Part shown: in pieces, positions 1 through 64,000 of the stretch
How positions within the stretch are numbered: position 1 is the first letter of the stretch
Layout: every line of letters begins with the position of its first letter
Assembly (NCBI GenBank): GCA_051530055.1
Contig: CM121342.1
Span: 14,399,480 to 14,463,479 of the forward strand
Length of the DNA stretch: 64,000 nt
Direction of reading: 5' to 3'
DNA from: Neoechinorhynchus agilis
Lineage: Eukaryota > Animalia > Acanthocephala
The notes under the pieces: model-generated
Databases searched by the model: none
What the model saw: only the letters and a program-made list of their open reading frames with translations
What the model was told of the DNA's origin: nothing
Made by a program: the position numbers and the translations under genes

Positions 1-988
1 TTGAATTTAAGAATAATCATAAACAAAATATTATCTCTCATAAAACAGAGTAAAACGAGTAAATTGTGTGTTTTCGCATTTAATAAACAAAGAGATTTTC
101 CTCGTACCTGAATATAGCCAAAGCGAAAATAACATCTTACGTGAAACAATCAGATGAATGTAATGGAATCTATTATTATTCATTCTACTAATCAGGGCAG
201 TACGAAAAATTACACTTTACATTGCTTTTCAGTTCACTTTAAATATATATAAAAAATTAAAAAACAGCCAGCCCACTAAACGAGAAAAACTCAAGATACA
301 ACGTCGTCGGCTCTACATCTCCCGAACTATAGTCGAAGAATTGAATTTAAGAATAATCATAAACAAAATATTATCTCTCATAAAACAGAGTAAAACGAGT
401 AATTGTGTGTTTTCGCATTTATAAACAAAGAGATTTTCCTCGCCTGAATATAGCCAAAGCGAAAATAACATCTTACGGAAACAATCAGATGAATGTTATG
501 GAATCTATTATTATTCATTTTACTAATCAGGGGTAGAAAAATACACTTTACATTGCTTTCCAGTTCACTTTAAATAATAAAAATTAAAAAACAGCCAGCT
601 CACTAAACGAGAAAACCTCAAGATATCACGTCGTCGGCTCTACATCTCCCGAACTATAGTCGAAGAATTGAATTTAAGAATAATCATAAACAAAATATTA
701 TCTCTCATAAAACAGAGTAAAACGAGTAAATTGTGTGTTTTCGCATTTAATAAACAAAGAGATTTTCCTCGTACCTGAATATAGCCAAAGCGAAAATAAC
801 ATCTTTTAAGAATAATCAAACAAAATATTATCTCTCATAAAAATAAAACGAGTAAATTAAGAATAATCATAAATAAAATATTATCTCTCATAAAAAGGTA
901 AAACGAGTAAATTGTGTGTTTTCGCATTTCCTAAACAAAGAGATTTTCCTCGTACCTGAATATAGCCAAAGCGAAAATAACATCTTAC
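1..988. repeat. Tandem repeat, ~330-340 bp unit (2 full copies plus broken partial copies)
   Basis: TTGAATTTAAGAATAATCAT recurs at 1, 341 and 668; partial copies at ~806 and ~857-988; copies differ by many small indels. Confidence 0.92.
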
Positions 989-1090
989 GCAATTTCAAAT
1001 TCACGTACCTTCCTTGCTCATTGTCGCCATAGAAACCATATCCCTGTTTAGAAGGTTTTGCATAGTTTATCAAGAATATCATATTTTCCA

Positions 1091-1889
1091 ATGTCTATTG
1101 GTAGTTCATCATCGACTGAATCGGAAGATGAACTCAGGTGTGTGATCTGTATGGAGAAGTATGCTCCGTCCGCATTCGTCAAATCAAAAAATTGTGGTCA
1201 CGGTGCATGTGGTTTGTGTATGGTGAAATGGATGTGTGCGACGCCAGCCAAAGTTCGATTGTCCACTTGCCCACTTTGCCGGTCGAACCTTTTTGAACGA
1301 GATATCTGTCATCTTGTTTACCTAAATCAAAGACCAATCGATGGAATGTCCATCGAAATACTCGACACCATCAAATTTGCTACAGCGTGCACAGAGCCTA
1401 AATTTAGACTAAGATACGTAAAGCGAATGCTGTATCATCGGGCGATTTTCGTTTCGAAAATAGAGAATCCGGACGATCCATCGGAAGGAACTTCTCGGTG
1501 GGTTCGTCCGACTTCAAAAGATATATTTACTCAAGAAACTCTTTAACGAAGAACCTCCTTCTTAAAGATTCTTGAATAGACGAAGACCAAGTTATTTCAA
1601 TAGAATGTACTCGTTTCTTGTGAACGAGCTTCGAATACTTTACTGCTATCAAAGAAAGGCTCCGAGACGTTTGGCGAAATATGTCCAAAGGTACGGCTTG
1701 GATTCCAGCATTTTCAAAGAAAAAACTGAGAAGTTCGTTCATTCCGCTTTCGTTGATCAATTCATCCATGAACTTATAATGTTCTGCAAGCTTTATCCAG
1801 GCCTTAAATACGCTCACAATTACTCAATTTACAATGGAAAAACGTTGAGAGACCTGTGTAAAGAACCGCAATTACTTGTATTTCTTTGA
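1091..1889 (+). CDS. TOPORS: Topors-like C3HC4 RING E3 ligase (2 exons: 1091-1497, 1568-1889)
   Basis: RING motif CVIC..CGHGACGLC..CPLCR. A 70-nt intron GTGGGT..CTTAAAG (1498-1567) joins the two ORF-track frames. Exon 2 (RMYSFLVNEL..RYGLDSSIF..FIHELIMF) resembles the conserved Topors post-RING region (RLVPWLKREL..RYDLESQAF..FIHEFISF, recalled from memory). Confidence 0.6.
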
Positions 1890-2119
1890 ATCCCAAAAAA
1901 TAGATAGAAAGCTTCAGCGAAAGACTGAAATGCGAAATTGCCGCATAAATCAACCATTACAATGGAATCATCGAAATAATTCAACTGCAAATTAAATGTA
2001 GATTCTTCCAATCACAAAACCACCAATTACGTAAAACAAAAACACGTAAGGTACAACTGCGAAAATCTATCAGAGAATATACAATCGATAATCATAGCGG
2101 GGAAAAAGATTTTATAATT

Positions 2120-3230
2120 TTAACATATAATTGAATTTTGAAGATTGGCCAGCCGGTAACTTATGTCAATGTGTGGCCTTTTTATCACACGGCTATGCCG
2201 CATGTAGATGTCGCCCAAGGTCGGAGCTAATGGCGATCCCATGACTATACCATCTTTTTGATCGTATAAAGCGTTCTCAAATTCAGAGGCAGTCATACTC
2301 GTGCACCATTGAATTAGGGACTGCCACGGTCCAAGGTCCAAACGTGGTTCACTACAATTCTTCGATAGTAAATCAGCCGATAATTCAACCGTTTTGGTCA
2401 AGGGGACATTGGTGAAAAGAGCGTCCACATCACCCGTAAACATTCTATAATGCTTAACGTTAATTTTCCTGATCTCAATCGCAAACTTGGGCCCATCCTT
2501 GATGTGTGAAGAAGATGTGCTTAAAATCACTCGTAATAAAGAATTGATCCTTTTGGATAGGCGAAGTAGATCGAATCTAATGCTTCATAATATAGTTCGG
2601 TCCCTTGTTCAGCAAATTCAATTCCCTTGAGGAAAAGGTTTGTCGGTAAAACTGAGCCGACTCATGGGATATATAGAATGCACTGTGAGCAGTGAGAGAA
2701 AGTATATATCGGACAAACGATGCAGGGCATTAAGAAGAGAGTCGCCCGGCATATGCAAGCTTGCGATCGATTTGAGCATTCTTCGGCAATCTCTAATCAT
2801 CAAGAGACATGCAAGCATCGAGCGGGTTTTGGTGGCACCAACTTTATAGACATAGAACAAAACTTAAAAAGACCTCTTGTTTTGGAGGCCTTACACATCG
2901 CTGTGTCCAACGCAATGGAAGGAAATAAAGCTAATTTTAGCGGGGTTCGAGCGGATAATTGGTCCCCGAACTTCGGGTTTGGCGATCCCGCGCACTCGAG
3001 CTCAAAACCTTAATGTGTAAAACTCATTTTTTAGATGACTGATGAGGCGAGCTTACCCCGCGAAATATTTTCAATAAATCAAATATGTTATGACCAGGAT
3101 TATTTTCATCAAAAGTATACTTTGATTAGCCCAAAGGAGTTTCTATCGATGAAGGTAATTGAATATTACACCAAATTCTGTTTGAATGCCAATTGGAATC
3201 TAGGATGGGAAAAAGCAACTCGATAACCGT
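2120..3230. mobile_element. Penelope-like element remnant: RT fragment (- strand) inverted relative to GIY-YIG endonuclease and pseudo-LTR (+ strand)
   Basis: The - strand ORF has DALFTNVP and QKDGIVMGSPLAP (PLE RT motifs). The + strand from ~2665 reads HGIYRMHCEQ*EKVYIGQT..KRVARH..VLEALHI (GIY-YIG with an in-frame stop). 2940-3160 is near-identical to the reverse complement of 51977-52195. Confidence 0.9.
3036..3072 (+). ncRNA. Minimal type I hammerhead-like motif in PLE pseudo-LTR
   Basis: TGA-CTGATGA-G-GCG(N9)CGC-GAAA-TA-T-T-TTCA; stem I is imperfect. An identical core occurs on the - strand at 52062-52099. Confidence 0.65.
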
Positions 3231-3396
3231 AAATCAGCTTAGCCTGCTTAGAATTCGCAATCATTTTTGAATAAAAGCAAACAGTTATCAAACCCCCCGC
3301 AAAAGTTCCTGAATTTTCTTGGGGGTGACCACTGCAAATGGAATACGAATTCTTCCAGATAAAAACCGAAATGACGTAATTTTCAGTGTTTGCACT

Positions 3397-3915
3397 CGAA
3401 AAACTTGCGAAACAGAGGCAAAGCTTAGAGAAATGTCGGAACTTTCCGAGAGGTGAAATATTGGGGAGATAAATTAGTAAAAATTTAAATCCGGGGTATA
3501 ACTAAGAAAAAGAAAGTATCTTTTGCCGCGAAGTTATTAATTGGAGATATAATTTATTCGTGGAACTTTAACAGTGTTTTTAAGAGAGACCCGAAAAATT
3601 TCCGAAACAAATGCAAACCTAGAAAAAACGCCGGAACTATCCAAGAGGTGAAATGTCGGTAATAAATTAGTAAAAATTCAAATCCGATTGCAAGATAACT
3701 AAGAAAAAGAAAGTACCTTTTCCCGCGAAGATAATAATCGAAGATATAATTTATTCGTTAAACCTAACGGTGTTTTTCGAGAGAGACCCGAAAAACTTGC
3801 GAGATCAATGCAAACCTTTAGGAAATGTCGGAACTATCCGATAGGTGAAATTTCGGGGAAATAAATTAGTAAAAATTGAAATTCGTGTTCAAGATAATTA
3901 AGAAAAAGAAAATAT
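3397..3915 (+). repeat. Tandem repeat, ~195-197 bp unit x ~2.6, each unit with a decayed hammerhead-like motif
   Basis: Units start at ~3397, 3592 and 3789. Each has a TCGGA-ACTA-TCCGA-type hairpin followed by GAAA-NN-T-Y-GG. Dispersed copies occur at 20915-21058 and 29425-29700. Confidence 0.85.
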
Positions 3916-4059
3916 TGAACACGAAGACATAACGGTGAAAGTGTAATTGGTGACCCTCTGAGATTACTGGGATTTTTTTTAGATTTGACACGAAATCCAC
4001 GCAAACAATTGCTAGTTGTTGTTTTTTCTAAATGTGTATGCGCTTCGAATTCATTAGTT

Positions 4060-4482
4060 TCAGGCAAGCATGGTAGTATCTGTAGCATCAACTCGTTCTG
4101 AAGCAAGATAATACTGTTTATCTTCCTCGCTTTCGCCGAGCCATACAAATCCAACTGGACCTTTTTCGCATTCGGCACAAGCTAAAAACTGAACATTGTC
4201 ATCCTCCGGTCGTTTTTTAATAATAGCGATATTCTCGAAATCGCAAACATCCTTCACATGCCATAACTTAATTTCTCTATGAGAGCGATGGATATCCGTA
4301 GTTTCAACCTCTGATATTCATCTTTCTTTCTTTTTACTAGAATGATCGTTAAGTCCAGTGAATCCTTTTACTTTATGTGGAAACGAAACGAGTGGAATTG
4401 CTATTTGAGGTCGAAGCATAACCGTCCGGCAGTGAGGACATGAAAGTTCAGTAGAGTTTGTGCTTATTTCTACGGCGGACAT
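4060..4482 (-). CDS. RABIF: Mss4/RABIF guanine nucleotide exchange factor
   Basis: ATG at 4482; CPHC..MLRP, W.VKD..DFENI, FLACAECEKGPVG and YYLASERV match the Mss4 zinc fold. An in-frame TGA at ~4320 must be removed by a short intron (candidate 4311-4337). Confidence 0.88.
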
Positions 4483-4910
4483 TGAACAAGCGACACCTAA
4501 GCGATCTTGCTCTCAAGAATAAGCTACGCGCTTCTCAAAGAAAGAAACGACGGACTAATATTGTTCGCTACAACAAAATAAATATCGATTAATGCCTTTG
4601 ATTAGCATGAAGCAACAAATATTCGTTATCAGTAGAATATACTTTTCATAGGTAAAGACCAACCGTTAGCAACTCGTTTGCTATCATCAACATTTCGTTT
4701 GTGTATCTCGCTCTCTTTTTCGTTTTTTTGCTCAACAAAAACAGCTCGAAAAGCTGCCTTTTTGATGTAATGGTCGAAAGGACGGATCCTCGGATCGCCA
4801 GTGATTCGTCCGAGTCTCTTGGACAACGCCTCGGTCGATCCCAAAAGGGACCGCTACGTGTGAAGCCAACTTTTATTACATTCGTTTAGCTCGATTGTAG
4901 ACACGGCTTA

Positions 4911-5763
4911 ATGTCAGCGAACCGAAAACTAAAAGCCCTTTGCTATGAGTATGCGGAAACATTTTCAATCGATGGTAAGATAATATCGCTGTTTATTGTC
5001 TCCTGATCCAATAAAAAGACGAGTCCGCATTCCGATCAGTGGTGGGATGGCTTGAGAACGCCGTGATTGGCGCGGATAGTCAAATCGGTAATCAACTTCG
5101 TTCAATTGACAATCCACGGTGGAATGAACACCTTTTGACCGTAAGTAACTCATTTGCGTGTTGCCTTATTTCGAATTTATTCGTTTCATCAGTACATTCA
5201 AAAAGTCAGATATAAACACGATCCAACATCAAAAGCAGCAATTCTCGATTTTCTCCTTAATCTCAGTCTACGAATAAAATTTAACAAAACAAGTAATATA
5301 TGGCCGCGGAGCGTGTTCAATTTTAAACCCAATTTTAGAGGATAAGCATAACGTGGAATCGCATGCAACTCCAATGTCCAAGCAAAAGCTAACTTCTTTA
5401 AATCTCGAAGATGCATTAGTTCAACAAATTATCGAAAATTTGGCATGTAAACTTCAAATTAGCATCAAAGCTAATGATCCGCTTACTGTTCTTCGAGCTA
5501 TTGAACTTCTCATCTGCGAAGACGTTGGCCAGTCAGGTAGTGCTGAAGAAGATAAAGGATCTTTTCACTTTAATCTCAACCATGTTCCACTTGGATTTGA
5601 ACCCAATGACAAGGTCTTGGACCAGTGCGCGGCCATTATGCGACTTTTGTATATCAAAGATCTAAGAAAATTACAAACTCAGATTAATCAAATCATATCA
5701 GAGTCCCAGCTTATCACGGCCGATCCCAAGACGGATAGTAAACTTGCCAAAATCGGATTTTAA
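4911..5763 (+). CDS. RTRAF: RTRAF/C14orf166 (tRNA ligase complex subunit), 4 exons
   Basis: Spliced read MSANRKLKALCY..FRSVVGWLE..; C-terminus ..AAIMRLLYIKDLRKLQTQINQII..ITADPKTDSKLAKIGF matches the family; three GT-AG introns of ~44-50 nt. Confidence 0.92.
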
Positions 5764-6006
5764 GTAGAAATAAATTACCATTGTTAGTTACAAAGTTTGT
5801 CAATAGCATAAAAGCAACCGACCTAATTTGCTAGGTTTTTTACTGAGCAAGAGATTGAATATAAATGCAGTTTCAAAGCTAAGATCATTGAGTTAGAACA
5901 AAAGAAACAAAAACCAAAAATGTCATATATCATTGTTCTCGGGGTGAATTTGATTGTACGTTGGCGAATCATGTCCCCGGTGTTATCGATACTCATTTAT
6001 TTATTT

Positions 6007-6046
6007 GAGAAATATTTCCCAAGGTTTTCCTTGCCTCTTCAGTCTC
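6007..6046 (-). ncRNA. Inverted partner hammerhead with C11.1>G mismatch
   Basis: Reverse complement reads GAGA-CTGAAGA-G-GCAAGG-AAAA-CCTTGG-GAAATATT-TCTC. Confidence 0.65.
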
Positions 6047-6396
6047 TATCTAAAACGGACATGATATAAACAGCATGCACAGCCGGTCATTTCTGGATGT
6101 AGCTCAGATCCGCGGGTTTGCTAATACCCGAAGTGTGGGGGGTTTCGATCCGCACACACCTAATTCTTGGGGCCATTCACATCCGCGGAAATCCAACGAT
6201 GGAAGGCAACAAATCAAACTTCACTCTGGTGCTACCAAAGTTGCGTAGCACGACGAACAAATTAGTCGGCAACAAACCGCAAGAAATGTGTGCGGATCGA
6301 ACCCCCACACTTCGGGTATTAGCAAACCCGCGGATCTGAGCTACATCCAGAAATGACCAGCTGTGCATGCTGTTTATATCATGTCCGTTTTAGATA

Positions 6397-6436
6397 GAGA
6401 CTGAAGAGGCAAGGAAAACCTTGCGAAATATTTCTC
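6397..6436 (+). ncRNA. Minimal type I hammerhead ribozyme (structurally intact candidate)
   Basis: Stem I GAGA/TCTC; core CTGAAGA plus extra G; stem II GCAAGG-AAAA-CCTTGC; GAAA; palindromic stem III (GAAATATTTC); predicted cleavage after AUU at 6432. Confidence 0.8.
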
Positions 6437-6501
6437 ACATAAATAAATGAGTAACGACAACACCGGGGACAGGATTCGCAAACATACAAACAAAAACTAA
6501 A

Positions 6502-6774
6502 ATGTTACGATTTCATTTAAATCCGTGTGGCAAGAAAGCGCTATTCAAGGCCACCAACATTGAATTCGCCCCTGGTCGTTCTTTTTGGCGTCAAGACACT
6601 CGTGCTGTTTTGTACCGCAGCGCAGGACCTGGTCAAAACAATTGTCCAAGATACTGGGACGAATCACTGATAATCGGAGGACGGGGAACGCTGTATCCGC
6701 CCCCTAGACTAATTACACCCAAGAAGACAGCCGATAAACCCAGAGCAGTGGCGTGGATGTTTGATATAACGTGA
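6502..6774 (+). CDS. Intronless 90-aa basic protein; weak resemblance to complex I subunit NDUFA7
   Basis: ATG-started ORF with coding-like composition, between RTRAF and CIAPIN1. The GP...GR...PP..I pattern recalls NDUFA7 but is not decisive. Confidence 0.55.
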   Translation: MLRFHLNPCGKKALFKATNIEFAPGRSFWRQDTRAVLYRSAGPGQNNCPRYWDESLIIGGRGTLYPPPRLITPKKTADKPRAVAWMFDIT

Positions 6775-6931
6775 AATATCTTTGGTCGTCAAATTGACTA
6801 CAGAAAGTTCGTTCGTCACCGAACAAATAATTAATGAATTTATTGACACTGATTTACGCAAAACAAGAAAAGAGTACTAGCAAATACTAATGTAGAAAAA
6901 AATGCTCATTTCAATCAGAATGTTCATTTGT

Positions 6932-8237
6932 TCAATCAACGTTAATCTTGACTTTTTCCCCGGGCTTAAATGGCGGCATTCCTCTGTATGGACAGGTCGC
7001 GCACCTAAAAGCGTCTCCTTTGTAGCACTAAAAATAGAACAACCACCATGGTTATATTCCGTAGATCTTAAGAGAAGGATACTTACACTTCCACAATTTG
7101 ATTTGGGAGCAATCATTTTTGTCTTCTCAGTTTCCGCCTTCTCCAGCTCCTGAGCTAATCCGCATGTGCAGTTCTTGCACGCTCTTCTGACTTTCCCGGT
7201 GGACGAACATGAACCTCAAGGGAGTACAAAATGTTATAAAAATTTCTGGAAAATGAGGATAGTTTCTTTTCTTCGAGCTAGAATTCTAGTTTTACACAGA
7301 TCTAAGCTGAAAAGAGTCCAAAAAGAACCGTTTCGTTCGGAATCAAAATCCGCACTAAATAACATTTTTAAATAAAAAGGTCATTTCAAATTTAATTGTG
7401 GCCCATTGATTTTTTTTCTTTTACCAATCACGATATCTAAATTCGAAGAAAATCTTCAAAATGCTTCGGCGATTTCTCGAATAAAACATATTTTACACCC
7501 ACCTCTTTTCAAAAAGACTTACTTTCTGACTTCATATCAGGAACTATGAGATCTTCCTCGGTCAACAAATCATCGGTATTAATTGTTTCGTCATCAAACC
7601 AGTTCGGTTCTGTTCTAGGACTTTCTAACATATCATCTTTCACTTTCTCAAACATTTCAAAATCAGGCTTAAATACGACGAACTGATAGTAGCCGTCAAT
7701 CCTTGCAACGTCTTCTTCTACGTCTTTTCGAACAAATCCGTTCAAAACGACGGTATCGTTCAACTGCAGAATCTGATCGTCCAAATCTACATTATTCAAC
7801 CAAAAAAGATCAAATAAAAATACGAAAAAGTCACGTCAGACCATTAGTTTTAGGCCAAAGGATTGCAAGAGACCCGCCTTTGCGAAGGGATCGATAAGCT
7901 TTTCTAATAACCTGGCTCTGAAAATCCTCAATGTTCTTCGAAATTAATACCAATGAATCGCACACTTCCAGTCCTGATTAAACAAATTAAATGAAAAAAT
8001 AAATAGAGCGTTCTTGTTACCAATAGCATCCATGTATTCAAATGAAAATTCTTCCACAAGAAACTTCAACGATACATTGCTCAAATCAGAATCGGATATA
8101 AAGTCTTTAGCAACATACTTAATACTAATCGAATCGATCGCCATCTGAAATAAACTTTCCTTTGAGAATCAACATAAAAAACTTCAAAGAACAATCAATT
8201 ATACTAAAAAGTAAAGGACTTCCGCGTACAGCGCCAT
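6932..8237 (-). CDS. CIAPIN1: Anamorsin/Dre2 Fe-S cluster assembly protein (multi-exon)
   Basis: Spliced read [11 protein letters not shown]|[71 protein letters not shown]; both CxxC clusters are present; GT-AG introns. Confidence 0.95.
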
Positions 8238-8357
8238 TTCAGTGCATCTCATAATGAAAAAAATAAATACACTAAAAGAAGGTTTCAAATGTCGCAAATA
8301 TCTAGAATAAAACTTTAAATTCGATGAAATCAAAACCGAAAATTGTAGGGCTGCGAA

Positions 8358-8583
8358 AACAACAAACTTTCCTGAGAGTTTTACTGATGACACTTTAAAC
8401 AAAATGAAATTCTGCATTCTTGATTTTCATCTAAACTTCCAAAAAAACAAAGAAAATGTTAATCTCTTGTACCAAATTAATACACCACTGATTTTTCAAT
8501 ATAAATCCTATTTAACTCTTAACTGAGCCCTAAATTCGATGTAATCAAAACCGAAAATCGTTGTAATTGTTATAGTTTTTGCC
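8358..8583. repeat. ~225-bp direct duplication, copy 1 (uninterrupted)
   Basis: Matches 12364-12460 joined to 15437-15567, where the CRE element interrupts it. Confidence 0.9.
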
Positions 8584-11500
8584 GAAGAAAGCTTTCCTTG
8601 TCCAAAACATTCTTCCATTGCAAAGCATCCTTCCACTCCAAAACATCCATACACCTCTACCACTCATGCCTACCGCAAAACCAATTTTCCTCCACCTTAA
8701 TATTGCCTGTCGACAACTCTCCCGAATCCTATTTTCTTTTTCCGTTCCCGGTCACCATTCAGCTCATCCCCAACAAAAGCTCTAATAACTCTCGTCCTCG
8801 TGAACTCAGAATCACTTTCCATCTACCAAGCACCGACTCCTTCCTTCAAAAGCGCTTCTTACTTGTCAATTTCTCCCTACCATACCGAATATACCCAGAC
8901 CACTCACTTCAAACTGTGAACTACAATCATCATTCGCCTATGAATAATCGTCTTCTCTCCTCTTCCATTAACTTGTTACAAGCCAAACCCTACTCTCAGA
9001 ACTCACATGTAAATTTTTGGACACTTCCGAAAATCGCCACTGTACGTTGGCAGAATCAAACATTACCACTCACTCAAAATTCGCTCAGAAACATATCCAC
9101 TCAACTCATCCACCAGCCAACTCCCGCAAACCACATATTCCTTCAAGCTCTTTAAAACAGCTATTTCCCTCTATTCTTTTCACTAACACAAGAAATCTGT
9201 TACCAAAAATAGATCATCTTCCACTTTTAGCCACTACCACCAACGCAGACATTCTGGTCATTGTGGATACATGGCTGCATTCCTCCAATTCCGACATCGC
9301 CTTTATTCCTGGCAACACGTCTTCCACTCTTACAGAGACGAACGCGTGGGAGGTGGAGTCTCCGTTTTTATTCGGTCCGACCTCCCTTACTCCCTCTCCC
9401 CCTCAACTCCTTACCAATCACCATACTTAGAGTACATCTACATCACGCTCTCTCTCAAACTTCGATCAGGCAGCCGAAATTTAACCATTATCGGTATCTA
9501 TCGTCCTCCCTCAGCCAATCTACAAATAGCATCATAGGAAATTGATGCAGTGATAGCAAATCTTCACTCTCTTGGTCTTGAACGGGCCACAACTCACATC
9601 TCGATAAAATCTTTACTAGCATCCACAAATACCAGAAGGCTGCTAAAAAACCCACCTCCAATTTCAACCTCAGTCCATTGCGCAATAATCCTCGCTCCCC
9701 CCGCTTCTCCTCAACGTGTACGGTCATCCCCCCTTTACGGTCTGGGACAAGAGAGACCAACACATTTTCTCATTTACCAAATTGGCCTCGCGTAATCTCT
9801 CTTAACACCCAAAATCTATTTTTCACCCGAACTCCTCGAAGGCTATGCTTTCTCTAACTAATCTACTCTCTTCTTGCACGACTACAGCTATTTTTAGGAA
9901 AACCATTCGCCATTCCAGCCGAGACCCACCTTGGATGCCCGATTTCTTGAAAATGCTCCAAATAAACGCGAATAAAGCATAACACGCATGCAATCCTGAT
10001 TCCCCCGCCTCCAGTCCTCTCTTGCGCATCACATTCTCAATTCACGTAACACCTTTCTTGCACATAAACTCGCCTCCTCTCCCACTCGTCTTTGGTGGAA
10101 AAACACGAAACGCGCCCTATGCATAGAAAGACAGAAACCTTTCTCCAACCTATCAAACTCCGACCTTCTTGCTACCCTAACCTCTATCAATGCGCAACTT
10201 TGTGACTCTCACTCGAACACAAACAAACCATCATCCACTTCCAGATCTACATCATCGCTCGCAGCTCCTACAGCTTCACCTCCCATGATTTCCACGTATG
10301 ATATCCTCATGCATCTTCGGAAACTACCACGCAAATCATCCCCTAATTCTCCGATTCCCAACTGGGCTCTACGCTTTATCATCCCAGATTTAATTGATCA
10401 ACTTATCCATATAATCAACCAAAGTTTCAAGACCGGAATCTTCCTTAATTGCCTTCAAACACCTGGTGTAATCCTGCTCCCGAAAGCAGGTAAACTTATA
10501 TCCATCTCAAGTTTTCGACCCTTCTCTATCTTACCTCCCATCTCTAATATCTTAGAAAGATGCTTTAGAGCACACCTTCTGCAAATCATCAATGGAAAAA
10601 TATATATGTAAGCACGTTTCATTAATGTAAGAAATGCACGATCCACACACTTTCCAGCATCTATCTTTGCTGAAGGTGTCTGGATGACGGATGTTGAAGG
10701 CAAGTTAGGTGGGACTTGTCTTTGAAGGGGTGTTGATGTGCGATCGGAGGCTTTGTACAGGAGATGACCGATTGAGAATCTTTCCTTGTTCTCCGGTTAT
10801 TAAGGAAAGATTGGACTCGGGGGGAAGAAAGATTTTTGGTAGAGGGTGGCACCAGCGAGGGGAGATCAAAAAGGTTGGGGTTACGGGTGTTTACGAAGGA
10901 AGAGTATTTAGAGATGAAAGAAGAAAATTGTGGAGGGAGTTGAAGAAGACGGAGAGCGTTTTTGGAAAAAATGGAGTGGAGGTGGGCGTCGAGGGAGGGA
11001 GTGAAGTCCCGCATATTCTAGCTGCTCTCTTGTGGAAGGTCTCGAGGGAATGGAGAACATTGACGGAGAGGGCGAGGAAAGTGGGGAAAGCGTATATAAG
11101 GATAGGAAGGATGGCGGAAAGATAAAAGTGGGCAAGGTGTTTAGGGGATACGCCGAGACGCCGGAGAAGTTTAAGAAGGTAAAGACGAGGGTTTGCTTTA
11201 GAGAGTGTAAATGAAACGTGGGCATCCCATTTAAGGTTTTCTTGAAAAATCAGGCTCAGTATTCGGAGAGAAGAGAAGCGTTGTATGGGGAGAGTGCTAT
11301 GCGCGGGGATAAGATTGCGTTTGGAAATGTGGGGGTCCGGCTTTTCTTGTACGGACGCCCTTCTTTGCATTTCGATTCTCTTCTTCATAACCTCGACGCA
11401 CAACCTTTATTTTTCTCTCGACTTATCCAAATTGACATTCATAAAGTTGTTGACTCCGTAGATCACAATCTTCTCCTTGATACATGCTCAAAATTTGGTC

Positions 11501-12363
11501 TTGCCGCTTGACAAATAAAATGGTTTAATTCCTTTCTCAACAATAGATTACAATTTCTCGAAATAGGGAGCATCGCCTCGAACACCTTAGCAATCAACAA
11601 GGGAGTCCCTCAAGGGGCTGTTCTCGCCCCATGCACCGGCTCCCCTCTCACTCTCAATTACTTCTAACGAGATTTTTCACATTTAAGCATTTTGCTCCTC
11701 TAAATGTCTTACCCTTAACTAAGTGCTTTGAAATCGTCCCCTCAATCTCAAATAGCCCTTCCGATCAGCCGCTTCTTCGTTTTCTTATCAATCGTGTCTC
11801 CTCTGCTCGTATTCTTGGTTTCCATTTTCAGGAAATCTAAAATTGGACAAGCACACATCAATTTCGTTGCACGAAGATTCCATTAAGCTCTATCTTCTTA
11901 AACGCCTCCGATTCCTTGGATTATTATTCAAAGACCTTAAGTATTTCTATAAAATCGCCATCCTACCAACGCTCACCTACGCGCATATCCAACCTTCTGC
12001 AATTTTTCTTCTAAACTTTTCAAAAACTTAATACATTTCACAAGAAGTGCGCTTTAATCTGCTTCTCGAACTCATGCCTTTAGAAAAACCTCTCTAATCT
12101 TGATTCGGAGGAAAGAACGGAAGACAACAACTACAAATTAACCGACAAAAATCAAATAAATTAAAATCAACTAACAGACCAAAAACAATTTTACTAACCA
12201 CAGTCAACCTACCTCAGAAATTTTTTTTAAATCTGCAAGAATCTTAAAGAATTACCAAAATCAATCTCCTGCAAATTGGAGTCTCCTTCATATTCGAGTG
12301 TTCATGAGAACCCGAAGATATACGGGTCCTTTTCTTTGTTAATTAACAAATAAACGTGCTATT
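8584..12363 (+). mobile_element. Decayed near-full-length CR1/L2-type LINE (ORF1 remnant, APE endonuclease, RT)
   Basis: ORF1-like RPRELRITF..IYPD; APE motifs FTNTRNL, DTWL, RVGGGVS and IGIYRPPS; RT motifs FRPFSILP, SCTDALL, D..K.VDSVDH and GVPQGAVLAP; many frameshifts; AATAAA at ~12351. Confidence 0.88.
10605..11335 (-). mobile_element. 3' fragment of a younger CR1/L2-type LINE nested in antisense inside the older LINE RT
   Basis: LRILSLIFQENLKWDAHVSFTLSKANPRLYLLKLLRRLG; highly similar to the + strand copy at ~47370-48045. The host RT resumes on the + strand on both sides. Confidence 0.88.
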
Positions 12364-12460
12364 AACAACAAACTTTCCCGAGAGTTTTACTGATGACACT
12401 TTAAACAAAATGAAATTCTGCATTCTTGATTTTCATCTAAACTTCCAAAACAAAAAAAAT

Positions 12461-15436
12461 GGGGAAAACAAATTTATCTAAAGCGTCTATTACTAACAAA
12501 CAATCAATCAAATCTTCTAAACTGAAGAGTTCATAATAACACAACTTTTGCTATTCATAATGAGGCAGATCTCTTCCCTCCGCCCACTTCGCCCTCGATT
12601 TCGGCTCGCTGTACTGTATGCGATCGCGTCATAGGCGTGACGATAAGTGGGCTCATTCGAAAACATCGCCCGGTACGATCTCGACGCCCTGGATCTTCCC
12701 TTCCACCAGTGTTGGACAAACCTTTTATCATCGACGGTCACGAAACTCAAAATGTGATGAAGCGCCTCTTACAATATCTTCCAAACACGCTCTGGAAGAG
12801 GATTCCAAAAGGAGCCAGGAACAGCTGCTGTGAAATGTTCTCGAAGCTGCTGGCAAACTGCCTATCTGAACCGACGAATACAAACTATTCACGTTTATTC
12901 GCCTTTCCAAAATTGGTTCTGAGTACTAGCCGTGACCCCGAGTCCAGCCTCACGACCACCATCAAGCAGCGGATAACCAATTTTGATCGACTTTTTGAGG
13001 AGGCTGTGACGAAAAGTTACAATAATCAAACTTTACCAAGAAACGTCCAGAAGGACCCTTCGGCCGCCGTTATAATTTGAGTAATAGGATTTCTGCCAAA
13101 TTGGCAGACGCAGATGTCCGTGGAGCGGTCAGGTTACTCAGTTCCACGGCTACGTTTGCGGACAACGACCGCTCGACACTGGAGGCGTTGAGAAGTAAGC
13201 ATCCTTCAGCTTTGCCACCGATTTTGCCCCCGATACCGGAAAAGTCGCGTCAATCGACGAGGTGCACGCGGGAGGAACTTAGATGTGCTGTATCCTCGTT
13301 CCCCAATGGGTCGGGACATGGACCCGACGGACTTCGACCCCAACACATCAAGGATATGTTGGGATTTGGAACGGGAGTGATGGGAATGAAGCTCGAAACC
13401 AAACTCGTTAATGTGGTCGATGAAATCATAAATGGACCTCTCCCACTTGAAGCAACGAATTTTCTATTCTCGGCATCTCTTTGCGCCCTTTCCAAATCAA
13501 ACGGAGATATTCGTCCGATAGCTGTGGGCTGCACTCTAAGACGTTTGGCAGGGAAGATTTTGTGTAGGCGACTGAGCGAAAGGGTAGGTGAGCAACTCAG
13601 ACCTTTTCAGTTGGGCTGCTGTACTCCATGTGGAGCAGAAGCGATAGTGCACTCCACACGTACCTATATCGACGCCTCTGCCACCCCAACGGTTGTCCTA
13701 AAAGTCGATTTTTCGAACGCCTTTAATACAGTCGATCGAACAGCCTTGCTAATTACCATTGCTCGAGAATTACCTGAAGCCTATGAATACTTTGTGAAGG
13801 CGTATGGTTCTAAGACACCTCTACATTTCAACGAGCACACCATTTGGTCCGAAACAGGCCTGCAACAAGGCGATCCTCTCGGCCCCATAGGATTTTCCTT
13901 AACAACCAATGGAATATCTCGTGAGCTCAAGGCAAGTTTGAACGTCTGGTACTTGGATGACGCGACATTGGGCGGTGACCCAAAGACAGTTCTAGAAGAC
14001 CTGCAATCCCTGCTTGTTTCTGCTGCGGAATTGGGCTTACGTGTCAACCCCGCGAAGTGTGAACTATTGCCACTAAATATTTCACATTCTCGCATGACGG
14101 ATATAATGCAGTCCTTCGAATCCGTTGCCCCAGGAATCCGATTAATCAACCGGCAAAGCTTCACTCTTCTCGGCAGTTGCGTCCTGGATGCGAACATAAA
14201 TCGCGAGATAGAAGAAGAGCTTCCTAAACTGGATCTTTTGTGCTCCCGCGTTCAAGAATTGAATGCACACGAAGCTCTCTTCTTGGTGAGAAACTGCCTA
14301 TACATACCGAGGCTTATGTTCAAGATGAGAGCAGCCCCGTACTTCCGACACACCAAACGTCTCCTTGACTTAGATGGTTTGATGAAAAAGCATCTTGAGA
14401 AGGTAACAAACTGCGCCATCACTGATGAAGCTTGGCAACAAGCTGCCCTTCCGATCAAATACGGAGGTTTAGGCTTACGAAGTGTGGCTGGTTTGGCCCT
14501 TCCGGCATTCGTATCCTCGATGCACAAGACGGAGGAATTACAGGGGGAAATTCTTTTAAACAGAATGCCGAAGCCATGCAAACTATTGAAACAGGGAGTC
14601 ACATCATGGCTCTCGCAGGCCGGTCTGCAACAAGCTCCAACCAACGCGCACGAACAATCTGCTTGGGATAAACCCTTAATCCTGACGGCTCACAACAAAC
14701 TAAAAGGCCAGATGGACGAGATGTCTCAAGCTAGACTTGTGGCCAGTTCCTCGAAGGAGTCAGGCGCATGGTTGAACGTTTTGCCAATTGGTACTTTGGG
14801 AACTTTGCTGGACGACGAGACAGTTCGAATAGCCGTCGCTCTACGTTTGGGACTTCCAACCTGTGCCCCACACCAGTGCCGATGTGGAATAAAAGTTGAC
14901 GTGCTCGGGAGACATGGACTCTAGTGCAACAGATCGAGCGGTCGTTTCCCAAGGCACGCAGAGCTCAACGCGATCATTAGCAGAGCTCTGAACTCGATGC
15001 ACGTTCCAACCATCCTGGAGCCCAGTCCCGACGGTATGACCGTTTTCCCTTGGAAAGAAGGGAAGAGTCTAATTTGGGACGCAACATGCGTGGACTCACT
15101 CGCCATGTCCAACCGGCAAGATGCTTTAGCGGAGACGGGAGGAACAGCGAGTGCCGCCGAAAGGAGGAAAGCGGAGAAATACAGTGAGCTCAAACAAAAT
15201 TACATTTTCCTTCCTTTAGGCGTGGAAACACAAGGGGCGCTGGGATCTTCGACACGAAGCTTTTGTGCCGAACTCGGACGACGACTTGCAGCACAAACAG
15301 GGGAGCGACGCGAGAGGATTTTCCTGATCCAAAGAATAAGCCTCGCAATCCAACGAGGAAATGCGGTCAGCGTCCGGGGGACGATTTAAATCTAAAATTG
15401 TCCTTTAAAAAAAAGAAACAATAAAAAGATTATTAG
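12461..15436 (+). mobile_element. CRE-clade non-LTR retrotransposon (zinc finger, RT, CCHC knuckle, REL endonuclease), near-complete, 10-bp TSD
   Basis: CTVCDRVIGVTISGLIRKH zinc finger; RT motifs GPDGLRP, RPIAVG, DFSNAFN, QQGDPLGP and YLDD; C.CG..H..C..RH knuckle; REL motifs PDG..PW..GK..WD and E.RK..KY. Flanked by CAAAAAAAAT at 12451-12460 and 15437-15446. Lesions: frameshift at ~13078, TAG at 14922, and a short linker before PDG. Confidence 0.93.
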
Positions 15437-15923
15437 CAAAAAAAATCTCTTGTGCCAAATTAATAATACCACTGATTTTTCAATACAAATCCTATTTAAC
15501 TCTTAACTGAGCCCTAAATTCGATGAAATCAAAAACGAAAATCGTTGAAATTGTTATCGCTTTTACCTAAAAAGAACTACGTAAACAACGGACTTTGTCC
15601 ATCCTTGAATTTCAAATATACGATCCTAAAGTACCCACAAACCTACTTGTGCACCTATAGTCTTCGGTTGTACTGCTGATTTTACTCGTGGGAATGAATC
15701 GCTTTATATTCTCAAACCCGATTTCAAACGTAAATGTGCAAATTGGTTTTGCTGGATATAGAATTGTGAAGACTGCACTCACGTCCTTATTCGGGGTTTT
15801 AGCGGATAATGAAGATGGCTTTTTTGGTGTGCTAGTCCATATTCGCTTCGCCGTTCTTTTTTTCTCGATAAATACGCCAATTTTTGAAAAATATATACAC
15901 CATTTTGTGAAGATGTCTTTTTG

Positions 15924-17936
15924 TTAAGCAGACAGTTCAGTATTCCGCTCAACAGACGTGGGCCGCGGTATAGAGTTCGATATTGTTGGAATAGAATGCG
16001 AGCTAGTCCTTTTCACGCTGCCTTGCAAGTAATCACTTTCTGCTAATTGTTTGATATCGGGTCGCTGTCGTACTTCGTATGTGAGGCAATATGAAATAAA
16101 CGCTCGGCCTTCATTTGAAGTGGTAGGTTTCACTGGAAATTGAACATGTTTAGCTTTCAAAATAGTTTCACATTCTAGAAGTGCCGATTGCGACAGATTG
16201 TGCCCAAATGGTTTGCGGCCAAACAAACACTGAAAATAGAGGCATCCGACAGACCATACATCCACCTTCGAGGAAATCTTCGGAGGCTTCAAAGATTGAA
16301 CAAACACTTCTGGCGGTAGATACCAGTAAGTTCCCGCACCTTGAGATGTCAGATCCATTCCACGTTCAGGGTCGTATACGTCGTCGTGCATTTGCTTACT
16401 GAGACCAAAATCGGTCAGTTTTACTTTTCCGTAGTCGTTTCCAGTACCGACAAGAACATTAGCTGGTTTCAGATCGTAGTGTATAACGGGAGGTTTAACG
16501 CAAGTGTTTAAATAAAGAAGCGCACTAACAATTTGATTCAGGATGCTACGAGCTTCTTTTTCGGCCAATTGCTTTTGCTCTTTTAGTACGAGGTCCAAAT
16601 CTTTTCCATCGAAAAATTCAAGAACCGTACAAAACCAATCTTGGTCCATGTCAAATGCATCAATGAATTGAACAATGCGGGGGTGATTGACCGTTCGAAG
16701 TATATCGTTCTCACGAATACCATGACGTATGTAGTTCATTTTCTTCTCACGACTCCATTCTTTATTGAGCATGTGAATCTTACAAGCAACGTATCGAAAC
16801 TCTTTTAAGTCGTAGGCTTTATGAACTTCACTGAATCCACCTTTTCCAAGCAATTTGACCATCAAAAATCTGTCACGAATCAATGTAAATCCATTGGATG
16901 TATAAATTGCACACTTGACCAGCGCACAGCAGAAAAAAATTGGAATTCAATCTCCAAACAAAAACAACCACCTTTTCCCATTGCTGGTGCTGGTCAAGTA
17001 AGTGCAAAACGTAATGGTACAATTAATCTTAAGCTCAGGCGGATTTTGATAGAACGTACTATTATCCTCTTGAAGAAGTCTTTTCATTTCTCTAATATGC
17101 AAACTCTTTTCCTTGTCCAGTTTTTCATACTCAGCCATAAGTTCAGTTTCTTCTTTCTTAAGAGCAGCCGTCCTAATTCGAACAAGATCGTCATGTTCAC
17201 AAAACTCTCGAAGGAGAAGTTGAGGATTGTCGCAATATTCGTTAGACCATGATTCGGCGCTATCATTGTTCCTACCAAGACCAGCAGCCAAAGACTGTTG
17301 AAGTCGATTCATATCGGTTCTACGTTTGGACAGCGCTTTCTTTTCTTTTTCCAGTATCTCCCTTCTTTTATGTAGAACTTTTTGTATACGATCGAGCTTT
17401 TCGTACTCGAGACCATTCCGCCATACTTCACAGTAAGTAATCGCATGTTTCTGCGGAATGTACTGACCGAGTCGTGTACAATTCATCGATGATACATCAC
17501 GAGCTCGTTGACGATCAATCACGGCTTCCTCTTCAATCATCCGTTGAACTGCACTAGTGGCTGACGAGAGCGAAGCTTTTAAAACATCAACTTCTGACCG
17601 ACACTCTTGAAGACGACCGATGACGTCATCGCGTTCATTGAGAGCAGACGCCAATTCCATCCGTAAATCTTCTCCCTCTTCCTGACTTTGTGAAGAGCGG
17701 TCGAAATACGAAGACGGGTTAATTTGTTCTATAAGACTCAGATCTTCGACTTTTCGGCAAACGTCGCCTTGTATTGGCCGTAAATGAGAAAGAGACGACC
17801 GAGGCAAGTTTTGAGGTGAAGGTGTTTTTGCGGACGTCGATGGAGAGGTCGTCAGTCTACGCTTCTTCCGTTTGGGTTTTTCTACACTTACCAGTTGGTT
17901 ACTGGTGTGAGTTGGCACTGACGTTTCAGGTCGCAT
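15924..17936 (-). CDS. TLK: Tousled-like kinase (coiled coils plus Ser/Thr kinase)
   Basis: LLGKGGFSEVHKAYDL..VACKIH..HYDLKPAN..KLTDFGLSK..TSQGAGTYWYLPPE..ISSKVDVWSVG; the upstream ORF is in the same frame with the TLK coiled-coil pattern (EKSLHIREMKRLLQEDNS). The two ORFs are separated by an insert containing TGA. Further 5' exons are possible. Confidence 0.95.
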
Positions 17937-18135
17937 CTGAAATCTAGAAGAGAGAGATGAACATTAATTTGAACACAGTTGACTTTTCAACAAACAATCA
18001 AAACTCCGCTCTCCTATTCCCAATCTTCACGGATTTCATAACCCGAAATGAAACTAGAGAACTCTCCTGGGATCAACAAACACCAATGACCCACATTCAT
18101 TTAACAAATCACTACTCGGGAATTGTTATTTAAAC

Positions 18136-18598
18136 GTCTTCACTCGATAAAGAGTTTATCGAAAGCGTTGTGCGAACTTCTCACAAAGAGGTAGAACAAA
18201 CTCCTTTTTTGTGGTTTGAGGAGTGTTTTTAGGAAACTCTTTATCGGGTGAAGACTTCTATACTTCCTCGCATATCGACAAATCAGAACTAGATTTAGGA
18301 CATCGCTTCCTGGGCTTTTAAGTTTTGTGCTTTTTTTGGCATGAAGTCACACCGATCTCTTACATCGATGTAATTTAATCACTTCTTATTTGATTCTTTA
18401 TAGATTGGTTTGGAACTAAAAAGCCCACTAAACAGATTGAATTGAGTTTTGATTTGTCGATATGTGAGGAAGTATAGAAGTCTTCACCGATAAAGAGTTT
18501 CTTAAAAATACTCTGCAAATATAAAAAAAGGAGTTTATTCTTCCTCCTTGTAAGAAGTTTGCATAACGTTTTCGATAAACTCTTTATCGAGTGAAGAC
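18136..18598. repeat. MITE-like inverted repeat, ~155-bp arms, each arm itself internally inverted
   Basis: 18136-18291 is the reverse complement of 18446-18598; the motif TCTTCAC(T/C)CGATAAAGAGTTT occurs four times in alternating orientation. Confidence 0.88.
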
Positions 18599-18688
18599 CG
18601 GATTCCCCGTAAAAAACATTCAGTGATCATTTGTATCCGAATACGAACAAACAAAGAAAGATCCATTAAAGACTCGGTGACAAAGATA

Positions 18689-19773
18689 TGACGTCTTTTT
18701 AAAAAAGGGTGAGAATAGCGACGTAGCGTTTCATCATTATGATGATAAAAGAGAACTTGAAAGCGTAAGTGTATACGCTCAAGATCTAAGAAGGCAAACA
18801 AAGAGTTTCAGAAGGAATGTAAGAAACGGCGGTGTTGAAATATTTATGTGCGTGTGTGTGGAACATAGAAAAACAAGGTTGCCAAGAAATGACGTCGTTT
18901 TTGTGACACGATCACTTATTCGAAACAGGATAGTGTGTGTGCACAGTGACGTTATTGCATAAAATTAAATCCGTTATTTCGGACACGAGTTACCGAAATA
19001 TCGGATTCTCTGAGCGTCTAACGAAAAAAAAGAGGATTCGAATCTTGAAGCTCACGTTAGATACGGCTTTGTGTGCGTGTATCCTCGTTTGTACGTTCGG
19101 GGCCGCTAACGTGAATAAGACTTTTGCACCGATACGCCAGTTACGTCTTCCTAAAAAAGAAAGTGAAAACGATTCATCGGTTTGTCCTTGAAAAAAGAAC
19201 GCTTATCTCCTCATTTTGAGAAGCGGAAAATACGATCAGAGTTCGCAGTCTCGTAATGACGTCACAAATGCGTGTGTATAAAAATGCAGCACAAGAACGC
19301 ACACATTACGTCACTCAAAAAAGAGGTTAAATAGATCATCGTCGTAGTCTAGAACTAACCAACAAAACATGAGCGCGATTAAATTAGTAGGTGTTCATTT
19401 TTGTTTTGTCAAAGGCTTATGGGAAGCGAAATGCATCGAAGACGCTTTGATATTTTTGCGCTGTTCGTTGGCATCGGTGTGGGGAAGACGGCATTGATCA
19501 CCAAGGAAATAGGGCGGAGATTTATTGAAAAACATGGCATTATTTTGTTAGAGTAAAGCAATTGACCAAAACTTGTTCAATTCGCAACAACAACAGTCAA
19601 AAAAAACCCATTAACTCACATCAAGGAGGAAACGGCGATATGAGTTACGTAAACCGTCATGGTCCGTAGAACAGCGTATGGAGTGCATCAAACAACGGCG
19701 GCGGCAACGACGACGGTGGTTGTGCAACGGTCCTTTTGTGTGCGTGTGTGCAGACGAGATGGTGATTACGTCA
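18689..19773. promoter_or_regulatory. Cluster of CRE/ATF-type bZIP sites upstream of TLK
   Basis: TGACGTCA at 19257; TTACGTCA at 19306 and 19766; TGACGTC half-sites at 18689 and 18890. Confidence 0.35.
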
Positions 19774-20914
19774 TCATTAAAATATACGACCCAGCAAAAG
19801 TAGTCGGCCTAAACATAACGGCTATTTCGCTCGCGCGCGCATTGTTTTATTCGAATTTCAAGGAAATCGTAAGACGGCGAAAGCTCGAAAATGAAAATCT
19901 TTTTTCAAATACTTGATCACATCAGTTCCGAAATAAACCCATCTCGTTAGTGCAACCCCTCCATATACAATAATAAATGGAAACATTATGACGGAAGAAT
20001 AAATGTTGTTGTAAAGCCGCTGGGCATTTTCTCTTAAAACAGAAATCTGGGTATTGAATTTACGCTTCGATTTTCGTCATAAACCCACTTATCTATTTGA
20101 CACCCCGAAGGATTTTACGATGACGTTTTGCACCTACTTTTCCCCTGTCATTTTGTATATCCGCTAGTTAGAAGAGAACTTTTGGTGGGTAGAGAAGGTC
20201 GAAAAGTGAGGATCATAATTACTGTTTAGAAATCTTCATTCCTTACGTGGTTCGCAGGACGTTTTTAACCGAAATAATTATTTACCGGGCGAAAAATAAT
20301 AAACAATAAGTATAATCCGTAATATTTCTATGACGTTTCATCAACTTACAAGATACGCAAGGTTATTTAAGCTAAAACGTTAAGCGTTCAAAAAAGAAAT
20401 TTTACTATTAACTACCGATATTATTTGAGTTCGTATGCTGCCAATACCATTTATTATATTTTTTTTAAATATTCAGCACCGATCTAATTTTCGTTATCAC
20501 CATAAGTTCAAAATACCACACAGATTGAAAATATACAAATAGTTATGATTTGTCCATAGTTTGTTTGGATGAGGCCGAGATTAATAAACTACACTAAACT
20601 TATTCAGAATTGTTAAAGCATTGAAAAATAATAAAAAAGTTACGTAGTTTTTTTCGCGAGGAAAGTTGGTTAACGAAAACGATCCCATTGCAAAAAAAAC
20701 TGCATAACTTTATTATTTTTCAATGTTTCACGTAGAGGACGAAATATTAAATTACCTTTTTGTCTTAAGGTCATAACATGGGTTTTTTAACGCTTTGCGA
20801 ACCATCGGAACACCTAAAACGTTGCATGATAAGTCCACAATTCATATTTAAAACGCAGATTTGGAAAGGTCAACTTCGATTTGTTTCGGACATGAAATCA
20901 TTCACACCACCGTT

Positions 20915-21058
20915 TTCGTCTTCGATTATTATCTTCGTGGGAAAAGATACTTTCTTTTTCTTAGTTAGACCTCTCGATTTTAAACTTTTACTAATTTATT
21001 TCCCCGATATTTCACATCGGTCGGATGACCATGGTTTGTCATTGTTTCGCAAGTTAAA
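20915..21058 (-). repeat. Dispersed copy of the ~196-bp repeat family
   Basis: Reverse complement aligns to the 3397 unit (..GTGAAATATCGGGGAAATAAATTAGTAAAA..AAGAAAGTATCTTTTCC). Confidence 0.85.
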
Positions 21059-22199
21059 ACTACCAAAATATGACTTGCTTTTATTCATCTCGCCCTCATC
21101 GCCACAAAAAAAATTTGAAGGGGATCTTTAGTGCGGAAGCAACCAAGTAAAAAGTAGCCTATTTTAATTTTTGTTCGTTAAAAACGTGTCTAAACTGGCA
21201 TTGAAGCAAAAAAATGACGGCCTTGCTCGTTATCGATGCTGTTCAAAGTTAATCACCATATTAACAGTCGAATTAAAGCTGGCGCTTACCGAAACATTTC
21301 ATAGTGCCATCTTATCCATTAGTGTCCCAAAGTAACACCCTTCAACGAAGCCATTTTTCGCTCAACAATAGACGACGCAACTTGTTTCTCTTCAACTGTG
21401 CATTCGAGTCGTTTCGATGATGATGGCGGTGAAATGTCAAAGACATTTAAGAAATTGTAATTTACAGACGTCAATACAACTCACACTCTTCCTCTCTTAA
21501 TGAACCGTAAAGGTAGTTCTTTTCCTCCAGAGAAAAGGCAGAGATGTATAATTATGCTTTGTTTGTCAAAGCCAATCTATCATGAACGCATGGGTGCATG
21601 AAAAGGTAAAAAAATGGTTTATTGGTGCGGATTTGTTGATGGCTCTATCTCTCTCTCGACAGCTTATGATTGATGTAAACGAAATACTCCATCTTTACAT
21701 GTTTACGTTGTGCAAACAAAACCTTATTGTTCAATCGTTGATTTTTTGCCTCAGTTTTTTTACCGCCTCCATATTCGTGGGTTAAATCGGCACATCAGGA
21801 ATTGAGAAATTCACGCTTGTCTTACAATTTATCCTTGACGACAAGAATATCTGTCATTGTCATTTGTGAACTTATGAACCTTTGAAGTAAAACAACGTAT
21901 GCATTCGTTATGACTATCCAAATCTTGTTCGTTACATCAAACTTTTATCTCATTTTTTACGTATTTAATGAATCTGCATTTTTATCTTAATGTCTAAACG
22001 AACTTTCATAGTTTTTAAAATTACAACATTTTATCCTGTCATCTAGATTTATGTATAAACTTGAACATTCCTTTACAACATGACATTAAGACTCTTAATT
22101 CTGAACTAAGCGGACATTTTTTTGACCTTCACGAATAAGAAAAACTCGCATTGTAAATAGAAATTTTTCTATAACTTTCATAGTAGAAAACGTACAAAC

Positions 22200-22270
22200 A
22201 ACCTTGATAAAGGCACGAGATTGAGCCTCCGAAATATTTGATTCAAAAATAAATTACTTCAATTTTCTGC
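22200..22270 (+). repeat. Dispersed repeat family with TTGATAA-hairpin-CC-GAAATAT motif (also ~33770, ~40948, ~44554)
   Basis: AACCTTGATAAAGGCAC-N6-G(A/T)GCCTCC(G/A)AAA followed by AAT(A/G)AATT in several copies. Confidence 0.75.
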
Positions 22271-23205
22271 CCTTATTAAAGTACTCCTTGCTAAGCGCTC
22301 TTCATTTCTTTAACAATCGCACTTATCACAGAAGTATGTGCATCAGAGATTTTAGCTCAAAAACATAGAAGCGGATGCTCACTATAAGATAAAAATAAGA
22401 TTCAGATAAGTCGAAGTTTAAGAAAATTCTCGAATCAATGGTTCGTTTACGCTGCAAAGAAAATTCCTCCGATTGGTGTAAAGCATTGCATCTATTGTTA
22501 AACAAAGTTAATCGTATTCTAACTACATAACTAGTTATTAATAAAGTGTCGTCAAACAATCTAACGAACTTCCTTTGTTTAGTCGTTAATGATTTTATTT
22601 AATAACAACGCTTTTAGTCTCAAGTTCAACATTCGACGTCAACTTCACTGCATACTTATTTTAAATTCGTTTTGACTATAAGAAATCTTTGAACTTATTA
22701 TTTTAATTCGTCGGTACTTAAAAGTTAGATCGAACAACTCATCCAGCGAGATTGGCGATGCATCTAAAAAATCATTTTGGAATTTATGCATGTAAGAATT
22801 TTAATTTACTTTCCTGTTTTATTCGTAGATTATTAACCTGTTCACAAAAAGCATCCTTAATCTTTCCCTACTCAAATGTGACCTCTTTTTGACTGTTTGA
22901 CATTTTTTGTCTGAAAGATTGGCGTTTTTACCGTACAAAAAGAGGTTTTACTTTTTCATTCGGTTCTTGAGCTACACAATGGTTACCATTAGCAACGAAT
23001 CACCGCGTAAATTCCCATTTATATTAAAACATATTTACAAATGTCGCGATCGGATGATATCTTGCGATTTGTAACTATAACCGGACAAACGGTTCTACAA
23101 TTTTATTTGTTACACCACCTCGTTCAGGTTATTCGAAGTTACACCTATTGTTCAAGAGGTAAGTTTTCCTAGGTAATTTACAATGTTTATTTTTCATTCA
23201 TGAGT

Positions 23206-23533
23206 AGAAGATAGCGGCACGGAATCGCTAAATGGTACAATGATTAAGAATTGCAGTGATGCTGAATGCCAAACTAGCGAGCAAGTTATTTGTTTAAAAA
23301 ACCACAACAAGGCGGTTCAGACCAATAATTCCGATTTTTGTGAATTGTGCCATAGCTTGATTGATAATTCATTTAAGACACAATCCGAACTTTTTGAGTT
23401 GGTCTGCGAACAATTCGCAGCTCAGCAACGAATTTGTCAGTTTATACCTAGATCGATTGATAGAATTAAGAAGAAGAAGCGCAGTCGAGTGATCAACCGG
23501 ATTTCTAGATGTTTTAGAAAACGTCGACATTAA
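23206..23533 (+). CDS. Probable last exon of an unidentified gene
   Basis: Open frame after an AG acceptor, ending ..KKKKRSRVINRISRCFRKRRH*. Upstream small exon candidates with GTAAG donors at ~22790 and ~23159. No recognisable family. Confidence 0.4.
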
Positions 23534-24472
23534 ATTTTGCTATTATGTTTGTGAATAGGGTTGGCACTCTCGTATTGGAATTTGGAAATTCATAACTTCT
23601 CGGTGATTGGCAACGGTCTTTAATGAGTAGTCAGTCCATACCTTACATATAGAAATCAAATAGACCTATTCGGATGACTATTTGGCTTTTACAGCGATAG
23701 TCTATTCGCATTATAATATAAAAAAGTAGGCTGAGAGTGATTTTTATTTATGAACGTTATTTGACTGAAGATTACAAAAAAAAGACAGGTTCCCCAATTC
23801 TTGAATATTCTGAGCGAATCACTAAGAAAATTCGTGAATCAGCATTTCCAATGTAAAATATTGAAGAGCTCACTTTAAAGGTGAGTGGCTCTTAAAACAT
23901 CGTCTACTTAAATAATCTTTATTAATTCCTAAGTATTTTCCCATTGAATCCACTCAATTCGTGACAAATCTGAATCTACTTCTTGAAGCGCTTTAATGTA
24001 GGCAAACATTTAATTTCAATAAAACAAATCATGCTTACATGAATTGAATAGGTACCCTAAGATTTTCGATAAAAACAATGTAAAAAACAGGCTCTCTTCC
24101 AATCGTAATCACTGTACAACTATTATTGGATTCTGAGTGAAGCGTTATTTTAATTAGTTATTCATAAATGGCAAATTGATATACAATATTAACATAAGCA
24201 TACAAAAAACTCAACAAAACAATAAGACCAAATATTTTATACATTTGACGACAATAACGTATTAATCGTCAATGATTTAGAGACCCAAACTTACGTAACT
24301 CGATCGGCTAAAGAAAAACGTGAAAAGAACGTTTAGGCGATGGCCGAATCAACAAAATAGACGAATTCGAAAATGAATTATTGATCAGTTTGAACAGCAT
24401 TTTAGCTCTTTTGTTTTAGTAACATTAAAATTCTATCCAAATGTTCCTTCGAGTAGATGTGGATTCTCACTG

Positions 24473-24656
24473 GCGAATTGTAACACACTCGAGTTTCATT
24501 GAAATCAACCTTGCGAATTTTCACGGCTTCAGCATCCTTCTCAAGCATTGTTTTCGGACTCGAATTTTTCTTCGAAAACAATGCTTGGGAAGCAGGCTGA
24601 GGCCTTGAAAATTCGCAAGGTTGACTTCAATAAAACTCGAGTGTGTTACAATTCGC
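24473..24656. mobile_element. Twin-hammerhead fold-back mini-element (~85-bp arms)
   Basis: 24473-24558 is the reverse complement of 24572-24656. HHR-like motifs at 24512-24547 (-: TGC-TTGAGAA-G..GAAA-AT-T-C-GCA) and 24582-24617 (+). Confidence 0.82.
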
Positions 24657-25499
24657 GAGTGAGAAGAATATTAAAATGCTCAACTTCATATGCCACAATG
24701 TTGTTTCTAAAGACAGAAACTAGTGAAAAAATCAAGAAAAATAAATTGCAATGATGAGCATGATTTGAACTTATTTTAAGATCTTTTGACATATCTTCCA
24801 CAAACGTAACTGCTCCAAGCGCGATGAATTTATAGGAAGTTTTAAAAATAAAAAGAGCCAATCGTAAATTTTCCTCAGGATTGCATTATTGTTACCTTGG
24901 TCGCTTGTCAACTTCCGAAAGAGATCATCAAAGAAAAATATATTTTGATTGCTTGAATCAGTCATTATCAGTTCAATTGCTTATAAATGACCGATTCAAT
25001 AATATATTCTTCTTTAATGATATCTCTCGAGTGTCGACAAGCGACCTAAATAACAACGTAAATTTTCCACCTTGGGAATATATTATAATTTTTGAAATCT
25101 TTCATCTTTTATGAAACAGAATATGAGAACACAAAGTGAGATTAACAATTCGAAAAGTCAAAATGGAACTCCCTTTTCATGGCTCCCACAAAATTTTTTT
25201 ATTTTCCTAGTCAGATCGAAAAATTGACTTTACACGGTGGATACGATTTACCGGTTTAATATTTTAATCAACACAGACAATTAATAATTTTTCGCTAAAA
25301 CTTCGCATCATTTAAAACATTCCTTTATTTACTAGAGAATATTCCGACCCATTGGTAATAATGTAGAATAAAATTCATTGGTGCAAGTATAAAAATCAGT
25401 CTAAAATATAGATTTTGCGCATTGAAGAATCGAAGCTATCAACACCGAATTGCGCGAAATGTAGTGAGTAGAAGAAAAGTAGATTCAAGTGCGTTCAAA

Positions 25500-25724
25500 A
25501 TATAGAGAGATCCTAAGGATTGCCATTTCGTCCCTTTTGCCGTGGAAACGTATGGAGCCTCGGGACCATCAGCCCTCATTCTCCTTGACGATTTGGGACG
25601 AAGGACGAAAAAGATGACGGGGGAACCGCGCTCGAGAAATTTCCTCACTCAACGAATCGCAATTGCGATACAGCGAGGGAACGCTGCCAGTATACTGGCA
25701 ACGTCGGGATGTTTACCACTCTAA
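25500..25724 (+). mobile_element. 3' fragment of a second CRE-clade element
   Basis: FVPFAVETYG..LGRR..FLTQRIAIAIQRGNAASIL matches the REL-domain C-terminus of the 12461 element. Confidence 0.88.
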
Positions 25725-26377
25725 TAAGAGAAAGTGATTTCCGTAAAAGTAGAGCGATGGTGATCGAGTCATCGATTATTCGAAGAAGAGTTCATTGGAA
25801 TTTTGGTTGATGTGATTCGGACAAGTATGCTATTTCCTTAGCAGCGACTCGTAGGATTTAGTATTTTTATCATAAACTTAGCGAACTATCAATGAATGTA
25901 TATTTTTCTAGTATAAAAAACCAGAAACAAATATCAGGAATTTTCGAAACGGTAAATACAAAAAAATGAACTGGAAATTCACTGACTATTGCAGTTAATG
26001 AATCTGATCTTAGCAATGCCAAAAATAAACCTCACTTAATCGGAAAGCATAAACGTTTCACATTCGGATGCTGAATAATATTAAATTCGTATTTTGTAGC
26101 ATATAAACGCGAAACTTACGCGTAAATATGGAATTAAGAAGACAAATACAGAAATGTGCAGTCAGCAATCGATCGTAGAAAACCCTAAATCGGTTACTTT
26201 TGAGCATTACGGTACCTAATTCTTCACAATTGTTTGCCCAAGCGACTAAAGCGCTGGATTCCTAACAGAACATTTAAACATAAAACGACAACCTTAGATA
26301 AAATCCAGCTACTCAATAGTTCCTTCTTAGACACTCCGGGAAAATAATCTTAATTCTGGTTAAGATTTTCATGTTTC

Positions 26378-27560
26378 ATACATTTTCGATTTTTGTGGTT
26401 TATCAATTATTAGTCGACGGTTTCTTTATTGACATCTCAAGTAGTTAAAACAAGACAAGGGGGGAAGTCAACTCGTCCCGTCGGTTGAGCACGATAAACC
26501 ATCTCACGTTGGCCAGCTCATCCATACGACCACCAATCCCACTTTTCACCTCTTTCGCGATGAGCAAAACTTCAGCAAGATACTTCACGGATGTCGAAAG
26601 CTTTACTCCTTGACGCCATGGTGTCGACACTGAGGAGGCCGCATTTAAATTCAATGCGATTAATGCGATTCGTAAGTTTTCACAAATAAGTATGTTGAAA
26701 AGCCTCTCGGTCTTCCAAATGGTCTATCCGGAATCGTCCGGAGTTGGACATTGCCACCCGTATTCTTACAAATAAGGCACCACATCGGACACAGTGGCGC
26801 TTTAGACCAATAGATTCTATAGATCTGTCCCTTTAGGAGACTTGATGTCGCTCGTGAATTCCTCGCTTACAAATGGAATCCGGAGGATCGGTAATGAATC
26901 GCACTTCTTTCCCTTCTTCCTCGAGAGTACGCCGATCGATTCTGCTCTATGTAGAAAGCTTCTCGATTTGCCGATCCCATAACCATTTTAAGCGAACATT
27001 CTGTTCACAACCTCAACAGCGGTTCTTTTAGCCTCCGGTGAAGATGAGCGAATCATTGCCATTTTATACATCGTAGTATAGATCGCTTGCTTCATCACCC
27101 AAGGATGGTCAGAATTTTGATGCATAACTATGGCTTTCTTGCAAGGCTTGCAACTGAGGAAGATCCGGGTCGTCTTCATTGGAAAGACGTAGAGGCCTCT
27201 CCACGAACGTATTTGTGAACCTTTAAGTAGCGCGTTAAACCCAAACGCGACCTATATGAGCCTAACACCATTCAAGATTCCATCCAGGTCAAGGATGAAA
27301 GCTTTCGACATTCGTGAAGTATCGAGCGAGAGACCCATTGGAACTTTCGCTCGTTGAATCACTGTTCATCACGAAAAAGGTGAAAAAGTGGGACTGATGG
27401 TCGTAATTAAGAGACAGCCAACGTTAGACGGTTTATCCTGCTCAACCGACGGGACGAGTTAGCCTCCACATTGGCTTTGTTTAAACTACTTTTGTAGATC
27501 GCGTGTTTTTTCAGGACCCTGAAGAAGGAATAAAGCTTCGAAATATCGGTCCAAAACAAA
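26378..27560. mobile_element. Penelope-like element remnant (- strand ORF) between diverged inverted pseudo-LTRs
   Basis: The - strand reads MHQNSDHPWVMKQAIY..RMFA*NGY..LRIPFVSEEF (PLE post-RT region). 26468-26615 is an imperfect reverse complement of 27290-27460. Confidence 0.78.
27514..27552 (+). ncRNA. Minimal type I hammerhead ribozyme (best-formed stem I in the window)
   Basis: Stem I GGACC/GGTCC; core CTGAAGA plus extra A; stem II GGA/TTC; GAAA-TA-T-C; predicted cleavage after AUC at 27547. Confidence 0.82.
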
Positions 27561-27672
27561 ACTTTTTTTTCAATCGCGTAACTTGTCTAAAAAAAGGACA
27601 ACATATAAATTATCCATAATCGATCGAATGCCCAACTTTAACGAAACATTAAATGTTTTCAACTTTTAGACG

Positions 27673-28026
27673 ATGCCAAACCAAGCTTTGAGGATCAGAA
27701 CCATTTTTACGACGGAGCAAAGGGAATCATTAGAAGAGTATTTTCAAGGGCATTCCAATCCTCCTAAGGAACAGATTGAAAGAATAGCAATGAAATTGGA
27801 AATGAACGATGGTTCAGTCAAACGATGGTTTGATAGAAAACGTCTACAAAAACGAGCAGAGAAAAATCCGGAATCTTTTCCATGTCTGATTCCAAACATT
27901 CGTGAAATGCTAAATCGTAAAGACCTTCCACATAACGCGAATCCATGTTCATATCTTCCCATGCGTCCAAAGGATTGGGGCAAGGTTGAGACTGGTGAAC
28001 TTTACGAGCAATATAAACCTAAATAG
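27673..28026 (+). CDS. Divergent intronless homeodomain protein
   Basis: RIRTIFTTEQ..LEEYF..P..EQIERIA..L....VKRWFDRKR; R5, F8, L16, F20, W48, F49 and R53 are conserved. Confidence 0.85.
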   Translation: MPNQALRIRTIFTTEQRESLEEYFQGHSNPPKEQIERIAMKLEMNDGSVKRWFDRKRLQKRAEKNPESFPCLIPNIREMLNRKDLPHNANPCSYLPMRPKDWGKVETGELYEQYKPK

Positions 28027-28834
28027 TTAAAAAATAGTTGAACATTTCGAGGTCAAAGATGCGCTACAACTAAACTATTTTTTAAGGACTGTTCATTCAA
28101 GTGAGAAAAAAGCTCAGTGAATGAAAAAACATTCGCTGGCATCCGTCGACTGGATGCACTGAACCAATAAATGTTCATAAATATTTTTCTGTTGAAGGAG
28201 CGACAACAATGCGGTTCCAGTTCGTAAAGTTTCGGTGAGCAGAAAATTAAAAATCTATTTCGTTTTTTGGCTCTAGAGCGATAAAATTAATTCTTTTCGA
28301 TCCCTGTCGAATCTCTTAAGTTAAATTTTCTCCTTGTGGAAATGACTTTTAGATGCTTGAATCGTTGCAGCGAATCACTCTCTCCGATCATACATAATTT
28401 TTATCGCATTGTGAATATTTCCCGTGGAAAGAATGTCAGATTGATAACTGTATCATTGTGGCTAATTAAGACGCCGTTCGCTGTTTTTCCAAGCAAATGC
28501 ACTTTTGATTCACACAAATTAAATCAACAGCGATGTCACAAATACAATAACTATTTATTGTTTTGCAAGTTCATCTGCAATGTTTGCAATTAATATACTT
28601 TTATAAAGAGTAGGTGATAAAGAACTGAAAATCTCGTTTAAATTTCAGCAAGGAAGCGTTTTGTATCTCTGAAAATATCGCAGTCCCTTAGCGTTTTGCT
28701 TCAAAACGCAGTTATGATAGAGTGATTGCGATATACTTTAGCTGCTTATCTGAATAGTGTTGATATTTTGCAAAACCGAGTTCGTCTTATATGAGAAAAA
28801 TTAAACCTTAATTATTATTCAATATGCGGTTTTG

Positions 28835-29107
28835 TTAACGGCGCCATGAAGGAGGGATAAATCCACCTTGCGACGATCCCGGTGGTCCCCAAGGAGGAAG
28901 ATTACCTGCGGCAGGTGGTCCCCAACGCGGAGTGTTTGGCGAGATCGGGTAATTACCACCTTGTTGCCCAAACCATTGATCTGCTGCTCCGTTCATTTGC
29001 GGAGGACCGTATCCCGATCCCTGTTGTGGATACCATTGACCAGCTGCTCCGTTCATTGGTGGTTGCCCTTGAAATCCTCCGCCATATCCGGGTTGATACC
29101 AACTCAT
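28835..29107 (-). CDS. Gly/Pro/Gln/aromatic low-complexity protein (90 aa, or first exon of a longer gene)
   Basis: ATG start; internal 60-bp duplication (PPMNGAAGQWYPQQG / PQMNGAADQWFGQQG); GC-rich island in AT-rich DNA. Confidence 0.7.
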   Translation of the reverse strand: MSWYQPGYGGGFQGQPPMNGAAGQWYPQQGSGYGPPQMNGAADQWFGQQGGNYPISPNTPRWGPPAAGNLPPWGPPGSSQGGFIPPSWRR

Positions 29108-29424
29108 TTTGGTGTATTTTGTGTGAGTTTTCTATGCCTTAAAGTAACGCAAAAGTTTTGGTTTTGGATTTTTATAGACGTTGTGATTCATTAGATGTGT
29201 GAAGTCTTAAGAGAAGTTAATCACGCAATGCTTAAAACCCCGCTATGAGTGTGTAGTCATTAAAACCACCCATTATACCGTGGAAGTTTAAATCGTTATT
29301 CGTGCTTAAAAGAGACTTAAAGAGGCAATACTGCGTGAACTGAGCATGATGACCGTGTTAAAAAGCTACTTTGAAATGTTGATCTAGATTTGAATGAACG
29401 AATTTTTCCCTTAAAATACATTTC

Positions 29425-29700
29425 GATATTATCTTTTGGTAATTTTGCTACCTCGGATTTAAATTCACTAATTTATTTCCGATATTTCGTCGGATAAGCT
29501 CGTTAGCGAAATTCTTTATGTGAAAAACAGCTTCTTAACTTTCTCTCTTATACCGAAACAATTTACAACGTCAAACCTTGGGAAAATGTCGGAATTATCC
29601 AATGTGAAATATCGGAAATAAATTAGTGAATTTAAATCCGGAGTGGCAAAACTACCAAAAGAAAGTATCTTCCCCCCGAAGATAATAATCCAAGACATAT
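29425..29700. repeat. Inverted pair of the ~196-bp repeat family
   Basis: 29425-29495 (-) mirrors ~29598-29670 (+). The + copy reads ACC-TTGGGAA-A-ATGTCGGA-ATTA-TCCAATGT-GAAA-TA-T-C-GG. Confidence 0.8.
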
Positions 29701-29878
29701 TTGGATATGATGAAAAATTAAACCGACCGGAGTATCAATCTTTGTCTCTAAAGAAGTCAAACAACTCTCTGGCCATTATTCATAGTATAGAATGTTTATT
29801 TTTAATCGTGGAAATAGCTATTGCACGCTTTCTTACAAGAAACTTAATTGATCTGATGGGTTATGGATTGATTGCAAG

Positions 29879-32727
29879 CTAAAATTATTTAAGTCTGGTT
29901 TATCAGTTATTTTTATACGTTGCAATTGACGTTCAACTTCGATCGATTCACTTTCGTCCAACTATTTGTGATTTATTATATGGTGCGAAAACAACGTCTA
30001 ACCTCGACGATTGCCTCTTTTAGATCCTCACAGAACTGAATTCGATCGTAATTGGTTTTTGTACAAAAGTCGATTCTGAATCGATTATCTTCACGCTTTG
30101 TAAGACGGATTCCAAATTTAAAATCTGTTCAAAATATAACGGAGTTACATTTCATGTGCGTGTACTCACAATCAGTTTCCATTAACCGTATCTGCAAACG
30201 ATTTAGTTCATAATATGATTTCACGCAATAAGCACGATTCTTGTTTTTCCTTACTGTGAGTTTTGTGATCTTAATGCAAAATTAGCTTTTTAAGTAAAAT
30301 TGATTTCATCAGGTTCATCTGAATGTTCTTTTATTTAACTCAACTAAACTACCTATCGCATATGGGCATAAGGGATGAAATCCGGGCATTATAAATTACG
30401 GCACTGGGAGATGAATAGCCAAACTGTGCACTTTTGTACTCTTTATAATGATAAATCTAAAATTTGTTAGGGTTTTGCATTGTAACATCATCCGAAATAT
30501 GCGTGTTTCAGGTATTCAAATACATCGAAAAAAATGAAGTAGACTCGTTGTACAAGTTAATTAGGAGCGTTGACATGTGACTGGATTTTTATACTAACCA
30601 ATAGTAAATCATTAAATAGAAACAGATCTCTTCTATGAGCATAACTCTTTTTATCAAGATCATCCACTTGCCACAAGTGACAAAAACTTATAAGACGTCT
30701 CGAGAGATCATCAGCTAGTCTACCGAATTTTCCGATGGTACCAATCAGGGTACGTTCAACACGTGCAACTTGACTAGTATGATCGTCCAGGACTTTAAAT
30801 TCATTGGTCTTTATTCGCTCGTACATTCGGCACAAACGTATTTCATCGAGGTTGTCAGAGATCGATCGAAGATTAAATAAGAATTGCGAGCAATTCATCC
30901 GCTGGCTGTGCTTGAGATTTCGCGAATGAAGATCTGTGTTTAAAAGAATAAGTGCGAACGCTAAGACACAGACTACAGATGGTGGAATCGGGCATTGCTC
31001 ATTGCATTCAATGTATCTTTTACCAAAAACCTGAGACAGTACGTTGAATTGATTATCATTTTATAATTCACGGCAAGTTTAGAATCATACCTCGCAAATC
31101 GCTTCGATTTTTTGCGCTTCTCCCTGTGCAATAACTGACAACGAATTGAAGTTAAAATATCCTTACCGGGAGCTTAAAATATGCAAGGAAGCGCCTCAGA
31201 GCTACGTCCACTTCCATTCCGTCCATTCGAAAAAATCGAGAAAAGCATCTATAAAAGAGAATGCAGTAATAAAGAACGTTTTTAATTTATATGAAGCATG
31301 GAGATGTTGCCTTTAATTCGATAGGACTCGTAAATTCACGTTGTTATATAAAAGCTGTAATACGTTAGTAAAATGATCTAATTTTTGTCGAAAAGACGAA
31401 ATTTCTTAAGGTGAGTTTCAACAGAGCGAGAGTTCTCTAAAATAACTAACATTACATTTAATCTGCTAATCAGCGATACTTGACACTTGTATCTGATGAA
31501 TCATCAAAAGTACGCCACCCCCATTTTAATATCGAAATGGTAATCAACATGCACCAAAGCTTCGAAGTAGCATTTCTGTTTAAATTAAGTATTTTTGATC
31601 GAAAACTTCTTTGAGCAATATTTATTCTAATTCAGCGTCACAACAAACTTCGATTTTTTAATCATACCGAGATTAAAGATGTACGGTGGGTATCGAAAAA
31701 AAATTTTGATTTTAAACACTATTTCCCTACTCTAATATTTGAATTTAATTTATATACAAGAAATGATTTGAACGAAAGAGAAGCGATTGCTGGAACATTG
31801 CAAATTGCTTTCGCTTAAGAATATGCGTTTACGTTTTAAATGACGACTTTTTAAATTTCTTAAATGAAAATTAAGGAACGTATAATCGGAGCTCGCATGG
31901 CAACTTTTCTCAAATAAGGTCGGATGACGACTCCAATAATCAAGATGGGAATTATTGATTGGTAACCACTAGTAAAATGTTTCCGCTTAGCCTTTATAAG
32001 AAATATTCTGAGCATAAAAATATATGTGATTGCAACAAACCTGAAATTCCACTAAAGTATGTAATTGGGCCACTAGACATACCTCAGAACATCCTGGGCG
32101 AATCTATTATTGACAAGGCTAAGATAATCGCCCAAGCTTTTTCTGCTAATTCCTGAGCGAGTTGCTAATAGATCAGCAACATCATCTGGATCTCGCCTCA
32201 CAAGTTCACGTTCGAACATAAATTCGAGTCCTTCCAAGGGTTTCCTGGACACGAATGTAAGTAACCGAGCTAACTCTTCTTCTGGTGCTATTGCTTACTT
32301 GTTAAAAATGTTAAGAGCAATTTGGTAACACCGATTTCGATATTTCCGCTGGAAATCAGATAATCCAAAGTCATCAATGCTTTGTGTGAAATTTGATCTC
32401 AGTGTGGGCACGGATTTCTTTTCAGAACTTCCGTTAGCGTATGGATCGAATTCGTATATACGTCCCTGGCGCCGCTGAGCCCTGATTCGATTCCATACAA
32501 TAGAAAATCCAGAATCAGAACTGTACGGTTGCTCGGTTTTCTTGTCAATGAGTGCTTTTCGCTTTTTGTTAATGTCAGACAAATGCGAGAGAGCAGGTTT
32601 AATGTTGTAGTACTCTGCATCGGCAGTGAATGCTCTACTTCCTGAAGTCGATTGACTGCGTTTTTTTGGAGGTGACATTGCAGTTCGTGTTGAACTATTG
32701 CATATTGATAGAATATCCATAAGAGTC
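29879..32727 (-). CDS. IQSEC: IQSEC/BRAG Arf-GEF (Sec7 plus PH), 3' exons; 5' exons probably extend past 33600
   Basis: Spliced exons read RCYQIALNIFNK|KPLEG..SRKSLGDYL..VDVALRRF..LP|GEAQKIE..FGKRY..LAFALILLNTDLHS..HRRDLFLFNDLLL..FCEDLKEAIVE|LDESESIEVERQL; GT-AG introns. Confidence 0.92.
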
Positions 32728-35536
32728 CTGAAAAAGTCTTAGGGTCGAATAAGTGATTTTTGTGTGAGAATGGGATGCCTTGTTGATGATTCCACTTCAA
32801 AGCAAGCGTACAGAGAATAAGAAACACGAGCAACCACCCAACTATTAAGAACGCCATTTACCCTGTGCCGAAGCGCAGCTACGACCTCAACCAAGTGAAA
32901 TAACGAGACGTTTGTTCGCACAGCCTTCTTTCCCAATGGAAAATCAATGTTTTCTTCTCCAACCGACGAACGCCGTAGATCCGTAACTGGCACTTGAGAC
33001 GAAAACAATAAGATATGCTCGTCCTGCGACATAAAAAGGCAGTTGATGCAATCACAGGAAGCAGAAAAATTCTCCAGTAATGCGTATCAATATTGTCCTT
33101 TAAATTAAAGGAAAACATACCATTGCTCGCATTGATTGACCATTGGTTAAGCGGTATAAAAATCAGAAATATTGCGAATTTTTCTTCGAAGCACTATGAA
33201 GCTTAAAGTCTTTATGTGACGACAAGCGTCAACGGCTGACTACTTGAGAGGTTCGGTATTTGGGATGATGGCTTGTACCCAGTAGAGTTCAAGGCGAAAA
33301 TTTGAAAAGAGCGGTAAAGATTAGTGAACCTTGATAGCGATCATGTGAAAAGAAGTTGTAGTCACAAAACCCAAAGTGTTTTCAGAAAAGAATTCTTTAA
33401 TCTTGTTTGTGTGATCCATAGTCAGTTCACTGCGGTGCTCATACAAATACACGGACGAATAAAATCTTCCTCAAATCGGCAGACCTTTTGGTTCCTACTA
33501 TTTTTTCTGAATATCTCACAGCACATGATATTCGCTACCCATCAGTTAGCGAATTTGCGTGCATGACTGATCAGATTGGCGGTCAAACGATAGTGCCGAT
33601 AGCTCCAAGTTCTAGATCGAAATAAAAAGAATGCTGATGTTATGGTAAAGATGCGATTGATTGATATCCTATCTAAAGGTAAAATGCCGATCTTAGACTA
33701 CTTAATTTTTTTGTTTGAAGATTGAATTGTTCATGCTTTTTATGGCAAAAAATAATGAAGTAATTTATAAACACATATTGTGCCTCCGAAATATCGAATT
33801 CAATAAATTACTTCATTTTTCCACCATAAAAACAGCTGTTTCTTTGCAAAATTAAGCCAGTGACGATATAGCGCCATATAGTGTTGTTTAGGTTGCTTGT
33901 TAAAGACGAGCATTATCAATTCAATTGCTTGTAAGTTTTTTCAACTGTCGACAAGCTACTTAAACAACAATATATCTGACCACACCTGAATGCAATCCTC
34001 AATAATTCCATATATATGAATAGTGAAAAATAAGGTTTAAAAGGTGATAATAAATTAATGATTGTTTTATTAAAATTATTACTCAAATGTGAACTACGGA
34101 ATTAAATATCGTCGCTTAAAATCTTCGAAAACCAACCCAATTAAAGGTGTATACTCACATATAATACTGAATTTTAGATGTGTTGAACACTTTTAGATAT
34201 ACTTACATTTTCTATCCGAATACACCACAACTACGACAGGATCTTTCTACAAAAGCTCTTCTTGGTGTGGAAATATAAGAGAGTACTTGCATAAATCAAA
34301 CTATAAAATGAAAAAGTGCCTATCCATCATAGATAATCAGTTCATACGACAATAACAGCGAATCCGCGACGTCGAAACGGGAACTACGCTGTTTGCCTTA
34401 ATGCATGGAGAGATGAGAAAACTTACGAAGTAAAAGGATTGTAAAAACGCTAGAGCGCAATCCATAAAATAGCTTAAAATTGCAAGCATACGATTGAAGG
34501 TAGAGTAAATACCATCTTTTTGACAATTAGCTAGATTTCTCAAAATATCTTCAGATCAACATTTAGAGACCGAGGCCAATAAACCATTTTCGTAAATGTT
34601 ATTAGGTGTCTATAAATACCATTTGTCCACCGTCAAAAAGTTCGTTAATAATTCAGTGTAATAAACATAGCGAGGTTTGAACGCTCGGCTGAGTACGAAC
34701 GTCTTTCCTGTGGTCAGAATAACAAACCATCTGCGTTCCATAGGAAAAAGTGAGCTTTTTACGTTAAAGAAAAAGTAAGTTTATTTTATGGCTTGTTCTG
34801 GTAAGGTGAAAATGTGCATATTCATTTATAGCGGCAAGTACGAAGATTGCTCACTTTTTAAAGGAAAAATAGAAAGTGTTTCGAAGCAAAGAAAAATTTA
34901 TTTTGGGTGTTTTTACAATTGAAAAAATCCCGTATGCGACAATAAAGAAATTACTGTGATAAGATGAAAGCAATTGGGTGAAAGCGGGTTACTAAATTTA
35001 AACATTTGAATAAACTGATTACATTACCGGAGAGCAGCAAAGTTGTTCCCAGCAGCGTTACAAATGCACCAGCATCCAAAAAATCAATAAAAAATGAAGC
35101 ACATAGATAAAATGAACCGTTGAACGGACTCACCGAATTATGCTAAAGTCACCTTTACAGGCAAAACGTTGACCCAACTTAGGCATGTTTAAAATTTTCA
35201 CTTTTCAATAACCCATTTGGAAGCATCTGTGTTCACCGCTTATTTCAAATATTGAATCAAGAACTTCGGGATTATATGGCATTGAATGAACTTGTAAACA
35301 GTATCTTATATTATCACATTGCATGTCCAAATTTTATGTCGCCACTCTAGCAATAGTTTATTAAAGGGAAATAAAAAGTCGAATACCCACGATTATCGCA
35401 TGCGCAGGAGATTGCGGTTTGCCTATAAAATAATTTTAAAAAAGCGAGAGCAACGAAGGATAATTATTTTAATCCCGACCCAAAATACGCATACAAATAT
35501 TATCGAGCAAAATCCGTCGTTGTACTATCGTTACGT

Positions 35537-38500
35537 TTACAGGTTATCCCACTGAGTGATTCGTTCTTTAAGCCGGTCGAAAATGTTCCACTTTGGCATT
35601 TGAGATGATATCCATGCGCCGGCTACATGTCCAATTTGTACTGGCATATCTTGTTGGGGAGCAACCTCACGAGAAATATTTGGGAGTGACGACTGCTTTG
35701 TCCCAGTAAGACCTGGTTTATGTTGTTGCTTCGGAGTGATCTCTCGAATTTCCTGGCTGGATACACATCGCTGAACATTTGCTTTTTGTTTAGCAGTTTT
35801 TAAGCCAGTGTCTGATGGCTGTGGCTGGATAGAAGCCTTGCTTAAAGTCGTCGAACTCACAGTGCGACTACGGGAATTGGAGTCATGCCTTTCTTGTCGA
35901 TTAAATTCATTCATCAAATGCATCCAGACATCGGGGTCTGTGATTTTCACCTCTTCAATCATATTACTAGGCACATATCCACGCTGTCCTGTAGTTTCTC
36001 CAACATAAAATCCATCTTGTCCGATTTCTCCGTAAATTTTAATAAGTTGGCCTTCCTTAAAAGTCAATTCCTCGTGGCAAGATTCAAGATTTGGAGACAT
36101 TTCCAGAGGAAGATAATCGTAGAGGGCTACAAACAACCTAGCTCGTGACTGAGTAGTACGACGGGTTGGCTCAGTACGAGACCGAATTTGTCCGCTGCTT
36201 ACTGAGTTGGAACGCTCCAGAACCGTTTCGGATTTCTTCGTTGATACATTATCGGGTGATTGTATTCTTTTTGATGCAGGTAGCAACGATGACTGTGGTA
36301 AATTTAAGCTAGCCAAATCAAACACTACTTCGCCTGATATTCCTTCATCGGTGTCCGGTCTTATTGTCAAATGATATTGCTTTTGCTCACTCAAACCAAT
36401 CAGTTTAATTTTATTAGTTCCAGGCTGAGCTGTACAGACGTGTTTTTCATCCAAGAGAATTATATGGCTCAGTAAATTGGACGGCGGCCTCCAACTAACC
36501 AGAACACTTTGTGAATTGATGTATTTAAGTCCGATTTGGTCCGGTTTTAATTGCGAACCGATTCCGAAGACTTGGGTGCAATCATTTCGCTTAGAAATTC
36601 CATATTTTGATTTTAGCAGGACGCAAATTCGGTGAGGCTAAAATGCAAGTGAAAATTGTTAAATCTTTCATCAGGTAACCTTTTAGAGGATGTGATTCGA
36701 GTAGCTGCCATAAAGCCGATTATGCCAGAATTTATGAGTCAGCGAATGTGAAAATAAAGAAATTTGTGTGTATCATTCCCATAAAATTATGTGAAGCATG
36801 ATTAAAATTAAAGCTGAAAATGAATTTCATTTAAAATTCTGATGACAATCCTCTTCGGCTCATCTCATCGAATAATCATCCCCAAAAAGGATTAAATGTC
36901 GTACAAAACCTTGCTTAAATCTATGTCATCAAATACCGCTGACGTTTGTGTTCGTTCAACGTTTTTGTGCAATCGTTCATCAATAACAATTTCGTATTCA
37001 AAAATCACAGATAGGCTCGGTAACTTTACCGGTGGCTTCCACGTGACTTTTATTTGCCGTGGATTTTCATCCATGACCTGCAAGTCTCCAGGTTTAGGGA
37101 TTGAGCATATTGACTTCGTTATGGCCGGCTTCTTATTTCCATTTGCCCAGAAGCAAAAATCTTTTCGAATATAGGAAAGTAAGCAGGCGTTGAAGTCAAA
37201 AAGAGAAAGGCCAACCTGGATATTTTATTTCATTCACAACTCTGATTATTTTCGATGGTACTATTCCTTTGCTGCCTCGGCGATTAAATGCCATGAAGTG
37301 CCCATCAGCAGTCTCATGACCGACCAGTAAAAGAGTTTCATTTTTTTCAACGGCAAGGTATCTACTATCAAAGCACTTGTTTACTGAGTTTCGAACCACT
37401 GCCATAAAGAAAAGAGGCTCGAAGGTCGGTGTTTGGTTTCCTTCTTCCCTCAGAATAGTACCATGATGCACGCGGAGGGGTTCATCTTTATGGCATCCTC
37501 TGGGATTGTAGTAGCCCCTTTCATTATCCTCCTTATCTACGCTAAAATAAAATTGATTTGTCTTAAACGGAATTGCACTATACCTACCTAATTGTTCTCC
37601 CGAATCGGTATTGGTTGCTTTTGTAGCTTTTTCACCTCCGTGGAACTGACTGTTTTGGGAATAGGATCGATTGCGACGGTTTGTGGCGTATCCGTTGCGC
37701 GAATACCGTTGTGATCGAAGAACAGGAAGTGTTTGACTTGATCGGCGCTTTTCAGACTTTCTAAGACTTTCCATCTCCGTCATCATCTCATTTCTACTCA
37801 GCATAAGCATTTCAGCTTTTCGTTCCAATCGATTAACTTTTGCCTATAAGTGGGGAGATTTATTAGATGCATATTAAAATCGCGATATCGTAAACTTAAA
37901 TTTAAGGACAGGGTGCCATACAGATAAATATGTTCTTTGGCGATTTTAAAAAAGAGACTGTTTTATTGATTTCAAATATTTCGTCCGTCTCGTCGGACTT
38001 CTTCAGGTTGTAAATTAATCAGTCTCGATTTTTATAATCGCCAAAGAGCACATATATAAATGAACAACTTCTTTACAACAGATAAATGTTGAGATAGCAT
38101 AAGGGCCAAAAGTTCTAAAGAAATTTAGCCTGAAGCAGGTCGATTCTAAGCATACTACCTGATAAGTAGATCAAAACTTGTTTAACGAGTATCATTCTTC
38201 ATCAAAGATGTTTAAACGAAAGGAACTAAATCGGTACCGACTAAAATGGCACCGATTAAAAGTCCATAACAATGTAAGGAATCAAGAATTATTACTAAAA
38301 TTTTATTATAAAACGTTCAGTAAACGCCTTGGAATAAAATGACGCGAAACCGTAAGTTACATACCTTCAGATTGTCCACTTCGCTCTCACCGCCGATATC
38401 TATAGTCTAAAATAATGGTAGAAGCTTAGTGTAATGAGCATGAAGATTTAGAAGCAATTTGTAAGCTAGTCAAATTGCAATCTTAATGAGCCTCACGAGA

Positions 38501-41500
38501 TATTTGTGTTCGTTCCCCCGAAATAGAAAGCATTTATTTCCATGCACAATTTTTTTCTATAAACCGAGTTTATCTTTTTACAACATTCACCGATGTGTAA
38601 ACCATGGGAACCCCTTCAGAACTGTGTTCAGGCCAATGAATCTAAACATTTTAAAAGAAATCTTTTCCCTCGTGCATGTTCATGCAATAATACATACCTG
38701 TGCTGAGTTTTGCCGGTTAAGTGAAACAAATGATGAACGTCGATTTGAATTAGCAAGTTCTGATTCTAACTGTTTTCTCTTAAAAATTGGAGATGAGATC
38801 AGTCAAAAATTCGATCAAGTAGACATACCATTTCAAAAAGGGCGTTCTTGAGGTTCCGATTCTCATACTCGGTCAAAGATAGTTTGGCGCGTATGTGATT
38901 TACAAGCGTCGATTCATTTTCAAGCAAGCGAAGCTTCTCGTCTCTTGTAACTAAGTCCTCGTGTAGGCGCTTCATGTCCTCCTTAAGACGCTCATTTTCC
39001 TTAATAATATCCCCATTGTTGATATTCGCTTTCTCCTGACTCCGTCTTCCTTCAAAAGGTGGTATTCTACGTTCCTTACTCAAATCCGATATAAATTTTT
39101 CTCCAGATTCACTCTCTTTTAAAAGCTGGTTGATCTTCGCTGACTGAGATTCGCTGACAGTTACCATATTTTGTCTTTCACTTTTCAAAAGTTTTACTTC
39201 ATCACACATACGATCAAATATCCCAATAATACCTCTTTGCCCCTCGGAAGTTAGAAATCACAAATGTACTAAGTTACTAGCTTTCTCAAAATTAAAGTCC
39301 CCTAAGTTTCAATCTCAAAGTTAAAATATCCTTTCCGGCAGTCGAAGGATGTATCCTTGCTTTTAGATTTGTAGAATAAACAATATGCTGAATTTCGCAG
39401 GTTGAATTCCATAAGAAAATATACCGACCGTAAGAAGCGATCGGGCTTTATACAAAAAAAGGACTAAGCGAAAACAAAAATTCGTAAATTAAAGGAAATT
39501 TGTGTTTACTACTCTAAGATTATCCGCACTTAGCAATTAGAGATTCAGTCAACTATAACACACTAAACACGATTTTCAAAAAATCTTTAGTGAGCCAGGA
39601 ATTCCCTACTAGGGCTAAAGGGATATCATTGCAGTAAACTCCTGTGAACGTAGTCATTCTCTAGCTTCTTCTCAAGATTATTCCGCTCATCATATAGATG
39701 CATAAGGCGCTTTTCATACGAATTTTTTACCAAGCTTAGCTGATTGGTCAAAGTTTGACAAGTACTTTGTATTTCGTCTCGATCTTTTATAATTAAACTC
39801 GTATCGCTGTCTCGCTTCCGGAGTTCAGCATTTACCCTTTCGAGTTCATTCTTTTCTTGATGGGAAGTGTCTAATGAGTTTTGAAGTCGCTTGATCAGAA
39901 CGTCTTTTTCATTGCTGGCCTCATTTTTTATTGGTGCAGATGACGAAGCTGAGATTACTTGAACGGATCTGTCGACTTTGCGAGTAGGATCGATGGTTGA
40001 TGTGATTTTTATTTTCTCCGAGAGTTCTTCATTTTCTTTACATTTTGCGGCTAACTGTTTGGAAAACCAGATAACTTACAGAGTGTATTTGAAGTTCGAA
40101 TGACTAACCTTGGCTTCTAAAGCTTTTAGATTATCCTCCACAGGCGCAAGTCTCGCGACTTCCAATCTCAATGCTTCGTTTGTATCCTTTAATGCCTCAA
40201 AGAGCATGGGATCGATAATAGATGATCGAGTGGACATTTTTACATTCCAGTGTTATGGCTTGGATCTAGCCGTGTAAGCAAAAGAGAAGAAAAATCTTGT
40301 GTTTGAATACTTTGGAGAAGGGAAGGAGAAATGCATTACACTCAGCTAAGGCGAATCGATAAAGTGTGCGTAATTTATATAATGTAGAGGCACGCAAAGA
40401 AGAATGAGAAAATATCCTTTCTGAAATACCAGATATCGTGCACACGTCCGTAGGAAACGGCTCAGTGCTATCATTTGCATTATGTGAAGTTTGAAAAGTG
40501 TCGGTTTCGCGAACAAAGTGGCTACTAATCTCGACAATGTATCCGGAGAGACATATGTATGCGTGATATTCGGAAGGGTAATTTTTAGAAGGAGTGTAAA
40601 GCAAGCTGCCTTTCGATATGTTGGTCCGAATTCGAAAAGCGACATTTGACAGATTGTTCTGATGTCTCCTAGTAAATTAGAATTCCCCTTAGGAATTTTG
40701 TTTCTCGGCTGTTGCTAAGGCAAGTTTGCCATGCAACCGCTTTTGCTAGCTAGTTGGCATTGCCAACAATGGCGCCGATTCCAGTGTACCCGGCGAATGT
40801 AATTGGAAATACTGCCACTGTTTATGAATCAAGGTACTTAGACTAGCGACTTCAATAGTCACTTAAAAAAGTGGGTTGCTTAAAGTATTTTCTTCGGGCA
40901 CAACCTTGTTCTTTTATCAAGGTTGCTTGCAAGTTTTTAAACACAGCAACCTTGATAAACGCGTACAAGATTGTGACTCCGAAACCCATCGGATTTTAAA
41001 ATAAAATCATTTTAATTTATCCGCCATATAAAACAACCAATAGGAACTAATGATCACGTAAGGCCAATCACCGAAAATGAATTTCGTTTGCTCTGAAAAA
41101 CAAATGGCCCTATTTAAACCATATAATTTTCAGTGATAAAATTTACGCTTGGATTTGCATCATCTTTAAACGCTGAAAATTGCGACTAGCATTTTGAGGC
41201 AAATCCTTAAATGAACGCGTCAAATATTCCAGCGCAAATTGTAAGTTCTACTATCCTTAAGATTTATCCTCTACTGACTAATTTATCACAACGAAAAATA
41301 CATCCCGTCCTAAATGTGCACTTTTGAACTTAGTGTGCTTCATGTTGGCGGATCCAATAACAATATGCATTGTCTAATCGGCAAAATATTAAGCCGTGTC
41401 AATTGATTTACAGATTTTTCGACGTCGAAATCCGCCGCTTAACCTACCTTATATCTCATTAACTCTGCAATGGTTTTTTCAAGATCCAATCTTTCTTTTG

Positions 41501-42241
41501 CCATAGTCGGTAACGCTCTGCATCCCTGACACGGTGGCTCCTGTTGTGTTAAGACAGTCTTGCGCTTCACATATCCTTCAACGGTCAATCTTTGGGAAGC
41601 AAAGCTCGCAGATTTTCGGATAGACAAGTTTCTTTGTCGAGATCGTCCTCCGTAATTTGCTGCATCGTAACTTGTTTTTATAGAACTATACTAAATTGAG
41701 TTCGAATTCGTTACAGCGATAAAAAAATACAAAATTGACAACAACGTACCCTTCGATTGACGTGTTCGTCGGCCTCACTTCGGATTACTCGAATTACTCC
41801 AAGTTTCACTCGTTTCATCGCTTCGATTCTATTAATCGAATTATCTTTATAAAACGATTTAGACAAGCGAAGAGAAGCATTGGACTGACGAGAAATTCGA
41901 TTGACCTCGGGCATGGACTCGGACATGATTATGTGACGTTCATTTGGTTGAAGACTTTTATGAGTGTCCATGAGATTCCGTATGATTGTGTCCTTTTCGA
42001 CCAATTGTCTGTCTTTTATATTGAGTTGATTGTTGAGGTGTCTAAGGAGATCAGTATCCAGTCCCTGTGGATTGTTAGAAGTACACGATCGCATTTTAAG
42101 TTCATCAAGGGATCGTTGAAGTCGACTGATTTCAGCCGATTGCTGCAAGACTTCTATACATTTAAGTTTGTACAGCTGACCAAGAGAAGTTTCTTTTTCT
42201 TCTATACTAAAGATTGATCTTTTATCCGGATCCATGGACAT
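35537..42241 (-). CDS. RIMBP: RIMS-binding protein homologue (coiled coils, SH3, FN3, SH3); exon boundaries only partly resolved
   Basis: RLFVALYDYLPLEMSPN..EELTFKEGQLIKIYG..DGFYVGE..GYVPSNM is the RIMBP-type SH3; FN3 exon at 36892-37083; second SH3 in 37196-37828; coiled-coil exons at ~38800-42240. Confidence 0.82.
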
Positions 42242-45200
42242 GATTGAACGTCAATATCTTTCAGAAAGTTAGACACACGAGTACGCAAGTGAGTTGCAAG
42301 AGAAGAGCAATGAGCTGTCGTTTTACGAGTAGGCAGTTCGTTTTTTCTCGTAAAACTCTCTTCGTAGGTGTATTGTCGAAGCAAGGGAGGCAACGATGGT
42401 ACAATCGTGTCTCCCGTTATGTGAATGAGGAATCAATCTAAGAACCGATTTATAAACTTTTTGTAATTAAGAAACCAAACGATTGTGGATGAGAATTGAA
42501 AGTACCCGAAGGAAGTGTAAACGAAATACAGGTGAATGTATTTTCCGACTGGAACGACGCAGAAATGACTGTAAACACGAGGTCATACTTAGAATAGATC
42601 GCTATGTTTGTGGATATCACCACGCAGACTGATAGTTACATGGAGATGGGGCTCGATTCGTCGCGCTCGCTGCGGTAGCGACTGAGCAAAGTGAAGAATG
42701 CATGCGACTCTGACTTGCAAATTGGTTCCTCGTGTATTAGAGTGCCTAATTTGCAAAGCAAGCAACACTTAAAAGTGCGACGGATTGAATGTTGATTTGA
42801 AATCATAGTGATGTTTGGAATACTTGGCACTGAAAATTCTCGTGGAACTGAAAAGTGAAGTAAAATAAAAAATTTCTATTCACTGTCTAAGGAAGCTTGA
42901 CGGCGCCTCAGTCGTCTAGGAATTCATGAAAAACAATTTCAACTCTAGTTCATGCTTTTTTCAATTGAACAGGCGACCATTTAGGGAATTTAAATGTAAA
43001 ACATGACTGAGCGACGCTTTTTTAAATAAACTCATTTTCATTTATTCAAGCTTTTTTTTGAAATTAGTGATTTCATGGCAACAAAATCTAAAACGAAGAA
43101 TAAACTGCTCATAAAATCTCTTGTGGAAATAAGCATTCATTAAAAATACGCAACCCATATAGATGAGACTGATATTTGTTTTAGTTAAAAGCAACGTAGA
43201 TTTCCTTAAACTGTTTTGCAGCGATTGCCTATTGTTTATGTGTAAGAAACCAACTTTTCGTCGCGAATTACATTCGATTGGTTAGATATGTTGTTATTTT
43301 AGTCGCTTGTACCAAAACCCAAGAAGGATCGTTAAAGTCGAATGTATATTTTGACTGATTGTATCAGTCATTTTATCAATTCAAATTGTTAAAGTATTAC
43401 GTTCACCTGCGGTTAAAACACTATATCGATTTGAATTGATAAAATATCGGGTGTCGAGGGCCGAACAAAATATTAACAAACCAACCTTTGTTTTTGTACT
43501 GATTATGCTTGAGACACAAATACTGAAATCGAAAAATGTTATCTCGTTTCGGAGGGTGTCAAACTCGCGTTTTTTGTTTTTTCCTTCTACTTTCACAAAA
43601 TTTCGATGTGAACGACGTGTCTCATTAACAGAAGCATAAACAGCAGGGAAAATGTTTGCGGATATTACAAAAAAATTAATTCAACTTTTCCGCCATAAAA
43701 AGAAACATGAATAATTCAATCTTCAAACATATTACTCTTAGAATCATCGATAATAGCATATAAAGATTCAAAGTACGTTTTTTGGAATCTGTCATTCCGT
43801 CGATCTACGACACGCCTATTTCCCCACAAGAGATGAACCACAAGGAAAGTCATCCATAATCTGTTCGGCACAACCCATGGTGGCATCAGAAAGGTTTGGC
43901 ACACCAACCTTGCATCGAAAATTGCTAAATGCGTTGCTGCCATGCACGATACACAAAATTCACTTCGTCTAGTCTACAGGAGTAATGGGAGTTTCTTGAG
44001 GTTTCAAAGAGAGAAAGGGCAGCACATTAAACTCATTTTGACAAAAGAAGAACTATTCTCACTTTGGGTGAAAGTTAAGGCTGAGGTAAAGGGTTTCATC
44101 TGGAACAAAGTATTACCATCGCGAAAATGTCAGATCTCTTTCCTGTTGCTTGGTCTTTACATGCTTATCTAAGCTTTATCATATCAAGAATGTCACGCGG
44201 CTTAAGTCGATCGCTGCACAAGATTGTCGTCGATCGCACAACCGGAAATTCAATTGGCGAAATCCACTTACGGTAAAACGATTGGCGGGTGTCCTCATCC
44301 GGAGAGGAGTGCTTAACGACCACCAGATGTGAAACAGGTCCGTATCTTCTAGGAAGCCTCACAGCACTTTCGATAGCACGAAAACGAGATCGTTTTTGGT
44401 CGATTAAAGGAATCGCAACTTTTCGATATTGATCATAGACGACGTGTTTTTATAGACAAGTGATCAGACTTTAATAGTTTTCATTATTTTACCGACCATT
44501 AAATTACGGCGATACTTCGGCACAATCTGGTGCATTTATTGAGATTAATTTGCAACCTTGATAAAGGCACGATATTGTGCCTCCAAAAGATCGAATTTAA
44601 TGAAATTCCTTCAATTTTTCCAATATTAACAAACAAGAATAATTCAATCTTCAAACATGTTAAATTACTGCAAATCTCACAACTACTTTTGAGATCTACG
44701 ACTTCCTTTGAAAGTGACTCGCTAAATTCCTCTTAGCTTGCACAGATCACCGTTAATAAATCGAAATATCTCACTTGAAGCCCGACTCTTTTTAATTTAT
44801 TCATGAGACTTGTTATATCTTGCAATCTAACTACGAAAACTGTCCAAGATATTGTCTCAATATTTCGAGTGGAAATGACTCGAGCGGGGTAAATGTCATG
44901 TGCAAATATTGCCTAATCAAAAGAGTTTCCTATATGACTATGAGCGTCTAAATTAATTAAAAGCGATCCCATTATCTTCGGGTATTTAAATTTTTCCACT
45001 CCAGTTAAGATAAGCACATAGATTTCTAGCATGTGAACGTTTATCGTGGTTATGCTCATTTGGCCGATGCCTGACAATTTTGTTCGTATACGAATTTCTT
45101 GCACTTAACAAATCCTAAAGACTTACAAGAAGCGGTCAATAAAAACGTTCATTAATGAGCACTTTGTGGTTAAATCCGATAAACTCGTAAAAACCGAAAA

Positions 45201-46065
45201 ATTGAACGACGGCTGAATACTAAAAGCATAAATCAATCAACTATGCGAAAAATAGGTGCGAACTCAAAAACACTGCATTCTTGTAAAAAAATCAAAACCT
45301 TTTTTATTAGTTCTATCACGATTTTTAAAACGACAGGATGATTAAACGGCCCAAAGCATTTTGGGCACTTAATTCTGAGAAAACATTTCAATCCATATAC
45401 CCTTAAGCATATCCGTCACTCGGGTACCACTGTTGCATTAATGCTTTCTTCAGAACAATTCAATCAATTCTGAGAGATGAGAAACATTAGGATACTCTGA
45501 CGAGCAAACGGCGAACAGTAGCTGACAATAAAATCTGCAGCACTTCGTTATAGAAGCGAGATCGATAATCGACATTTAATGATCGCAGAAAATTCATTAA
45601 CGAAGATAGCCTTGGGACCTACAAAAAGCTTTATATAGGCGATATTTCTATTTAAAGAGATTTACCTTCTAGTTGCGATAAAATCACTCGCCGTCCTTAT
45701 AGAATAATTTGTGGTTTTCCATGCGCCGTATAACTCGACGCGGGACTCAAGAACAAAATGTGCTTAGGTACTGAAACATTGCGATTACTTCAAGACATTT
45801 TAAGTGTTGAAAATCACGAGAAAATTTTGATATACACTAAATTGTAAAATTCAATAAATAGGTATCCGATTAAGAAAACAGCTTTAAAATATAATTCAAA
45901 TTTAAAATGTTTGCTTCTCGTGATTTTCGTAAGCGAAGAGACGTTACAATATACGAACTGCTCTTTCGATTTTGTTGTTTTCGCTTGCAATTCACGTCAA
46001 TCGCCAGTGGTTCCCCAGCGTACTAAATAAAAATAATGCCGTGACTGATATTAGCAGATTCTCAC

Positions 46066-46389
46066 CTAAGTCTTAGATTTACAATGGCTATATTTTCGTG
46101 ATAAACAACGAATTTCGATAAATGTTGTATCCGATGTGCATAAGGTTTCAAGCCGAAAAGGATAATTTGTTAATCCACAAAGCCCATGTATCCTTGGGTC
46201 CTCATCGACACTCGAGCTCTGATTTGTCAAACAAATTCGGTTGTTTATTTTGGAGTTGATTACAGATTCGTTCGGGTGGGAATATCCAGTCGGGGATGTC
46301 TGTTCGGGAACGAATAATGAAATAGAAATGCGACTAAAAGCATTGAAATTATGCTGACCTAAAAGGAATTTATTTTCCCTGAATATCAT
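46066..46389 (-). CDS. Possible 107-aa orphan ORF or exon
   Basis: ATG-started open frame with coding-like composition; no motif recognised. Confidence 0.3.
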   Translation of the reverse strand: MIFRENKFLLGQHNFNAFSRISISLFVPEQTSPTGYSHPNESVINSKINNRICLTNQSSSVDEDPRIHGLCGLTNYPFRLETLCTSDTTFIEIRCLSRKYSHCKSKT

Positions 46390-46606
46390 AATTATGCCTT
46401 AATGTTTATGGTCAAAAATCGAAATTATCTGTTGAATTATCCGCAATCTGACAAAATATTTACGACAATTAAAACGTGCTTGTCCCTTTTGCTTTTATTC
46501 TTTAAATCCCGGTGTAACTAATTTTGTGGCTCATTACAGAACCTAGAAATGCTCGATATAGTTCTTAAAATCATATCGAGAAAATCCATCGGGATGGCAA
46601 ATTTTG

Positions 46607-46804
46607 ACTTGTGGTGAAGATAATCCCGATTAAAAATCATTTTATTGTTCTGAAATATTTCGCGAGGAGACCTCGCCTTATCAATCATTGTTTTCGGAGG
46701 AAAATTCGAGTCTCCGAAAACAATGATTGATAAGGCGAGGTTTCCGCGCGAAATATTTCAGAACAATAAAATGATTTTTAATCGGGATTATCTTTACCAC
46801 AAGT
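46607..46804. mobile_element. Twin-hammerhead fold-back mini-element (~93-bp arms, 12-bp spacer), U3-A8 cores
   Basis: 46607-46699 is the reverse complement of 46712-46804. HHRs at 46651-46687 (-: TGA-TTGATAA-G-GCGAGG-TCT-CCTCGC-GAAA-TA-T-T-TCA) and 46724-46760 (+). Confidence 0.87.
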
Positions 46805-47239
46805 TAAAAGTTCTTAAAATATTACGGGATCAGATCCTATTTTTAATTGGGATATAAACACCTTAAACCGAGTTTAAAACTCGCAAGGTGGTGCGAAAGG
46901 AATATTAAAATACTTAGGCATGGCAGTGCGAATTCACACTTAGGAGAATCTGCTCGAGCGCTTACAAATAAAATGGTCGTCGAAACATAGATGACTAATG
47001 CGGAAAATATTCTATGATCAAATTTGAAGTCATAGGACATTCATTGACCATAATAGAAGGTATTCTTTGTTGGTACACTTGAAAAAGTTCATTGCCATCG
47101 ACCATTTAGACCCACAATATTTGTACTCATGTGAGACTAGCAGTTATCTTCAAGACGATCCAGTTGTCACCATCTACGTGATTATTTTATTGTATGACAA
47201 CGATTATCTTCTTGGGAGCGCATTACTCCATATCATAAG

Positions 47240-48045
47240 TTGTTCGGTGGCGCTGTATAGAATTTATATTTCTCCACAACCATGGACGAGCTCAACCATC
47301 TCATTTCCTCGCTCTCCACCCTAAACCTCTCCCTAAATTTATCTAAATCTTTTGAACTTGTCCTCCGCATTTCCAAACGCAACTTTATCCCCGTACCTCT
47401 CCCTCTCCCCATCCAACGCTCCTCTTCTCTCCGAATACTGGGCCTGATTTTACACGAAAACCTTAAATGGGATGCCCACATTTCATTTACCCTCTCAAAA
47501 GCAATCCCTCGTCTGTACCTTATAAAACTCCTCCGGCGTCTGGCGTATCCATTAAACACCTTGCCCACTTTTATCTTTCTGCCTTTTTTCCTATCCTTAC
47601 ATACGCCTACCCCACTTTCCTCGCCCTCTCCGCCAATGCTCTCCATTCCCTTGAAACCTTCCACAAGAGGGCAGCGAGAATATGCGGGACTTCACTCCCT
47701 CCCTCGACGCCCACCTCCACTCCATTTTCTCCAAAAACGCTCTCCGTCTTCTTCAACCCCCTCCACAATTTTCTTCTTTCATCTCTAAATACTCTTCCTT
47801 CGTAAACACCCGTAACCCCAACCTTTTTTATCTCCCCTCGGTCGTACCACCCTCTACCAAAAATCCTTCTTCCCCCAAGCTTAATCTTTCCTTAATAACC
47901 GGAGAACAAGGAAAGACTCCTAATCTGTCATTCTCCTAGACAAATCCCACCTCCCTGCCTCAACATCCGACATACAGACAACTTCAGCAAAGATAGATGC
48001 TGGCAAGTGTATGGATCGTTTTTCTAAATCAATAAAACGTGTTTT
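47240..48045 (+). mobile_element. 3' part of CR1/L2-type LINE (same family as 10605-11335)
   Basis: LRILGLILHENLKWDAHISFTLSKAIPRLYLIKLLRRL; long near-identity to the reverse complement of 10605-11335. Confidence 0.9.
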
Positions 48046-49040
48046 TATATGACCGCGACCCTCCATGAATAACCTCCATTATGAAACTTCTACAAAGGCA
48101 AGCTTCTAAGGCCCATCGCAATAACTCCGCAGACTCTCCCCGTTTACAAAAGGCAGTTACTAACAATATACTTATCGCCCGCAAAAATTTTCTTTCCTTT
48201 AAAATTCGATCATGTGACAACTCAACATGGTGGCGGGCCGTCAAGGACTCGCTTGGTCTACGCCACCCGGATCCCTTCCCTAATTAGTCCTCTACTGAAT
48301 TAAAACGGGTTCTAGATTCCATTAATCAGAACCTCTGCCCTGACTAAACTTACAATCGCTGCTCAACATCAGTCTCCACACAATCTTTCACGCCCGCACC
48401 TGAAACGTTTGTCAACTCGCCATACTCCCCTTAGTTTCATCCTATGAATTACTAAAGTATCTCATGAAATTACCAAAAAATTCGTCCCGAAATGATCCCA
48501 TCTCCCGCAACCCCCACATCATCACCTGAGCGTCTAAATAACATCCCACGAGTAACCTCCCTAAAAATTCGGGGTAGTCAATTTCAATCAAATTTGAAAT
48601 TTGACTCGCACATCACTCTCTCCCTCAAGCACAACACTTTTAAAATTTATCTCCTCAAATGCCTCCGACATTTAGAAATCCCTTCACCCGAACTCAACAA
48701 ATTTTACTTCTGCTATATCTTACCATCCCTCACCTACGGTTACCCCGTATTTTGCCCTTTCCAAATCGCTAATCCGCCGTCTTGAAATTCTTCGCAAAAT
48801 CTAAAATTTGTACAACTGATTTTCCCCCCGCACTGAATGTCTCGATGCTATTTTCATTAAATAATCAAAACGCCTTTCAACCCTACCACCACAATTTCTT
48901 CCACATATCGCTCCTTTTTCACACGAGCACAACACTCGTAATCCTAATTCGTTTAACCATCCTATACCTCGCACCTCCCTGTATCTGCGCTCCTTTTTCC
49001 ATGTTTCCCAATCTTCTCGAATATCATAACCCGAAATGAT
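48046..49040 (+). mobile_element. Decayed fragments of an older CR1/L2-type LINE
   Basis: STWWRAVK (resembles RLWWKNTK at ~10090); NLKFDSHI..IYLLKCLRHL..FYFCYILPSLTYG. Confidence 0.75.
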
Positions 49041-49149
49041 TCTGTGGGTTGAGGTAGTTCTGCAAGAACACGAAGGCATAGGCAGAACGGTCAAGGAGAA
49101 TAAATGTGTCGTCCACATATCGGGCCCATAATGAGACCCCAGAAATTGA

Positions 49150-49700
49150 GGTAATGGTCGACGGATGTCGAGACTGGCGGTAGATTCAGCTTCCTTAATG
49201 TTGCGATAAAGCGTGTTAGTAAAGATAGTTATGTGATTAAGATTTATCGAAGGTTCGATGTTCTACATGGCATGGTTCCATGGATCTCCTCTCAACCACG
49301 AGAATAGAGGATCTCCAGGGTTAGATCATTGGTACAACGAGCTTTTGCTTATTGCAGCTCGAGTACTGGCCTCGAACATGAACTGGATTTTATCATGGAT
49401 TTATCAGGTGATCAGGAGCGCTAGGTTTGGGAGGCCGACAGTTATGACATCGGATAAGGACCGAGTGTTTCTTGAGTTGCCGTTTGTTGACGATTCCTCC
49501 TATCAGAGTTTATCCAGAATCTTATTGGCAGGTCACCAGAGCAAACGTATGCTCGTCTATTCCAAACGAAGGAAGAATCTTCATGGCCTGATCTGTCCGA
49601 GCAATCGTGAATTCCAAGTGGTGCTGTGTATAGAATACCTTGCTCGAATTGTGATCGCCAACTTTGAGAGGAGGATGGTGGAACATGGTTGTTCCAGCAG
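49150..49700 (+). mobile_element. Penelope-like element remnant (RT end to GIY-YIG start)
   Basis: FSFLNVAIKR..IKIYRR; RSLVQRAFAYCSS..EHELDFI; FLELPFV; GAVYRIPCSNC..RRMVEH. Confidence 0.78.
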
Positions 49701-49789
49701 AGCTGAGGGGGACTTTCTTGGAAATGTTTCACGAGGGCCACCCAGGCGAATCAGCGGCAAAGGCTCTGGCGAGGTATTATTGCTTGTGA

Positions 49790-50470
49790 CCATCCATGGA
49801 CAAGGATATTGAGCTTGAGGTCAAGACATGTGCCGCGTGGCAAGCATTACGATCGAAGATTCAGTAAGTGCCTTTGATTAATTGGGACGTGCCTTCTAGA
49901 CTCTGGAAACGCATCCATGTCGATTTTGCTGGTCCAGTCGAGAACAAGATGTATCTGGTGGCCGTGGATGCCTATTCGAAGTATCCAGAAGTTTGGTCGT
50001 CTAATTCAGGATTCACTGCGACCACAACGATCACATGCCCACGAGAAGCTTTTGCGAGATGGGGTGTTCCCGAGAAGATTGTTTCTGACAATGAACCCCA
50101 ATTTGTTGCATCCGATTTCCGAACGTTCTGTCAAAACAACGGAATAGAGCACGTGAAGAGCTCACCATACCACCCAAAGACGAACGAGTCCGCGGAACGA
50201 TTTATCGGAACGTTGAACAGGGGATCTCTATTGATTCCGAGCAAAGACCGCCCTTTTGAGTTATCGCAATACTCCACAGATGACTACAAACCGCTGTCCG
50301 TCCGAACTTATTATGGGGAGACGCATTGCGACGAAGTTGGGTAACTTCAAGCCGTCTTTGGAGAAAACAATTAAATCCAGCCTGCGTAAACAGAAGGCAT
50401 ATCACGATACAAAATCAGAAGTTCGGTTCGTTCCCCACGAGACGAGAAGTGGAAGGAGAGAACGATAATA
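49790..50470 (+). mobile_element. Ty3/gypsy integrase fragment
   Basis: WKRIHVDFAGP..LVAVDAYSKYPEV..GVPEKIVSDN.PQF..GIEHVKSSPYHPKTN..AERF. Confidence 0.92.
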
Positions 50471-51530
50471 GCAACACCAGGTCCGGCATCGTACAGGGTA
50501 GATGGAACGGATAGGGAAAGGTGCATGCATGGAGATGCGATACGAAGGAGGCTGGAAAATGTAAGTGAGAGGCAGAAAGGAGAAAGCAAGGTCATTATTT
50601 GCGGCCGCACTGGCGTGTGATGATTCCCTTCAGCAGGTGAGATTCGAAGATGATGACGTGCCATACATAATAATTAATCGATGGCACGTGAGTGGGTGTG
50701 CTTGAGGCATTGCGTTTAGCGGACGGTTGTTCATTCAGTATAAACTGATCTAAGCATGATACTTGGATCTTCTGTTCGACCGTAGCTTTAGTAATTACTT
50801 CAGCTGTATCGCTTTCTTTTTTCTATCGTTACCTTTTATCCCAGTCACAATATCATACTCCCCAACAGCAAGATTAGAATCATAAGGTACCGCAGGCTGA
50901 ATATTTTCGTTCGAGTTTGGCAATTAATGGTATCTACCCTGAAACAGGGTTTCGGGGCTTAAGTCCATTGGGCCATCTCGGCTCAACTACGGAATGTACA
51001 AACTCTTCTATTCTTTAACTTTTTATCTTTAAGTCTTGCTAGCTCCGATTTTCTACATTTTGGTTCTGAGACCGTATTTCGTCAGCTTTGTCATGCTACG
51101 CACGTGATTATCCTGCAATCGTTTCCTTTTGATCAATGACAATATCATGCCGTCTGAACTGGTTCGAATTTAAGAATGTAAAGATGAAGAAGAGGAACGA
51201 TATTTCAAGTGAAATGCATAACGGTGCAGTTTAAGTGTTTAAAAAAATCTAAAAATTTGATTTTAACATCGTTATGTGCGGCTGAGCCGATTGCCTTTTT
51301 ATCGATAAGTCTAAGATGAGGATTTTCAAAAGCATGCGACTTGAAACGTTTTTCTCGAGTTCCAATAGGAAGGTCACATAAACATTAAATTCTGAGTGTT
51401 AGATTGATCTCAAATCATATGTGAATGAAGCTAACAATACACGGCTGAATTATGGACACACAACCCACAGATTTTGGTCCGGAAGGTGCTGGTTTACGCT
51501 AAATACCGATCAGCCTACAGTATTGAGTTT

Positions 51531-52490
51531 TCATATCGAGAAAATCCATCGGGATGGCAAATTTTGACTTGTGGTGAAGATAATCCCATTTAAAAATCAT
51601 TAACGATGCAGGACACTCCAAAAAGAGTCACCCAACATAAACAAGCCTGCCGACGTTTCGGTCATTCATCTAAGATTTAAAACCACCAAGAAACTATGCA
51701 ACGTAACATAGATTTTGACGGCACTGAATTTATAGAGAAGGAGCCAAATCTTTGAAGACGCCTTGTTCTTGAGGCCTTGCACATCTCGGCGTCCAATACA
51801 ATGGAAGGCAATAAAGCGAATTTCAGCGTAAAACTACCTGCTAGTTATGAAGTTAAAATCAATAGGACAAACGATACAGTGCAGGGTTTACGAGCTGGCG
51901 CACGGTCCCCGAACCTTGGAAGTAGCGAACCTGTCAACCCGAGCCTATCAGACAAAACATAGAAAAGAACCATAACCACAAACCATCGATAGAAAATCCT
52001 TTGGGCTAATCAAAGTATACTTTTGATGAAAATAATCCCGGTCATCACATATTTGATTTATTGAAAATATTTCGCGGGGTAAGCTCGCCTCATCAGTCAT
52101 CTAAAAAATGAATTTTACACATTAAGGTTTTGAGCTCGAGTGCGGCCAAACCCGAAGTTCGGGGATCAATTATCCGCTCGAACCCCAACGCTATATTACG
52201 TTTTTTCCTTTATTGTTAACTTTTTTAGATGATTGATAAGGTGATGGTTCCTCTTTCGAACTATTTCCTAATAATAAAATGATTTTTAATCGGGATTATC
52301 TTCACCACAAGTCGTAATGAGTTTTGTACTGAACACTCCGGATTCTGTACGTCATCAGCGGTAACGGATCCGAACCCGTTAATTTGAGGAAGAAGGAATA
52401 CAGAATTATGTCAATTACAATACAAAAAACAAAACATTTTTAGATAACTGATGAGATGAGACTTCCTCTTGAAATATCTCTCAATTCAAT
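51531..52490. mobile_element. Composite PLE locus: GIY-YIG C-terminus plus pseudo-LTRs of three subfamilies in mixed orientation
   Basis: 51603-51962 encodes ..LVLEALHISASNTMEGNKANFS. 51977-52195 is an inverted copy of 2940-3160. 51567-51600 and ~52279-52312 are inverted copies shared with the 46607 element. HHR-like motifs at 52062 (-), 52233 (+) and 52448 (+). Confidence 0.85.
52444..52482 (+). ncRNA. Decayed minimal hammerhead-like motif
   Basis: CTGATGA-G-ATGAG-ACTTC-CTCTT-GAAA-TA-T-C-TCTC; stem I poorly paired. Confidence 0.55.
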
Positions 52491-52960
52491 AAAATATTCT
52501 GTGTTTTCAGTGTGGCCTTTTTCCACGGCTGATAATTTTCCATTGGCACACAGCCCACCGATTCATTGGTCAAGGAAACGCATAAAATCACACTTAATAC
52601 CCTGAACCGTAAGGTTATAAGTTTGTAAGAATCCCTCCGGATTTTCAGATATCTAGCAAGCATAAGGGACGCATCAGTGGGTTTCCTTCTCCCTTCAACG
52701 AAGTATTTCGCCTGATTTACTCTTCAGAATCAGTTAGCGCGTCTCTTGTTTCATTCGAATAAATGACAAAGAATTCAAAATATCTATAAAGTACACCTCC
52801 GATACATTAATTTTCATGATTCCCATGTCAATTAAGTCGGACAATTAACGACCGCAATAGAACGAAGCGTGACGTCATTACATTGCTTTCTTTCGTCTCT
52901 ATCATCATGTTCGCTACAAGCGCGTATTCTAGTGAATACGACTGCAAAATTGTTTTCGGA

Positions 52961-53308
52961 ATGGCTCCTCCTGCGTCCTCAAAGTCAAAATCGAAAAAGG
53001 TTGCGGATAGCCTGAACAGACCTATCCAATTGGTCATGAAGTCGGGAAAGTACGTCTTAGGGTTCAAACAGACGATGAAAACCATTCGGAATGGTAAAGC
53101 TCAGCTCGTTTTACTCTCGTCAAACACTCCAGGTCTACGGCGCTCAATGATTGAATATCTTGCCTTCTTAACCGATGTCGGTGTTCATCATTACGCTGGA
53201 ACTAACGTCGAGCTCGGAGCCGTATGTGGCCGAAGCTTTAGAGTAGGCGCTGTCGCTATAACCGATCCGGGCGATAGTGATATCTTTCGAGTCATCAAGA
53301 AAGACTGA
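52961..53308 (+). CDS. RPL30: 60S ribosomal protein eL30, intronless and divergent
   Basis: [61 protein letters not shown]. Confidence 0.93.
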
Positions 53309-53426
53309 GATTGCCTGAAGAAAGTTGTTTCTAAAGTGTGAAAACAGGAAAAAGCATCATGCTAAATGCATATCGAGAAATAGACAACTCTTGAGTGTTC
53401 ATGATTGTAAGCCGAACTTTCCTATA

Positions 53427-54278
53427 CAGGGTGTAACACACCCTTAGTACCCCCCTCCACAAGGAAAACTATAACAGATATTCTGATGCGGGTTTCAGGG
53501 TTTGAAGAGATTTTAGCGGCGTCACGAAAAGGGCAATCATCCTTATTTGTTTTGTGCGGACACCCAGACGTTTTTTATTATGCAAATTTTCGGAGAGCAA
53601 AGTCTCCCTCTTCAGGCTTTTGGTCATTGCTTGTAAAACAAATCTCGTTTCACCCAACAGTAATAATGAATGAAAATCATCCTTATGTGAGTCAAAATGA
53701 AAGTGACTATATAAACAGTCCCAATGTGTTCAGCGGGGTTGAGGTCCGGATACGACCCGGGCCACGGACTCGACTTCCTCTCCAGCTCCGAGTGGCCCGG
53801 GTCGTCTCCGGACCTCAACCCCGCTGAACACATTGAAGCGATCATCAAGGACGGGGTCGAGGAGCATCTCCGGCAGGACGGAGACCACTCCCAAGCAGCC
53901 CTGCGTCGAGCCATCGACGCCGTGCTGACCGGGCTGCGCGAAAACACCGGCATGTTCGAGCGCCTCTTGAGCTCCTACCCTGCCCGTATCAAGGCCGTTC
54001 TGGAGGCCAATGGCGGCCCAACTGATTATTGAATGTCATAGTGTGATATACCGTTGAATCCGTATTGAAATAAGCTTTCCAATGGTGATAAACACATCTT
54101 TATATCTTCACTGTTTTTTTTTCTGTGGAGGGGGGGGGTAGTAAGGGTGTGTTCCACCCTGTATATCGTTAGAAGCGTATTGAAATAAGCTTTCAAACCC
54201 TGAAAAACGCATCAGATTATCTGTTATAGTTTTCCTTGTGGAGGGGGGTACTAAGAGTGTATTACATCCTATATAGTC
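53427..54278 (+). mobile_element. Internally deleted Tc1-family DNA transposon with duplicated right end
   Basis: TA|CAGGGTG(T/G)AACACACCCTTA terminal inverted repeat at 53427 and (reverse) ending 54161; a longer ~85-bp inverted copy of the left end at ~54192-54278; transposase C-terminus WPGSSPDLNPAEH..LLSSYPARIKAVLEANGGPTDY. Confidence 0.9.
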
Positions 54279-54309
54279 GCAGTTTTCACCTTTGAAACCC
54301 AAAATATAC

Positions 54310-54610
54310 TTTTTAGAAAAAATGTCATTCCTGTTCTTAGTACAATTGTTTTGATGGTTCAAGCTAAACTTACAAAACAGAAGCGATAAAAGAAGTATTG
54401 TATACAATATGTATCTTTTTTGTTTGCCATCATTAGACCACTCGATTCCATGGGTCGATTATTTCGTTGCGTTACTTTGAATCTACTTTAAAAATTCAGA
54501 ATAGTGTCCATTTCGTTGAGAAAAAAATGTCGTTCCTGTTCTTAATACAATTAATTCGATGGTTCAAGCTGAACTTACAAAAAGAGAAATAAAAGACGTA
54601 CTGTAAACAA
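54310..54610. repeat. ~90-bp direct repeat x2 (period ~200 bp)
   Basis: AAAAATGTC(A/G)TTCCTGTTCTTA..GATGGTTCAAGCT(A/G)AACTTACAAAA at ~54318 and ~54523. Confidence 0.8.
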
Positions 54611-54779
54611 TGGGCACGACGCAGAATAACTTCATCGAAAACTTCAGCATCGATATGTCGGAATGTTAAAATGTTGCCCAACATAATTGCATCATTGACT
54701 AGCAGAAAATATATCTCGAGAAGCAAAGTGTCTACCCTGTGAATAAGTCCGGTTGTTCCTTGAAGTTCGGATTTCTTGA

Positions 54780-54900
54780 TCGTAAATCCATTAATTAGAC
54801 ACGGTCTTATGGACCTGGTTGCGGTGTACACTGATTGTGTTGCTATTCACGACTCTGACCACTACCTCATTAAGTTTTTATTTACTTCGACATCTTCGGT
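54780..54900 (+). mobile_element. Possible LINE APE endonuclease fragment
   Basis: MDLV..IHDSDHYLIKF resembles the C-terminal (L/I)D...SDH motif. Confidence 0.4.
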
Positions 54901-55230
54901 GTCAGTAGTCGAGTCCACATACGCCGAAATGATACATGCTTTGGCGAGTTTAATAGGCATATCGTTGTTGTCTTGATAATTTAAATCCGGGTTTTATGAT
55001 GAAGGGCAGTAGAATAGGTAAGCCAGGTAAGTACTTGAGCTTCACTAAATATCTACCGCTAACTCGCACTCATCCAATTCCACTCTGGGAGTGTAGGTAT
55101 CGCTTACTGACCCTTCCTGTGTTTGATTCAATTTATGTTGGATTGCGGTAGACGCCAGCAATTGTGAATTCTCTAAGACCATTTCTTAAAGGAGCTGAGA
55201 CGTAGACTGCGATCAATTCTAGATCTGAGT

Positions 55231-58200
55231 TTGGCAGATAGCCTAGTGGAATTTCATCCCCCCTTAATTCGTCAACGCCTTCTGGAACATCATACTCTAA
55301 GTTTTACCCAGGCGATCGACATAGCGAAGTCTCTAGATACAGCTCAGCGAAACGCTGAAATTTATGACCGTCAAGCGCCGCCTATTGCAGCTTATGTCGA
55401 AGCTCTTCCATCGATTTCGCACCAGAAGCCTTAAACGGAGGATATGGAAATAGCTGCCGCCATAAAGTCAAAAAAGTGCTGGTTTTGCGATTTTGATGTG
55501 CATCCAAGATCTCGTTGTCCTGCCAGAAAGTCTAAGTGCTCGAAATGCAGAAAAATAGACCACTGGGGCAAAGTATGTCGATCCAAGCCCTTAGAAAAGC
55601 AGTCGGAGGACACCTCCGCTACTATGTTTCTATGTGCCAGCGACGAACTTGCAGATACAAACAATCGAACGTTCCTTATCGACGTGATCATTGAAGGACT
55701 ACCGTTATCTGCTATGATCGATACAGATAGTTCGAGCAACTTTATTAGTGATAAGGTTGCCATGAATCTGGGACTAAAAACGATTGCATCGGAAGGTATA
55801 GTCAAGCTGGCAGCAACAAGTCAACAGATTCGAATCAAAGGCAAATGTCTCGTCGACATTCTTGTGGAAAATCGAACTTATCATACTGTCAAATTCAGTG
55901 TGTTGGAGGACCTTTGTACCGACGTCATACTCGGTCTAGAATTTCAAAAACTCCACAGAAACATTCGTTTTGTCTATAATGGTCCCAAAGATGAATTGGC
56001 AATCAAGCCCCTATCAGACTGTTGCAACTTGATCAAAGCTGATATGTTGGAAACCCCATTGTTTGACTCGATCCCTCGGAATATTAAGCCTGTTGTGACC
56101 GAATCGCGAATGTTTTGCGTTGAAGACCGTTCGTTTATCGATGGTGAAGTAAAAAAAGTTACTTTATGCAGGCGTGATAGAACCTAGTCGATCTCCGTGG
56201 AGATCCCAGATTGTAGTCGTCAAAAACGACTCGAATTCAGGCAAGAAGCGATTAGTTATTGACTATTCGCAGACTATCAATAGATTTATTTCGTTAGACG
56301 CTTATCCATTGCCTAACCTTCACCAGCTTATTAGTACCATCGCTCAATACCGCGTATTTTCGACCTTCGACTTAAAAAGTGCGTATCATCAAATCGGCAT
56401 ACCTGCTTCCGAAGGACGGTACACCGCTTTCGAAGCGAATGGTAATCTTTACCAATTTACGCGTATACCTTTTGGCGTTACAAACGGTGTCGTCGCATTT
56501 AAAAGGGCGATGGATAATATGATTAAGGAAGAGAATTTGGAGTGTACGATTTCATATCTAGATAATGTTACCGTAGCAGGTAAATCGCCGGAGGAACACG
56601 ACTCGAATGTAAAGCTCTTTATGGAAGCTGTCGAGAGACGGAAGTTGATTTTGAATCATTCCAAAACTATATCGTCGGTCCGATCTATCAATCTAATGGG
56701 TTACAACATCTGCAATGGAAAGATTCGGCCCGATCCGGAAAGACTACGCCCCTTATTTGAAATCCCTATTCCTTCTGATTCAAAAAGTCTAGCTCGAGTG
56801 CTCGGAATGTTGGCCTATTACTCAAAGTGGATCCAGGACTTTTCGTCGAAAGCTCAAATACTCTATAAATGCAGTAAATTTCCGATGGAAACCGATGAGA
56901 TCAGAGTTCTCAAAGAATTAAAGGAAGAGTTGGGAAACGCGTCCTTGGGTGCTATCGACGCGGATTACCATTCACCGTCGAATGAGACGCGTCTGATGTT
57001 GCCGTTTCTGCCACACTGAACCAAAACGGAAGACCTGTGGCCTTCATGTCCAGGACGCTCAACAAGTGCGAGATGCTATATCCTGCCGTCGAAAAGGAGG
57101 CGATGGCAATCGTCGAAGCTGTCAGAAAGTGGCGACCTCTACTGAATGGGAGACGTTTTCACCTTATTACTGACCAACGATCGGTAGCTTTTATGATGGA
57201 CGGTCGCTGACGAACCAAAATTGAGAACGACAAGATTCTAGGCTGGAGGGTTGAGCTCTCTGACCTCTGCAATGAAATTCGTTATCGCCCTGGCAAAGAT
57301 AATATCGCTGCGGATGCGTTGTCGAGGGCCAATGCAGTCGACCTGACTGACTTAGAAGAGATTCACAAGCAACCCTGCCACCCTGAAGTCAGTAGGTTAC
57401 TTCATTTTGTCAGATCGAAGAACTTACCATTCTCTACATCCGAGGTCAGGTCGATATGCTCGAAATGCAGAACGTGCGCTTTTATCAAACCGCAGTTTTA
57501 CAGACCCTCCGTGGACTCCCAACCGATACAGGCCTTAAAGCCGATGGATAGGGTATCGATTGACTTTAAAGACCCACTTCCGTCCCGTTCTTCCAACAAG
57601 TACCTATTTACCGCAATCGATGAATACTCTAGGTTCCTGTTTGCCATTCCCTGTGAAAATATGAATAGTCAGACGGTAATTCGATGCCTTACTTCAATCT
57701 TTTCACTGTGTGGTATCGAGGAGCGGCTTTCCTAAGCAGCGAAGTAAGTGAGTTCTTGAGGGCGAACGTCATAGCCAGCAGCCGCACTACTCCGTATCAT
57801 CCTACGGGCAACGCTCAGGTAGAGCGATTCAATGGCACGATTTGGAGATCCGTGAGCTTAACTATCTATTCACGCGGTTTGCGCATATCGGATTGGGAGG
57901 AGGTATTACCTCAAGCCTTGCACGCCGCTCGGTCTCTAATCGTACGAACAACCAACTCTACTCCCCACGACCGATTTTTCAGCTTTGCGAGGCGATCGTC
58001 TTATGGCTCGTCACTTCCGTCCTGGTTATTGTCTTCAGGTCGAGTATTATTACGCAATTTCGTGCGAAATAAAACAGAACCGCTAGTGCGAGAAGTTGAA
58101 TTGATAGAAGCGAATTCAACACATGCAAGAATACGATATGAAGATGGTACGGAAAGTTCAGTTTCGACCAAGGACCTTGCCAAACTCCCAGCACCCGATA

Positions 58201-58436
58201 GCACTAACGATAATCTCATCGAGTGCCCCGACGAAGACAGTCGAAGACCGGGTTCCGGTGATCCAAACATTTGCGAAACGAAGGTCCCACTAGAAAAAAC
58301 TGTACCACTGATTGCCATACTGAGATATTCCCGAGTCAACCATCTACGAGTGCCCCGGAACTCCGCAGATCTACACGAATACGACGAAGACCAGAACGAT
58401 ATCGGTGAAAACTCTAAGAGGGCGAGAATGACGTAA
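55231..58436 (+). mobile_element. Decayed Ty3/gypsy retrotransposon internal region (gag knuckle, PR, RT, RNase H, IN); no LTR pair found
   Basis: CPARKSKCSKC..DHWGKVC; MIDTDSS (protease site mutated); IDYSQTIN..FDLKSAYHQ..RIPFGVTN..YLDN (catalytic D mutated); RPVAFMSRTL..EKEAMAIV..IAADALSR; integrase H..C.C..DFK..TPYHPTGNAQVERFN; several stops and frameshifts. Confidence 0.93.
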
Positions 58437-59139
58437 TAATTATACGCGACTAATTCTTCGTCGCCATAATTCAGCCGCTTACTAATCCGCTCGCACGTAC
58501 GCATTCACCCTTACCGTTATTTTTCAAGTTGTATAAAACTGTTTGTGTCCACCACAAAACGTATTTTAGGCTGAAAGTGTTACCGCCTGAAAATCCAAAT
58601 AATATTCTTTTTCAAGGAGCAAAAACAGATAATTGCTAACAAAACTCAAGATAATATCAAGGCCGCATAAGTGGTTCTCTAAACGCAAGGGCAGAGCGCG
58701 ATGAGCGCCAAGTTAGTGCAATAGAATGCAGAAGGGAGGTCTTTGAGCATTTCGCATCTAAAGCCAGAGCTAGGAAAGTATGAAATTTTTTATATAAGAA
58801 ACCAAGTCCATCTACTCGCTGACCGATCTTCCAAGTAACATCAGTAGTTTTTATAACGATTTTATAATCTTTATATATTTCCTACTTAAACTTCTCCAAA
58901 CATGTCTTATGCGATTTTTTCTATTATCCTTGATGGAAATGTCTTTTTAGTATGTAGTATCTACATCAAACCCAATAAAATTTATTTATCTGAGTCCAAA
59001 GCTTGCTAAAAAATTATTTTAAATTCCGGCATGAATTTCATCTTCGGAGACTAATGATCCATCCTAAAAATGGCTGCGATCAGTTATAAGGGCAACCGAT
59101 TCCCATGACATTCTCTCATCCAATTTTCCTACATTTCAG

Positions 59140-59790
59140 TCGCCCTCCTCCCTGCCCTATTTGGACATATGCCTATGGCGAAGGAGATGCGCTTTAAAAC
59201 CACTTCCCGTTTCTCAGAGCCGGTCACGATAATATCATATGGGGCTTAGATGAGAATCTCCTACTTTGTAGGAAATTTAAACTCGGTTTCCTAAACATCC
59301 ACCTCTTTAACACTGTTTTAAAAACTCTTTTTCACCGGTAACAGGAGCGTTACGCTAGGAGAGATCAATAATTTTTTAATACCCTCCAGCACCGACTTTT
59401 TCACTACGATCAAATAAGTTAATCGCTTCTGCGAAATCTCGAGTGTTTCTTTCATTTACGGGAAAAACTTAATATGTGCGAAGAATCAGGGTAACTATTC
59501 AGCTCTTAAATTCTGGTCTGCTTTATACTGGCCATGTAGGGTTCGTTTCCGATTGAATGAGGACAGAGGGAGGATTAGATCACTCCTTCCGATTTCTTCT
59601 CAATGGTGGCACCAAAGCTGCGATTTTATATGAGAGAACTTGTAGAAGATGTATAGGAACCATTTATCTTCCTGTGATACAAGTAGAATATCCAAAAACG
59701 GATACTAAGTCGATAAAAGAAATCAAACCAGTTGGACATTGTTCCAGAAAACCTTTGGATTTCACCAGCTTAACAGTCGCGGTGTTTTCG
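59140..59790 (+). mobile_element. Possible highly decayed PLE remnant
   Basis: SLPYLDICL and scattered ..NGY-like fragments resemble the PLE RT C-terminus; heavily disrupted. Confidence 0.3.
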
Positions 59791-60439
59791 TAGGTCGCAA
59801 AAGCATTTTAAAAATCAGTCAGGAGCGATGGTACACCCGGGGCCGAAACTTTTGATTTCGAGATTTACTTTGCGGTCATAAAATTAATACATAGAACGAA
59901 ATGTGAACTTTTGTATGCAGTCACGGACATAATCAAACTTTTTATTTTGAGAATCTTGGTGGAACTTTCTTTAGCGGTTGTTTCAAATATTTTTTACATC
60001 AAATTGAAGCGATGGCATCTAGTCTACTTTGCTCGGTTTTATTCGTTTAGTTACAGGAAAGAAAATTCCGCCATTGGTGGATGCAATAAGCACATTAGGG
60101 ATTGGATCAGGCGTCTCAAAAGTGGAGCCAATTGATCCTGATAATTCTATAATAATTGATCACCAAACATATTATGTAGCGTCATTTTTACAGCGGCTTA
60201 GTTTAATCGGCATCAATACTGATAATGGTAGTATCGGGAAATATAGCACTTAGGGTACAAATGACGAACATCAAATCGCATCGCATTGTTGATTAATTTC
60301 TTCCATTCGTCTAATGAGTCGTTAGGCTTGGGAGAGTTTGTTCGAATCATGACCATGTAATCAAAAAGATGATAGTAGAAAGATAGTGTCCGATCAATAC
60401 ATTGAGAAGGTCGTATCGTTTTACGCCTACTAAGGGCAG

Positions 60440-60650
60440 CAAACTGATGAACTTACATTCTCAGTTTTTGTTCCTGCCCTTCGGAGTCGAGACTTACGGG
60501 GTATTTGGAAAGGCCGCAGCGGAATTCGTGATTGAACTGGGGCGACGTATCGCGAGTGTGACGAAAGAGCCGCAGTTAATTACTTTCTTGCGATAAAACT
60601 TGAGTCTGGCGGTCCAGCGTGGGAACGCTGCCAGCGTTCGGATGACATGT
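60440..60650 (+). mobile_element. 3' fragment of a third CRE-clade element
   Basis: FLFLPFGVETYGVFG..ELGRRIA..FLR*NLSLAVQRGNAASV. Confidence 0.87.
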
Positions 60651-60699
60651 AATGGGCCTAATGTTATGTAAAGAACTGCTAGTGGTTTCTAAAACAATT

Positions 60700-60823
60700 A
60701 AAACACATTTTCGTCAAAAAATTATTTACATTCAGCAAAAGAGCAATGATGGTTGGTGGGATGGTATCACTGAGCGGGTAGCGTGGTCTATTTCCCGCAA
60801 ACTATGTCACAAAGATAAAATAA
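60700..60823 (+). pseudogene. Frameshifted C-terminal half of an SH3 domain (Abi-like terminal SH3)
   Basis: KIIYIQQKSNDGWWDGITE, then in a shifted frame RGLFPANYVTKIK*. Confidence 0.7.
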
Positions 60824-61049
60824 AACTCCATTGTCGTTAAGGGCTTTCGTTATGGACACACACTTAACGCATGTTATGTTCAATTTATTGATTTTTTTTA
60901 TTTCAGAGCTCCCAATCGGTTTGACAGAATGTGGAATTTCTGCTTTGGTTTTTTAGAAACGATCGAATACAATTGGGATTGTGGGTGCAGATAGACAAGA
61001 GCTGCTCATGCAGCAGAAATGATAAGTATATTATTAAAACTTGTTACAC

Positions 61050-61382
61050 TCAATCCGTTTCGAACATGTTAAAGGCTGTGTTCTTTTTCTTTTTGCCGTC
61101 GTAAAGAGGACTGGCTATAGGTAAAGATGTATCTTCAGTACTTGATGATTCCTCCTGAGTCTCTTTTTTTTTCTTAAGAAGTGAATAAAGGTCTCTCGCG
61201 GTGGTAATACGTTTTTTCTTCGTTCCGAATTCCAGATCGAATTTCTCCGCAAAGTACCATGCTACTTCGAAGCCAACAATAATAAGAGAGCCAAAGAACA
61301 AGACCGGAATGACGACCATTAAGACAGTGAAAGGTGACTCGCCTGTTTCCTCGACAATGGGATTGAGGGCTGCGGCTTCCAT
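61050..61382 (-). CDS. Small single-pass membrane protein, 110 aa
   Basis: ATG start; hydrophobic stretch FTVLMVVIPVLFFGSLIIVGFEVAWYF followed by basic KKK clusters. Confidence 0.65.
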   Translation of the reverse strand: MEAAALNPIVEETGESPFTVLMVVIPVLFFGSLIIVGFEVAWYFAEKFDLEFGTKKKRITTARDLYSLLKKKKETQEESSSTEDTSLPIASPLYDGKKKKNTAFNMFETD

Positions 61383-61718
61383 TGCGAAATGTGTGACTCG
61401 AAATAACTGAGAACAACGAATATTCGCGTATATAAAATATAGGCTGTTTCTATGGATATAAACTTATAATAATCTCGACCAGGTTACCATGGCAACCTGG
61501 TTTATTATAACTCACATAAAGATGTTTGGTGCGTTTTTGTTGATAAAATATGTCTTTGTGCGTAGTTTTTTTTCAATTTATTAAGGCTAATGATTTTTTC
61601 ATTTAAAGTACTGAAGTGAGTTCACCCGTCTTCAAAAGAACGCTTGTGGACTTTTATCTGCGCGTGAAAGCAAAGAATCCCAATTTGGCTGCTTGTATCT
61701 ACAGCGAAAACGAAAAAT

Positions 61719-62239
61719 ATGGTAAGAAGAATAAAATTAAGATTTTTGCCGAATTTTGCGTTTAAGGATCAGGTGATTGGATAAGGAACGTTATCGGGGG
61801 CGGATTAAATGAATTGGAAAAGATTCGGAAGTCGTCTTTGGAACAAAAAGAATTAAAACCAAGAAAATGTAGGCTGAATAATCATAGAGGCGCGATTTTT
61901 ATCGACAAAAAGGATCAAGTGATTAAGAACGATCAAGAAAAAGACTCGTACTGCTCGAAACTGAATTCCTGGTGTTCATGTTTTGGCTTGGTCTTAATAG
62001 AAAGATTTTGCCGCAACTGTTCGTCTTTGTGTTCGCGTCTCAGGTATATAATGAAAAAATGGAAAAAGCAATGGTCACTAATAAAGTGGAACAGAGACTT
62101 CTCAAAAAACAACCAATGGGATGCCTTTAAGGATAAAATGGGTGGTTTAATGGACGATGATGATGATGATGATGATGATGATCGACTAATCGTTGTGCGG
62201 CATGCAATCATTTTAGGTAGTCGGACAATAGAATGTTAA
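61719..62239 (+). CDS. Small Cys-rich protein with poly-Asp tract (ATG-only exon plus exon 61823-62239)
   Basis: ATG|GTAAG donor at 61722 splices in frame to the AAG acceptor at 61822; Cys-rich middle; GAC(GAT)9 at 62153-62182. Confidence 0.5.
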
Positions 62240-62827
62240 AACTTATAACGTGCACTCTGTCGTTAATAAAGAAATTTCCTTTCTAAAATCCAAAACATCA
62301 CAGAAAACGCGAGAGTAAAATATTTGTTGTTCTCTAAAGCGAAAGTTCATAAATATTCATTAGAAATAAATATCTAAGAAATGAATTTCTCAGTTTGGTG
62401 TTTCAAATCCTAAGTTTTAGGCGGTCCTAAGAACCTTTTATCGTTCTAGGCTTCATCATTTTCGCATAAAAAAACATTGGGACTATTTCGTCGATTTTAT
62501 ACACCTCACTCAATCCATAAAACTCTCTCAAAATAGACCATACTTTTTACGTGTTGTATTTTGATTGTTACTACTCTAAATTCAATGCGACATAAATTGT
62601 CGTATTGGGGATTAAATTCGTTTGGTTAGATATGTTATTTCTTATGTCGCTTGTCAATATTATTGATATAACTGATACAATCGAGCATTGGCAAATTAGT
62701 TGGAATAAAAAAATAAAATTGCGTAAAATCGATTTTTTCGCTGAAGCATTAAAGATGCTTAAATGTTCATTTAGACGAGGTCGTTAAAAAAGCATCACAT
62801 TGATTCACACCGAGGTCTTAACAAATG

Positions 62828-63008
62828 TTTCAGTTTCAATTAGCGATGTTTGATTAAGAAAATAGATTTATCTTAAAAAATTTCGACCTTTTCTTTGGTC
62901 TTCTTCAGTCAGTTTTGTAAGCTTTGACTGAAGAAGGTCAACGAAAAGGCCGAAAATGTTCAAGATAAATCTATTTTCTTAATCAAACATCGCTAATTGA
63001 AACTGAAA
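62828..63008. mobile_element. Twin-hammerhead fold-back mini-element (~84-bp arms, 13-bp spacer), C3-G8 cores
   Basis: 62828-62911 is the reverse complement of 62925-63008. The + motif is TGA-CTGAAGA-A-GGTC-N8-GGCC-GAAA-AT-G-T-TCA; the - motif is TGA-CTGAAGA-A-GACC-N8-GGTC-GAAA-TT-T-T-TTA. Confidence 0.86.
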
Positions 63009-63148
63009 CTATAATGAATAATTTCTTTACAAAGTCTTAACAAATGTTGAGTATTTTTATATATATTTAAAAATGCCACCATCGTCACTGAGTAACTGCA
63101 CACTGACCTTTAATCTCCATTCGTCTGTATACAATTAGCTATTTGGTC

Positions 63149-64000
63149 TTATCGTTTGAATTGTGTTTCATCTCCTCGTTTCGGCCGCTTCGTTCCTTTA
63201 ATCCTCTGATCGAATTCGTCATCTTGAGCGCGAGTCAATGAGTTTAAATATAAAAGTAAATGTGTATACCATCTAGGTCACGTAATCGCTTCCTTAACAA
63301 TTCCTCCTGGCAACACTCATTGACCGTTTTTGCAATAATGGAATTTGTAGATATCATAAACAAATCCGTTACTAGTTTACACACAATCTTTAAAATTTTA
63401 AAAGCTCACGCTTTTATCGACCGTACTTTAAAGACTAAAATCAAACCTGTTTAACGAAGGGAGATGATATTGGAATACGGTCGCATTCCTCTTCACTTGA
63501 CGATGATTTCTAATAAAATATGAGTGAGAAAATGCGTTAACCATTATCTGACAGAGAAAGAGACTGTCCGAAGATTTTTCGTCAATTCATTTTACCTCCG
63601 CTAATAATAATGTGCTTTCACGATCGTCAATCTTACTGTTTAAACTCGTTTCTGGATCTCTTTTTGAACTAGCCTGTTTCCAAAATTTTATCAATACGTG
63701 CGAAGTAGACGCTATCACGCATTTCCCCAAAGTTAATTCCAAAATTGAAAATGCGACCTCTCTCGCTTAATGTAGCGTTAAATTATTCCGCTTTAAGGAC
63801 AAAGCATTTTCAATCTTCTTCAGAAGTAACGAATTTCAATGCTGGGAAACCCAACCTCATCTCTGATTTCTGCCTTTTCACTCATGGTGTCAAGTCCTTC
63901 TCTAATCCAAGCAGGGAGCCGTCGCTTGGTTGAGACTTTCTGAGGTAATTCCGATGGGGCTATGATTTTCTCCATAAGTCCCGGAATGGATGGCCGAAGT
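63149..64000 (-). CDS. PNISR: PNISR (SFRS18) homologue, 3' exons; gene continues beyond the window
   Basis: KRRLPAWIREGLDTMSEK matches the PNISR signature KRRTLPAWIREGLEKMER. The downstream exon IVCKLVTDLFMISTNSII resembles the conserved LLTEILL.VT helix. Confidence 0.78.

Follow-up and report, generated by a model that had tools for sequence, protein, structure and literature searches.

Two probable ribozyme-bearing Penelope-like element ends joined head-to-head in a short palindrome of Neoechinorhynchus agilis

What produces a palindrome that carries a hammerhead ribozyme (HHR) in each arm and shares its central hairpin with a second palindrome whose arms cannot be aligned to its own? This is the question raised by a locus at 24.5 kb (locus 1) of the window, i.e. 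the whole stretch of 64,000 nucleotides of N. agilis DNA that was analysed. The locus-1 palindrome (~240 bp) is best read as two ribozyme-bearing Penelope-like element (PLE) ends that meet head-to-head in a small hairpin, directly before the start codon, and as an ordinary example of an insertion by-product already described for PLEs. Of all retrotransposon mechanisms, that of PLEs is the least understood, and the origin of the inverted repeats, one-sided tail and junction palindromes of these elements is debated, with self-priming, two-strand TPRT and EN resolution having been proposed.

A repeat search placed the arms of locus 1 at 24464-24556 and 24573-24665 (93 nt, 91% complementary), which enclose the span of 24473-24656 given to the palindrome in the preliminary description. 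The right arm differs from the left by 8 mismatches, 5 of them within the HHR. The insertion is laid out as follows:

24424..24431, unstranded: candidate left target-site duplication (TSD) ATTAAAAT, the longest flank-to-flank direct repeat, weak alone (150/2000 shuffles)
24432..24463, minus strand: one-sided extension, the PLE 'tail', 32 nt, sense TCCACATCTACTCGAAGGAACATTTGGATAGA; codons 29-39 = IHIYSKEHLDR
24464..24556, minus strand: left arm with 5'UTR stem, ATG 24548-24546 and PLE ORF codons 1-28, translation MLEKDAEAVKIRKVDFNETRVCYNSPVR
24512..24547, minus strand: predicted minimal HHR, left copy, UGC UUGAGAA G GAUGC-UGAA-GCCGU GAAA AU UC/GCA
24559..24570, unstranded: asymmetric 12-nt loop CTCGAATTTTTC within a 13-bp stem, 24546-24558 / 24571-24583 (one G.T)
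24573..24665, plus strand: right arm, tail-less, with 5'UTR stem, ATG 24581-24583 and ORF codons 1-28, translation MLGKQAEALKIRKVDFNKTRVCYNSRVR
24582..24617, plus strand: predicted minimal HHR, right copy, apparently inactivated, UGC UUGGGAA G CAGGC-UGAG-GCCUU GAAA AU UC/GCA
24666..24669, unstranded: 4 extra nt (GAAT) between tail-less arm and TSD; compare TAAA at 46805-46808 and CGTAA at 52314-52318
24670..24677, unstranded: candidate right TSD ATTAAAAT

The 8-bp TSD candidate lies 32 nt from the left arm and 4 nt from the right, a geometry also seen in the other four PLE structures of the window. Published PLE tails measure 30-40 bp and occur at one end only, and the length of the locus-1 tail fits (PMC8557442, PMC11167929). 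ORF openness is indecisive as to the tail side, since the frame on the right flank likewise stays open for ~30 codons; the side was assigned by TSD geometry together with the likeness of ..KEHLD.. to ..KEFLS.. and ..MDFLD... The tail keeps the left-arm frame open and ends in ..KEHLDR, as compared with ..KEFLSM and ..MDFLDM in the tails of two related structures in the window, copy a and the partner palindrome (locus 2), respectively. These and the remaining PLE copies are:

2639..3151, plus strand: copy a, the reference PLE 3' end, with GIY-YIG (2639-2959) followed by a canonical CUGAUGA minimal HHR / ORF start (3035-) and a tail, ending at 3151
5906..6497, unstranded: fourth head-to-head PLE pair (I1), arms 5949-6158 (minus) and 6288-6494 (plus), tail 5915-5948, TSD AACAAAAAC
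6401-6436, plus strand: intact minimal HHR of I1
46560..46820, unstranded: locus 2, TSD AGTTCTTAAAAT at 46560-71 and 46809-20, tail 46572-46606 (minus), loop 46700-46711
46607-46699 (minus strand) and 46712-46804 (plus strand): locus-2 arms, layout coordinates
46684-46651, minus strand: intact U3-A8 minimal HHR of locus 2, the MFE fold giving helix I plus helix II
51524..52325, unstranded: composite insertion with the same two ends as locus 2, tail-bearing on the left, 51532-51601 (minus), and tail-less on the right, copy c, 52187-52313 (plus)
51602-51828 (plus strand) and 51984-52186 (minus strand), within the composite insertion: EN C-terminal fragment and inverted copy b
62815..63048, unstranded: third ~200-bp PLE palindrome (locus 3), with another centre, arms 62827-62911 / 62925-63009 and a 13-nt loop

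Read outwards, the arms keep one frame open for 28 codons, or 39 with the one-sided extension of 32-35 nt, and the other frames are full of stops. From the ATG beside the centre the sense translation is MLEKDAEAVKIRKVDFNETRVCYNSPVR followed by IHIYSKEHLDR at locus 1 and MIDKARSPREIFQNNKMIFNRDYLHHK followed by SKFAIPMDFLDM at locus 2, and copies a and b read MTDEASLPREIFSINQIC.D.DYFHQK followed by YTLISPK.FLSM. Each arm, read outward, is thus the start of a PLE ORF, and the one-sided extension is the known PLE tail. What had been described as an HHR-plus-tail module is PLE-type in its ribozyme and corresponds to the first 28-39 codons of a PLE ORF in open frame; likewise, distal tails described as unrelated are indeed unalignable at the DNA level but homologous in role, their one-sided 32-35-nt part being the PLE tail.

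In copy a, a domain that scores 25.6 bits with the Pfam GIY-YIG model (cut-off 22.6) is collinear with, and directly upstream of, the HHR/ORF start. The arm family of locus 2 recurs at 51531-51601, 52229-52313, 51991-52100 and 3035-3116, its tail can be aligned to the final 35 nt of both copy a and copy b, and its tail-less end has the same stop point, ...CCACAAGT, as that of copy c. The ~130-nt unique spacer of I1 encodes on the plus strand (6145-6231) the same EN C-terminus as 51602-51828. A PLE ORF combines a telomerase-like RT with a GIY-YIG EN; the window contained no PLE RT, and none of its EN sequences was linked to the subfamily of locus 1, so the PLE identity of that subfamily rests on architecture. 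That architecture recurs in all five inverted or composite structures, each of which has a tail on one side only (32 nt at locus 1, 35 nt at locus 2, ~34 nt in I1 and the 51.5-kb element, and 24 nt, on the right, at locus 3) and flanking direct repeats of 8, 8, 9, 12 and 15 bp. The 12-bp repeat of locus 2 was equalled in 2/2000 shuffles and the 15-bp repeat of locus 3, GTCTTAACAAATGTT, in 0/2000, the others being weaker. In the repeat search the arms of locus 2 extended to 46599-46699 / 46712-46812 and were 95% complementary. The GIY-YIG fragment had no matches when searched as protein, and no contigs encoding a window ORF are on record. Separately, a tousled-like kinase exon had its best matches (62-65% identity) in bdelloid rotifers, then in annelids and others.

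The hammerhead core occupies codons 2-4 of the ORF in each arm, and the sense of the HHR always points outward from the centre. Both arms of locus 2 read UUGAUAA...GAAA and the left arm of locus 1 UUGAGAA...GAAA, the right arm of locus 1 being the exception with UUGGGAA. The left copy has a U3-A8 variant core, a bulged G, a palindromic AAUU, a 3-bp helix I and a helix II that pairs at 3/5 positions, and its MFE fold did not reproduce the HHR; the right copy has A6->G in the core and a helix II pairing at 4/5 positions without G10.1-C11.1. To judge from these features, the locus-1 ribozyme appears degenerate and its right copy is predicted to be broken by A6G.

Covariation across 11 copies in the window nevertheless supports the prediction that these motifs are PLE-type minimal hammerheads of two subfamilies, as the preliminary description had proposed. 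In the 11 copies, 79% of cells were paired as compared with 59% in shuffles (0/500), with a score of 0.523 versus 0.208 and slid controls at 26-49%. Positions 3-8 are C3-G8 in six copies and U3-A8 in five, with no mixed pairs; five of the six helix II pairs have changed on both sides with 76.6% of cells paired, the helix being a perfect 6 bp in the left arm of locus 2 and the right arm of I1; and helix I pair 2.1-1.1 covaries, being A-U in nine copies and C-G in two. Helix I comprises 3 bp in loci 1 (UGC/GCA) and 2 (UGA/UCA) and 4 bp in I1. A bulged G or A separates A9 from 10.1 in 11/11 copies, G10.1-C11.1 is present in 7/11 including locus 2 (the locus-1 arms have G.U on the left and C.U on the right), and loop 3 is lacking, the strand running GAAA-AU-UC at locus 1 and GAAA-UA-UU at locus 2, with pair 34-35 UA in seven copies and AU in three. 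All of the compensatory differences first noticed between the two loci were found, with pairing preserved: UGC/GCA versus UGA/UCA, AAUU versus AUAU, UUC versus AUU and UUGAGAA versus UUGAUAA. A bulged nucleotide after A9, a palindromic 15.2-16.2 and a U3-A8 core are published traits of PLE minimal HHRs, which also occur in PLEs as dual copies on opposite strands 100-700 bp apart (PMC4209133). In the published family the catalytic boxes are C/U3-U-G-A-N-G/A8-A ... G-A-A-A, with C3-G8 or U3-A8, the G10.1-C11.1 pair is conserved, and self-cleavage proceeds through dimers or with the help of protein (Cervera & De la Pena 2014).

Detection of the family depended on the descriptor: a strict HHR descriptor without the bulged nucleotide missed it and a relaxed one detected it, with 3 hits at 2 loci in the window versus 0.04 per shuffle. 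The alignment was built from trimmed segments, as MAFFT on whole arms misplaced the cores. The Rfam hammerhead models (Hammerhead_1, _3, _II, HH9 and HH10) gave no match, either in the whole window at gathering thresholds or at both loci at E<=10. These models include helix III and tertiary loops, both of which are absent from minimal HHRs.

The centre takes the sequence form ACTCGAATTTTYCYTCSGAAAACAATG and a ~40-nt hairpin, and reads CATTGTTTTCGGA-CTCGAATTTTTC-TTCGAAAACAATG on the plus strand of locus 1 (24546-24583) and CATTGTTTTCGGAG-ACTCGAATTTTC-CTCCGAAAACAATG on the minus strand of locus 2 (46725-46686). That it is almost identical to the reverse complement of the locus-2 centre, as the preliminary description had it, is confirmed by a BLASTN match within the window of 24536-24587 to 46735-46682, inverted (87% over 54 nt, E 1.6e-11), and by the 13-mer CATTGTTTTCGRA, whose exact occurrences in the window are confined to the four stem halves of loci 1 and 2. 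The locus-1 loop recurs inverted at 46700-46711, and since this asymmetric loop is identical in sequence at both loci, the centre is homologous and not a product of chance. Within the 64-kb window the ~40-nt centre recurs, inverted, only in the 46607-46804 palindrome. Folded as DNA hairpins, the two centres gave -8.8 kcal/mol (z -3.4) at locus 1 and -13.4 kcal/mol (z -6.5) at the other. Identity between the loci is 31/40 in the centre plus core and 42/85 (gapped) elsewhere; an nhmmer search of the window with the locus-1 arm returned no match but itself, and beyond the hammerhead core the arms are unalignable at the DNA level.

The start codon closes the central stem, which is 13-14 bp with a 3' strand ending in ATG and a 12-nt loop, and what the two loci share as a 'module' is the final ~26 nt of the 5'UTR, directly before the ATG. 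When the centre was aligned locally, in either loop orientation, with sequence upstream of copies a, b, f and I1, no significant similarity emerged, and the upstream region of copy c, the best of the set, gave a weak hint (18/300 shuffles). No non-palindromic PLE copy with this UTR was present in the 64-kb window. A metagenome scan for CGAAAACAATGMTTGANAAGG returned 6 matches, all by chance, on high-GC or bacterial contigs with no HHR downstream, and a 25-mer of the locus-2 arm had 0 matches in genome-contig and viral-contig collections. That two subfamilies turn at one and the same hairpin may reflect a hairpin intrinsic to the UTR, a fixed 5' end of the RNA or exchange by template switching.

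The sequence shows the PLE origin, ORF-start and HHR content, tail asymmetry and centre homology; how priming took place, and that intact elements possess the hairpin, we infer. Our preferred reading, to which we assign a probability of roughly 0.6, is that 24432-24669 is a 'solo' PLE insertion product of two 5'-truncated 3'-terminal units head-to-head, with the shared centre as a turning point in the 5'UTR. The source would be an endonuclease-encoding PLE, each copy comprising 14 nt from the end of the 5'UTR, then the start codon and codons 1-28 with an embedded minimal U3-A8 hammerhead. The left copy (minus strand) would begin at the outer of two PLE reverse-transcription start sites and hence carry the 32-nt tail, and the right copy would begin at the inner site, the pair being bounded by a short TSD. 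It has been reported that two adjacent internal RT start sites define the tail and that both strands are cleaved and extended (PMC11167929), and palindromic junctions of inverted PLE copies have been explained by self-priming (PMC3846280). The PLE protein would nick and extend both target strands, and a cDNA copied through the self-complementary UTR segment could fold its 3' end back on itself or, alternatively, pair it with the same palindromic segment of the other strand's cDNA; either pairing, followed by extension on cDNA, would yield a head-to-head junction centred on the hairpin. The turning point would be common to two PLE subfamilies because the UTR hairpin is common to them, via constraint or template-switch exchange.

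If fold-back were simple, the two outer ends should match and the arms should have been identical at first. Instead, the tail makes the outer ends unequal, and the arm differences are non-random, being concentrated in the HHR (14/18, P about 8e-4) with one inter-arm difference of locus 3 compensated, which together favour two templates over strict self-priming. The earlier suggestion of a fixed fold-back priming site survives as a fixed hairpin turn-around, matching published self-priming (PMC3846280), but arms and ends point to two templates. Locus 3, which turns at another sequence with a similar 13-nt loop, could indicate a rule of enzyme geometry rather than a specific hairpin. On our reading the palindrome is a dead-end by-product and not a working element, its hammerheads having decayed and its transcript being expected to form a ~93-bp hairpin.

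A rival without an intrinsic hairpin gives the transcripts of both subfamilies a fixed 5' end, ~26 nt before the ATG: one cDNA would have been extended to the RNA end, a second would have stopped ~12 nt short, and the RT would have jumped to the 3' end of this shorter cDNA. In that case the 'loop' would be the stretch of 5'-terminal UTR by which the longer copy exceeds the shorter, and the 'stem' would arise only from joining two copies. We consider this template jump possible but doubtful: the I1 spacer is demonstrably the natural upstream sequence (EN C-terminus) of the longer copy, a collinear reading, ACTCGAATTTT(T)C-YTCSGAAAACAATG, fits both loci, three palindromes have loops of 12, 12 and 13 nt that represent two unrelated sequences, the arms look copied from two templates and PLE RT extends both strands (PMC11167929), but the same two stop points, 12 nt apart, are needed in two subfamilies, and the published pLTRs of A. 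vaga, which have palindromes at their 5' ends even in direct orientation (PMC3846280), speak against it. Copy c combines a locus-2-type ORF start (distal 37/37 nt identical) with upstream sequence unlike that of locus 2, the switch falling at the ATG / helix I, and therefore some reassortment at the ATG is real; the b/c junction itself (52143-52186) was rejected as palindrome-mediated, since the nhmmer overlap stems from an internal CCCGAA.TTCGGG palindrome and the copies plainly abut at 52186/52187. It would be a speculative and rather unlikely extension to see in the centre a portable PLE cis element, i.e. an ATG-sequestering 5'UTR hairpin and obligatory cross- or self-priming site, which template switching at the ATG / helix I boundary would pass between otherwise unrelated subfamilies, with palindromes as regular products rather than accidents and possibly as sources of silencing hairpin RNA.

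The preliminary description had gone on to suggest a modular non-autonomous element; on such a reading a portable ~40-nt turn-around would be combined with HHR-plus-tail modules of different PLE subfamilies, and the palindromic unit would be mobilised whole in trans. The same centre on unalignable arms, the new pairing of UTR and ORF start across the ATG (copy c versus locus 2), the sufficiency of cis-acting pLTR sequences for trans-mobilisation in A. vaga (PMC3846280) and the existence of retrozymes as non-autonomous PLE derivatives (bioRxiv 10.64898/2026.07.22.740005) lend themselves to this idea, which is improbable given that the window holds only two copies of the centre and neither palindrome repeated as a unit, that a transcript would form a 93-100-bp duplex burying the HHR and the RT entry site, that the ribozymes are decaying (A6G, broken helix II), and that known PLE behaviour accounts for each palindrome as a single insertion event. 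Of the proposed modularity, the breakpoint of copy c at the ATG / helix I stands, but the 'turn-around module' is the last ~26 nt of a PLE 5'UTR, and with the centre at two loci only in the window the palindrome as a replicating non-autonomous element is not supported. It is very improbable that the palindromes have an origin outside PLEs, whether as DNA transposons of the foldback or MITE type, as genes for a hairpin RNA or miRNA, or through descent of both loci from a single ancestral palindrome that was duplicated. Long hairpins here do match several miRNA covariance models, but far below threshold and by generic hairpin type (e.g. MIR447, 81.8 bits against a gathering value of 200), and with only such sub-threshold Rfam matches a miRNA-hairpin identity of loci 1 and 2 was rejected. 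Inverted repeats that are not PLEs also exist in the window (18136-18598 and 29425-29669). A MITE or foldback DNA transposon was rejected because the TSD candidates are not of fixed length (8, 8, 9, 12 and 15 bp), unlike those of a transposase, and the arms begin PLE ORFs and contain covarying hammerheads. Had both loci diverged uniformly from a common ancestor, a ~90% identical centre could not stand next to unalignable arms.

As solo insertion products, these ~200-bp palindromes pare the PLE problem down to two RT start sites and a single turning point, free of any ORF body. Genome annotations should list palindromes of this kind as PLE fragments, rather than as MITEs or miRNA-like hairpins. 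Among known systems, they resemble insertions of EN+ PLEs (A. vaga Pen2/Pen3, Penelope/Poseidon and Naiad) in their head-to-head inverted 5'-truncated copies, in the 30-40-bp tail at one end, in the short TSDs of variable length (at locus 1 a candidate) and in a terminal repeat containing the ORF start and HHR (PMC3846280, PMC8557442, PMC11167929). The palindrome at the inverted junction is 18-38 bp in A. vaga and ~40 bp here. Unlike in those insertions, the inverted ends enclose neither an ORF body nor a direct pLTR, and therefore the whole insert is a ~200-bp palindrome; the stem includes the start codon, and two subfamilies with otherwise unalignable ORF starts share the junction hairpin.

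The predicted ribozymes resemble metazoan PLE minimal HHRs, including the Schistosoma Cercyon U3-A8 variant (PMC4209133), in their type I topology, the additional nucleotide that separates A9 from 10.1, a helix II that is long (6 bp in locus 2 and I1) beside a short helix I, high sequence variability, the lack of loop 3, a palindromic 15.2-16.2 (from which dimers are expected), U3-A8 covariation and opposite-strand pairs. They differ in that helix I is only 3 bp in loci 1 and 2, as against about 4-5 bp (2 bp in D. virilis) in PLE minimal HHRs, whose helix II measures 4-8 bp (Cervera & De la Pena 2014, PMC4209133), that locus 1 is without G10.1-C11.1 and has one A6G, and that they are Rfam-undetected and known by prediction. 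Animal non-LTR retrozymes (PMC7229834; bioRxiv 10.64898/2026.07.22.740005) are likewise short non-coding PLE pLTR derivatives with type I hammerheads and a dependence on PLE machinery, but are direct tandem repeats that yield circRNAs via two same-strand ribozymes. The locus-1 ribozymes lie on opposite strands of the palindrome and therefore form no same-strand pair, and no tandem copy, of the kind that retrozymes form, was found in the window. Hairpin-primed second-strand synthesis from snap-back first-strand cDNA and end-to-end template jumping both occur with non-LTR/R2-type RTs. Snap-back offers a likeness in that a self-complementary cDNA 3' end primes its own copying to give an inverted duplication centred on the loop; unlike in simple snap-back, the outer ends at locus 1 are unequal and the arm differences non-random, to which cross-priming between two cDNAs is the better fit.

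The palindrome at ~24.4-24.7 kb (locus 1) and its partner at ~46.6 kb (locus 2) each consist of two long arms around a central hairpin:

24464-24556 / 24573-24665, locus 1 arms, 93 nt each, 91% complementary, a near-perfect palindrome
46599-46699 / 46712-46812, locus 2 arms, 95% complementary

The centre is a 13-bp stem with one G.T pair and the loop CTCGAATTTTTC in locus 1, and a perfect 14-bp stem in locus 2 whose loop is the reverse complement of ACTCGAATTTTC. Direct reading and BLASTN inside the window (24536-24587 vs 46735-46682, inverted; 87% over 54 nt, E 1.6e-11) bear out both the preliminary description's transcriptions of the two centres and their near-identity in inverted orientation, and within the window the stem 13-mer has exact matches only at the four half-sites of these loci. 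Because the loop common to both is asymmetric, the centre is of common ancestry rather than two hairpins converging. Folded as DNA it reaches -13.4 kcal/mol (z -6.5) in locus 2 and -8.8 kcal/mol (z -3.4) in locus 1. Identity between the loci is 31/40 over centre and hammerhead core and 42/85, with many gaps, over the remainder; past the core the arms are not alignable and gave no nhmmer cross-match.

The arms belong to Penelope-like elements (PLEs). That of locus 2 recurs in the window as a repeat family at 51531-51601 (97%), 52229-52313 (88%), and 51991-52100 and 3035-3116 (76%). The remnant of a GIY-YIG endonuclease in an open frame, GIYRMHC...VYIGQT...LEALHIAVSNAMEGNKANF (Pfam GIY-YIG 25.6 bits, cut-off 22.6), lies collinear with the copy at 3035-3151 (copy a), ~75 nt upstream of it; the endonuclease C-terminus is also encoded at 51602-51828 and in the spacer of a fourth inverted pair (I1), whose arms span 5949-6494. 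A GIY-YIG endonuclease followed by a repeat bearing a hammerhead ribozyme (HHR) is the signature of an endonuclease-positive PLE (PMC4209133, PMC8557442). Translated outward, each arm has an ATG at the base of the central stem starting a frame that is open across the whole arm and its one-sided extension (MLEKDAEAVKIRKVDFNETRVCYNSPVR|IHIYSKEHLDR in locus 1, MIDKARSPREIFQNNKMIFNRDYLHHK|SKFAIPMDFLDM in locus 2, MTDEASLPREIFSINQIC.D.DYFHQK|YTLISPK.FLSM in copies a and b, the latter another PLE copy in the window), and codons 2-4 are the HHR core. This arrangement is as described for other PLEs: the A. vaga terminal repeat (pLTR) takes in 12 aa from the beginning of the ORF, 22 aa including the tail (PMC3846280), and in an Anolis element the HHR extends over the start of the ORF, with internal RT initiation ~110-118 nt into the ORF (PMC11167929). 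Since the ATG at the stem base opens the arm ORF, the centre is read as the last ~26 nt of the 5'UTR, a 12-nt loop and a 14-nt stem strand ending CAATG, plus an inverted copy of those 14 nt. It has no significant similarity to regions upstream of other PLE copies in the window, where no non-palindromic copy carries a centre-type UTR.

Rfam returned no hammerhead at gathering threshold across the window, nor at E<=10 for loci 1 and 2, as expected for PLE minimal HHRs, which are without loop 3; its miRNA-model matches were of the generic long-hairpin kind, far below threshold. A relaxed descriptor built from published PLE min-HHR traits gave three matches at two loci, 6401-6436(+) and 46684-46651(-), against 0.04 in each shuffled window. 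Scoring the structure on an alignment of 11 window copies gave:

HHR pairing among the 11 aligned copies
cells paired: 79%; shuffles 59% (0/500), slid partners 26-49%
covariation score: 0.523; control 0.208
pairs changed on both sides: 10/13; shuffle mean 6.8, with 15/500 shuffles reaching 10
core pair: C3-G8 in six copies, U3-A8 in five; mixed pairs never

The compensatory differences claimed between the two ribozymes are thus real (helix I UGC/GCA vs UGA/UCA, helix III AAUU vs AUAU). Both loci have the U3-A8 core, a variant already documented in Schistosoma PLEs (PMC4209133), and their sole core difference is the free N7 position, G vs U. Judged from sequence, the locus 1 HHR is decayed: the core of the right arm is altered by A6G, just 3-4 of the 5 helix II positions are paired and G10.1-C11.1 is missing, and the MFE fold recovers the HHR for locus 2 and the inverted pair I1 (5906-6497) and not for locus 1. 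The best-formed min-HHR in the window is the right arm of I1 (6401-6436, agaga CUGAAGA g GCAAGG-aaaa-CCUUGC GAAA ua UU|ucuc).

A common plan is seen in five structures of the window, with the HHR sense outward from the centre, an extension confined to one side (the other having 0-5 extra nt) and a direct repeat around the whole:

Extensions and flanking direct repeats
locus 1: extension 32 nt; repeat 8 bp, reached by 150/2000 shuffles
locus 2: extension 35 nt; repeat 12 bp, 2/2000
62815-63048 (locus 3): extension 24 nt, on the right; clean 15-bp target-site duplication (TSD) GTCTTAACAAATGTT, 0/2000
5906-6497 (I1): extension ~34 nt; repeat 9 bp, 65/2000
51524-52325 (composite): extension ~34 nt; repeat 8 bp, 86/2000

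The weaker repeats (locus 1, I1, composite) have the same geometry as the strong two. The locus 2 extension aligns with the final 35 nt of copies a and b, and the tail-less ends of locus 2 and of copy c (52187-52313) share the stop point ...CCACAAGT; in vitro work showed that the PLE tail spans from one internal RT start site to the adjacent one (PMC11167929). The arms of I1 measure ~200 nt, and its unique spacer of ~130 nt is the natural upstream sequence (endonuclease C-terminus, GIY-YIG) of its longer copy, which identifies the palindromes as head-to-head pairs of 5'-truncated PLE ends. Locus 3, a third PLE palindrome of ~200 bp, has an unrelated 13-nt loop and turns only 3 nt upstream of a CUGAAGA core. 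The stretch 51524-52560 is a composite in which at least five 5'-truncated PLE ends, belonging to three subfamilies, lie in both orientations, with outer ends matching those of locus 2 (tail left, ...CCACAAGT right) and a further degenerate HHR/ORF start at 52437-52500; it resembles the 'unrelated sequences captured between solo pLTRs' (PMC3846280). At the inner RT start site (...CACAAGU|CAAA..., 46572-46640, minus strand) the predicted RNA fold is an AC-rich loop closed by a 7-bp stem (UCGGGAU/AUCCCGA), reminiscent of the likewise AC-rich stem-loop of Anolis PLE RT initiation (PMC11167929), and in copies a and b this boundary has a small hairpin, AUCAAAAG-UAUA-CUUUGAU (3100-3151).

The remaining content of the window is mixed, with host-gene exons (the RING-finger, kinase and SH3 entries) beside further mobile elements and repeats:

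1-805, tandem array at the window start, period 327, 2.4 copies, 94% matches
1058-1546 (+), RING-finger ORF
3397-3911, tandem array just downstream of a PLE 3' end, period 197, 2.6 copies, 80%
13077-14924 (+), non-LTR-type RT ORF, 615 aa (RVT_1, YLDD)
15924-16883 (-), tousled-like kinase catalytic domain, single unbroken 319-aa frame; nearest homologues 62-65% identical (bdelloid rotifers best, also annelids)
35537-36454 and 37196-37828 (-), SH3-domain exons
47368-48050 vs 11329-10604, ~700-bp dispersed repeat, inverted, 83-90%
49868-50344 (+), separate integrase core fragment
55444-58436 (+), LTR-retrotransposon pol remnant (aspartyl protease, RT, integrase core)
18136-18598, 29425-29669 and 53722-53835, inverted repeats without hammerhead motifs, two AT-rich and MITE-like (112-nt and 64-nt arms), the third GC-rich (44-nt arms, 26-nt spacer), ~1.6 kb upstream of the pol remnant

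Mismatches between the arms of loci 1-3 cluster in the HHR (14/18, binomial about 8e-4); in locus 3 all seven lie inside it, and one helix II pair is compensated between its own arms (A-U vs G-C). Compared with its flanks, the HHR segment is hypervariable, both within the palindromes and in 52229-52313 vs 46607-46699, where copy c and locus 2 are identical over the distal 37/37 positions and, within the 40-nt HHR, have ~10 differing positions as well as indels. An 'extreme sequence variability', still unexplained, has been noted in PLE min-HHRs (PMC4209133), and the pattern here recalls it.

The suggestion of a fixed fold-back priming site matches a hypothesis already existing for the PLE inverted-junction class, although the priming step here is one that we infer. 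Arkhipova et al. described 18-bp and "nearly-perfect 38-bp" palindromes at pLTR 5' ends (PMC3846280), and both target strands are nicked and extended in vitro (PMC11167929). We prefer a version combining fold-back with nicking and extension of both target strands, in which two same-sense cDNAs would begin at two different RT start sites, pair via a self-complementary UTR segment and then extend on each other. Such cross-priming would account for the unequal ends, the TSD, either loop orientation relative to the tail (locus 1 vs locus 2) and arms that were never identical, as in the HHR-clustered mismatches and the compensated locus 3 pair. That the loop instead marks a fixed RNA 5' end, and is not part of a full hairpin in intact elements, seems the less likely reading to us; in its favour are the precedent of I1, where the spacer is upstream sequence of the longer copy, and the loop lengths of 12, 12 and 13 nt, which recur although the two loop sequences involved are unrelated.

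The proposal of a modular non-autonomous element holds in one respect. The distal arm of copy c is identical to locus 2 (37/37) and its upstream sequence is of the TTTTTTAGATG type, as in copies a and f (a further PLE copy) and I1, so the combination of UTR type with ORF-start type has been reshuffled at the ATG / helix I, as could arise by template switching from one PLE RNA to another. Of the palindrome replicating as a unit there is no sign, and a locus 1 transcript would be a ~93-bp duplex burying the ribozyme. A metagenome scan for centre-type sequence gave chance bacterial matches only, and genome-contig and viral-contig scans and protein searches found no related loci. The original observation stands and its interpretation does so in part, the arms being PLE ORF starts and the centre a 5'UTR end. 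These minimal palindromic products would be good material for genome-wide tests of PLE insertion models. Locus 1 is a solo head-to-head pair of PLE ends with a junction hairpin, of a kind already known: the literature describes the paired opposite-strand form both as "dual min-HHRs ... in opposite strands" (PMC4209133) and as inverted pLTRs (PMC3846280, PMC8557442).

Follow-up and report, generated by a model that had tools for sequence, protein, structure and literature searches.

Do the hammerhead-like motifs scattered across 64 kb of the Neoechinorhynchus agilis genome (the whole stretch of DNA analysed, hereafter the window) form a ribozyme family that descriptor searches would miss, as an initial annotation proposed, or do they belong to a class already described? 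We consider it highly probable that they are minimal hammerhead ribozymes (min-HHRs) at the 3' ends of Penelope-like elements (PLEs), mostly truncated and decaying. The copies are regarded as relics because a full-length element between two pLTRs is absent from the 64-kb window and inactivating substitutions affect about half of them. No new ribozyme class or variant is revealed by these motifs, and the finding is an ordinary one, since the same "minimal" HHRs at PLE 3' ends have been reported before.

Hammerhead motifs exceed chance expectation

A strict descriptor asked for a Watson-Crick pair between positions 3 and 8, no more than one extra nucleotide, three or more base pairs in each of stems II and I and, between these stems, GAAA followed by 2-4 nt, U and H. 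It returned seven matches in the window (3036+, 6397+, 27514+, 46651-, 46724+, 52062- and 62874-), against a mean of 0.06 expected from 300 dinucleotide shuffles, ruling out a chance origin for the motif set. Aligning all 12 HHRs with MAFFT put the stem II gaps in the wrong places, so the covariance model was seeded with only seven sequences of equal length. At E<=1e-3, this first model recovered the non-seed sites 6003-6047(-), 46646-89(-), 46722-65(+), 3034-77(+) and 52058-101(-), together with a non-seed match to 27514-55 at 23.6 bits (E=0.02), noise beginning near 17 bits; a second model added 52443-86(+) (E=0.015) and 52228-73(+). Rfam hammerhead models (Hammerhead_1, _3, _II, HH9 and HH10) found nothing in the whole window at the gathering score or at E<=10, nor in 91-nt searches around 6397 and 27514, a silence to be expected because those models require helix III. 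The sole Rfam matches, miRNA-like hits at 24510-24619 and 46654-46759, were rejected as long hairpins formed by head-to-head PLE arms.

Thirteen sites are thus model-supported, and a further 11 or so decayed relics were recognized by homology (the 24.5k pair; 22199, 33777 and 44553; three tandem units within 3397-3911; 29573 and 29488; and 21013). The earlier estimate of about 20 sites is therefore fair, and the motif is present at every position where it had been listed.

Conservation and covariation of the fold

The catalytic core, C3(U3)-U4-G5-A6-N7-G8(A8)-A9 with G12-A13-A14, A15.1/U16.1 and H17 other than G, is intact in 11 of the 13 model-supported sites; it is broken at 52228, where A14 is C, and at 62925, where U16.1 is G. 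As the initial annotation had claimed, positions 3 and 8 change together and always form a Watson-Crick pair (CG n = 8, UA n = 4, other n = 0), and an unpaired nucleotide, G or A, separates A9 from G10.1. The latter occurs in 13/13 window sites and, though the strict descriptor also allowed none, in 7/7 of its matches. Beyond the window, the four N. agilis sites found also carry the extra nucleotide (4/4; U, U, G and A), and all have UA or AU at 15.2-16.2.

Covariation of the stems was likewise borne out: in an alignment that was fitted to the structure, using sequences chosen by models that reward pairing, 87.2% of stem I and II cells are paired compared with 52.5% after shuffling, a value that none of 500 shuffles reached. 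Sliding the partners reduced pairing to 22-47%. Helix I is paired in 83% of cells and helix II in 90%, with double changes at seven of eight pairs, and G10.1-C11.1 is G-C in 11 of 12 sequences. Most sites have a helix II of 4-6 bp (27514 has 3 bp), whilst helix I ranges from 0 to 5 bp. In place of helix III, the monomer has only a self-complementary four-mer, AUAU or AAUU, which needs a second copy to pair. The palindromic mini-helix III of the earlier description is found in 11/13 window sites, both as the 15.1-16.1 four-mer and as UA or AU at 15.2-16.2 without a loop 3; at 15.2-16.2 the exceptions are 62874 (UU) and 62925. When dimers were co-folded, the predictions contained domain-swapped stems, or else a GAAAUAUUUC duplex of 8-10 bp that would rival the core, but no 4-bp trans helix III; we give this outcome no weight. 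An extended palindrome (AAAUAUUU), present in about half of the lineages, was judged not significant in AT-rich sequence.

The covariation speaks for selection acting on the fold in active source elements. The spacing of one motif per 3 kb had been taken as a sign of selection on catalysis, a reading that we do not retain: the density reflects packed PLE 3'-end debris rather than selection at each site, and inactivation has reached about half of the motifs.

Most motifs probably lie in truncated Penelope-like elements

The order of parts is the end of the endonuclease (EN) ORF, the HHR, AATAAA within about 10 nt and a tail of ~55-85 nt. In the window, the majority of copies amount to short 3' ends that have lost their 5' part, and many are paired head-to-head with an inverted truncated partner. 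The min-HHR at 3036-3073(+) (C3-G8, extra G, AATAAA following; found by strict descriptor and model) begins ~50 nt past the last aligned residue of a GIY-YIG EN remnant at 2639-2983(+) and 22 nt past the stop of that frame. This remnant, with one internal stop, matches Pfam PF01541 at 25.3 bits (cut-off 22.6; E=1.9e-5), its best relative being an N. agilis protein. Head-to-head with this EN/HHR copy lies a PLE-type RT fragment at 2123-2467(-), which carries DVDALFTNVP and QKDGIVMGSPLAP, resembling PLE motifs 4 and 5; Pfam RVT_1 reached only E=0.07, and its sole database relative is again an N. agilis protein. As protein searches with the PLE fragments gave one N. agilis protein each, no large set of PLE homologues was built. 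At 52062-52099(-), a further min-HHR sits in an inverted-repeat arm 98% identical to that of the 3036 HHR, downstream of an EN tail at 52186-52145(-). A decayed GIY-YIG EN remnant of another 5'-truncated copy, at 51602-51920(+), abuts an inverted tail-only fragment (51531-51601). The best-formed min-HHR, at 6397-6436(+) (stem I GAGA/UCUC, stem II GCAAGG/CCUUGC, extra G, GAAA-UA-U-U), has an EN C-terminal relic (6145-6231) upstream; its mirror copy at 6003-6047(-) (site 6007), in which C11.1 is changed to G, occupies the left arm of a head-to-head palindrome of two 5'-truncated PLE 3' ends, with EN tail, HHR and tail (5949-6494).

Such head-to-head inverted arms recur at 24464-24665, 46599-46812, 62827-63009 and 51531-51601/51602 onward. 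Pairs of 5'-truncated copies in this arrangement are the typical form of PLE insertion, and their two HHRs point outward on opposite strands. The 214-bp twin-HHR palindrome at 46599-46812, whose centre is common to that at 24464-24665, bears U3-A8 min-HHRs in its left arm (46651-46687(-); UGA-UUGAUAA-G-GCGAGG UCU CCUCGC-GAAA-UA-U-U-UCA) and right arm (46724-46760(+); one stem II mismatch). A U3-A8 copy of the same family at 52228-52273(+) is inactivated, with GAAC for GAAA. In the left arm at 24464-24665, the U3-A8 copy at 24507-24549(-) is decayed (UUGAGAA, stem I UGC/GCA, poor stem II), and A6 is changed to G in its mirror copy (24582-24617(+)). The left arm of 62827-63009 holds a min-HHR at 62874-62911(-) with stem II GACC/GGUC, followed by GATAAA; its mirror copy at 62923-62967(+) (site 62925) has stem II GGUC/GGCC, a compensatory double change from A-U to G-C, and a G at position 16.1. 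The min-HHR at 37967-38011(-), with an intact core and 5-bp stem II and lacking a proximal stem I, lies within a 125-nt hairpin derived from an inverted tail fragment (MFE -43 kcal/mol, z -7.7). AATAAA follows both the min-HHR at 53576-53620(-) (stem II GGAGA/UCUCC, GAAA-AU-U-U, 2-bp stem I) and a weaker one at 52443-52486(+), where stem II is closed by A-U in place of G10.1-C11.1 and stem I is poor. A decayed U3-A8 HHR-like relic at 22199-22246(+) belongs to a short repeat family also found at 44553-44618 and 33777-33821.

The link to PLEs made by the initial annotation stands where EN remnants lie upstream of the motif (3036, 52062 and 6397/6007), and falls short at 27514 and 53576, where PLE coding context is undetectable. 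For the 46.7k, 24.5k, 62.9k, 37967 and 52228/52443 sites, we infer a PLE location from shared tails or inverted partners. The same order recurs outside the window at another N. agilis locus, where an EN (9997-10221) is followed by an HHR at 10445(+) with a U3-A8 core, an extra U and stem II GUCGGA/UCCGAC, and an inverted partner occurs at 9869(-) (inverted arms 9801-9918/10396-10513); a second N. agilis locus carries two more HHRs. Within the window, RT and EN do not occur together in an intact ORF, and no ORF turned up between directly repeated pLTRs. Two other candidate HHR carriers were rejected: the RT ORF at 13077-14924 is LINE-like (YLDD, no GIY-YIG), and the ORFs at 55.4-58.4 kb encode Gypsy-like protease, RT and integrase.

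The solitary motif at 27514

The motif at 27514-27552(+) (GGACC-CUGAAGA-A-GGA..UUC-GAAA-UA-U-C-GGUCC), a match to both the strict descriptor and the model, stands alone. No repeat family, EN remnant, AATAAA or inverted partner was found for it in the window, and it sits 23 nt outside an unrelated inverted repeat (26439-26566/27363-27491). Stem I has 5 bp and stem II only 3 bp, one of them G.U; the minimum-energy fold prefers a competing GAAG/CUUC helix that sequesters G8 and A9 (fold z-score -0.84). This isolation and poor fold would suit a chance match rather than a PLE relic, but with 0.06 descriptor matches expected per window, an E-value of 0.02 from outside the model seed, GAAAUAUCGG in common with the N. 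agilis-type family, and the presence of the extra nucleotide and 5-bp stem I, we think chance a very improbable source.

Alternative origins and roles

Several sites might instead represent short non-autonomous elements, retrozyme- or SINE-like, equipped with a borrowed PLE 3' end and replicated as whole units, a reading that we regard as possible rather than probable. The candidate units are the ~200-bp twin-HHR palindromes and a 197-nt tandem array at 3397-3911(+) derived from a PLE 3' end. The palindromes 46599-46812 and 24464-24665 share both their central spacer and their arms (46682-46735 vs 24587-24536, 87%), and arm lengths are equal within the twin-HHR palindromes; however, this family has only two copies in the window, for which segmental duplication could also account. 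The array and its dispersed solo relatives (20919-21025(-), 29572-29702(+) and 29425-29488(-)) carry the PLE HHR plus tail, and a preprint by Li et al. (2026) argues for an origin of animal non-LTR retrozymes from PLE pLTRs. Against this, non-LTR retrozymes consist of tandem units each with an intact type-I HHR, whereas the HHR core is mutated in every array unit seen, so 3397-3911 is at best a dead retrozyme. The copies at 6.0-6.5 kb and 2.6-3.15 kb are plain 5' truncations, given the EN coding remnants inside them.

The second alternative concerns function and turns on what follows the motif. The AATAAA-like signal noted earlier holds up: AATAAA starts 7-13 nt after GAAA in 10/13 sites, compared with a background of 5-6%, and AAUAAA lies 3-9 nt after the predicted cleavage site in at least six diverged families and also at the N. 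agilis locus outside the window. A pyrimidine tract plus AG, possibly a splice acceptor, is located just 5' of stem I. The near-constant AATAAA at 3-9 nt and the upstream TTTTAGAT(G/A)A go without mention in the cited PLE-HHR literature, in which we likewise found no description of HHR-polyadenylation coupling. Conceivably, the HHR and polyadenylation signal form one fixed module, a single stretch of ~70 nt on which self-cleavage would compete with polyadenylation, and perhaps with splicing, to decide transcript fate; we assign this a low probability. Alternatively, the module could be kept for a non-cleavage role, either recognition and initiation by the PLE RT at the RNA 3' end or polyadenylation, the hammerhead-like core being tolerated or parasitic. 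Such a role would agree with the fixed AATAAA, with the module lying some 100 nt or less from the 3' terminus of the element and with in vitro work in which HHR mutants inserted unimpaired and reverse transcription started in the HHR region (PMC11167929). Naiad PLEs also thrive without HHRs, and Craig et al. suggested that HHRs may simply parasitize PLEs (PMC8557442). Yet what is conserved across diverged families, and at the N. agilis loci outside the window, is the exact hammerhead core (3-8 covariation, G10.1-C11.1, GAAA, A15.1/U16.1 and H17 other than G), a full set for which a protein-binding hairpin would have no need, and fungal PLE HHRs with a stable helix III cleave well (PMC4209133). 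We therefore judge a non-cleavage role to be quite unlikely, and retain the reading of the motifs as PLE min-HHRs.

Proposed cleavage mechanism

On the basis of published work, stems I and II of the source-element RNA would fold around either the CUGANGA/GAAA core or its isosteric variant, UUGANAA, leaving helix III beyond the reach of a monomer. Two copies, either tandem pLTRs or two RNAs and possibly united by the element's protein, may then pair through the self-complementary A15.1-U15.2-A16.2-U16.1 to form a 4-bp helix III in trans. Each core would cleave after H17 (U or C), which may trim the PLE transcript. In published in vitro tests, catalysis by PLE min-HHRs was weak, also in dimeric form (PMC4209133); dimer cleavage is credited to Lünse et al. 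(2017) in the review PMC6765202. A PLE HHR has shown protein-assisted cleavage, and an Anolis element yielded no reads ending at the cleavage site (PMC11167929).

Comparison with known systems

The value of these observations lies mainly in annotation, the usual PLE min-HHRs being present at high local density in this genome. A small covariance model finds them where Rfam does not, and covariation lends independent support to the motif as published, U3-A8 core and extra nucleotide included. Two details are flagged for a genome-wide look: the tight HHR-AATAAA link and the twin-HHR palindromes, which appear to have been copied as units. Further metazoan PLE min-HHR examples were reportedly described by Lünse, Weinberg and Breaker in 2017 (RNA Biol).

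The supposition of an unrecognized variant family that descriptor searches would miss cannot be maintained, as Cervera and de la Peña (2014, Mol Biol Evol, PMC4209133) defined the same trait set using relaxed min-HHR descriptors and a separate U3-A8 descriptor. Like the window motifs, their metazoan PLE min-HHRs are type-I hammerheads with a palindromic 15.2-16.2 and no real helix III, in which a conserved unpaired nucleotide separates A9 from a conserved G10.1-C11.1; helix II is the longer stem, helix I is short and open, and cores of the U3-A8 type occur. Sequences vary widely and show compensatory changes, the motifs reside in the terminal repeats of PLEs, and pairs of them face opposite strands at distances of 100-700 bp; there is no architectural difference (PMC4209133). 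The CChMVd viroid hammerhead (De la Peña and Flores 2001, cited in PMC4209133) also has an extra unpaired nucleotide (A) between A9 and G10.1, but is a type-III ribozyme whose helix III is complete and whose loops make tertiary contacts; we take the shared position as a likeness only and not as a sign of common ancestry. Animal non-LTR retrozymes (PMC7229834; Li et al. 2026) resemble the 3397-3911 array in their ~200-nt tandem repeats and type-I HHR related to PLE pLTRs, whereas the main sites in the window are dispersed or inverted rather than tandem. Compared with EN+ PLEs (Neptune and Penelope/Poseidon; Craig et al. 2021, PMC8557442), the window differs in holding fragments rather than a full-length ORF between two pLTRs. 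It shares with them PLE-like RT motifs, a GIY-YIG EN (C-terminal in EN+ PLEs), an HHR close to the 3' end, extensive loss of 5' sequence, an inverted 5'-truncated partner and an optional tail extension, and HHR-bearing families of both groups are known in an acanthocephalan (PMC8557442).

Hammerhead motifs in the window

A strict descriptor, requiring the core Y3-U-G-A-N-R8-A with positions 3 and 8 forming a Watson-Crick pair, at most one extra nucleotide between A9 and G10.1, a stem II of 3 bp or more, then GAAA followed by 2-4 nt, U and H, and a stem I likewise of 3 bp or more, identified seven hammerhead ribozyme (HHR) motifs in the window (3036+, 6397+, 27514+, 46651-, 46724+, 52062- and 62874-), compared with a mean of 0.06 in 300 dinucleotide-preserving shuffles searched identically. 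This count is far above chance even with repeat copies collapsed to five independent families, and the extra core nucleotide described in the initial annotation was present in 7/7 matches and absent from none. A first covariance model, run with search filters off and showing background from ~17 bits, was built from seven equal-length seeds, five from the window and two from another species. It recovered non-seed sites at 6003-6047 (-), 46646-46689 (-), 46722-46765 (+), 3034-3077 (+) and 52058-52101 (-) at E<=1e-3, as well as the non-seed match 27514-27555 at E=0.02, whilst a second model built from 13 sequences added 52443-52486 (+) (E=0.015) and 52228-52273 (+) (E=0.16). Homology and inspection further uncovered decayed relics as a pair at 24507-24549 (-) and 24582-24617 (+), as one family at 22199, 33777 and 44553, in three 197-nt tandem-array units at 3397-3911, and at 29573 (+), 29488 (-) and 21013 (-). 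Every site initially listed carried the described pattern, and the estimate of about 20 sites was fair (13 model-supported plus ~11 relics).

The focal site at 27514-27552 (+) (GGACC-CTGAAGA-A-GGAATAAAGCTTC-GAAA-TA-T-C-GGTCC) was initially ranked first, yet its stem II comprises only 3 bp, one of them G.U. In its minimum-energy fold, G8 and A9 are tied up by a preferred GAAG/CUUC helix, and the fold stability of the region is no better than that of shuffles (z = -0.84); 6397-6436 and 46651-46687 are instead the textbook cases. Inactivating changes were found in roughly half of the window copies. Defects include C11.1 to G at 6007 (-), GAAC in the core at 52228, G at position 16.1 at 62925 and A6 to G at 24582 (+), with stem I nearly absent at 37967 and 53576 and the G10.1-C11.1 pair missing at 52443.

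Association with Penelope-like elements

The motifs had been attributed to Penelope-like elements (PLEs), and this identity is borne out by adjoining endonuclease and reverse transcriptase remnants and by inverted truncated arms. The 3036 motif starts ~50 nt past the last aligned residue of a GIY-YIG endonuclease remnant at 2639-2983 (+) (Pfam PF01541, 25.3 bits against a cut-off of 22.6) and 22 nt past that frame's stop codon. Head-to-head with this remnant lies a PLE-type reverse transcriptase fragment at 2123-2467 (-) (DVDALFTNVP ... QKDGIVMGSPLAP), and the acanthocephalan Neoechinorhynchus agilis supplied the sole database relatives of both fragments. Endonuclease relics also lie upstream of the motifs at 6397 (+) and 52099 (-), and a decayed endonuclease at 51602-51920 (+) adjoins an inverted tail-only fragment at 51531-51601. 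Short palindromes with two outward-facing HHRs, at 5949-6494, 24464-24665, 46599-46812 and 62827-63009, account for many of the sites, and the 37967 (-) motif sits inside a very stable 125-nt hairpin at 37925-38060 (-) (MFE -43 kcal/mol, z = -7.7), built from flanking inverted repeats that resemble a tail-only PLE fragment in inverted orientation. The window copies match the form of published PLE insertions (PMC8557442), which are heavily truncated at the 5' end, are accompanied by an inverted partner that is itself 5'-truncated, may have a tail of 30-40 bp and carry the HHR close to their 3' end.

At a first N. agilis locus, L001, an endonuclease domain (9997-10221) is followed by an HHR at 10445 (+) (GUC-UUGAUAA-U-GUCGGA AUUA UCCGAC-GAAA-UA-U-C) with an inverted partner at 9869 (-), each followed by (A/G)ATAAA, and a second N. 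agilis locus, L002, carries two further HHRs, one C3-G8 and one U3-A8. The module thus keeps its position and architecture, with different stem sequences.

The ~200 bp palindromes 46599-46812 and 24464-24665, at different loci, have arms and central spacer (GAAAATTCGAGT) in common; this same spacer suggests that the twin-HHR palindrome was copied whole rather than formed twice. The 197-nt tandem array at 3397-3911 (+) has dispersed related units at 20919-21025 (-), 29572-29702 (+) and 29425-29488 (-). Each such unit carries a decayed N. agilis-type HHR, its core mutated in every unit seen, and a tail that differs little from the 3' end of the N. agilis PLE (GTCGGAAyTATCC...GAAATATCGG-AAATAAATTAG), and the array resembles a dead non-LTR retrozyme.

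As initially reported, an AATAAA-like signal usually follows the motif: AATAAA starts 7-13 nt after GAAA, and 3-9 nt past the predicted cleavage site, in 10/13 sites (3036, 52062, 6397, 6007, 37967, 46651, 46724, 53576, 52443 and 52228) against a background of 5-6%. The signal reads GATAAA at the 62827-63009 pair and at one of the N. agilis copies, and either form occurs at the L001 copies 9830-9874 and 10440-10484. On the other flank, a conserved TTTTAGAT(G/A)A, a pyrimidine tract plus AG, abuts the 5' side of stem I in five copies (3036, 52062, 52228, 52443 and 6397); it could be a splice acceptor or supply ORF stop codons, and recalls D. virilis Penelope, where the intron ends at helix I (PMC4209133). 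The AATAAA link, this flanking element, the shared palindrome centre and the 197-nt array may be undescribed, and are leads rather than findings.

Covariation, proposed mechanism and selection

The proposed stem I and II covariation was recovered in the 13-sequence model alignment, where standard pairs fill 87.2% of cells compared with 52.5% when shuffled (0/500 shuffles reach 87.2%), in an alignment fitted to the structure with sequences picked by models that reward pairing. Pairing drops to 22-47% with partners slid by 1-3 columns, and both-sided changes occur at 7/8 pairs. G10.1-C11.1 is retained in 11/12 distinct sequences, and positions 3 and 8 do change together (CG 8, UA 4, unpaired 0), though as few as one or two events may lie behind the U3-A8 cores, given that the copies in 46599-46812, in 24464-24665 and at 52228 are related. 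Between the arms of palindrome 62827-63009, stem II differs by a compensatory A-U versus G-C change. Compensatory change has preserved the core, both stems, the 3-8 pair and G10.1-C11.1 in a motif located at the PLE 3' end, and a self-complementary 4-mer (A15.1-U-A-U16.1 or A-A-U-U) takes the place of helix III in 11/13 sites.

A monomer of this minimal form (min-HHR) would be unable to form helix III, whilst two copies would pair via the palindrome into an active dimer (PMC4209133, PMC6765202, PMC11167929). The pairing copies could be tandem PLE terminal repeats or two RNAs, perhaps held by the element's protein, and the dimer would cleave after H17, trimming the PLE RNA. PLE HHR activity is weak in vitro and protein-assisted for one element (PMC4209133, PMC11167929), and one review (PMC6765202) cites Lünse et al. 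2017 for cleavage as dimers. A head-to-head pair does not give two sense copies within one transcript; its read-through RNA would make a long hairpin. Because head-to-head arms form such a hairpin, the weak miRNA-like Rfam matches at 46599-46812 and 24464-24665 are spurious, and miRNA identity was rejected. The initial annotation took three traits fixed at roughly one motif per 3 kb as a sign of selection on catalysis, but this density measures the amount of PLE debris. Since roughly half of the copies are inactivated, selection acted on the source elements and not on these loci.

Other features of the window

The window is eukaryotic, and its host genes or exons comprise a tousled-like kinase at 15924-17936 (-) (best matches in bdelloid rotifers, 62-65% identity), a homeobox exon at 27670-28023 (+), with the focal motif 118 nt upstream of it, an RLL/RTRAF exon at 5278-5760 (+), an SH3-domain protein at 35537-37828 (-) and a RING-finger ORF at 1058-1546 (+). 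A 615-aa ORF at 13077-14924 (+), with RVT_1 (YLDD) and a Cys/His-rich C-terminus, belongs to a LINE-like non-LTR retrotransposon unrelated to the HHRs; fragments akin to it occur at 47362-48050 and 10604-11335. Gypsy-like LTR retrotransposon ORFs (aspartyl protease, reverse transcriptase and integrase) occupy 55444-58436 (+), with a separate integrase-like fragment at 49868-50344 (+). Short foldback or MITE-like palindromes at 18136-18598, 20616-20728, 24889-25056, 40899-40975, 43370-43445 and 53722-53835 lack the HHR motif, and no hammerhead was detected in the 327-nt tandem repeat (2.4 copies, 94% matches) with a 53-nt sub-repeat at the window start (1-986).

Comparison with published hammerheads

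Rfam hammerhead models gave zero matches to these motifs in whole-window and 91-nt searches. The claim that canonical searches miss the family therefore stands for Rfam, but not for Cervera and de la Peña 2014, whose survey of metazoan genomes used relaxed min-HHR descriptors plus a separate one for U3-A8 (PMC4209133). Overall, the initial observation is confirmed and its interpretation partly supported, the PLE hammerhead identity being right and the claim of novelty wrong. The hallmarks of min-HHRs in that study are an unpaired nucleotide between A9 and G10.1, the G10.1-C11.1 pair, a palindrome at 15.2-16.2, a helix II that is long beside a short helix I, extremely variable sequences whose changes compensate each other, and dual opposite-strand motifs 100-700 bp apart. 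The three traits put forward as a new variant are therefore the published definition of the PLE min-HHR family, and HHR-bearing Neptune and Penelope/Poseidon families have been noted in an acanthocephalan (Craig et al. 2021; PMC8557442).

Follow-up and report, generated by a model that had tools for sequence, protein, structure and literature searches.

Features of the locus

The window, by which we mean the whole stretch of 64,000 nucleotides of Neoechinorhynchus agilis DNA analyzed here (contig CM121342.1 of assembly GCA_051530055.1), contains the following features in addition to the ends of PLEs that are the subject of this study.

1-990: tandem repeat with a unit of ~335 bp (341-805 versus 1-474, 95%)
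10604-11403 and 47282-48050: two copies, 84% identical, of what by eye resembles a LINE 3' region
13077-14924: non-LTR RT ORF of 615 aa (retroelement remains)
15924-16883 (-): protein-kinase exon (Pfam Pkinase, E = 1e-54), tousled-like by eye
49868-50344: integrase fragment
52907-53308: intronless eL30 ribosomal protein gene, whose closest named relative, from Pomphorhynchus laevis, has only 65% identity
55444-58436: pol region of an LTR retrotransposon (protease, RT, integrase)
18136-18598, 20616-20728, 24889-25056, 43370-43445 and 53722-53835: five palindromes without a hammerhead motif (76-463 bp, 73-85% self-complementary), the last of which lies within a Tc1/mariner-like remnant (..DLNPAEHIE..)

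A reading made from the letters of the DNA only (the sequence-only reading) had reported a 198-bp palindrome at 46607-46804 with arms of ~93 bp and a 12-bp spacer, and this palindrome is real. A repeat search placed its arms at 46599-46699 and 46712-46812 (101 nt each, 95% complementary), in agreement with a BLAST search of a single arm against the window, and the 12 nt that separate them (46700-46711) are asymmetric. However, the unit to which the palindrome belongs is larger than had been reported and is itself asymmetric. It is a 235-bp insertion at 46572-46806 with a tail of 33 nt on one side, and with its flanking TSD it is laid out over 46558-46820 as follows.

46558-46571: TSD, left copy, ATAGTTCTTAAAAT; the exact 12-mer AGTTCTTAAAAT is 46560-46571
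46572-46604 (-): tail extension of 33 nt, on the left arm only; sense AAATTTGCCATCCCGATGGATTTTCTCGATATG
46605-46699 (-): left arm, minimal HHR and proximal tail; core U3-A9 at 46678-46684, bulged G and intact 6-bp helix II at 46662-46677, GAAAUAUU at 46654-46661
46700-46711: spacer GAAAATTCGAGT, homologous to the centre of 24432-24666 in the opposite orientation
46712-46806 (+): right arm, minimal HHR and proximal tail without the extension; core at 46727-46733, helix II with an A.G mismatch at 46734-46749
46807-46820: TSD, right copy, AAAGTTCTTAAAAT

The PLE-derived portion of each arm is 95 nt, in the sense order CTCCGAAAACAATGA, TTGATAA, G, helix II, GAAA, TATT, TCAGAACAATAAAATGATTTTTAATCGGGATTATCTTCACCACAAGT, and the arms are mismatched at ~5% of positions. 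The stretch from core to core, made up of the spacer and the inner arm ends, is 42 nt. The extension of the PLE tail at 46572-46604 has no mirror on the right arm; together with the next 43 nt it is 97% identical to 51531-51601, and it is also homologous to the A-family sequence after the tail (3125-3160 and 51965-51990). Just outside the arms, the 12-bp direct repeat is exact at 46560-46571 and 46809-46820. When one mismatch was allowed, it reached 13 of 14 positions (46558-46571 versus 46807-46820), a score that was obtained in none of 300 shuffles. The search for a TSD that had been proposed with the sequence-only reading thus gave a repeat enclosing the whole structure.

Hammerhead motifs and predicted folding

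Both arms contain the core TTGATAA (U3-A8), at 46678-46684 on the minus strand and at 46727-46733 on the plus strand, followed in each by a bulged G, helix II, GAAA and AUAU. The conserved core UUGAUAA .. GAAA is present in both arms with the 3-8 covariation kept. Helix II of the left arm is perfect (6 bp, GCGAGG/CCTCGC, with the bulged G at its 5' end and closure by G10.1-C11.1), and that of the right arm is broken by the A.G mismatch; in the PLE families D, E, F and G, the pairing of helix II is kept with differing sequences. Cervera & De la Pena described U3-A8 as a natural covariant of the minimal HHR and a bulged nucleotide as a trait of PLE minimal hammerheads (PMC4209133). Judged by sequence, the HHRs of 46572-46806 are type I minimal hammerheads in their core and helix II, with a predicted helix I of only 3 bp (UGA/UCA) against the 4-6 bp that serve as a criterion for this type.

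With a strict descriptor (3-8 covariation, an optional bulge, a helix II of at least 4 bp closed by G-C, then GAAA), six minimal HHR motifs were found in the window, compared with 0.15 expected from Markov-simulated sequence, and all six have the bulged nucleotide. The hammerhead models of Rfam gave no match at the gathering threshold over the whole window or at E <= 10 over 45.5-53.5 kb; the Rfam matches obtained were only sub-threshold, miRNA-like ones caused by the hairpin. A blank result for hammerheads is expected, since the Rfam hammerhead models include helix III and PLE minimal HHRs do not have it.

On either strand, the insertion is predicted to fold into a hairpin of ~100 bp (-160 kcal/mol, z = -26). 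A single arm is no stabler than its shuffles (-22.5 kcal/mol, z = 0.07), and its MFE structure shows helix I (UGA/UCA) and helix II. Thus, as the sequence-only reading had supposed, a read-through transcript of either strand would bury its sole sense HHR in the long hairpin. For minimal HHRs, the cleavage described in the literature is weak and requires a dimer or a protein (PMC4209133, PMC11167929).

Head-to-head pairs of PLE ends

The sample comprised 113 kb from three N. agilis chromosomes, namely the window and ~50 kb added from the same assembly: L002 (CM121343.1), L006 (sequence upstream of the window) and L008 (CM121341.1). The loci were reached from the eL30 gene (P0001/L001), an RT fragment (P0098/L002), a RING ORF (L006) and an N-terminal profile (P0101/L008). 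Nine pairs of PLE ends were found in these 113 kb, all in the order minus/plus with the tails outward.

Window 5920-6487: family D, unequal arms; the plus arm reaches the ORF end (..MEGNKSNF..); 15-bp TSD and 29-nt one-sided extension
Window 24432-24666: B', tight palindrome of 235 bp; 11-bp TSD AAYATTAAAAT and 32-nt one-sided extension
Window 46572-46806: the palindrome described above (B_pal)
Window 51532-52313: S1/S2-S4, asymmetric pair of the PLE family of 46572-46806; 12-bp TSD GTAWTGAGTTTT
51532-51601 (-): arm of S1/S2-S4 with the tail extension and 43 nt only
51602-52313 (+): arm of S1/S2-S4 with putative GIY-YIG C-terminal coding sequence and an HHR at 52233
~51965-52215 (-): A-family end nested inside S1/S2-S4
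Window 62830-63031: family E, tight palindrome; C3-G8 cores CTGAAGA at 62908 (-) and 62928 (+), 19 nt apart; 17-bp TSD and 22-nt extension on the right arm
L002 9721-11381: unequal arms
L002 14709-14933: tight palindrome
L008 2322-2578: tight palindrome
L008 9169-10114: unequal arms

No close pair with the tails inward was seen in the 113 kb. All nine pairs are bounded by direct repeats of 11-17 bp (10-16 matches; P from <0.003 to ~0.03 against shuffled flanks), and all nine have 22-35 extra nt on a single arm, which in one of them (L002 9721-11381, 23 nt) are not homologous to the canonical tail. In the B family, the outer ends of three independent insertions recur: the non-extended arms end with ..ACAAGTC/T, and the extended arms of the same insertions with ..CTCGATATG or ..CTCAATATGAT.

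Five of the nine pairs are tight palindromes with 42, 40, 19, 18 and 57 nt between the cores, and on the inner side the arms of these five end 3-17 nt upstream of the core. The arms of the other four are unequal, and there the longer arm runs into the PLE body. In D (5920-6487) and S1/S2-S4 it enters the end of the PLE ORF (..LEALHI..MEGNKANF..). In L002 9721-11381 it contains the RT motifs FTNVP/MGSPLAP and a GIYRMHCEHC..KIGET motif, the 118-aa ORF of the EN region scoring E = 0.049 with Pfam GIY-YIG, below the cut-off. In L008 9169-10114 an apparent ORF end precedes the plus-arm HHR, as seen by eye in the untranslated sequence. In six of the nine insertions, the shorter arm reaches no further than ~27 nt upstream of the core. 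Since the unequal-arm pairs run into PLE coding sequence, the tight palindromes represent the short extreme of one continuum. No full-length PLE copy was seen in the 113 kb.

Within each palindrome the aligned arms are 91-94% identical. The differences between arms cluster in the hammerhead or at the centre of three tight palindromes: all seven differences of the E palindrome (62830-63031) fall in 25 of 85 nt, one being a compensatory change of A-U to G-C in helix II; six of the eight of B' (24432-24666) are clustered; and L002 14709-14933 has four clustered G-to-A (sense) differences beside the core of the tail-bearing arm. They are not clustered in 5920-6487, which has a spacer of 125 nt.

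An A-type PLE end at L008 9994-10040 has a U3-G8 core (TTGATGA), an intermediate of C3-G8 and U3-A8. Outside N. agilis, a locus of Pomphorhynchus laevis (L007) contains one minimal HHR and no related palindrome; PLEs are abundant in this acanthocephalan (PMC8557442, PMC7943196).

These results bear on the novelty and the copy number claimed in the sequence-only reading. A TSD of its own and extra sequence on one arm accompany every one of the nine pairs, an architecture known for PLEs (PMC8557442, PMC11167929, PMC4209133) and not one that sets a distinct fold-back element apart. A multi-copy family of the 198-mer was not recovered either: no second copy was found in the 113-kb sample, and the inner breakpoints vary between pairs, with the diverged relative at 24432-24666 as the one exception. 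Apart from that exception, this is, within the sample, the outcome that the sequence-only reading had itself named as refuting it.

A second palindrome with a related centre

The 40-nt centre of B' at 24432-24666, including the asymmetric spacer, is homologous to that of B_pal at 46572-46806 (~87% over 54 nt), and both units are exactly 235 bp. The arms of B' belong to a different, diverged and degenerate U3-A8 subfamily, and outside the centre the two palindromes are only weakly similar. In B_pal and B', the tail-bearing arm is joined to opposite orientations of the spacer, which speaks against the palindrome having been inherited whole. Opposite orientations are compatible with separate events on related RNAs whose leader is conserved. 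If the events were independent, the common centre needs a reproducible cause, for example a conserved leader or RNA 5' end.

B_pal, B' and H have an 'AACAATG' leader in related form, and so does one arm of the L002 palindrome. In a minus-strand unit at 53615 that has no recognizable partner HHR, a related leader extends further upstream. A metagenome scan with a 21-nt pattern of the centre gave three matches, none with a palindrome or HHR context, which we attribute to chance.

Leader and reading frame of the PLE end

The insertion at 51532-52313 belongs to the same family and links the palindrome to a coding PLE copy. The arms are 86-87% identical to 52229-52313, so the match of the HHR and 3' tail to a PLE pseudo-LTR at 52231-52312 noticed previously holds. 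The tail of B_pal is 94-97% identical to the tails of this ORF-bearing insertion, in which the ORF end (..LVLEALHISASNTMEGNKANF) lies upstream of the HHR within 51602-52313. The likeness ends at ATGA, just upstream of the core, where the leaders differ, as had also been noticed: the arms of 46572-46806 have CCGAAAACAATGA and the copy at 52229-52313 has TTTTTTAGATGA. The long-copy leader resembles the palindrome leader, the latter with ~22 nt missing (AATG[TGTAAAACTCATTTTTTAGATG]A). Among the long PLE copies of the 113 kb, none has a leader of the CCGAAAACAATGA type, and a search of the same sample for the leader ACTCGAATTTTCCTCCGAAAACA found it only in the two palindromes.

The long-copy leader TTTTTTAG|ATGA looks like a 3' splice site (window 3026-3037 and 52222-52232; L002 11266-11276), and GTGTAA/GTGAAA/GTAAGT-like motifs are present upstream of TTTTTTAG. 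[quoted passage not shown] We rejected a GT..AG mini-intron of 20 nt as the source of the leader difference, since its predicted junction would miss by 2 nt and the difference is better explained by a deletion between ATG repeats. A Pol III B-box in the spacer was rejected as well (weak match, wrong position).

Translation from the helix I ATG gives a peptide that is conserved between PLE families (MTDEASLPREIF.. versus MIDKARSPREIF.., 17 of 39 positions invariant, tail included), and the arms end ~+84 and ~+117 nt from this ATG. Thus, the earlier statement that the palindrome holds no coding remnant is true for RT and EN, but not for this ATG-initiated frame. A profile of the arm peptide had a single match among 1.84 billion proteins, P0101, in which a solo PLE end is translated on into the adjoining DNA. 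Since this is the only database match, we can only infer that the helix I ATG begins the PLE ORF. P0101 itself (L008 10001-10303) is annotated as an N. agilis 'protein' of 100 aa that starts at the ATG within a PLE hammerhead and enters the flanking DNA, and most likely is an annotation artefact of a PLE end. The C-terminal 97-mer of the PLE had no homologue in a protein search and no Pfam match, and no Pfam model matched the PLE RT fragments.

Origin of the palindrome

We consider it likely that 46572-46806 is a single, dead-on-arrival insertion made in N. agilis by the integration machinery of an endonuclease-bearing PLE. Directly observed are the TSD, a tail on one side only, outer boundaries that recur in the B family, an architecture found repeatedly, and a connection with copies that contain RT- and GIY-YIG-like sequence. 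In such an event, the RT/GIY-YIG complex of the PLE would nick both strands of an AT-rich target ~12 bp apart, and from each 3'-OH the PLE RNA would be reverse transcribed, beginning at either of two internal sites; the use of two start sites would explain why one arm has a proximal end (..ACAAGTY) while the additional 33-nt tail is found on the other. Both cDNAs, of only ~95-130 nt, would pass through the hammerhead and halt 15-27 nt upstream of the core, and their 3' ends would then be joined and filled in, giving two outward-facing HHR-bearing ends flanked by the 12-bp TSD. Both the priming on the two target strands in vivo and the way in which the cDNA ends were joined are steps that we infer. 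Because the outer ends of the B family lie at recurrent boundaries that differ between the arms, the arms may be regarded as two separately primed cDNAs of one event; they look like neither copies of each other nor one cDNA made through a hairpin RNA. The fold-back shape is a normal product of PLE integration with an architecture already published, and the palindrome is probably a by-product without function. The sequence-only reading was right that this is a non-autonomous, PLE-derived retro-insertion consisting solely of two outward-facing U3-A8 HHR ends. We also considered snap-back copying of one cDNA and rejected it, since both arms would then share the same outer end.

Some observations run counter to a single insertion of this kind. 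The arms stop at nearly the same point, and tight pairs (18-57 nt) make up five of the nine. The family's only long copy (52222) has a different leader, and the tail is always one-sided in the genomic pairs, whereas no strand difference was found in vitro (PMC11167929). The centre that B' shares with B_pal, and the 23 extra nt of L002 9721-11381 that are unrelated to the canonical tail, weigh on the same side. Random 5' truncation fails to explain the clustered inner ends; they would be accounted for by a template RNA whose 5' end is defined and lies next to the ribozyme, and such an end is probably the reason why both cDNAs halt just upstream of the HHR. It could be the transcription start of the PLE RNA or the start of a dedicated short RNA. 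Self-cleavage by the HHR was rejected as the cause of the inner breakpoints, as the cleavage site lies downstream, not upstream, of the core.

One alternative takes up the dedicated short RNA and regards the tight palindromes as a true, old and diversified family of non-autonomous mini-elements. The RNA, ~130-160 nt with a defined 5' end, would comprise the leader ..ACTCGAATTTTCCTCCGAAAACAATGA, the U3-A8 HHR and the tail, and PLE proteins acting in trans would prime full-length cDNAs on both strands, so that the product would always be an inverted dimer. The share of tight pairs and the closeness of their inner ends to the core (3-17 nt upstream) argue for such a family, as do the equal length and homologous centre of B_pal and B' despite their diverged arms, the recurring 'AACAATG' leader, and the difference of this leader from that of 52222 together with its absence from the long copies of the sample. 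However, since the tail of B_pal is nearly identical to the tails of the ORF-bearing insertion, the template could simply be the 5' part of an ordinary PLE RNA, made by run-off to the transcription start or from a leader variant without ~22 nt. Furthermore, the related leader of the unit at 53615 continues upstream, and the sample is just 113 kb. We give this alternative a small chance that is still worth bearing in mind. It is unlikely, in our estimate, that the tight palindromes are a distinct and long-lived class of acanthocephalan PLE parasites, namely short RNAs with the ..AACAATG.. leader and a U3-A8 HHR that are always inserted as inverted dimers, whose read-through transcripts would form perfect hairpins of ~100 bp and feed small-RNA silencing of PLEs.

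The sequence-only reading favoured a non-autonomous fold-back element whose transcript could act as a source of dsRNA/siRNA or as a structure-gated ribozyme. As a self-propagating retroelement, such a palindrome would be transcribed from either strand into a long hairpin RNA, which would be recognized via its 3' sense HHR and tail and copied whole. Folding of either strand into a ~100-bp hairpin and the asymmetric centre common to two palindromes are in favour of this, but one cDNA through a hairpin RNA would give a recurrent boundary at one end only, whereas both outer ends of the B family lie at recurrent boundaries, proximal and distal, in keeping with the two RT start sites already published. 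Copying of the whole unit would also preserve the relation between the tail arm and the orientation of the spacer, which is opposite in B_pal and B', and the 91-94% identity of arms within palindromes stands against the weak similarity of B_pal and B' outside the centre. In addition, dimerization of minimal HHRs needs a second sense copy (PMC4209133) and there is one per transcript, and the 113 kb hold no second 198-mer. A propagating fold-back family is thus partly argued against, and we regard a self-propagating element of this type as very unlikely here. Long-read assemblies can create inverted duplications, and replication errors can yield palindromes. A DNA-level artefact, either a fold-back chimera of the assembly or the repair of a hairpin-capped break at a solo PLE end, could draw on such processes, but the ~5% divergence of the arms, the 33-nt extension on one of them and the 12-bp TSD that brackets the unit all stand against it, and the same architecture occurs nine times on three chromosomes. 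We consider such an origin extremely improbable.

With a single PLE insertion as the preferred reading, 46572-46806 is an ordinary by-product of PLE integration in a newly sequenced acanthocephalan. Its value would lie in clean in vivo evidence for two-strand priming of reverse transcription, which has so far been seen only in vitro. That the short arms tend to end just upstream of the hammerhead hints at a defined 5' end of the template RNA beside the ribozyme, and such an end, if confirmed genome-wide, would help explain the puzzling inverted and tandem structures of PLEs. For annotation, units of this kind are best masked as PLE fragments; one of them (P0101) is already annotated as a protein.

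Comparison with known systems

A foldback or MITE-type DNA transposon was rejected as the nature of the palindrome, because the TSD is not fixed (11-17 bp), one arm carries an extra tail, the B-family arms end at two fixed boundaries, and a second copy is lacking in the 113 kb. Among retrotransposons, L1 elements reportedly form inversions by twin priming, as Ostertag and Kazazian are said to have described in 2001. Both processes would have a second priming on the other target strand, an inverted segment and a single retro-insertion flanked by a TSD. They differ in that the second primer of L1 anneals internally on the same RNA and adjacent segments are inverted; twin priming is not known to give two copies of one 3' terminal segment with both 3' ends outward.

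Like animal non-LTR retrozymes (PMC7229834; bioRxiv 10.64898/2026.07.22.740005), the unit at 46572-46806 is short, non-autonomous, HHR-bearing and related to PLE pLTRs. Retrozymes are tandem direct repeats whose same-sense HHRs dimerize and release circular RNA (Cervera & de la Pena 2020, PMC7229834; Li et al. 2026, bioRxiv 10.64898/2026.07.22.740005). Unlike retrozymes, one transcript of 46572-46806 holds a single sense HHR, because the repeats are inverted and the two HHRs lie on opposite strands; the sequence-only reading made this distinction correctly.

U3-A8 minimal HHRs were reported in Schistosoma, as were 'dual min-HHRs in opposite strands' ~100-700 bp apart (Cervera & De la Pena 2014, PMC4209133). 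As in Schistosoma mansoni Cercyon, the core is U3-A8, and as in the PLE min-HHRs of that study, a bulge precedes a long helix II, G10.1-C11.1 is present, a palindromic AUAU replaces helix III and pairs occur on opposite strands. The present case differs in its phylum (Acanthocephala), in the distance of just 42 nt between the cores and in the 3-bp helix I. The dual min-HHR pairs were described without an analysis of TSDs or tails (PMC4209133).

The canonical architecture of PLEs consists of a partial tandem or a pLTR, an adjacent inverted and 5'-truncated copy, and a one-sided tail of 30-40 bp (Evgen'ev & Arkhipova 2005; Craig et al. 2021, PMC8557442); the inverted truncated copies and the tail are regarded as a hallmark (PMC8557442; for the tail also PMC11167929). 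The pairs in N. agilis have in common with it the outward inverted copies, the HHR in the terminal repeat, the one-sided tail (22-35 nt), the variable TSD and the AT-rich target. They differ in that both copies at 46572-46806 have been reduced to ~95-130 nt, with only the two HHR ends left, and in that tight forms are a majority (five of nine, a small sample).

A mechanistic parallel is the Anolis PLE PAc, whose purified protein cuts each of the two target strands in vitro and extends it (Frangieh et al. 2024, PMC11167929). Reverse transcription begins at two internal sites located 111-118 nt into the ORF, and these delimit the tail; the ORF itself begins inside the HHR (PMC11167929). The arm ends at ~+84 and ~+117 nt from the helix I ATG are similar to this arrangement, provided that this ATG is the ORF start, as we suppose. 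In vitro, the start site of PAc was equal on the top and bottom strands (PMC11167929), unlike these genomic copies, in which the tail is on one arm only. The mechanism of PAc accounts for a head-to-head product with an optional tail, such as the insertion at 46572-46806.
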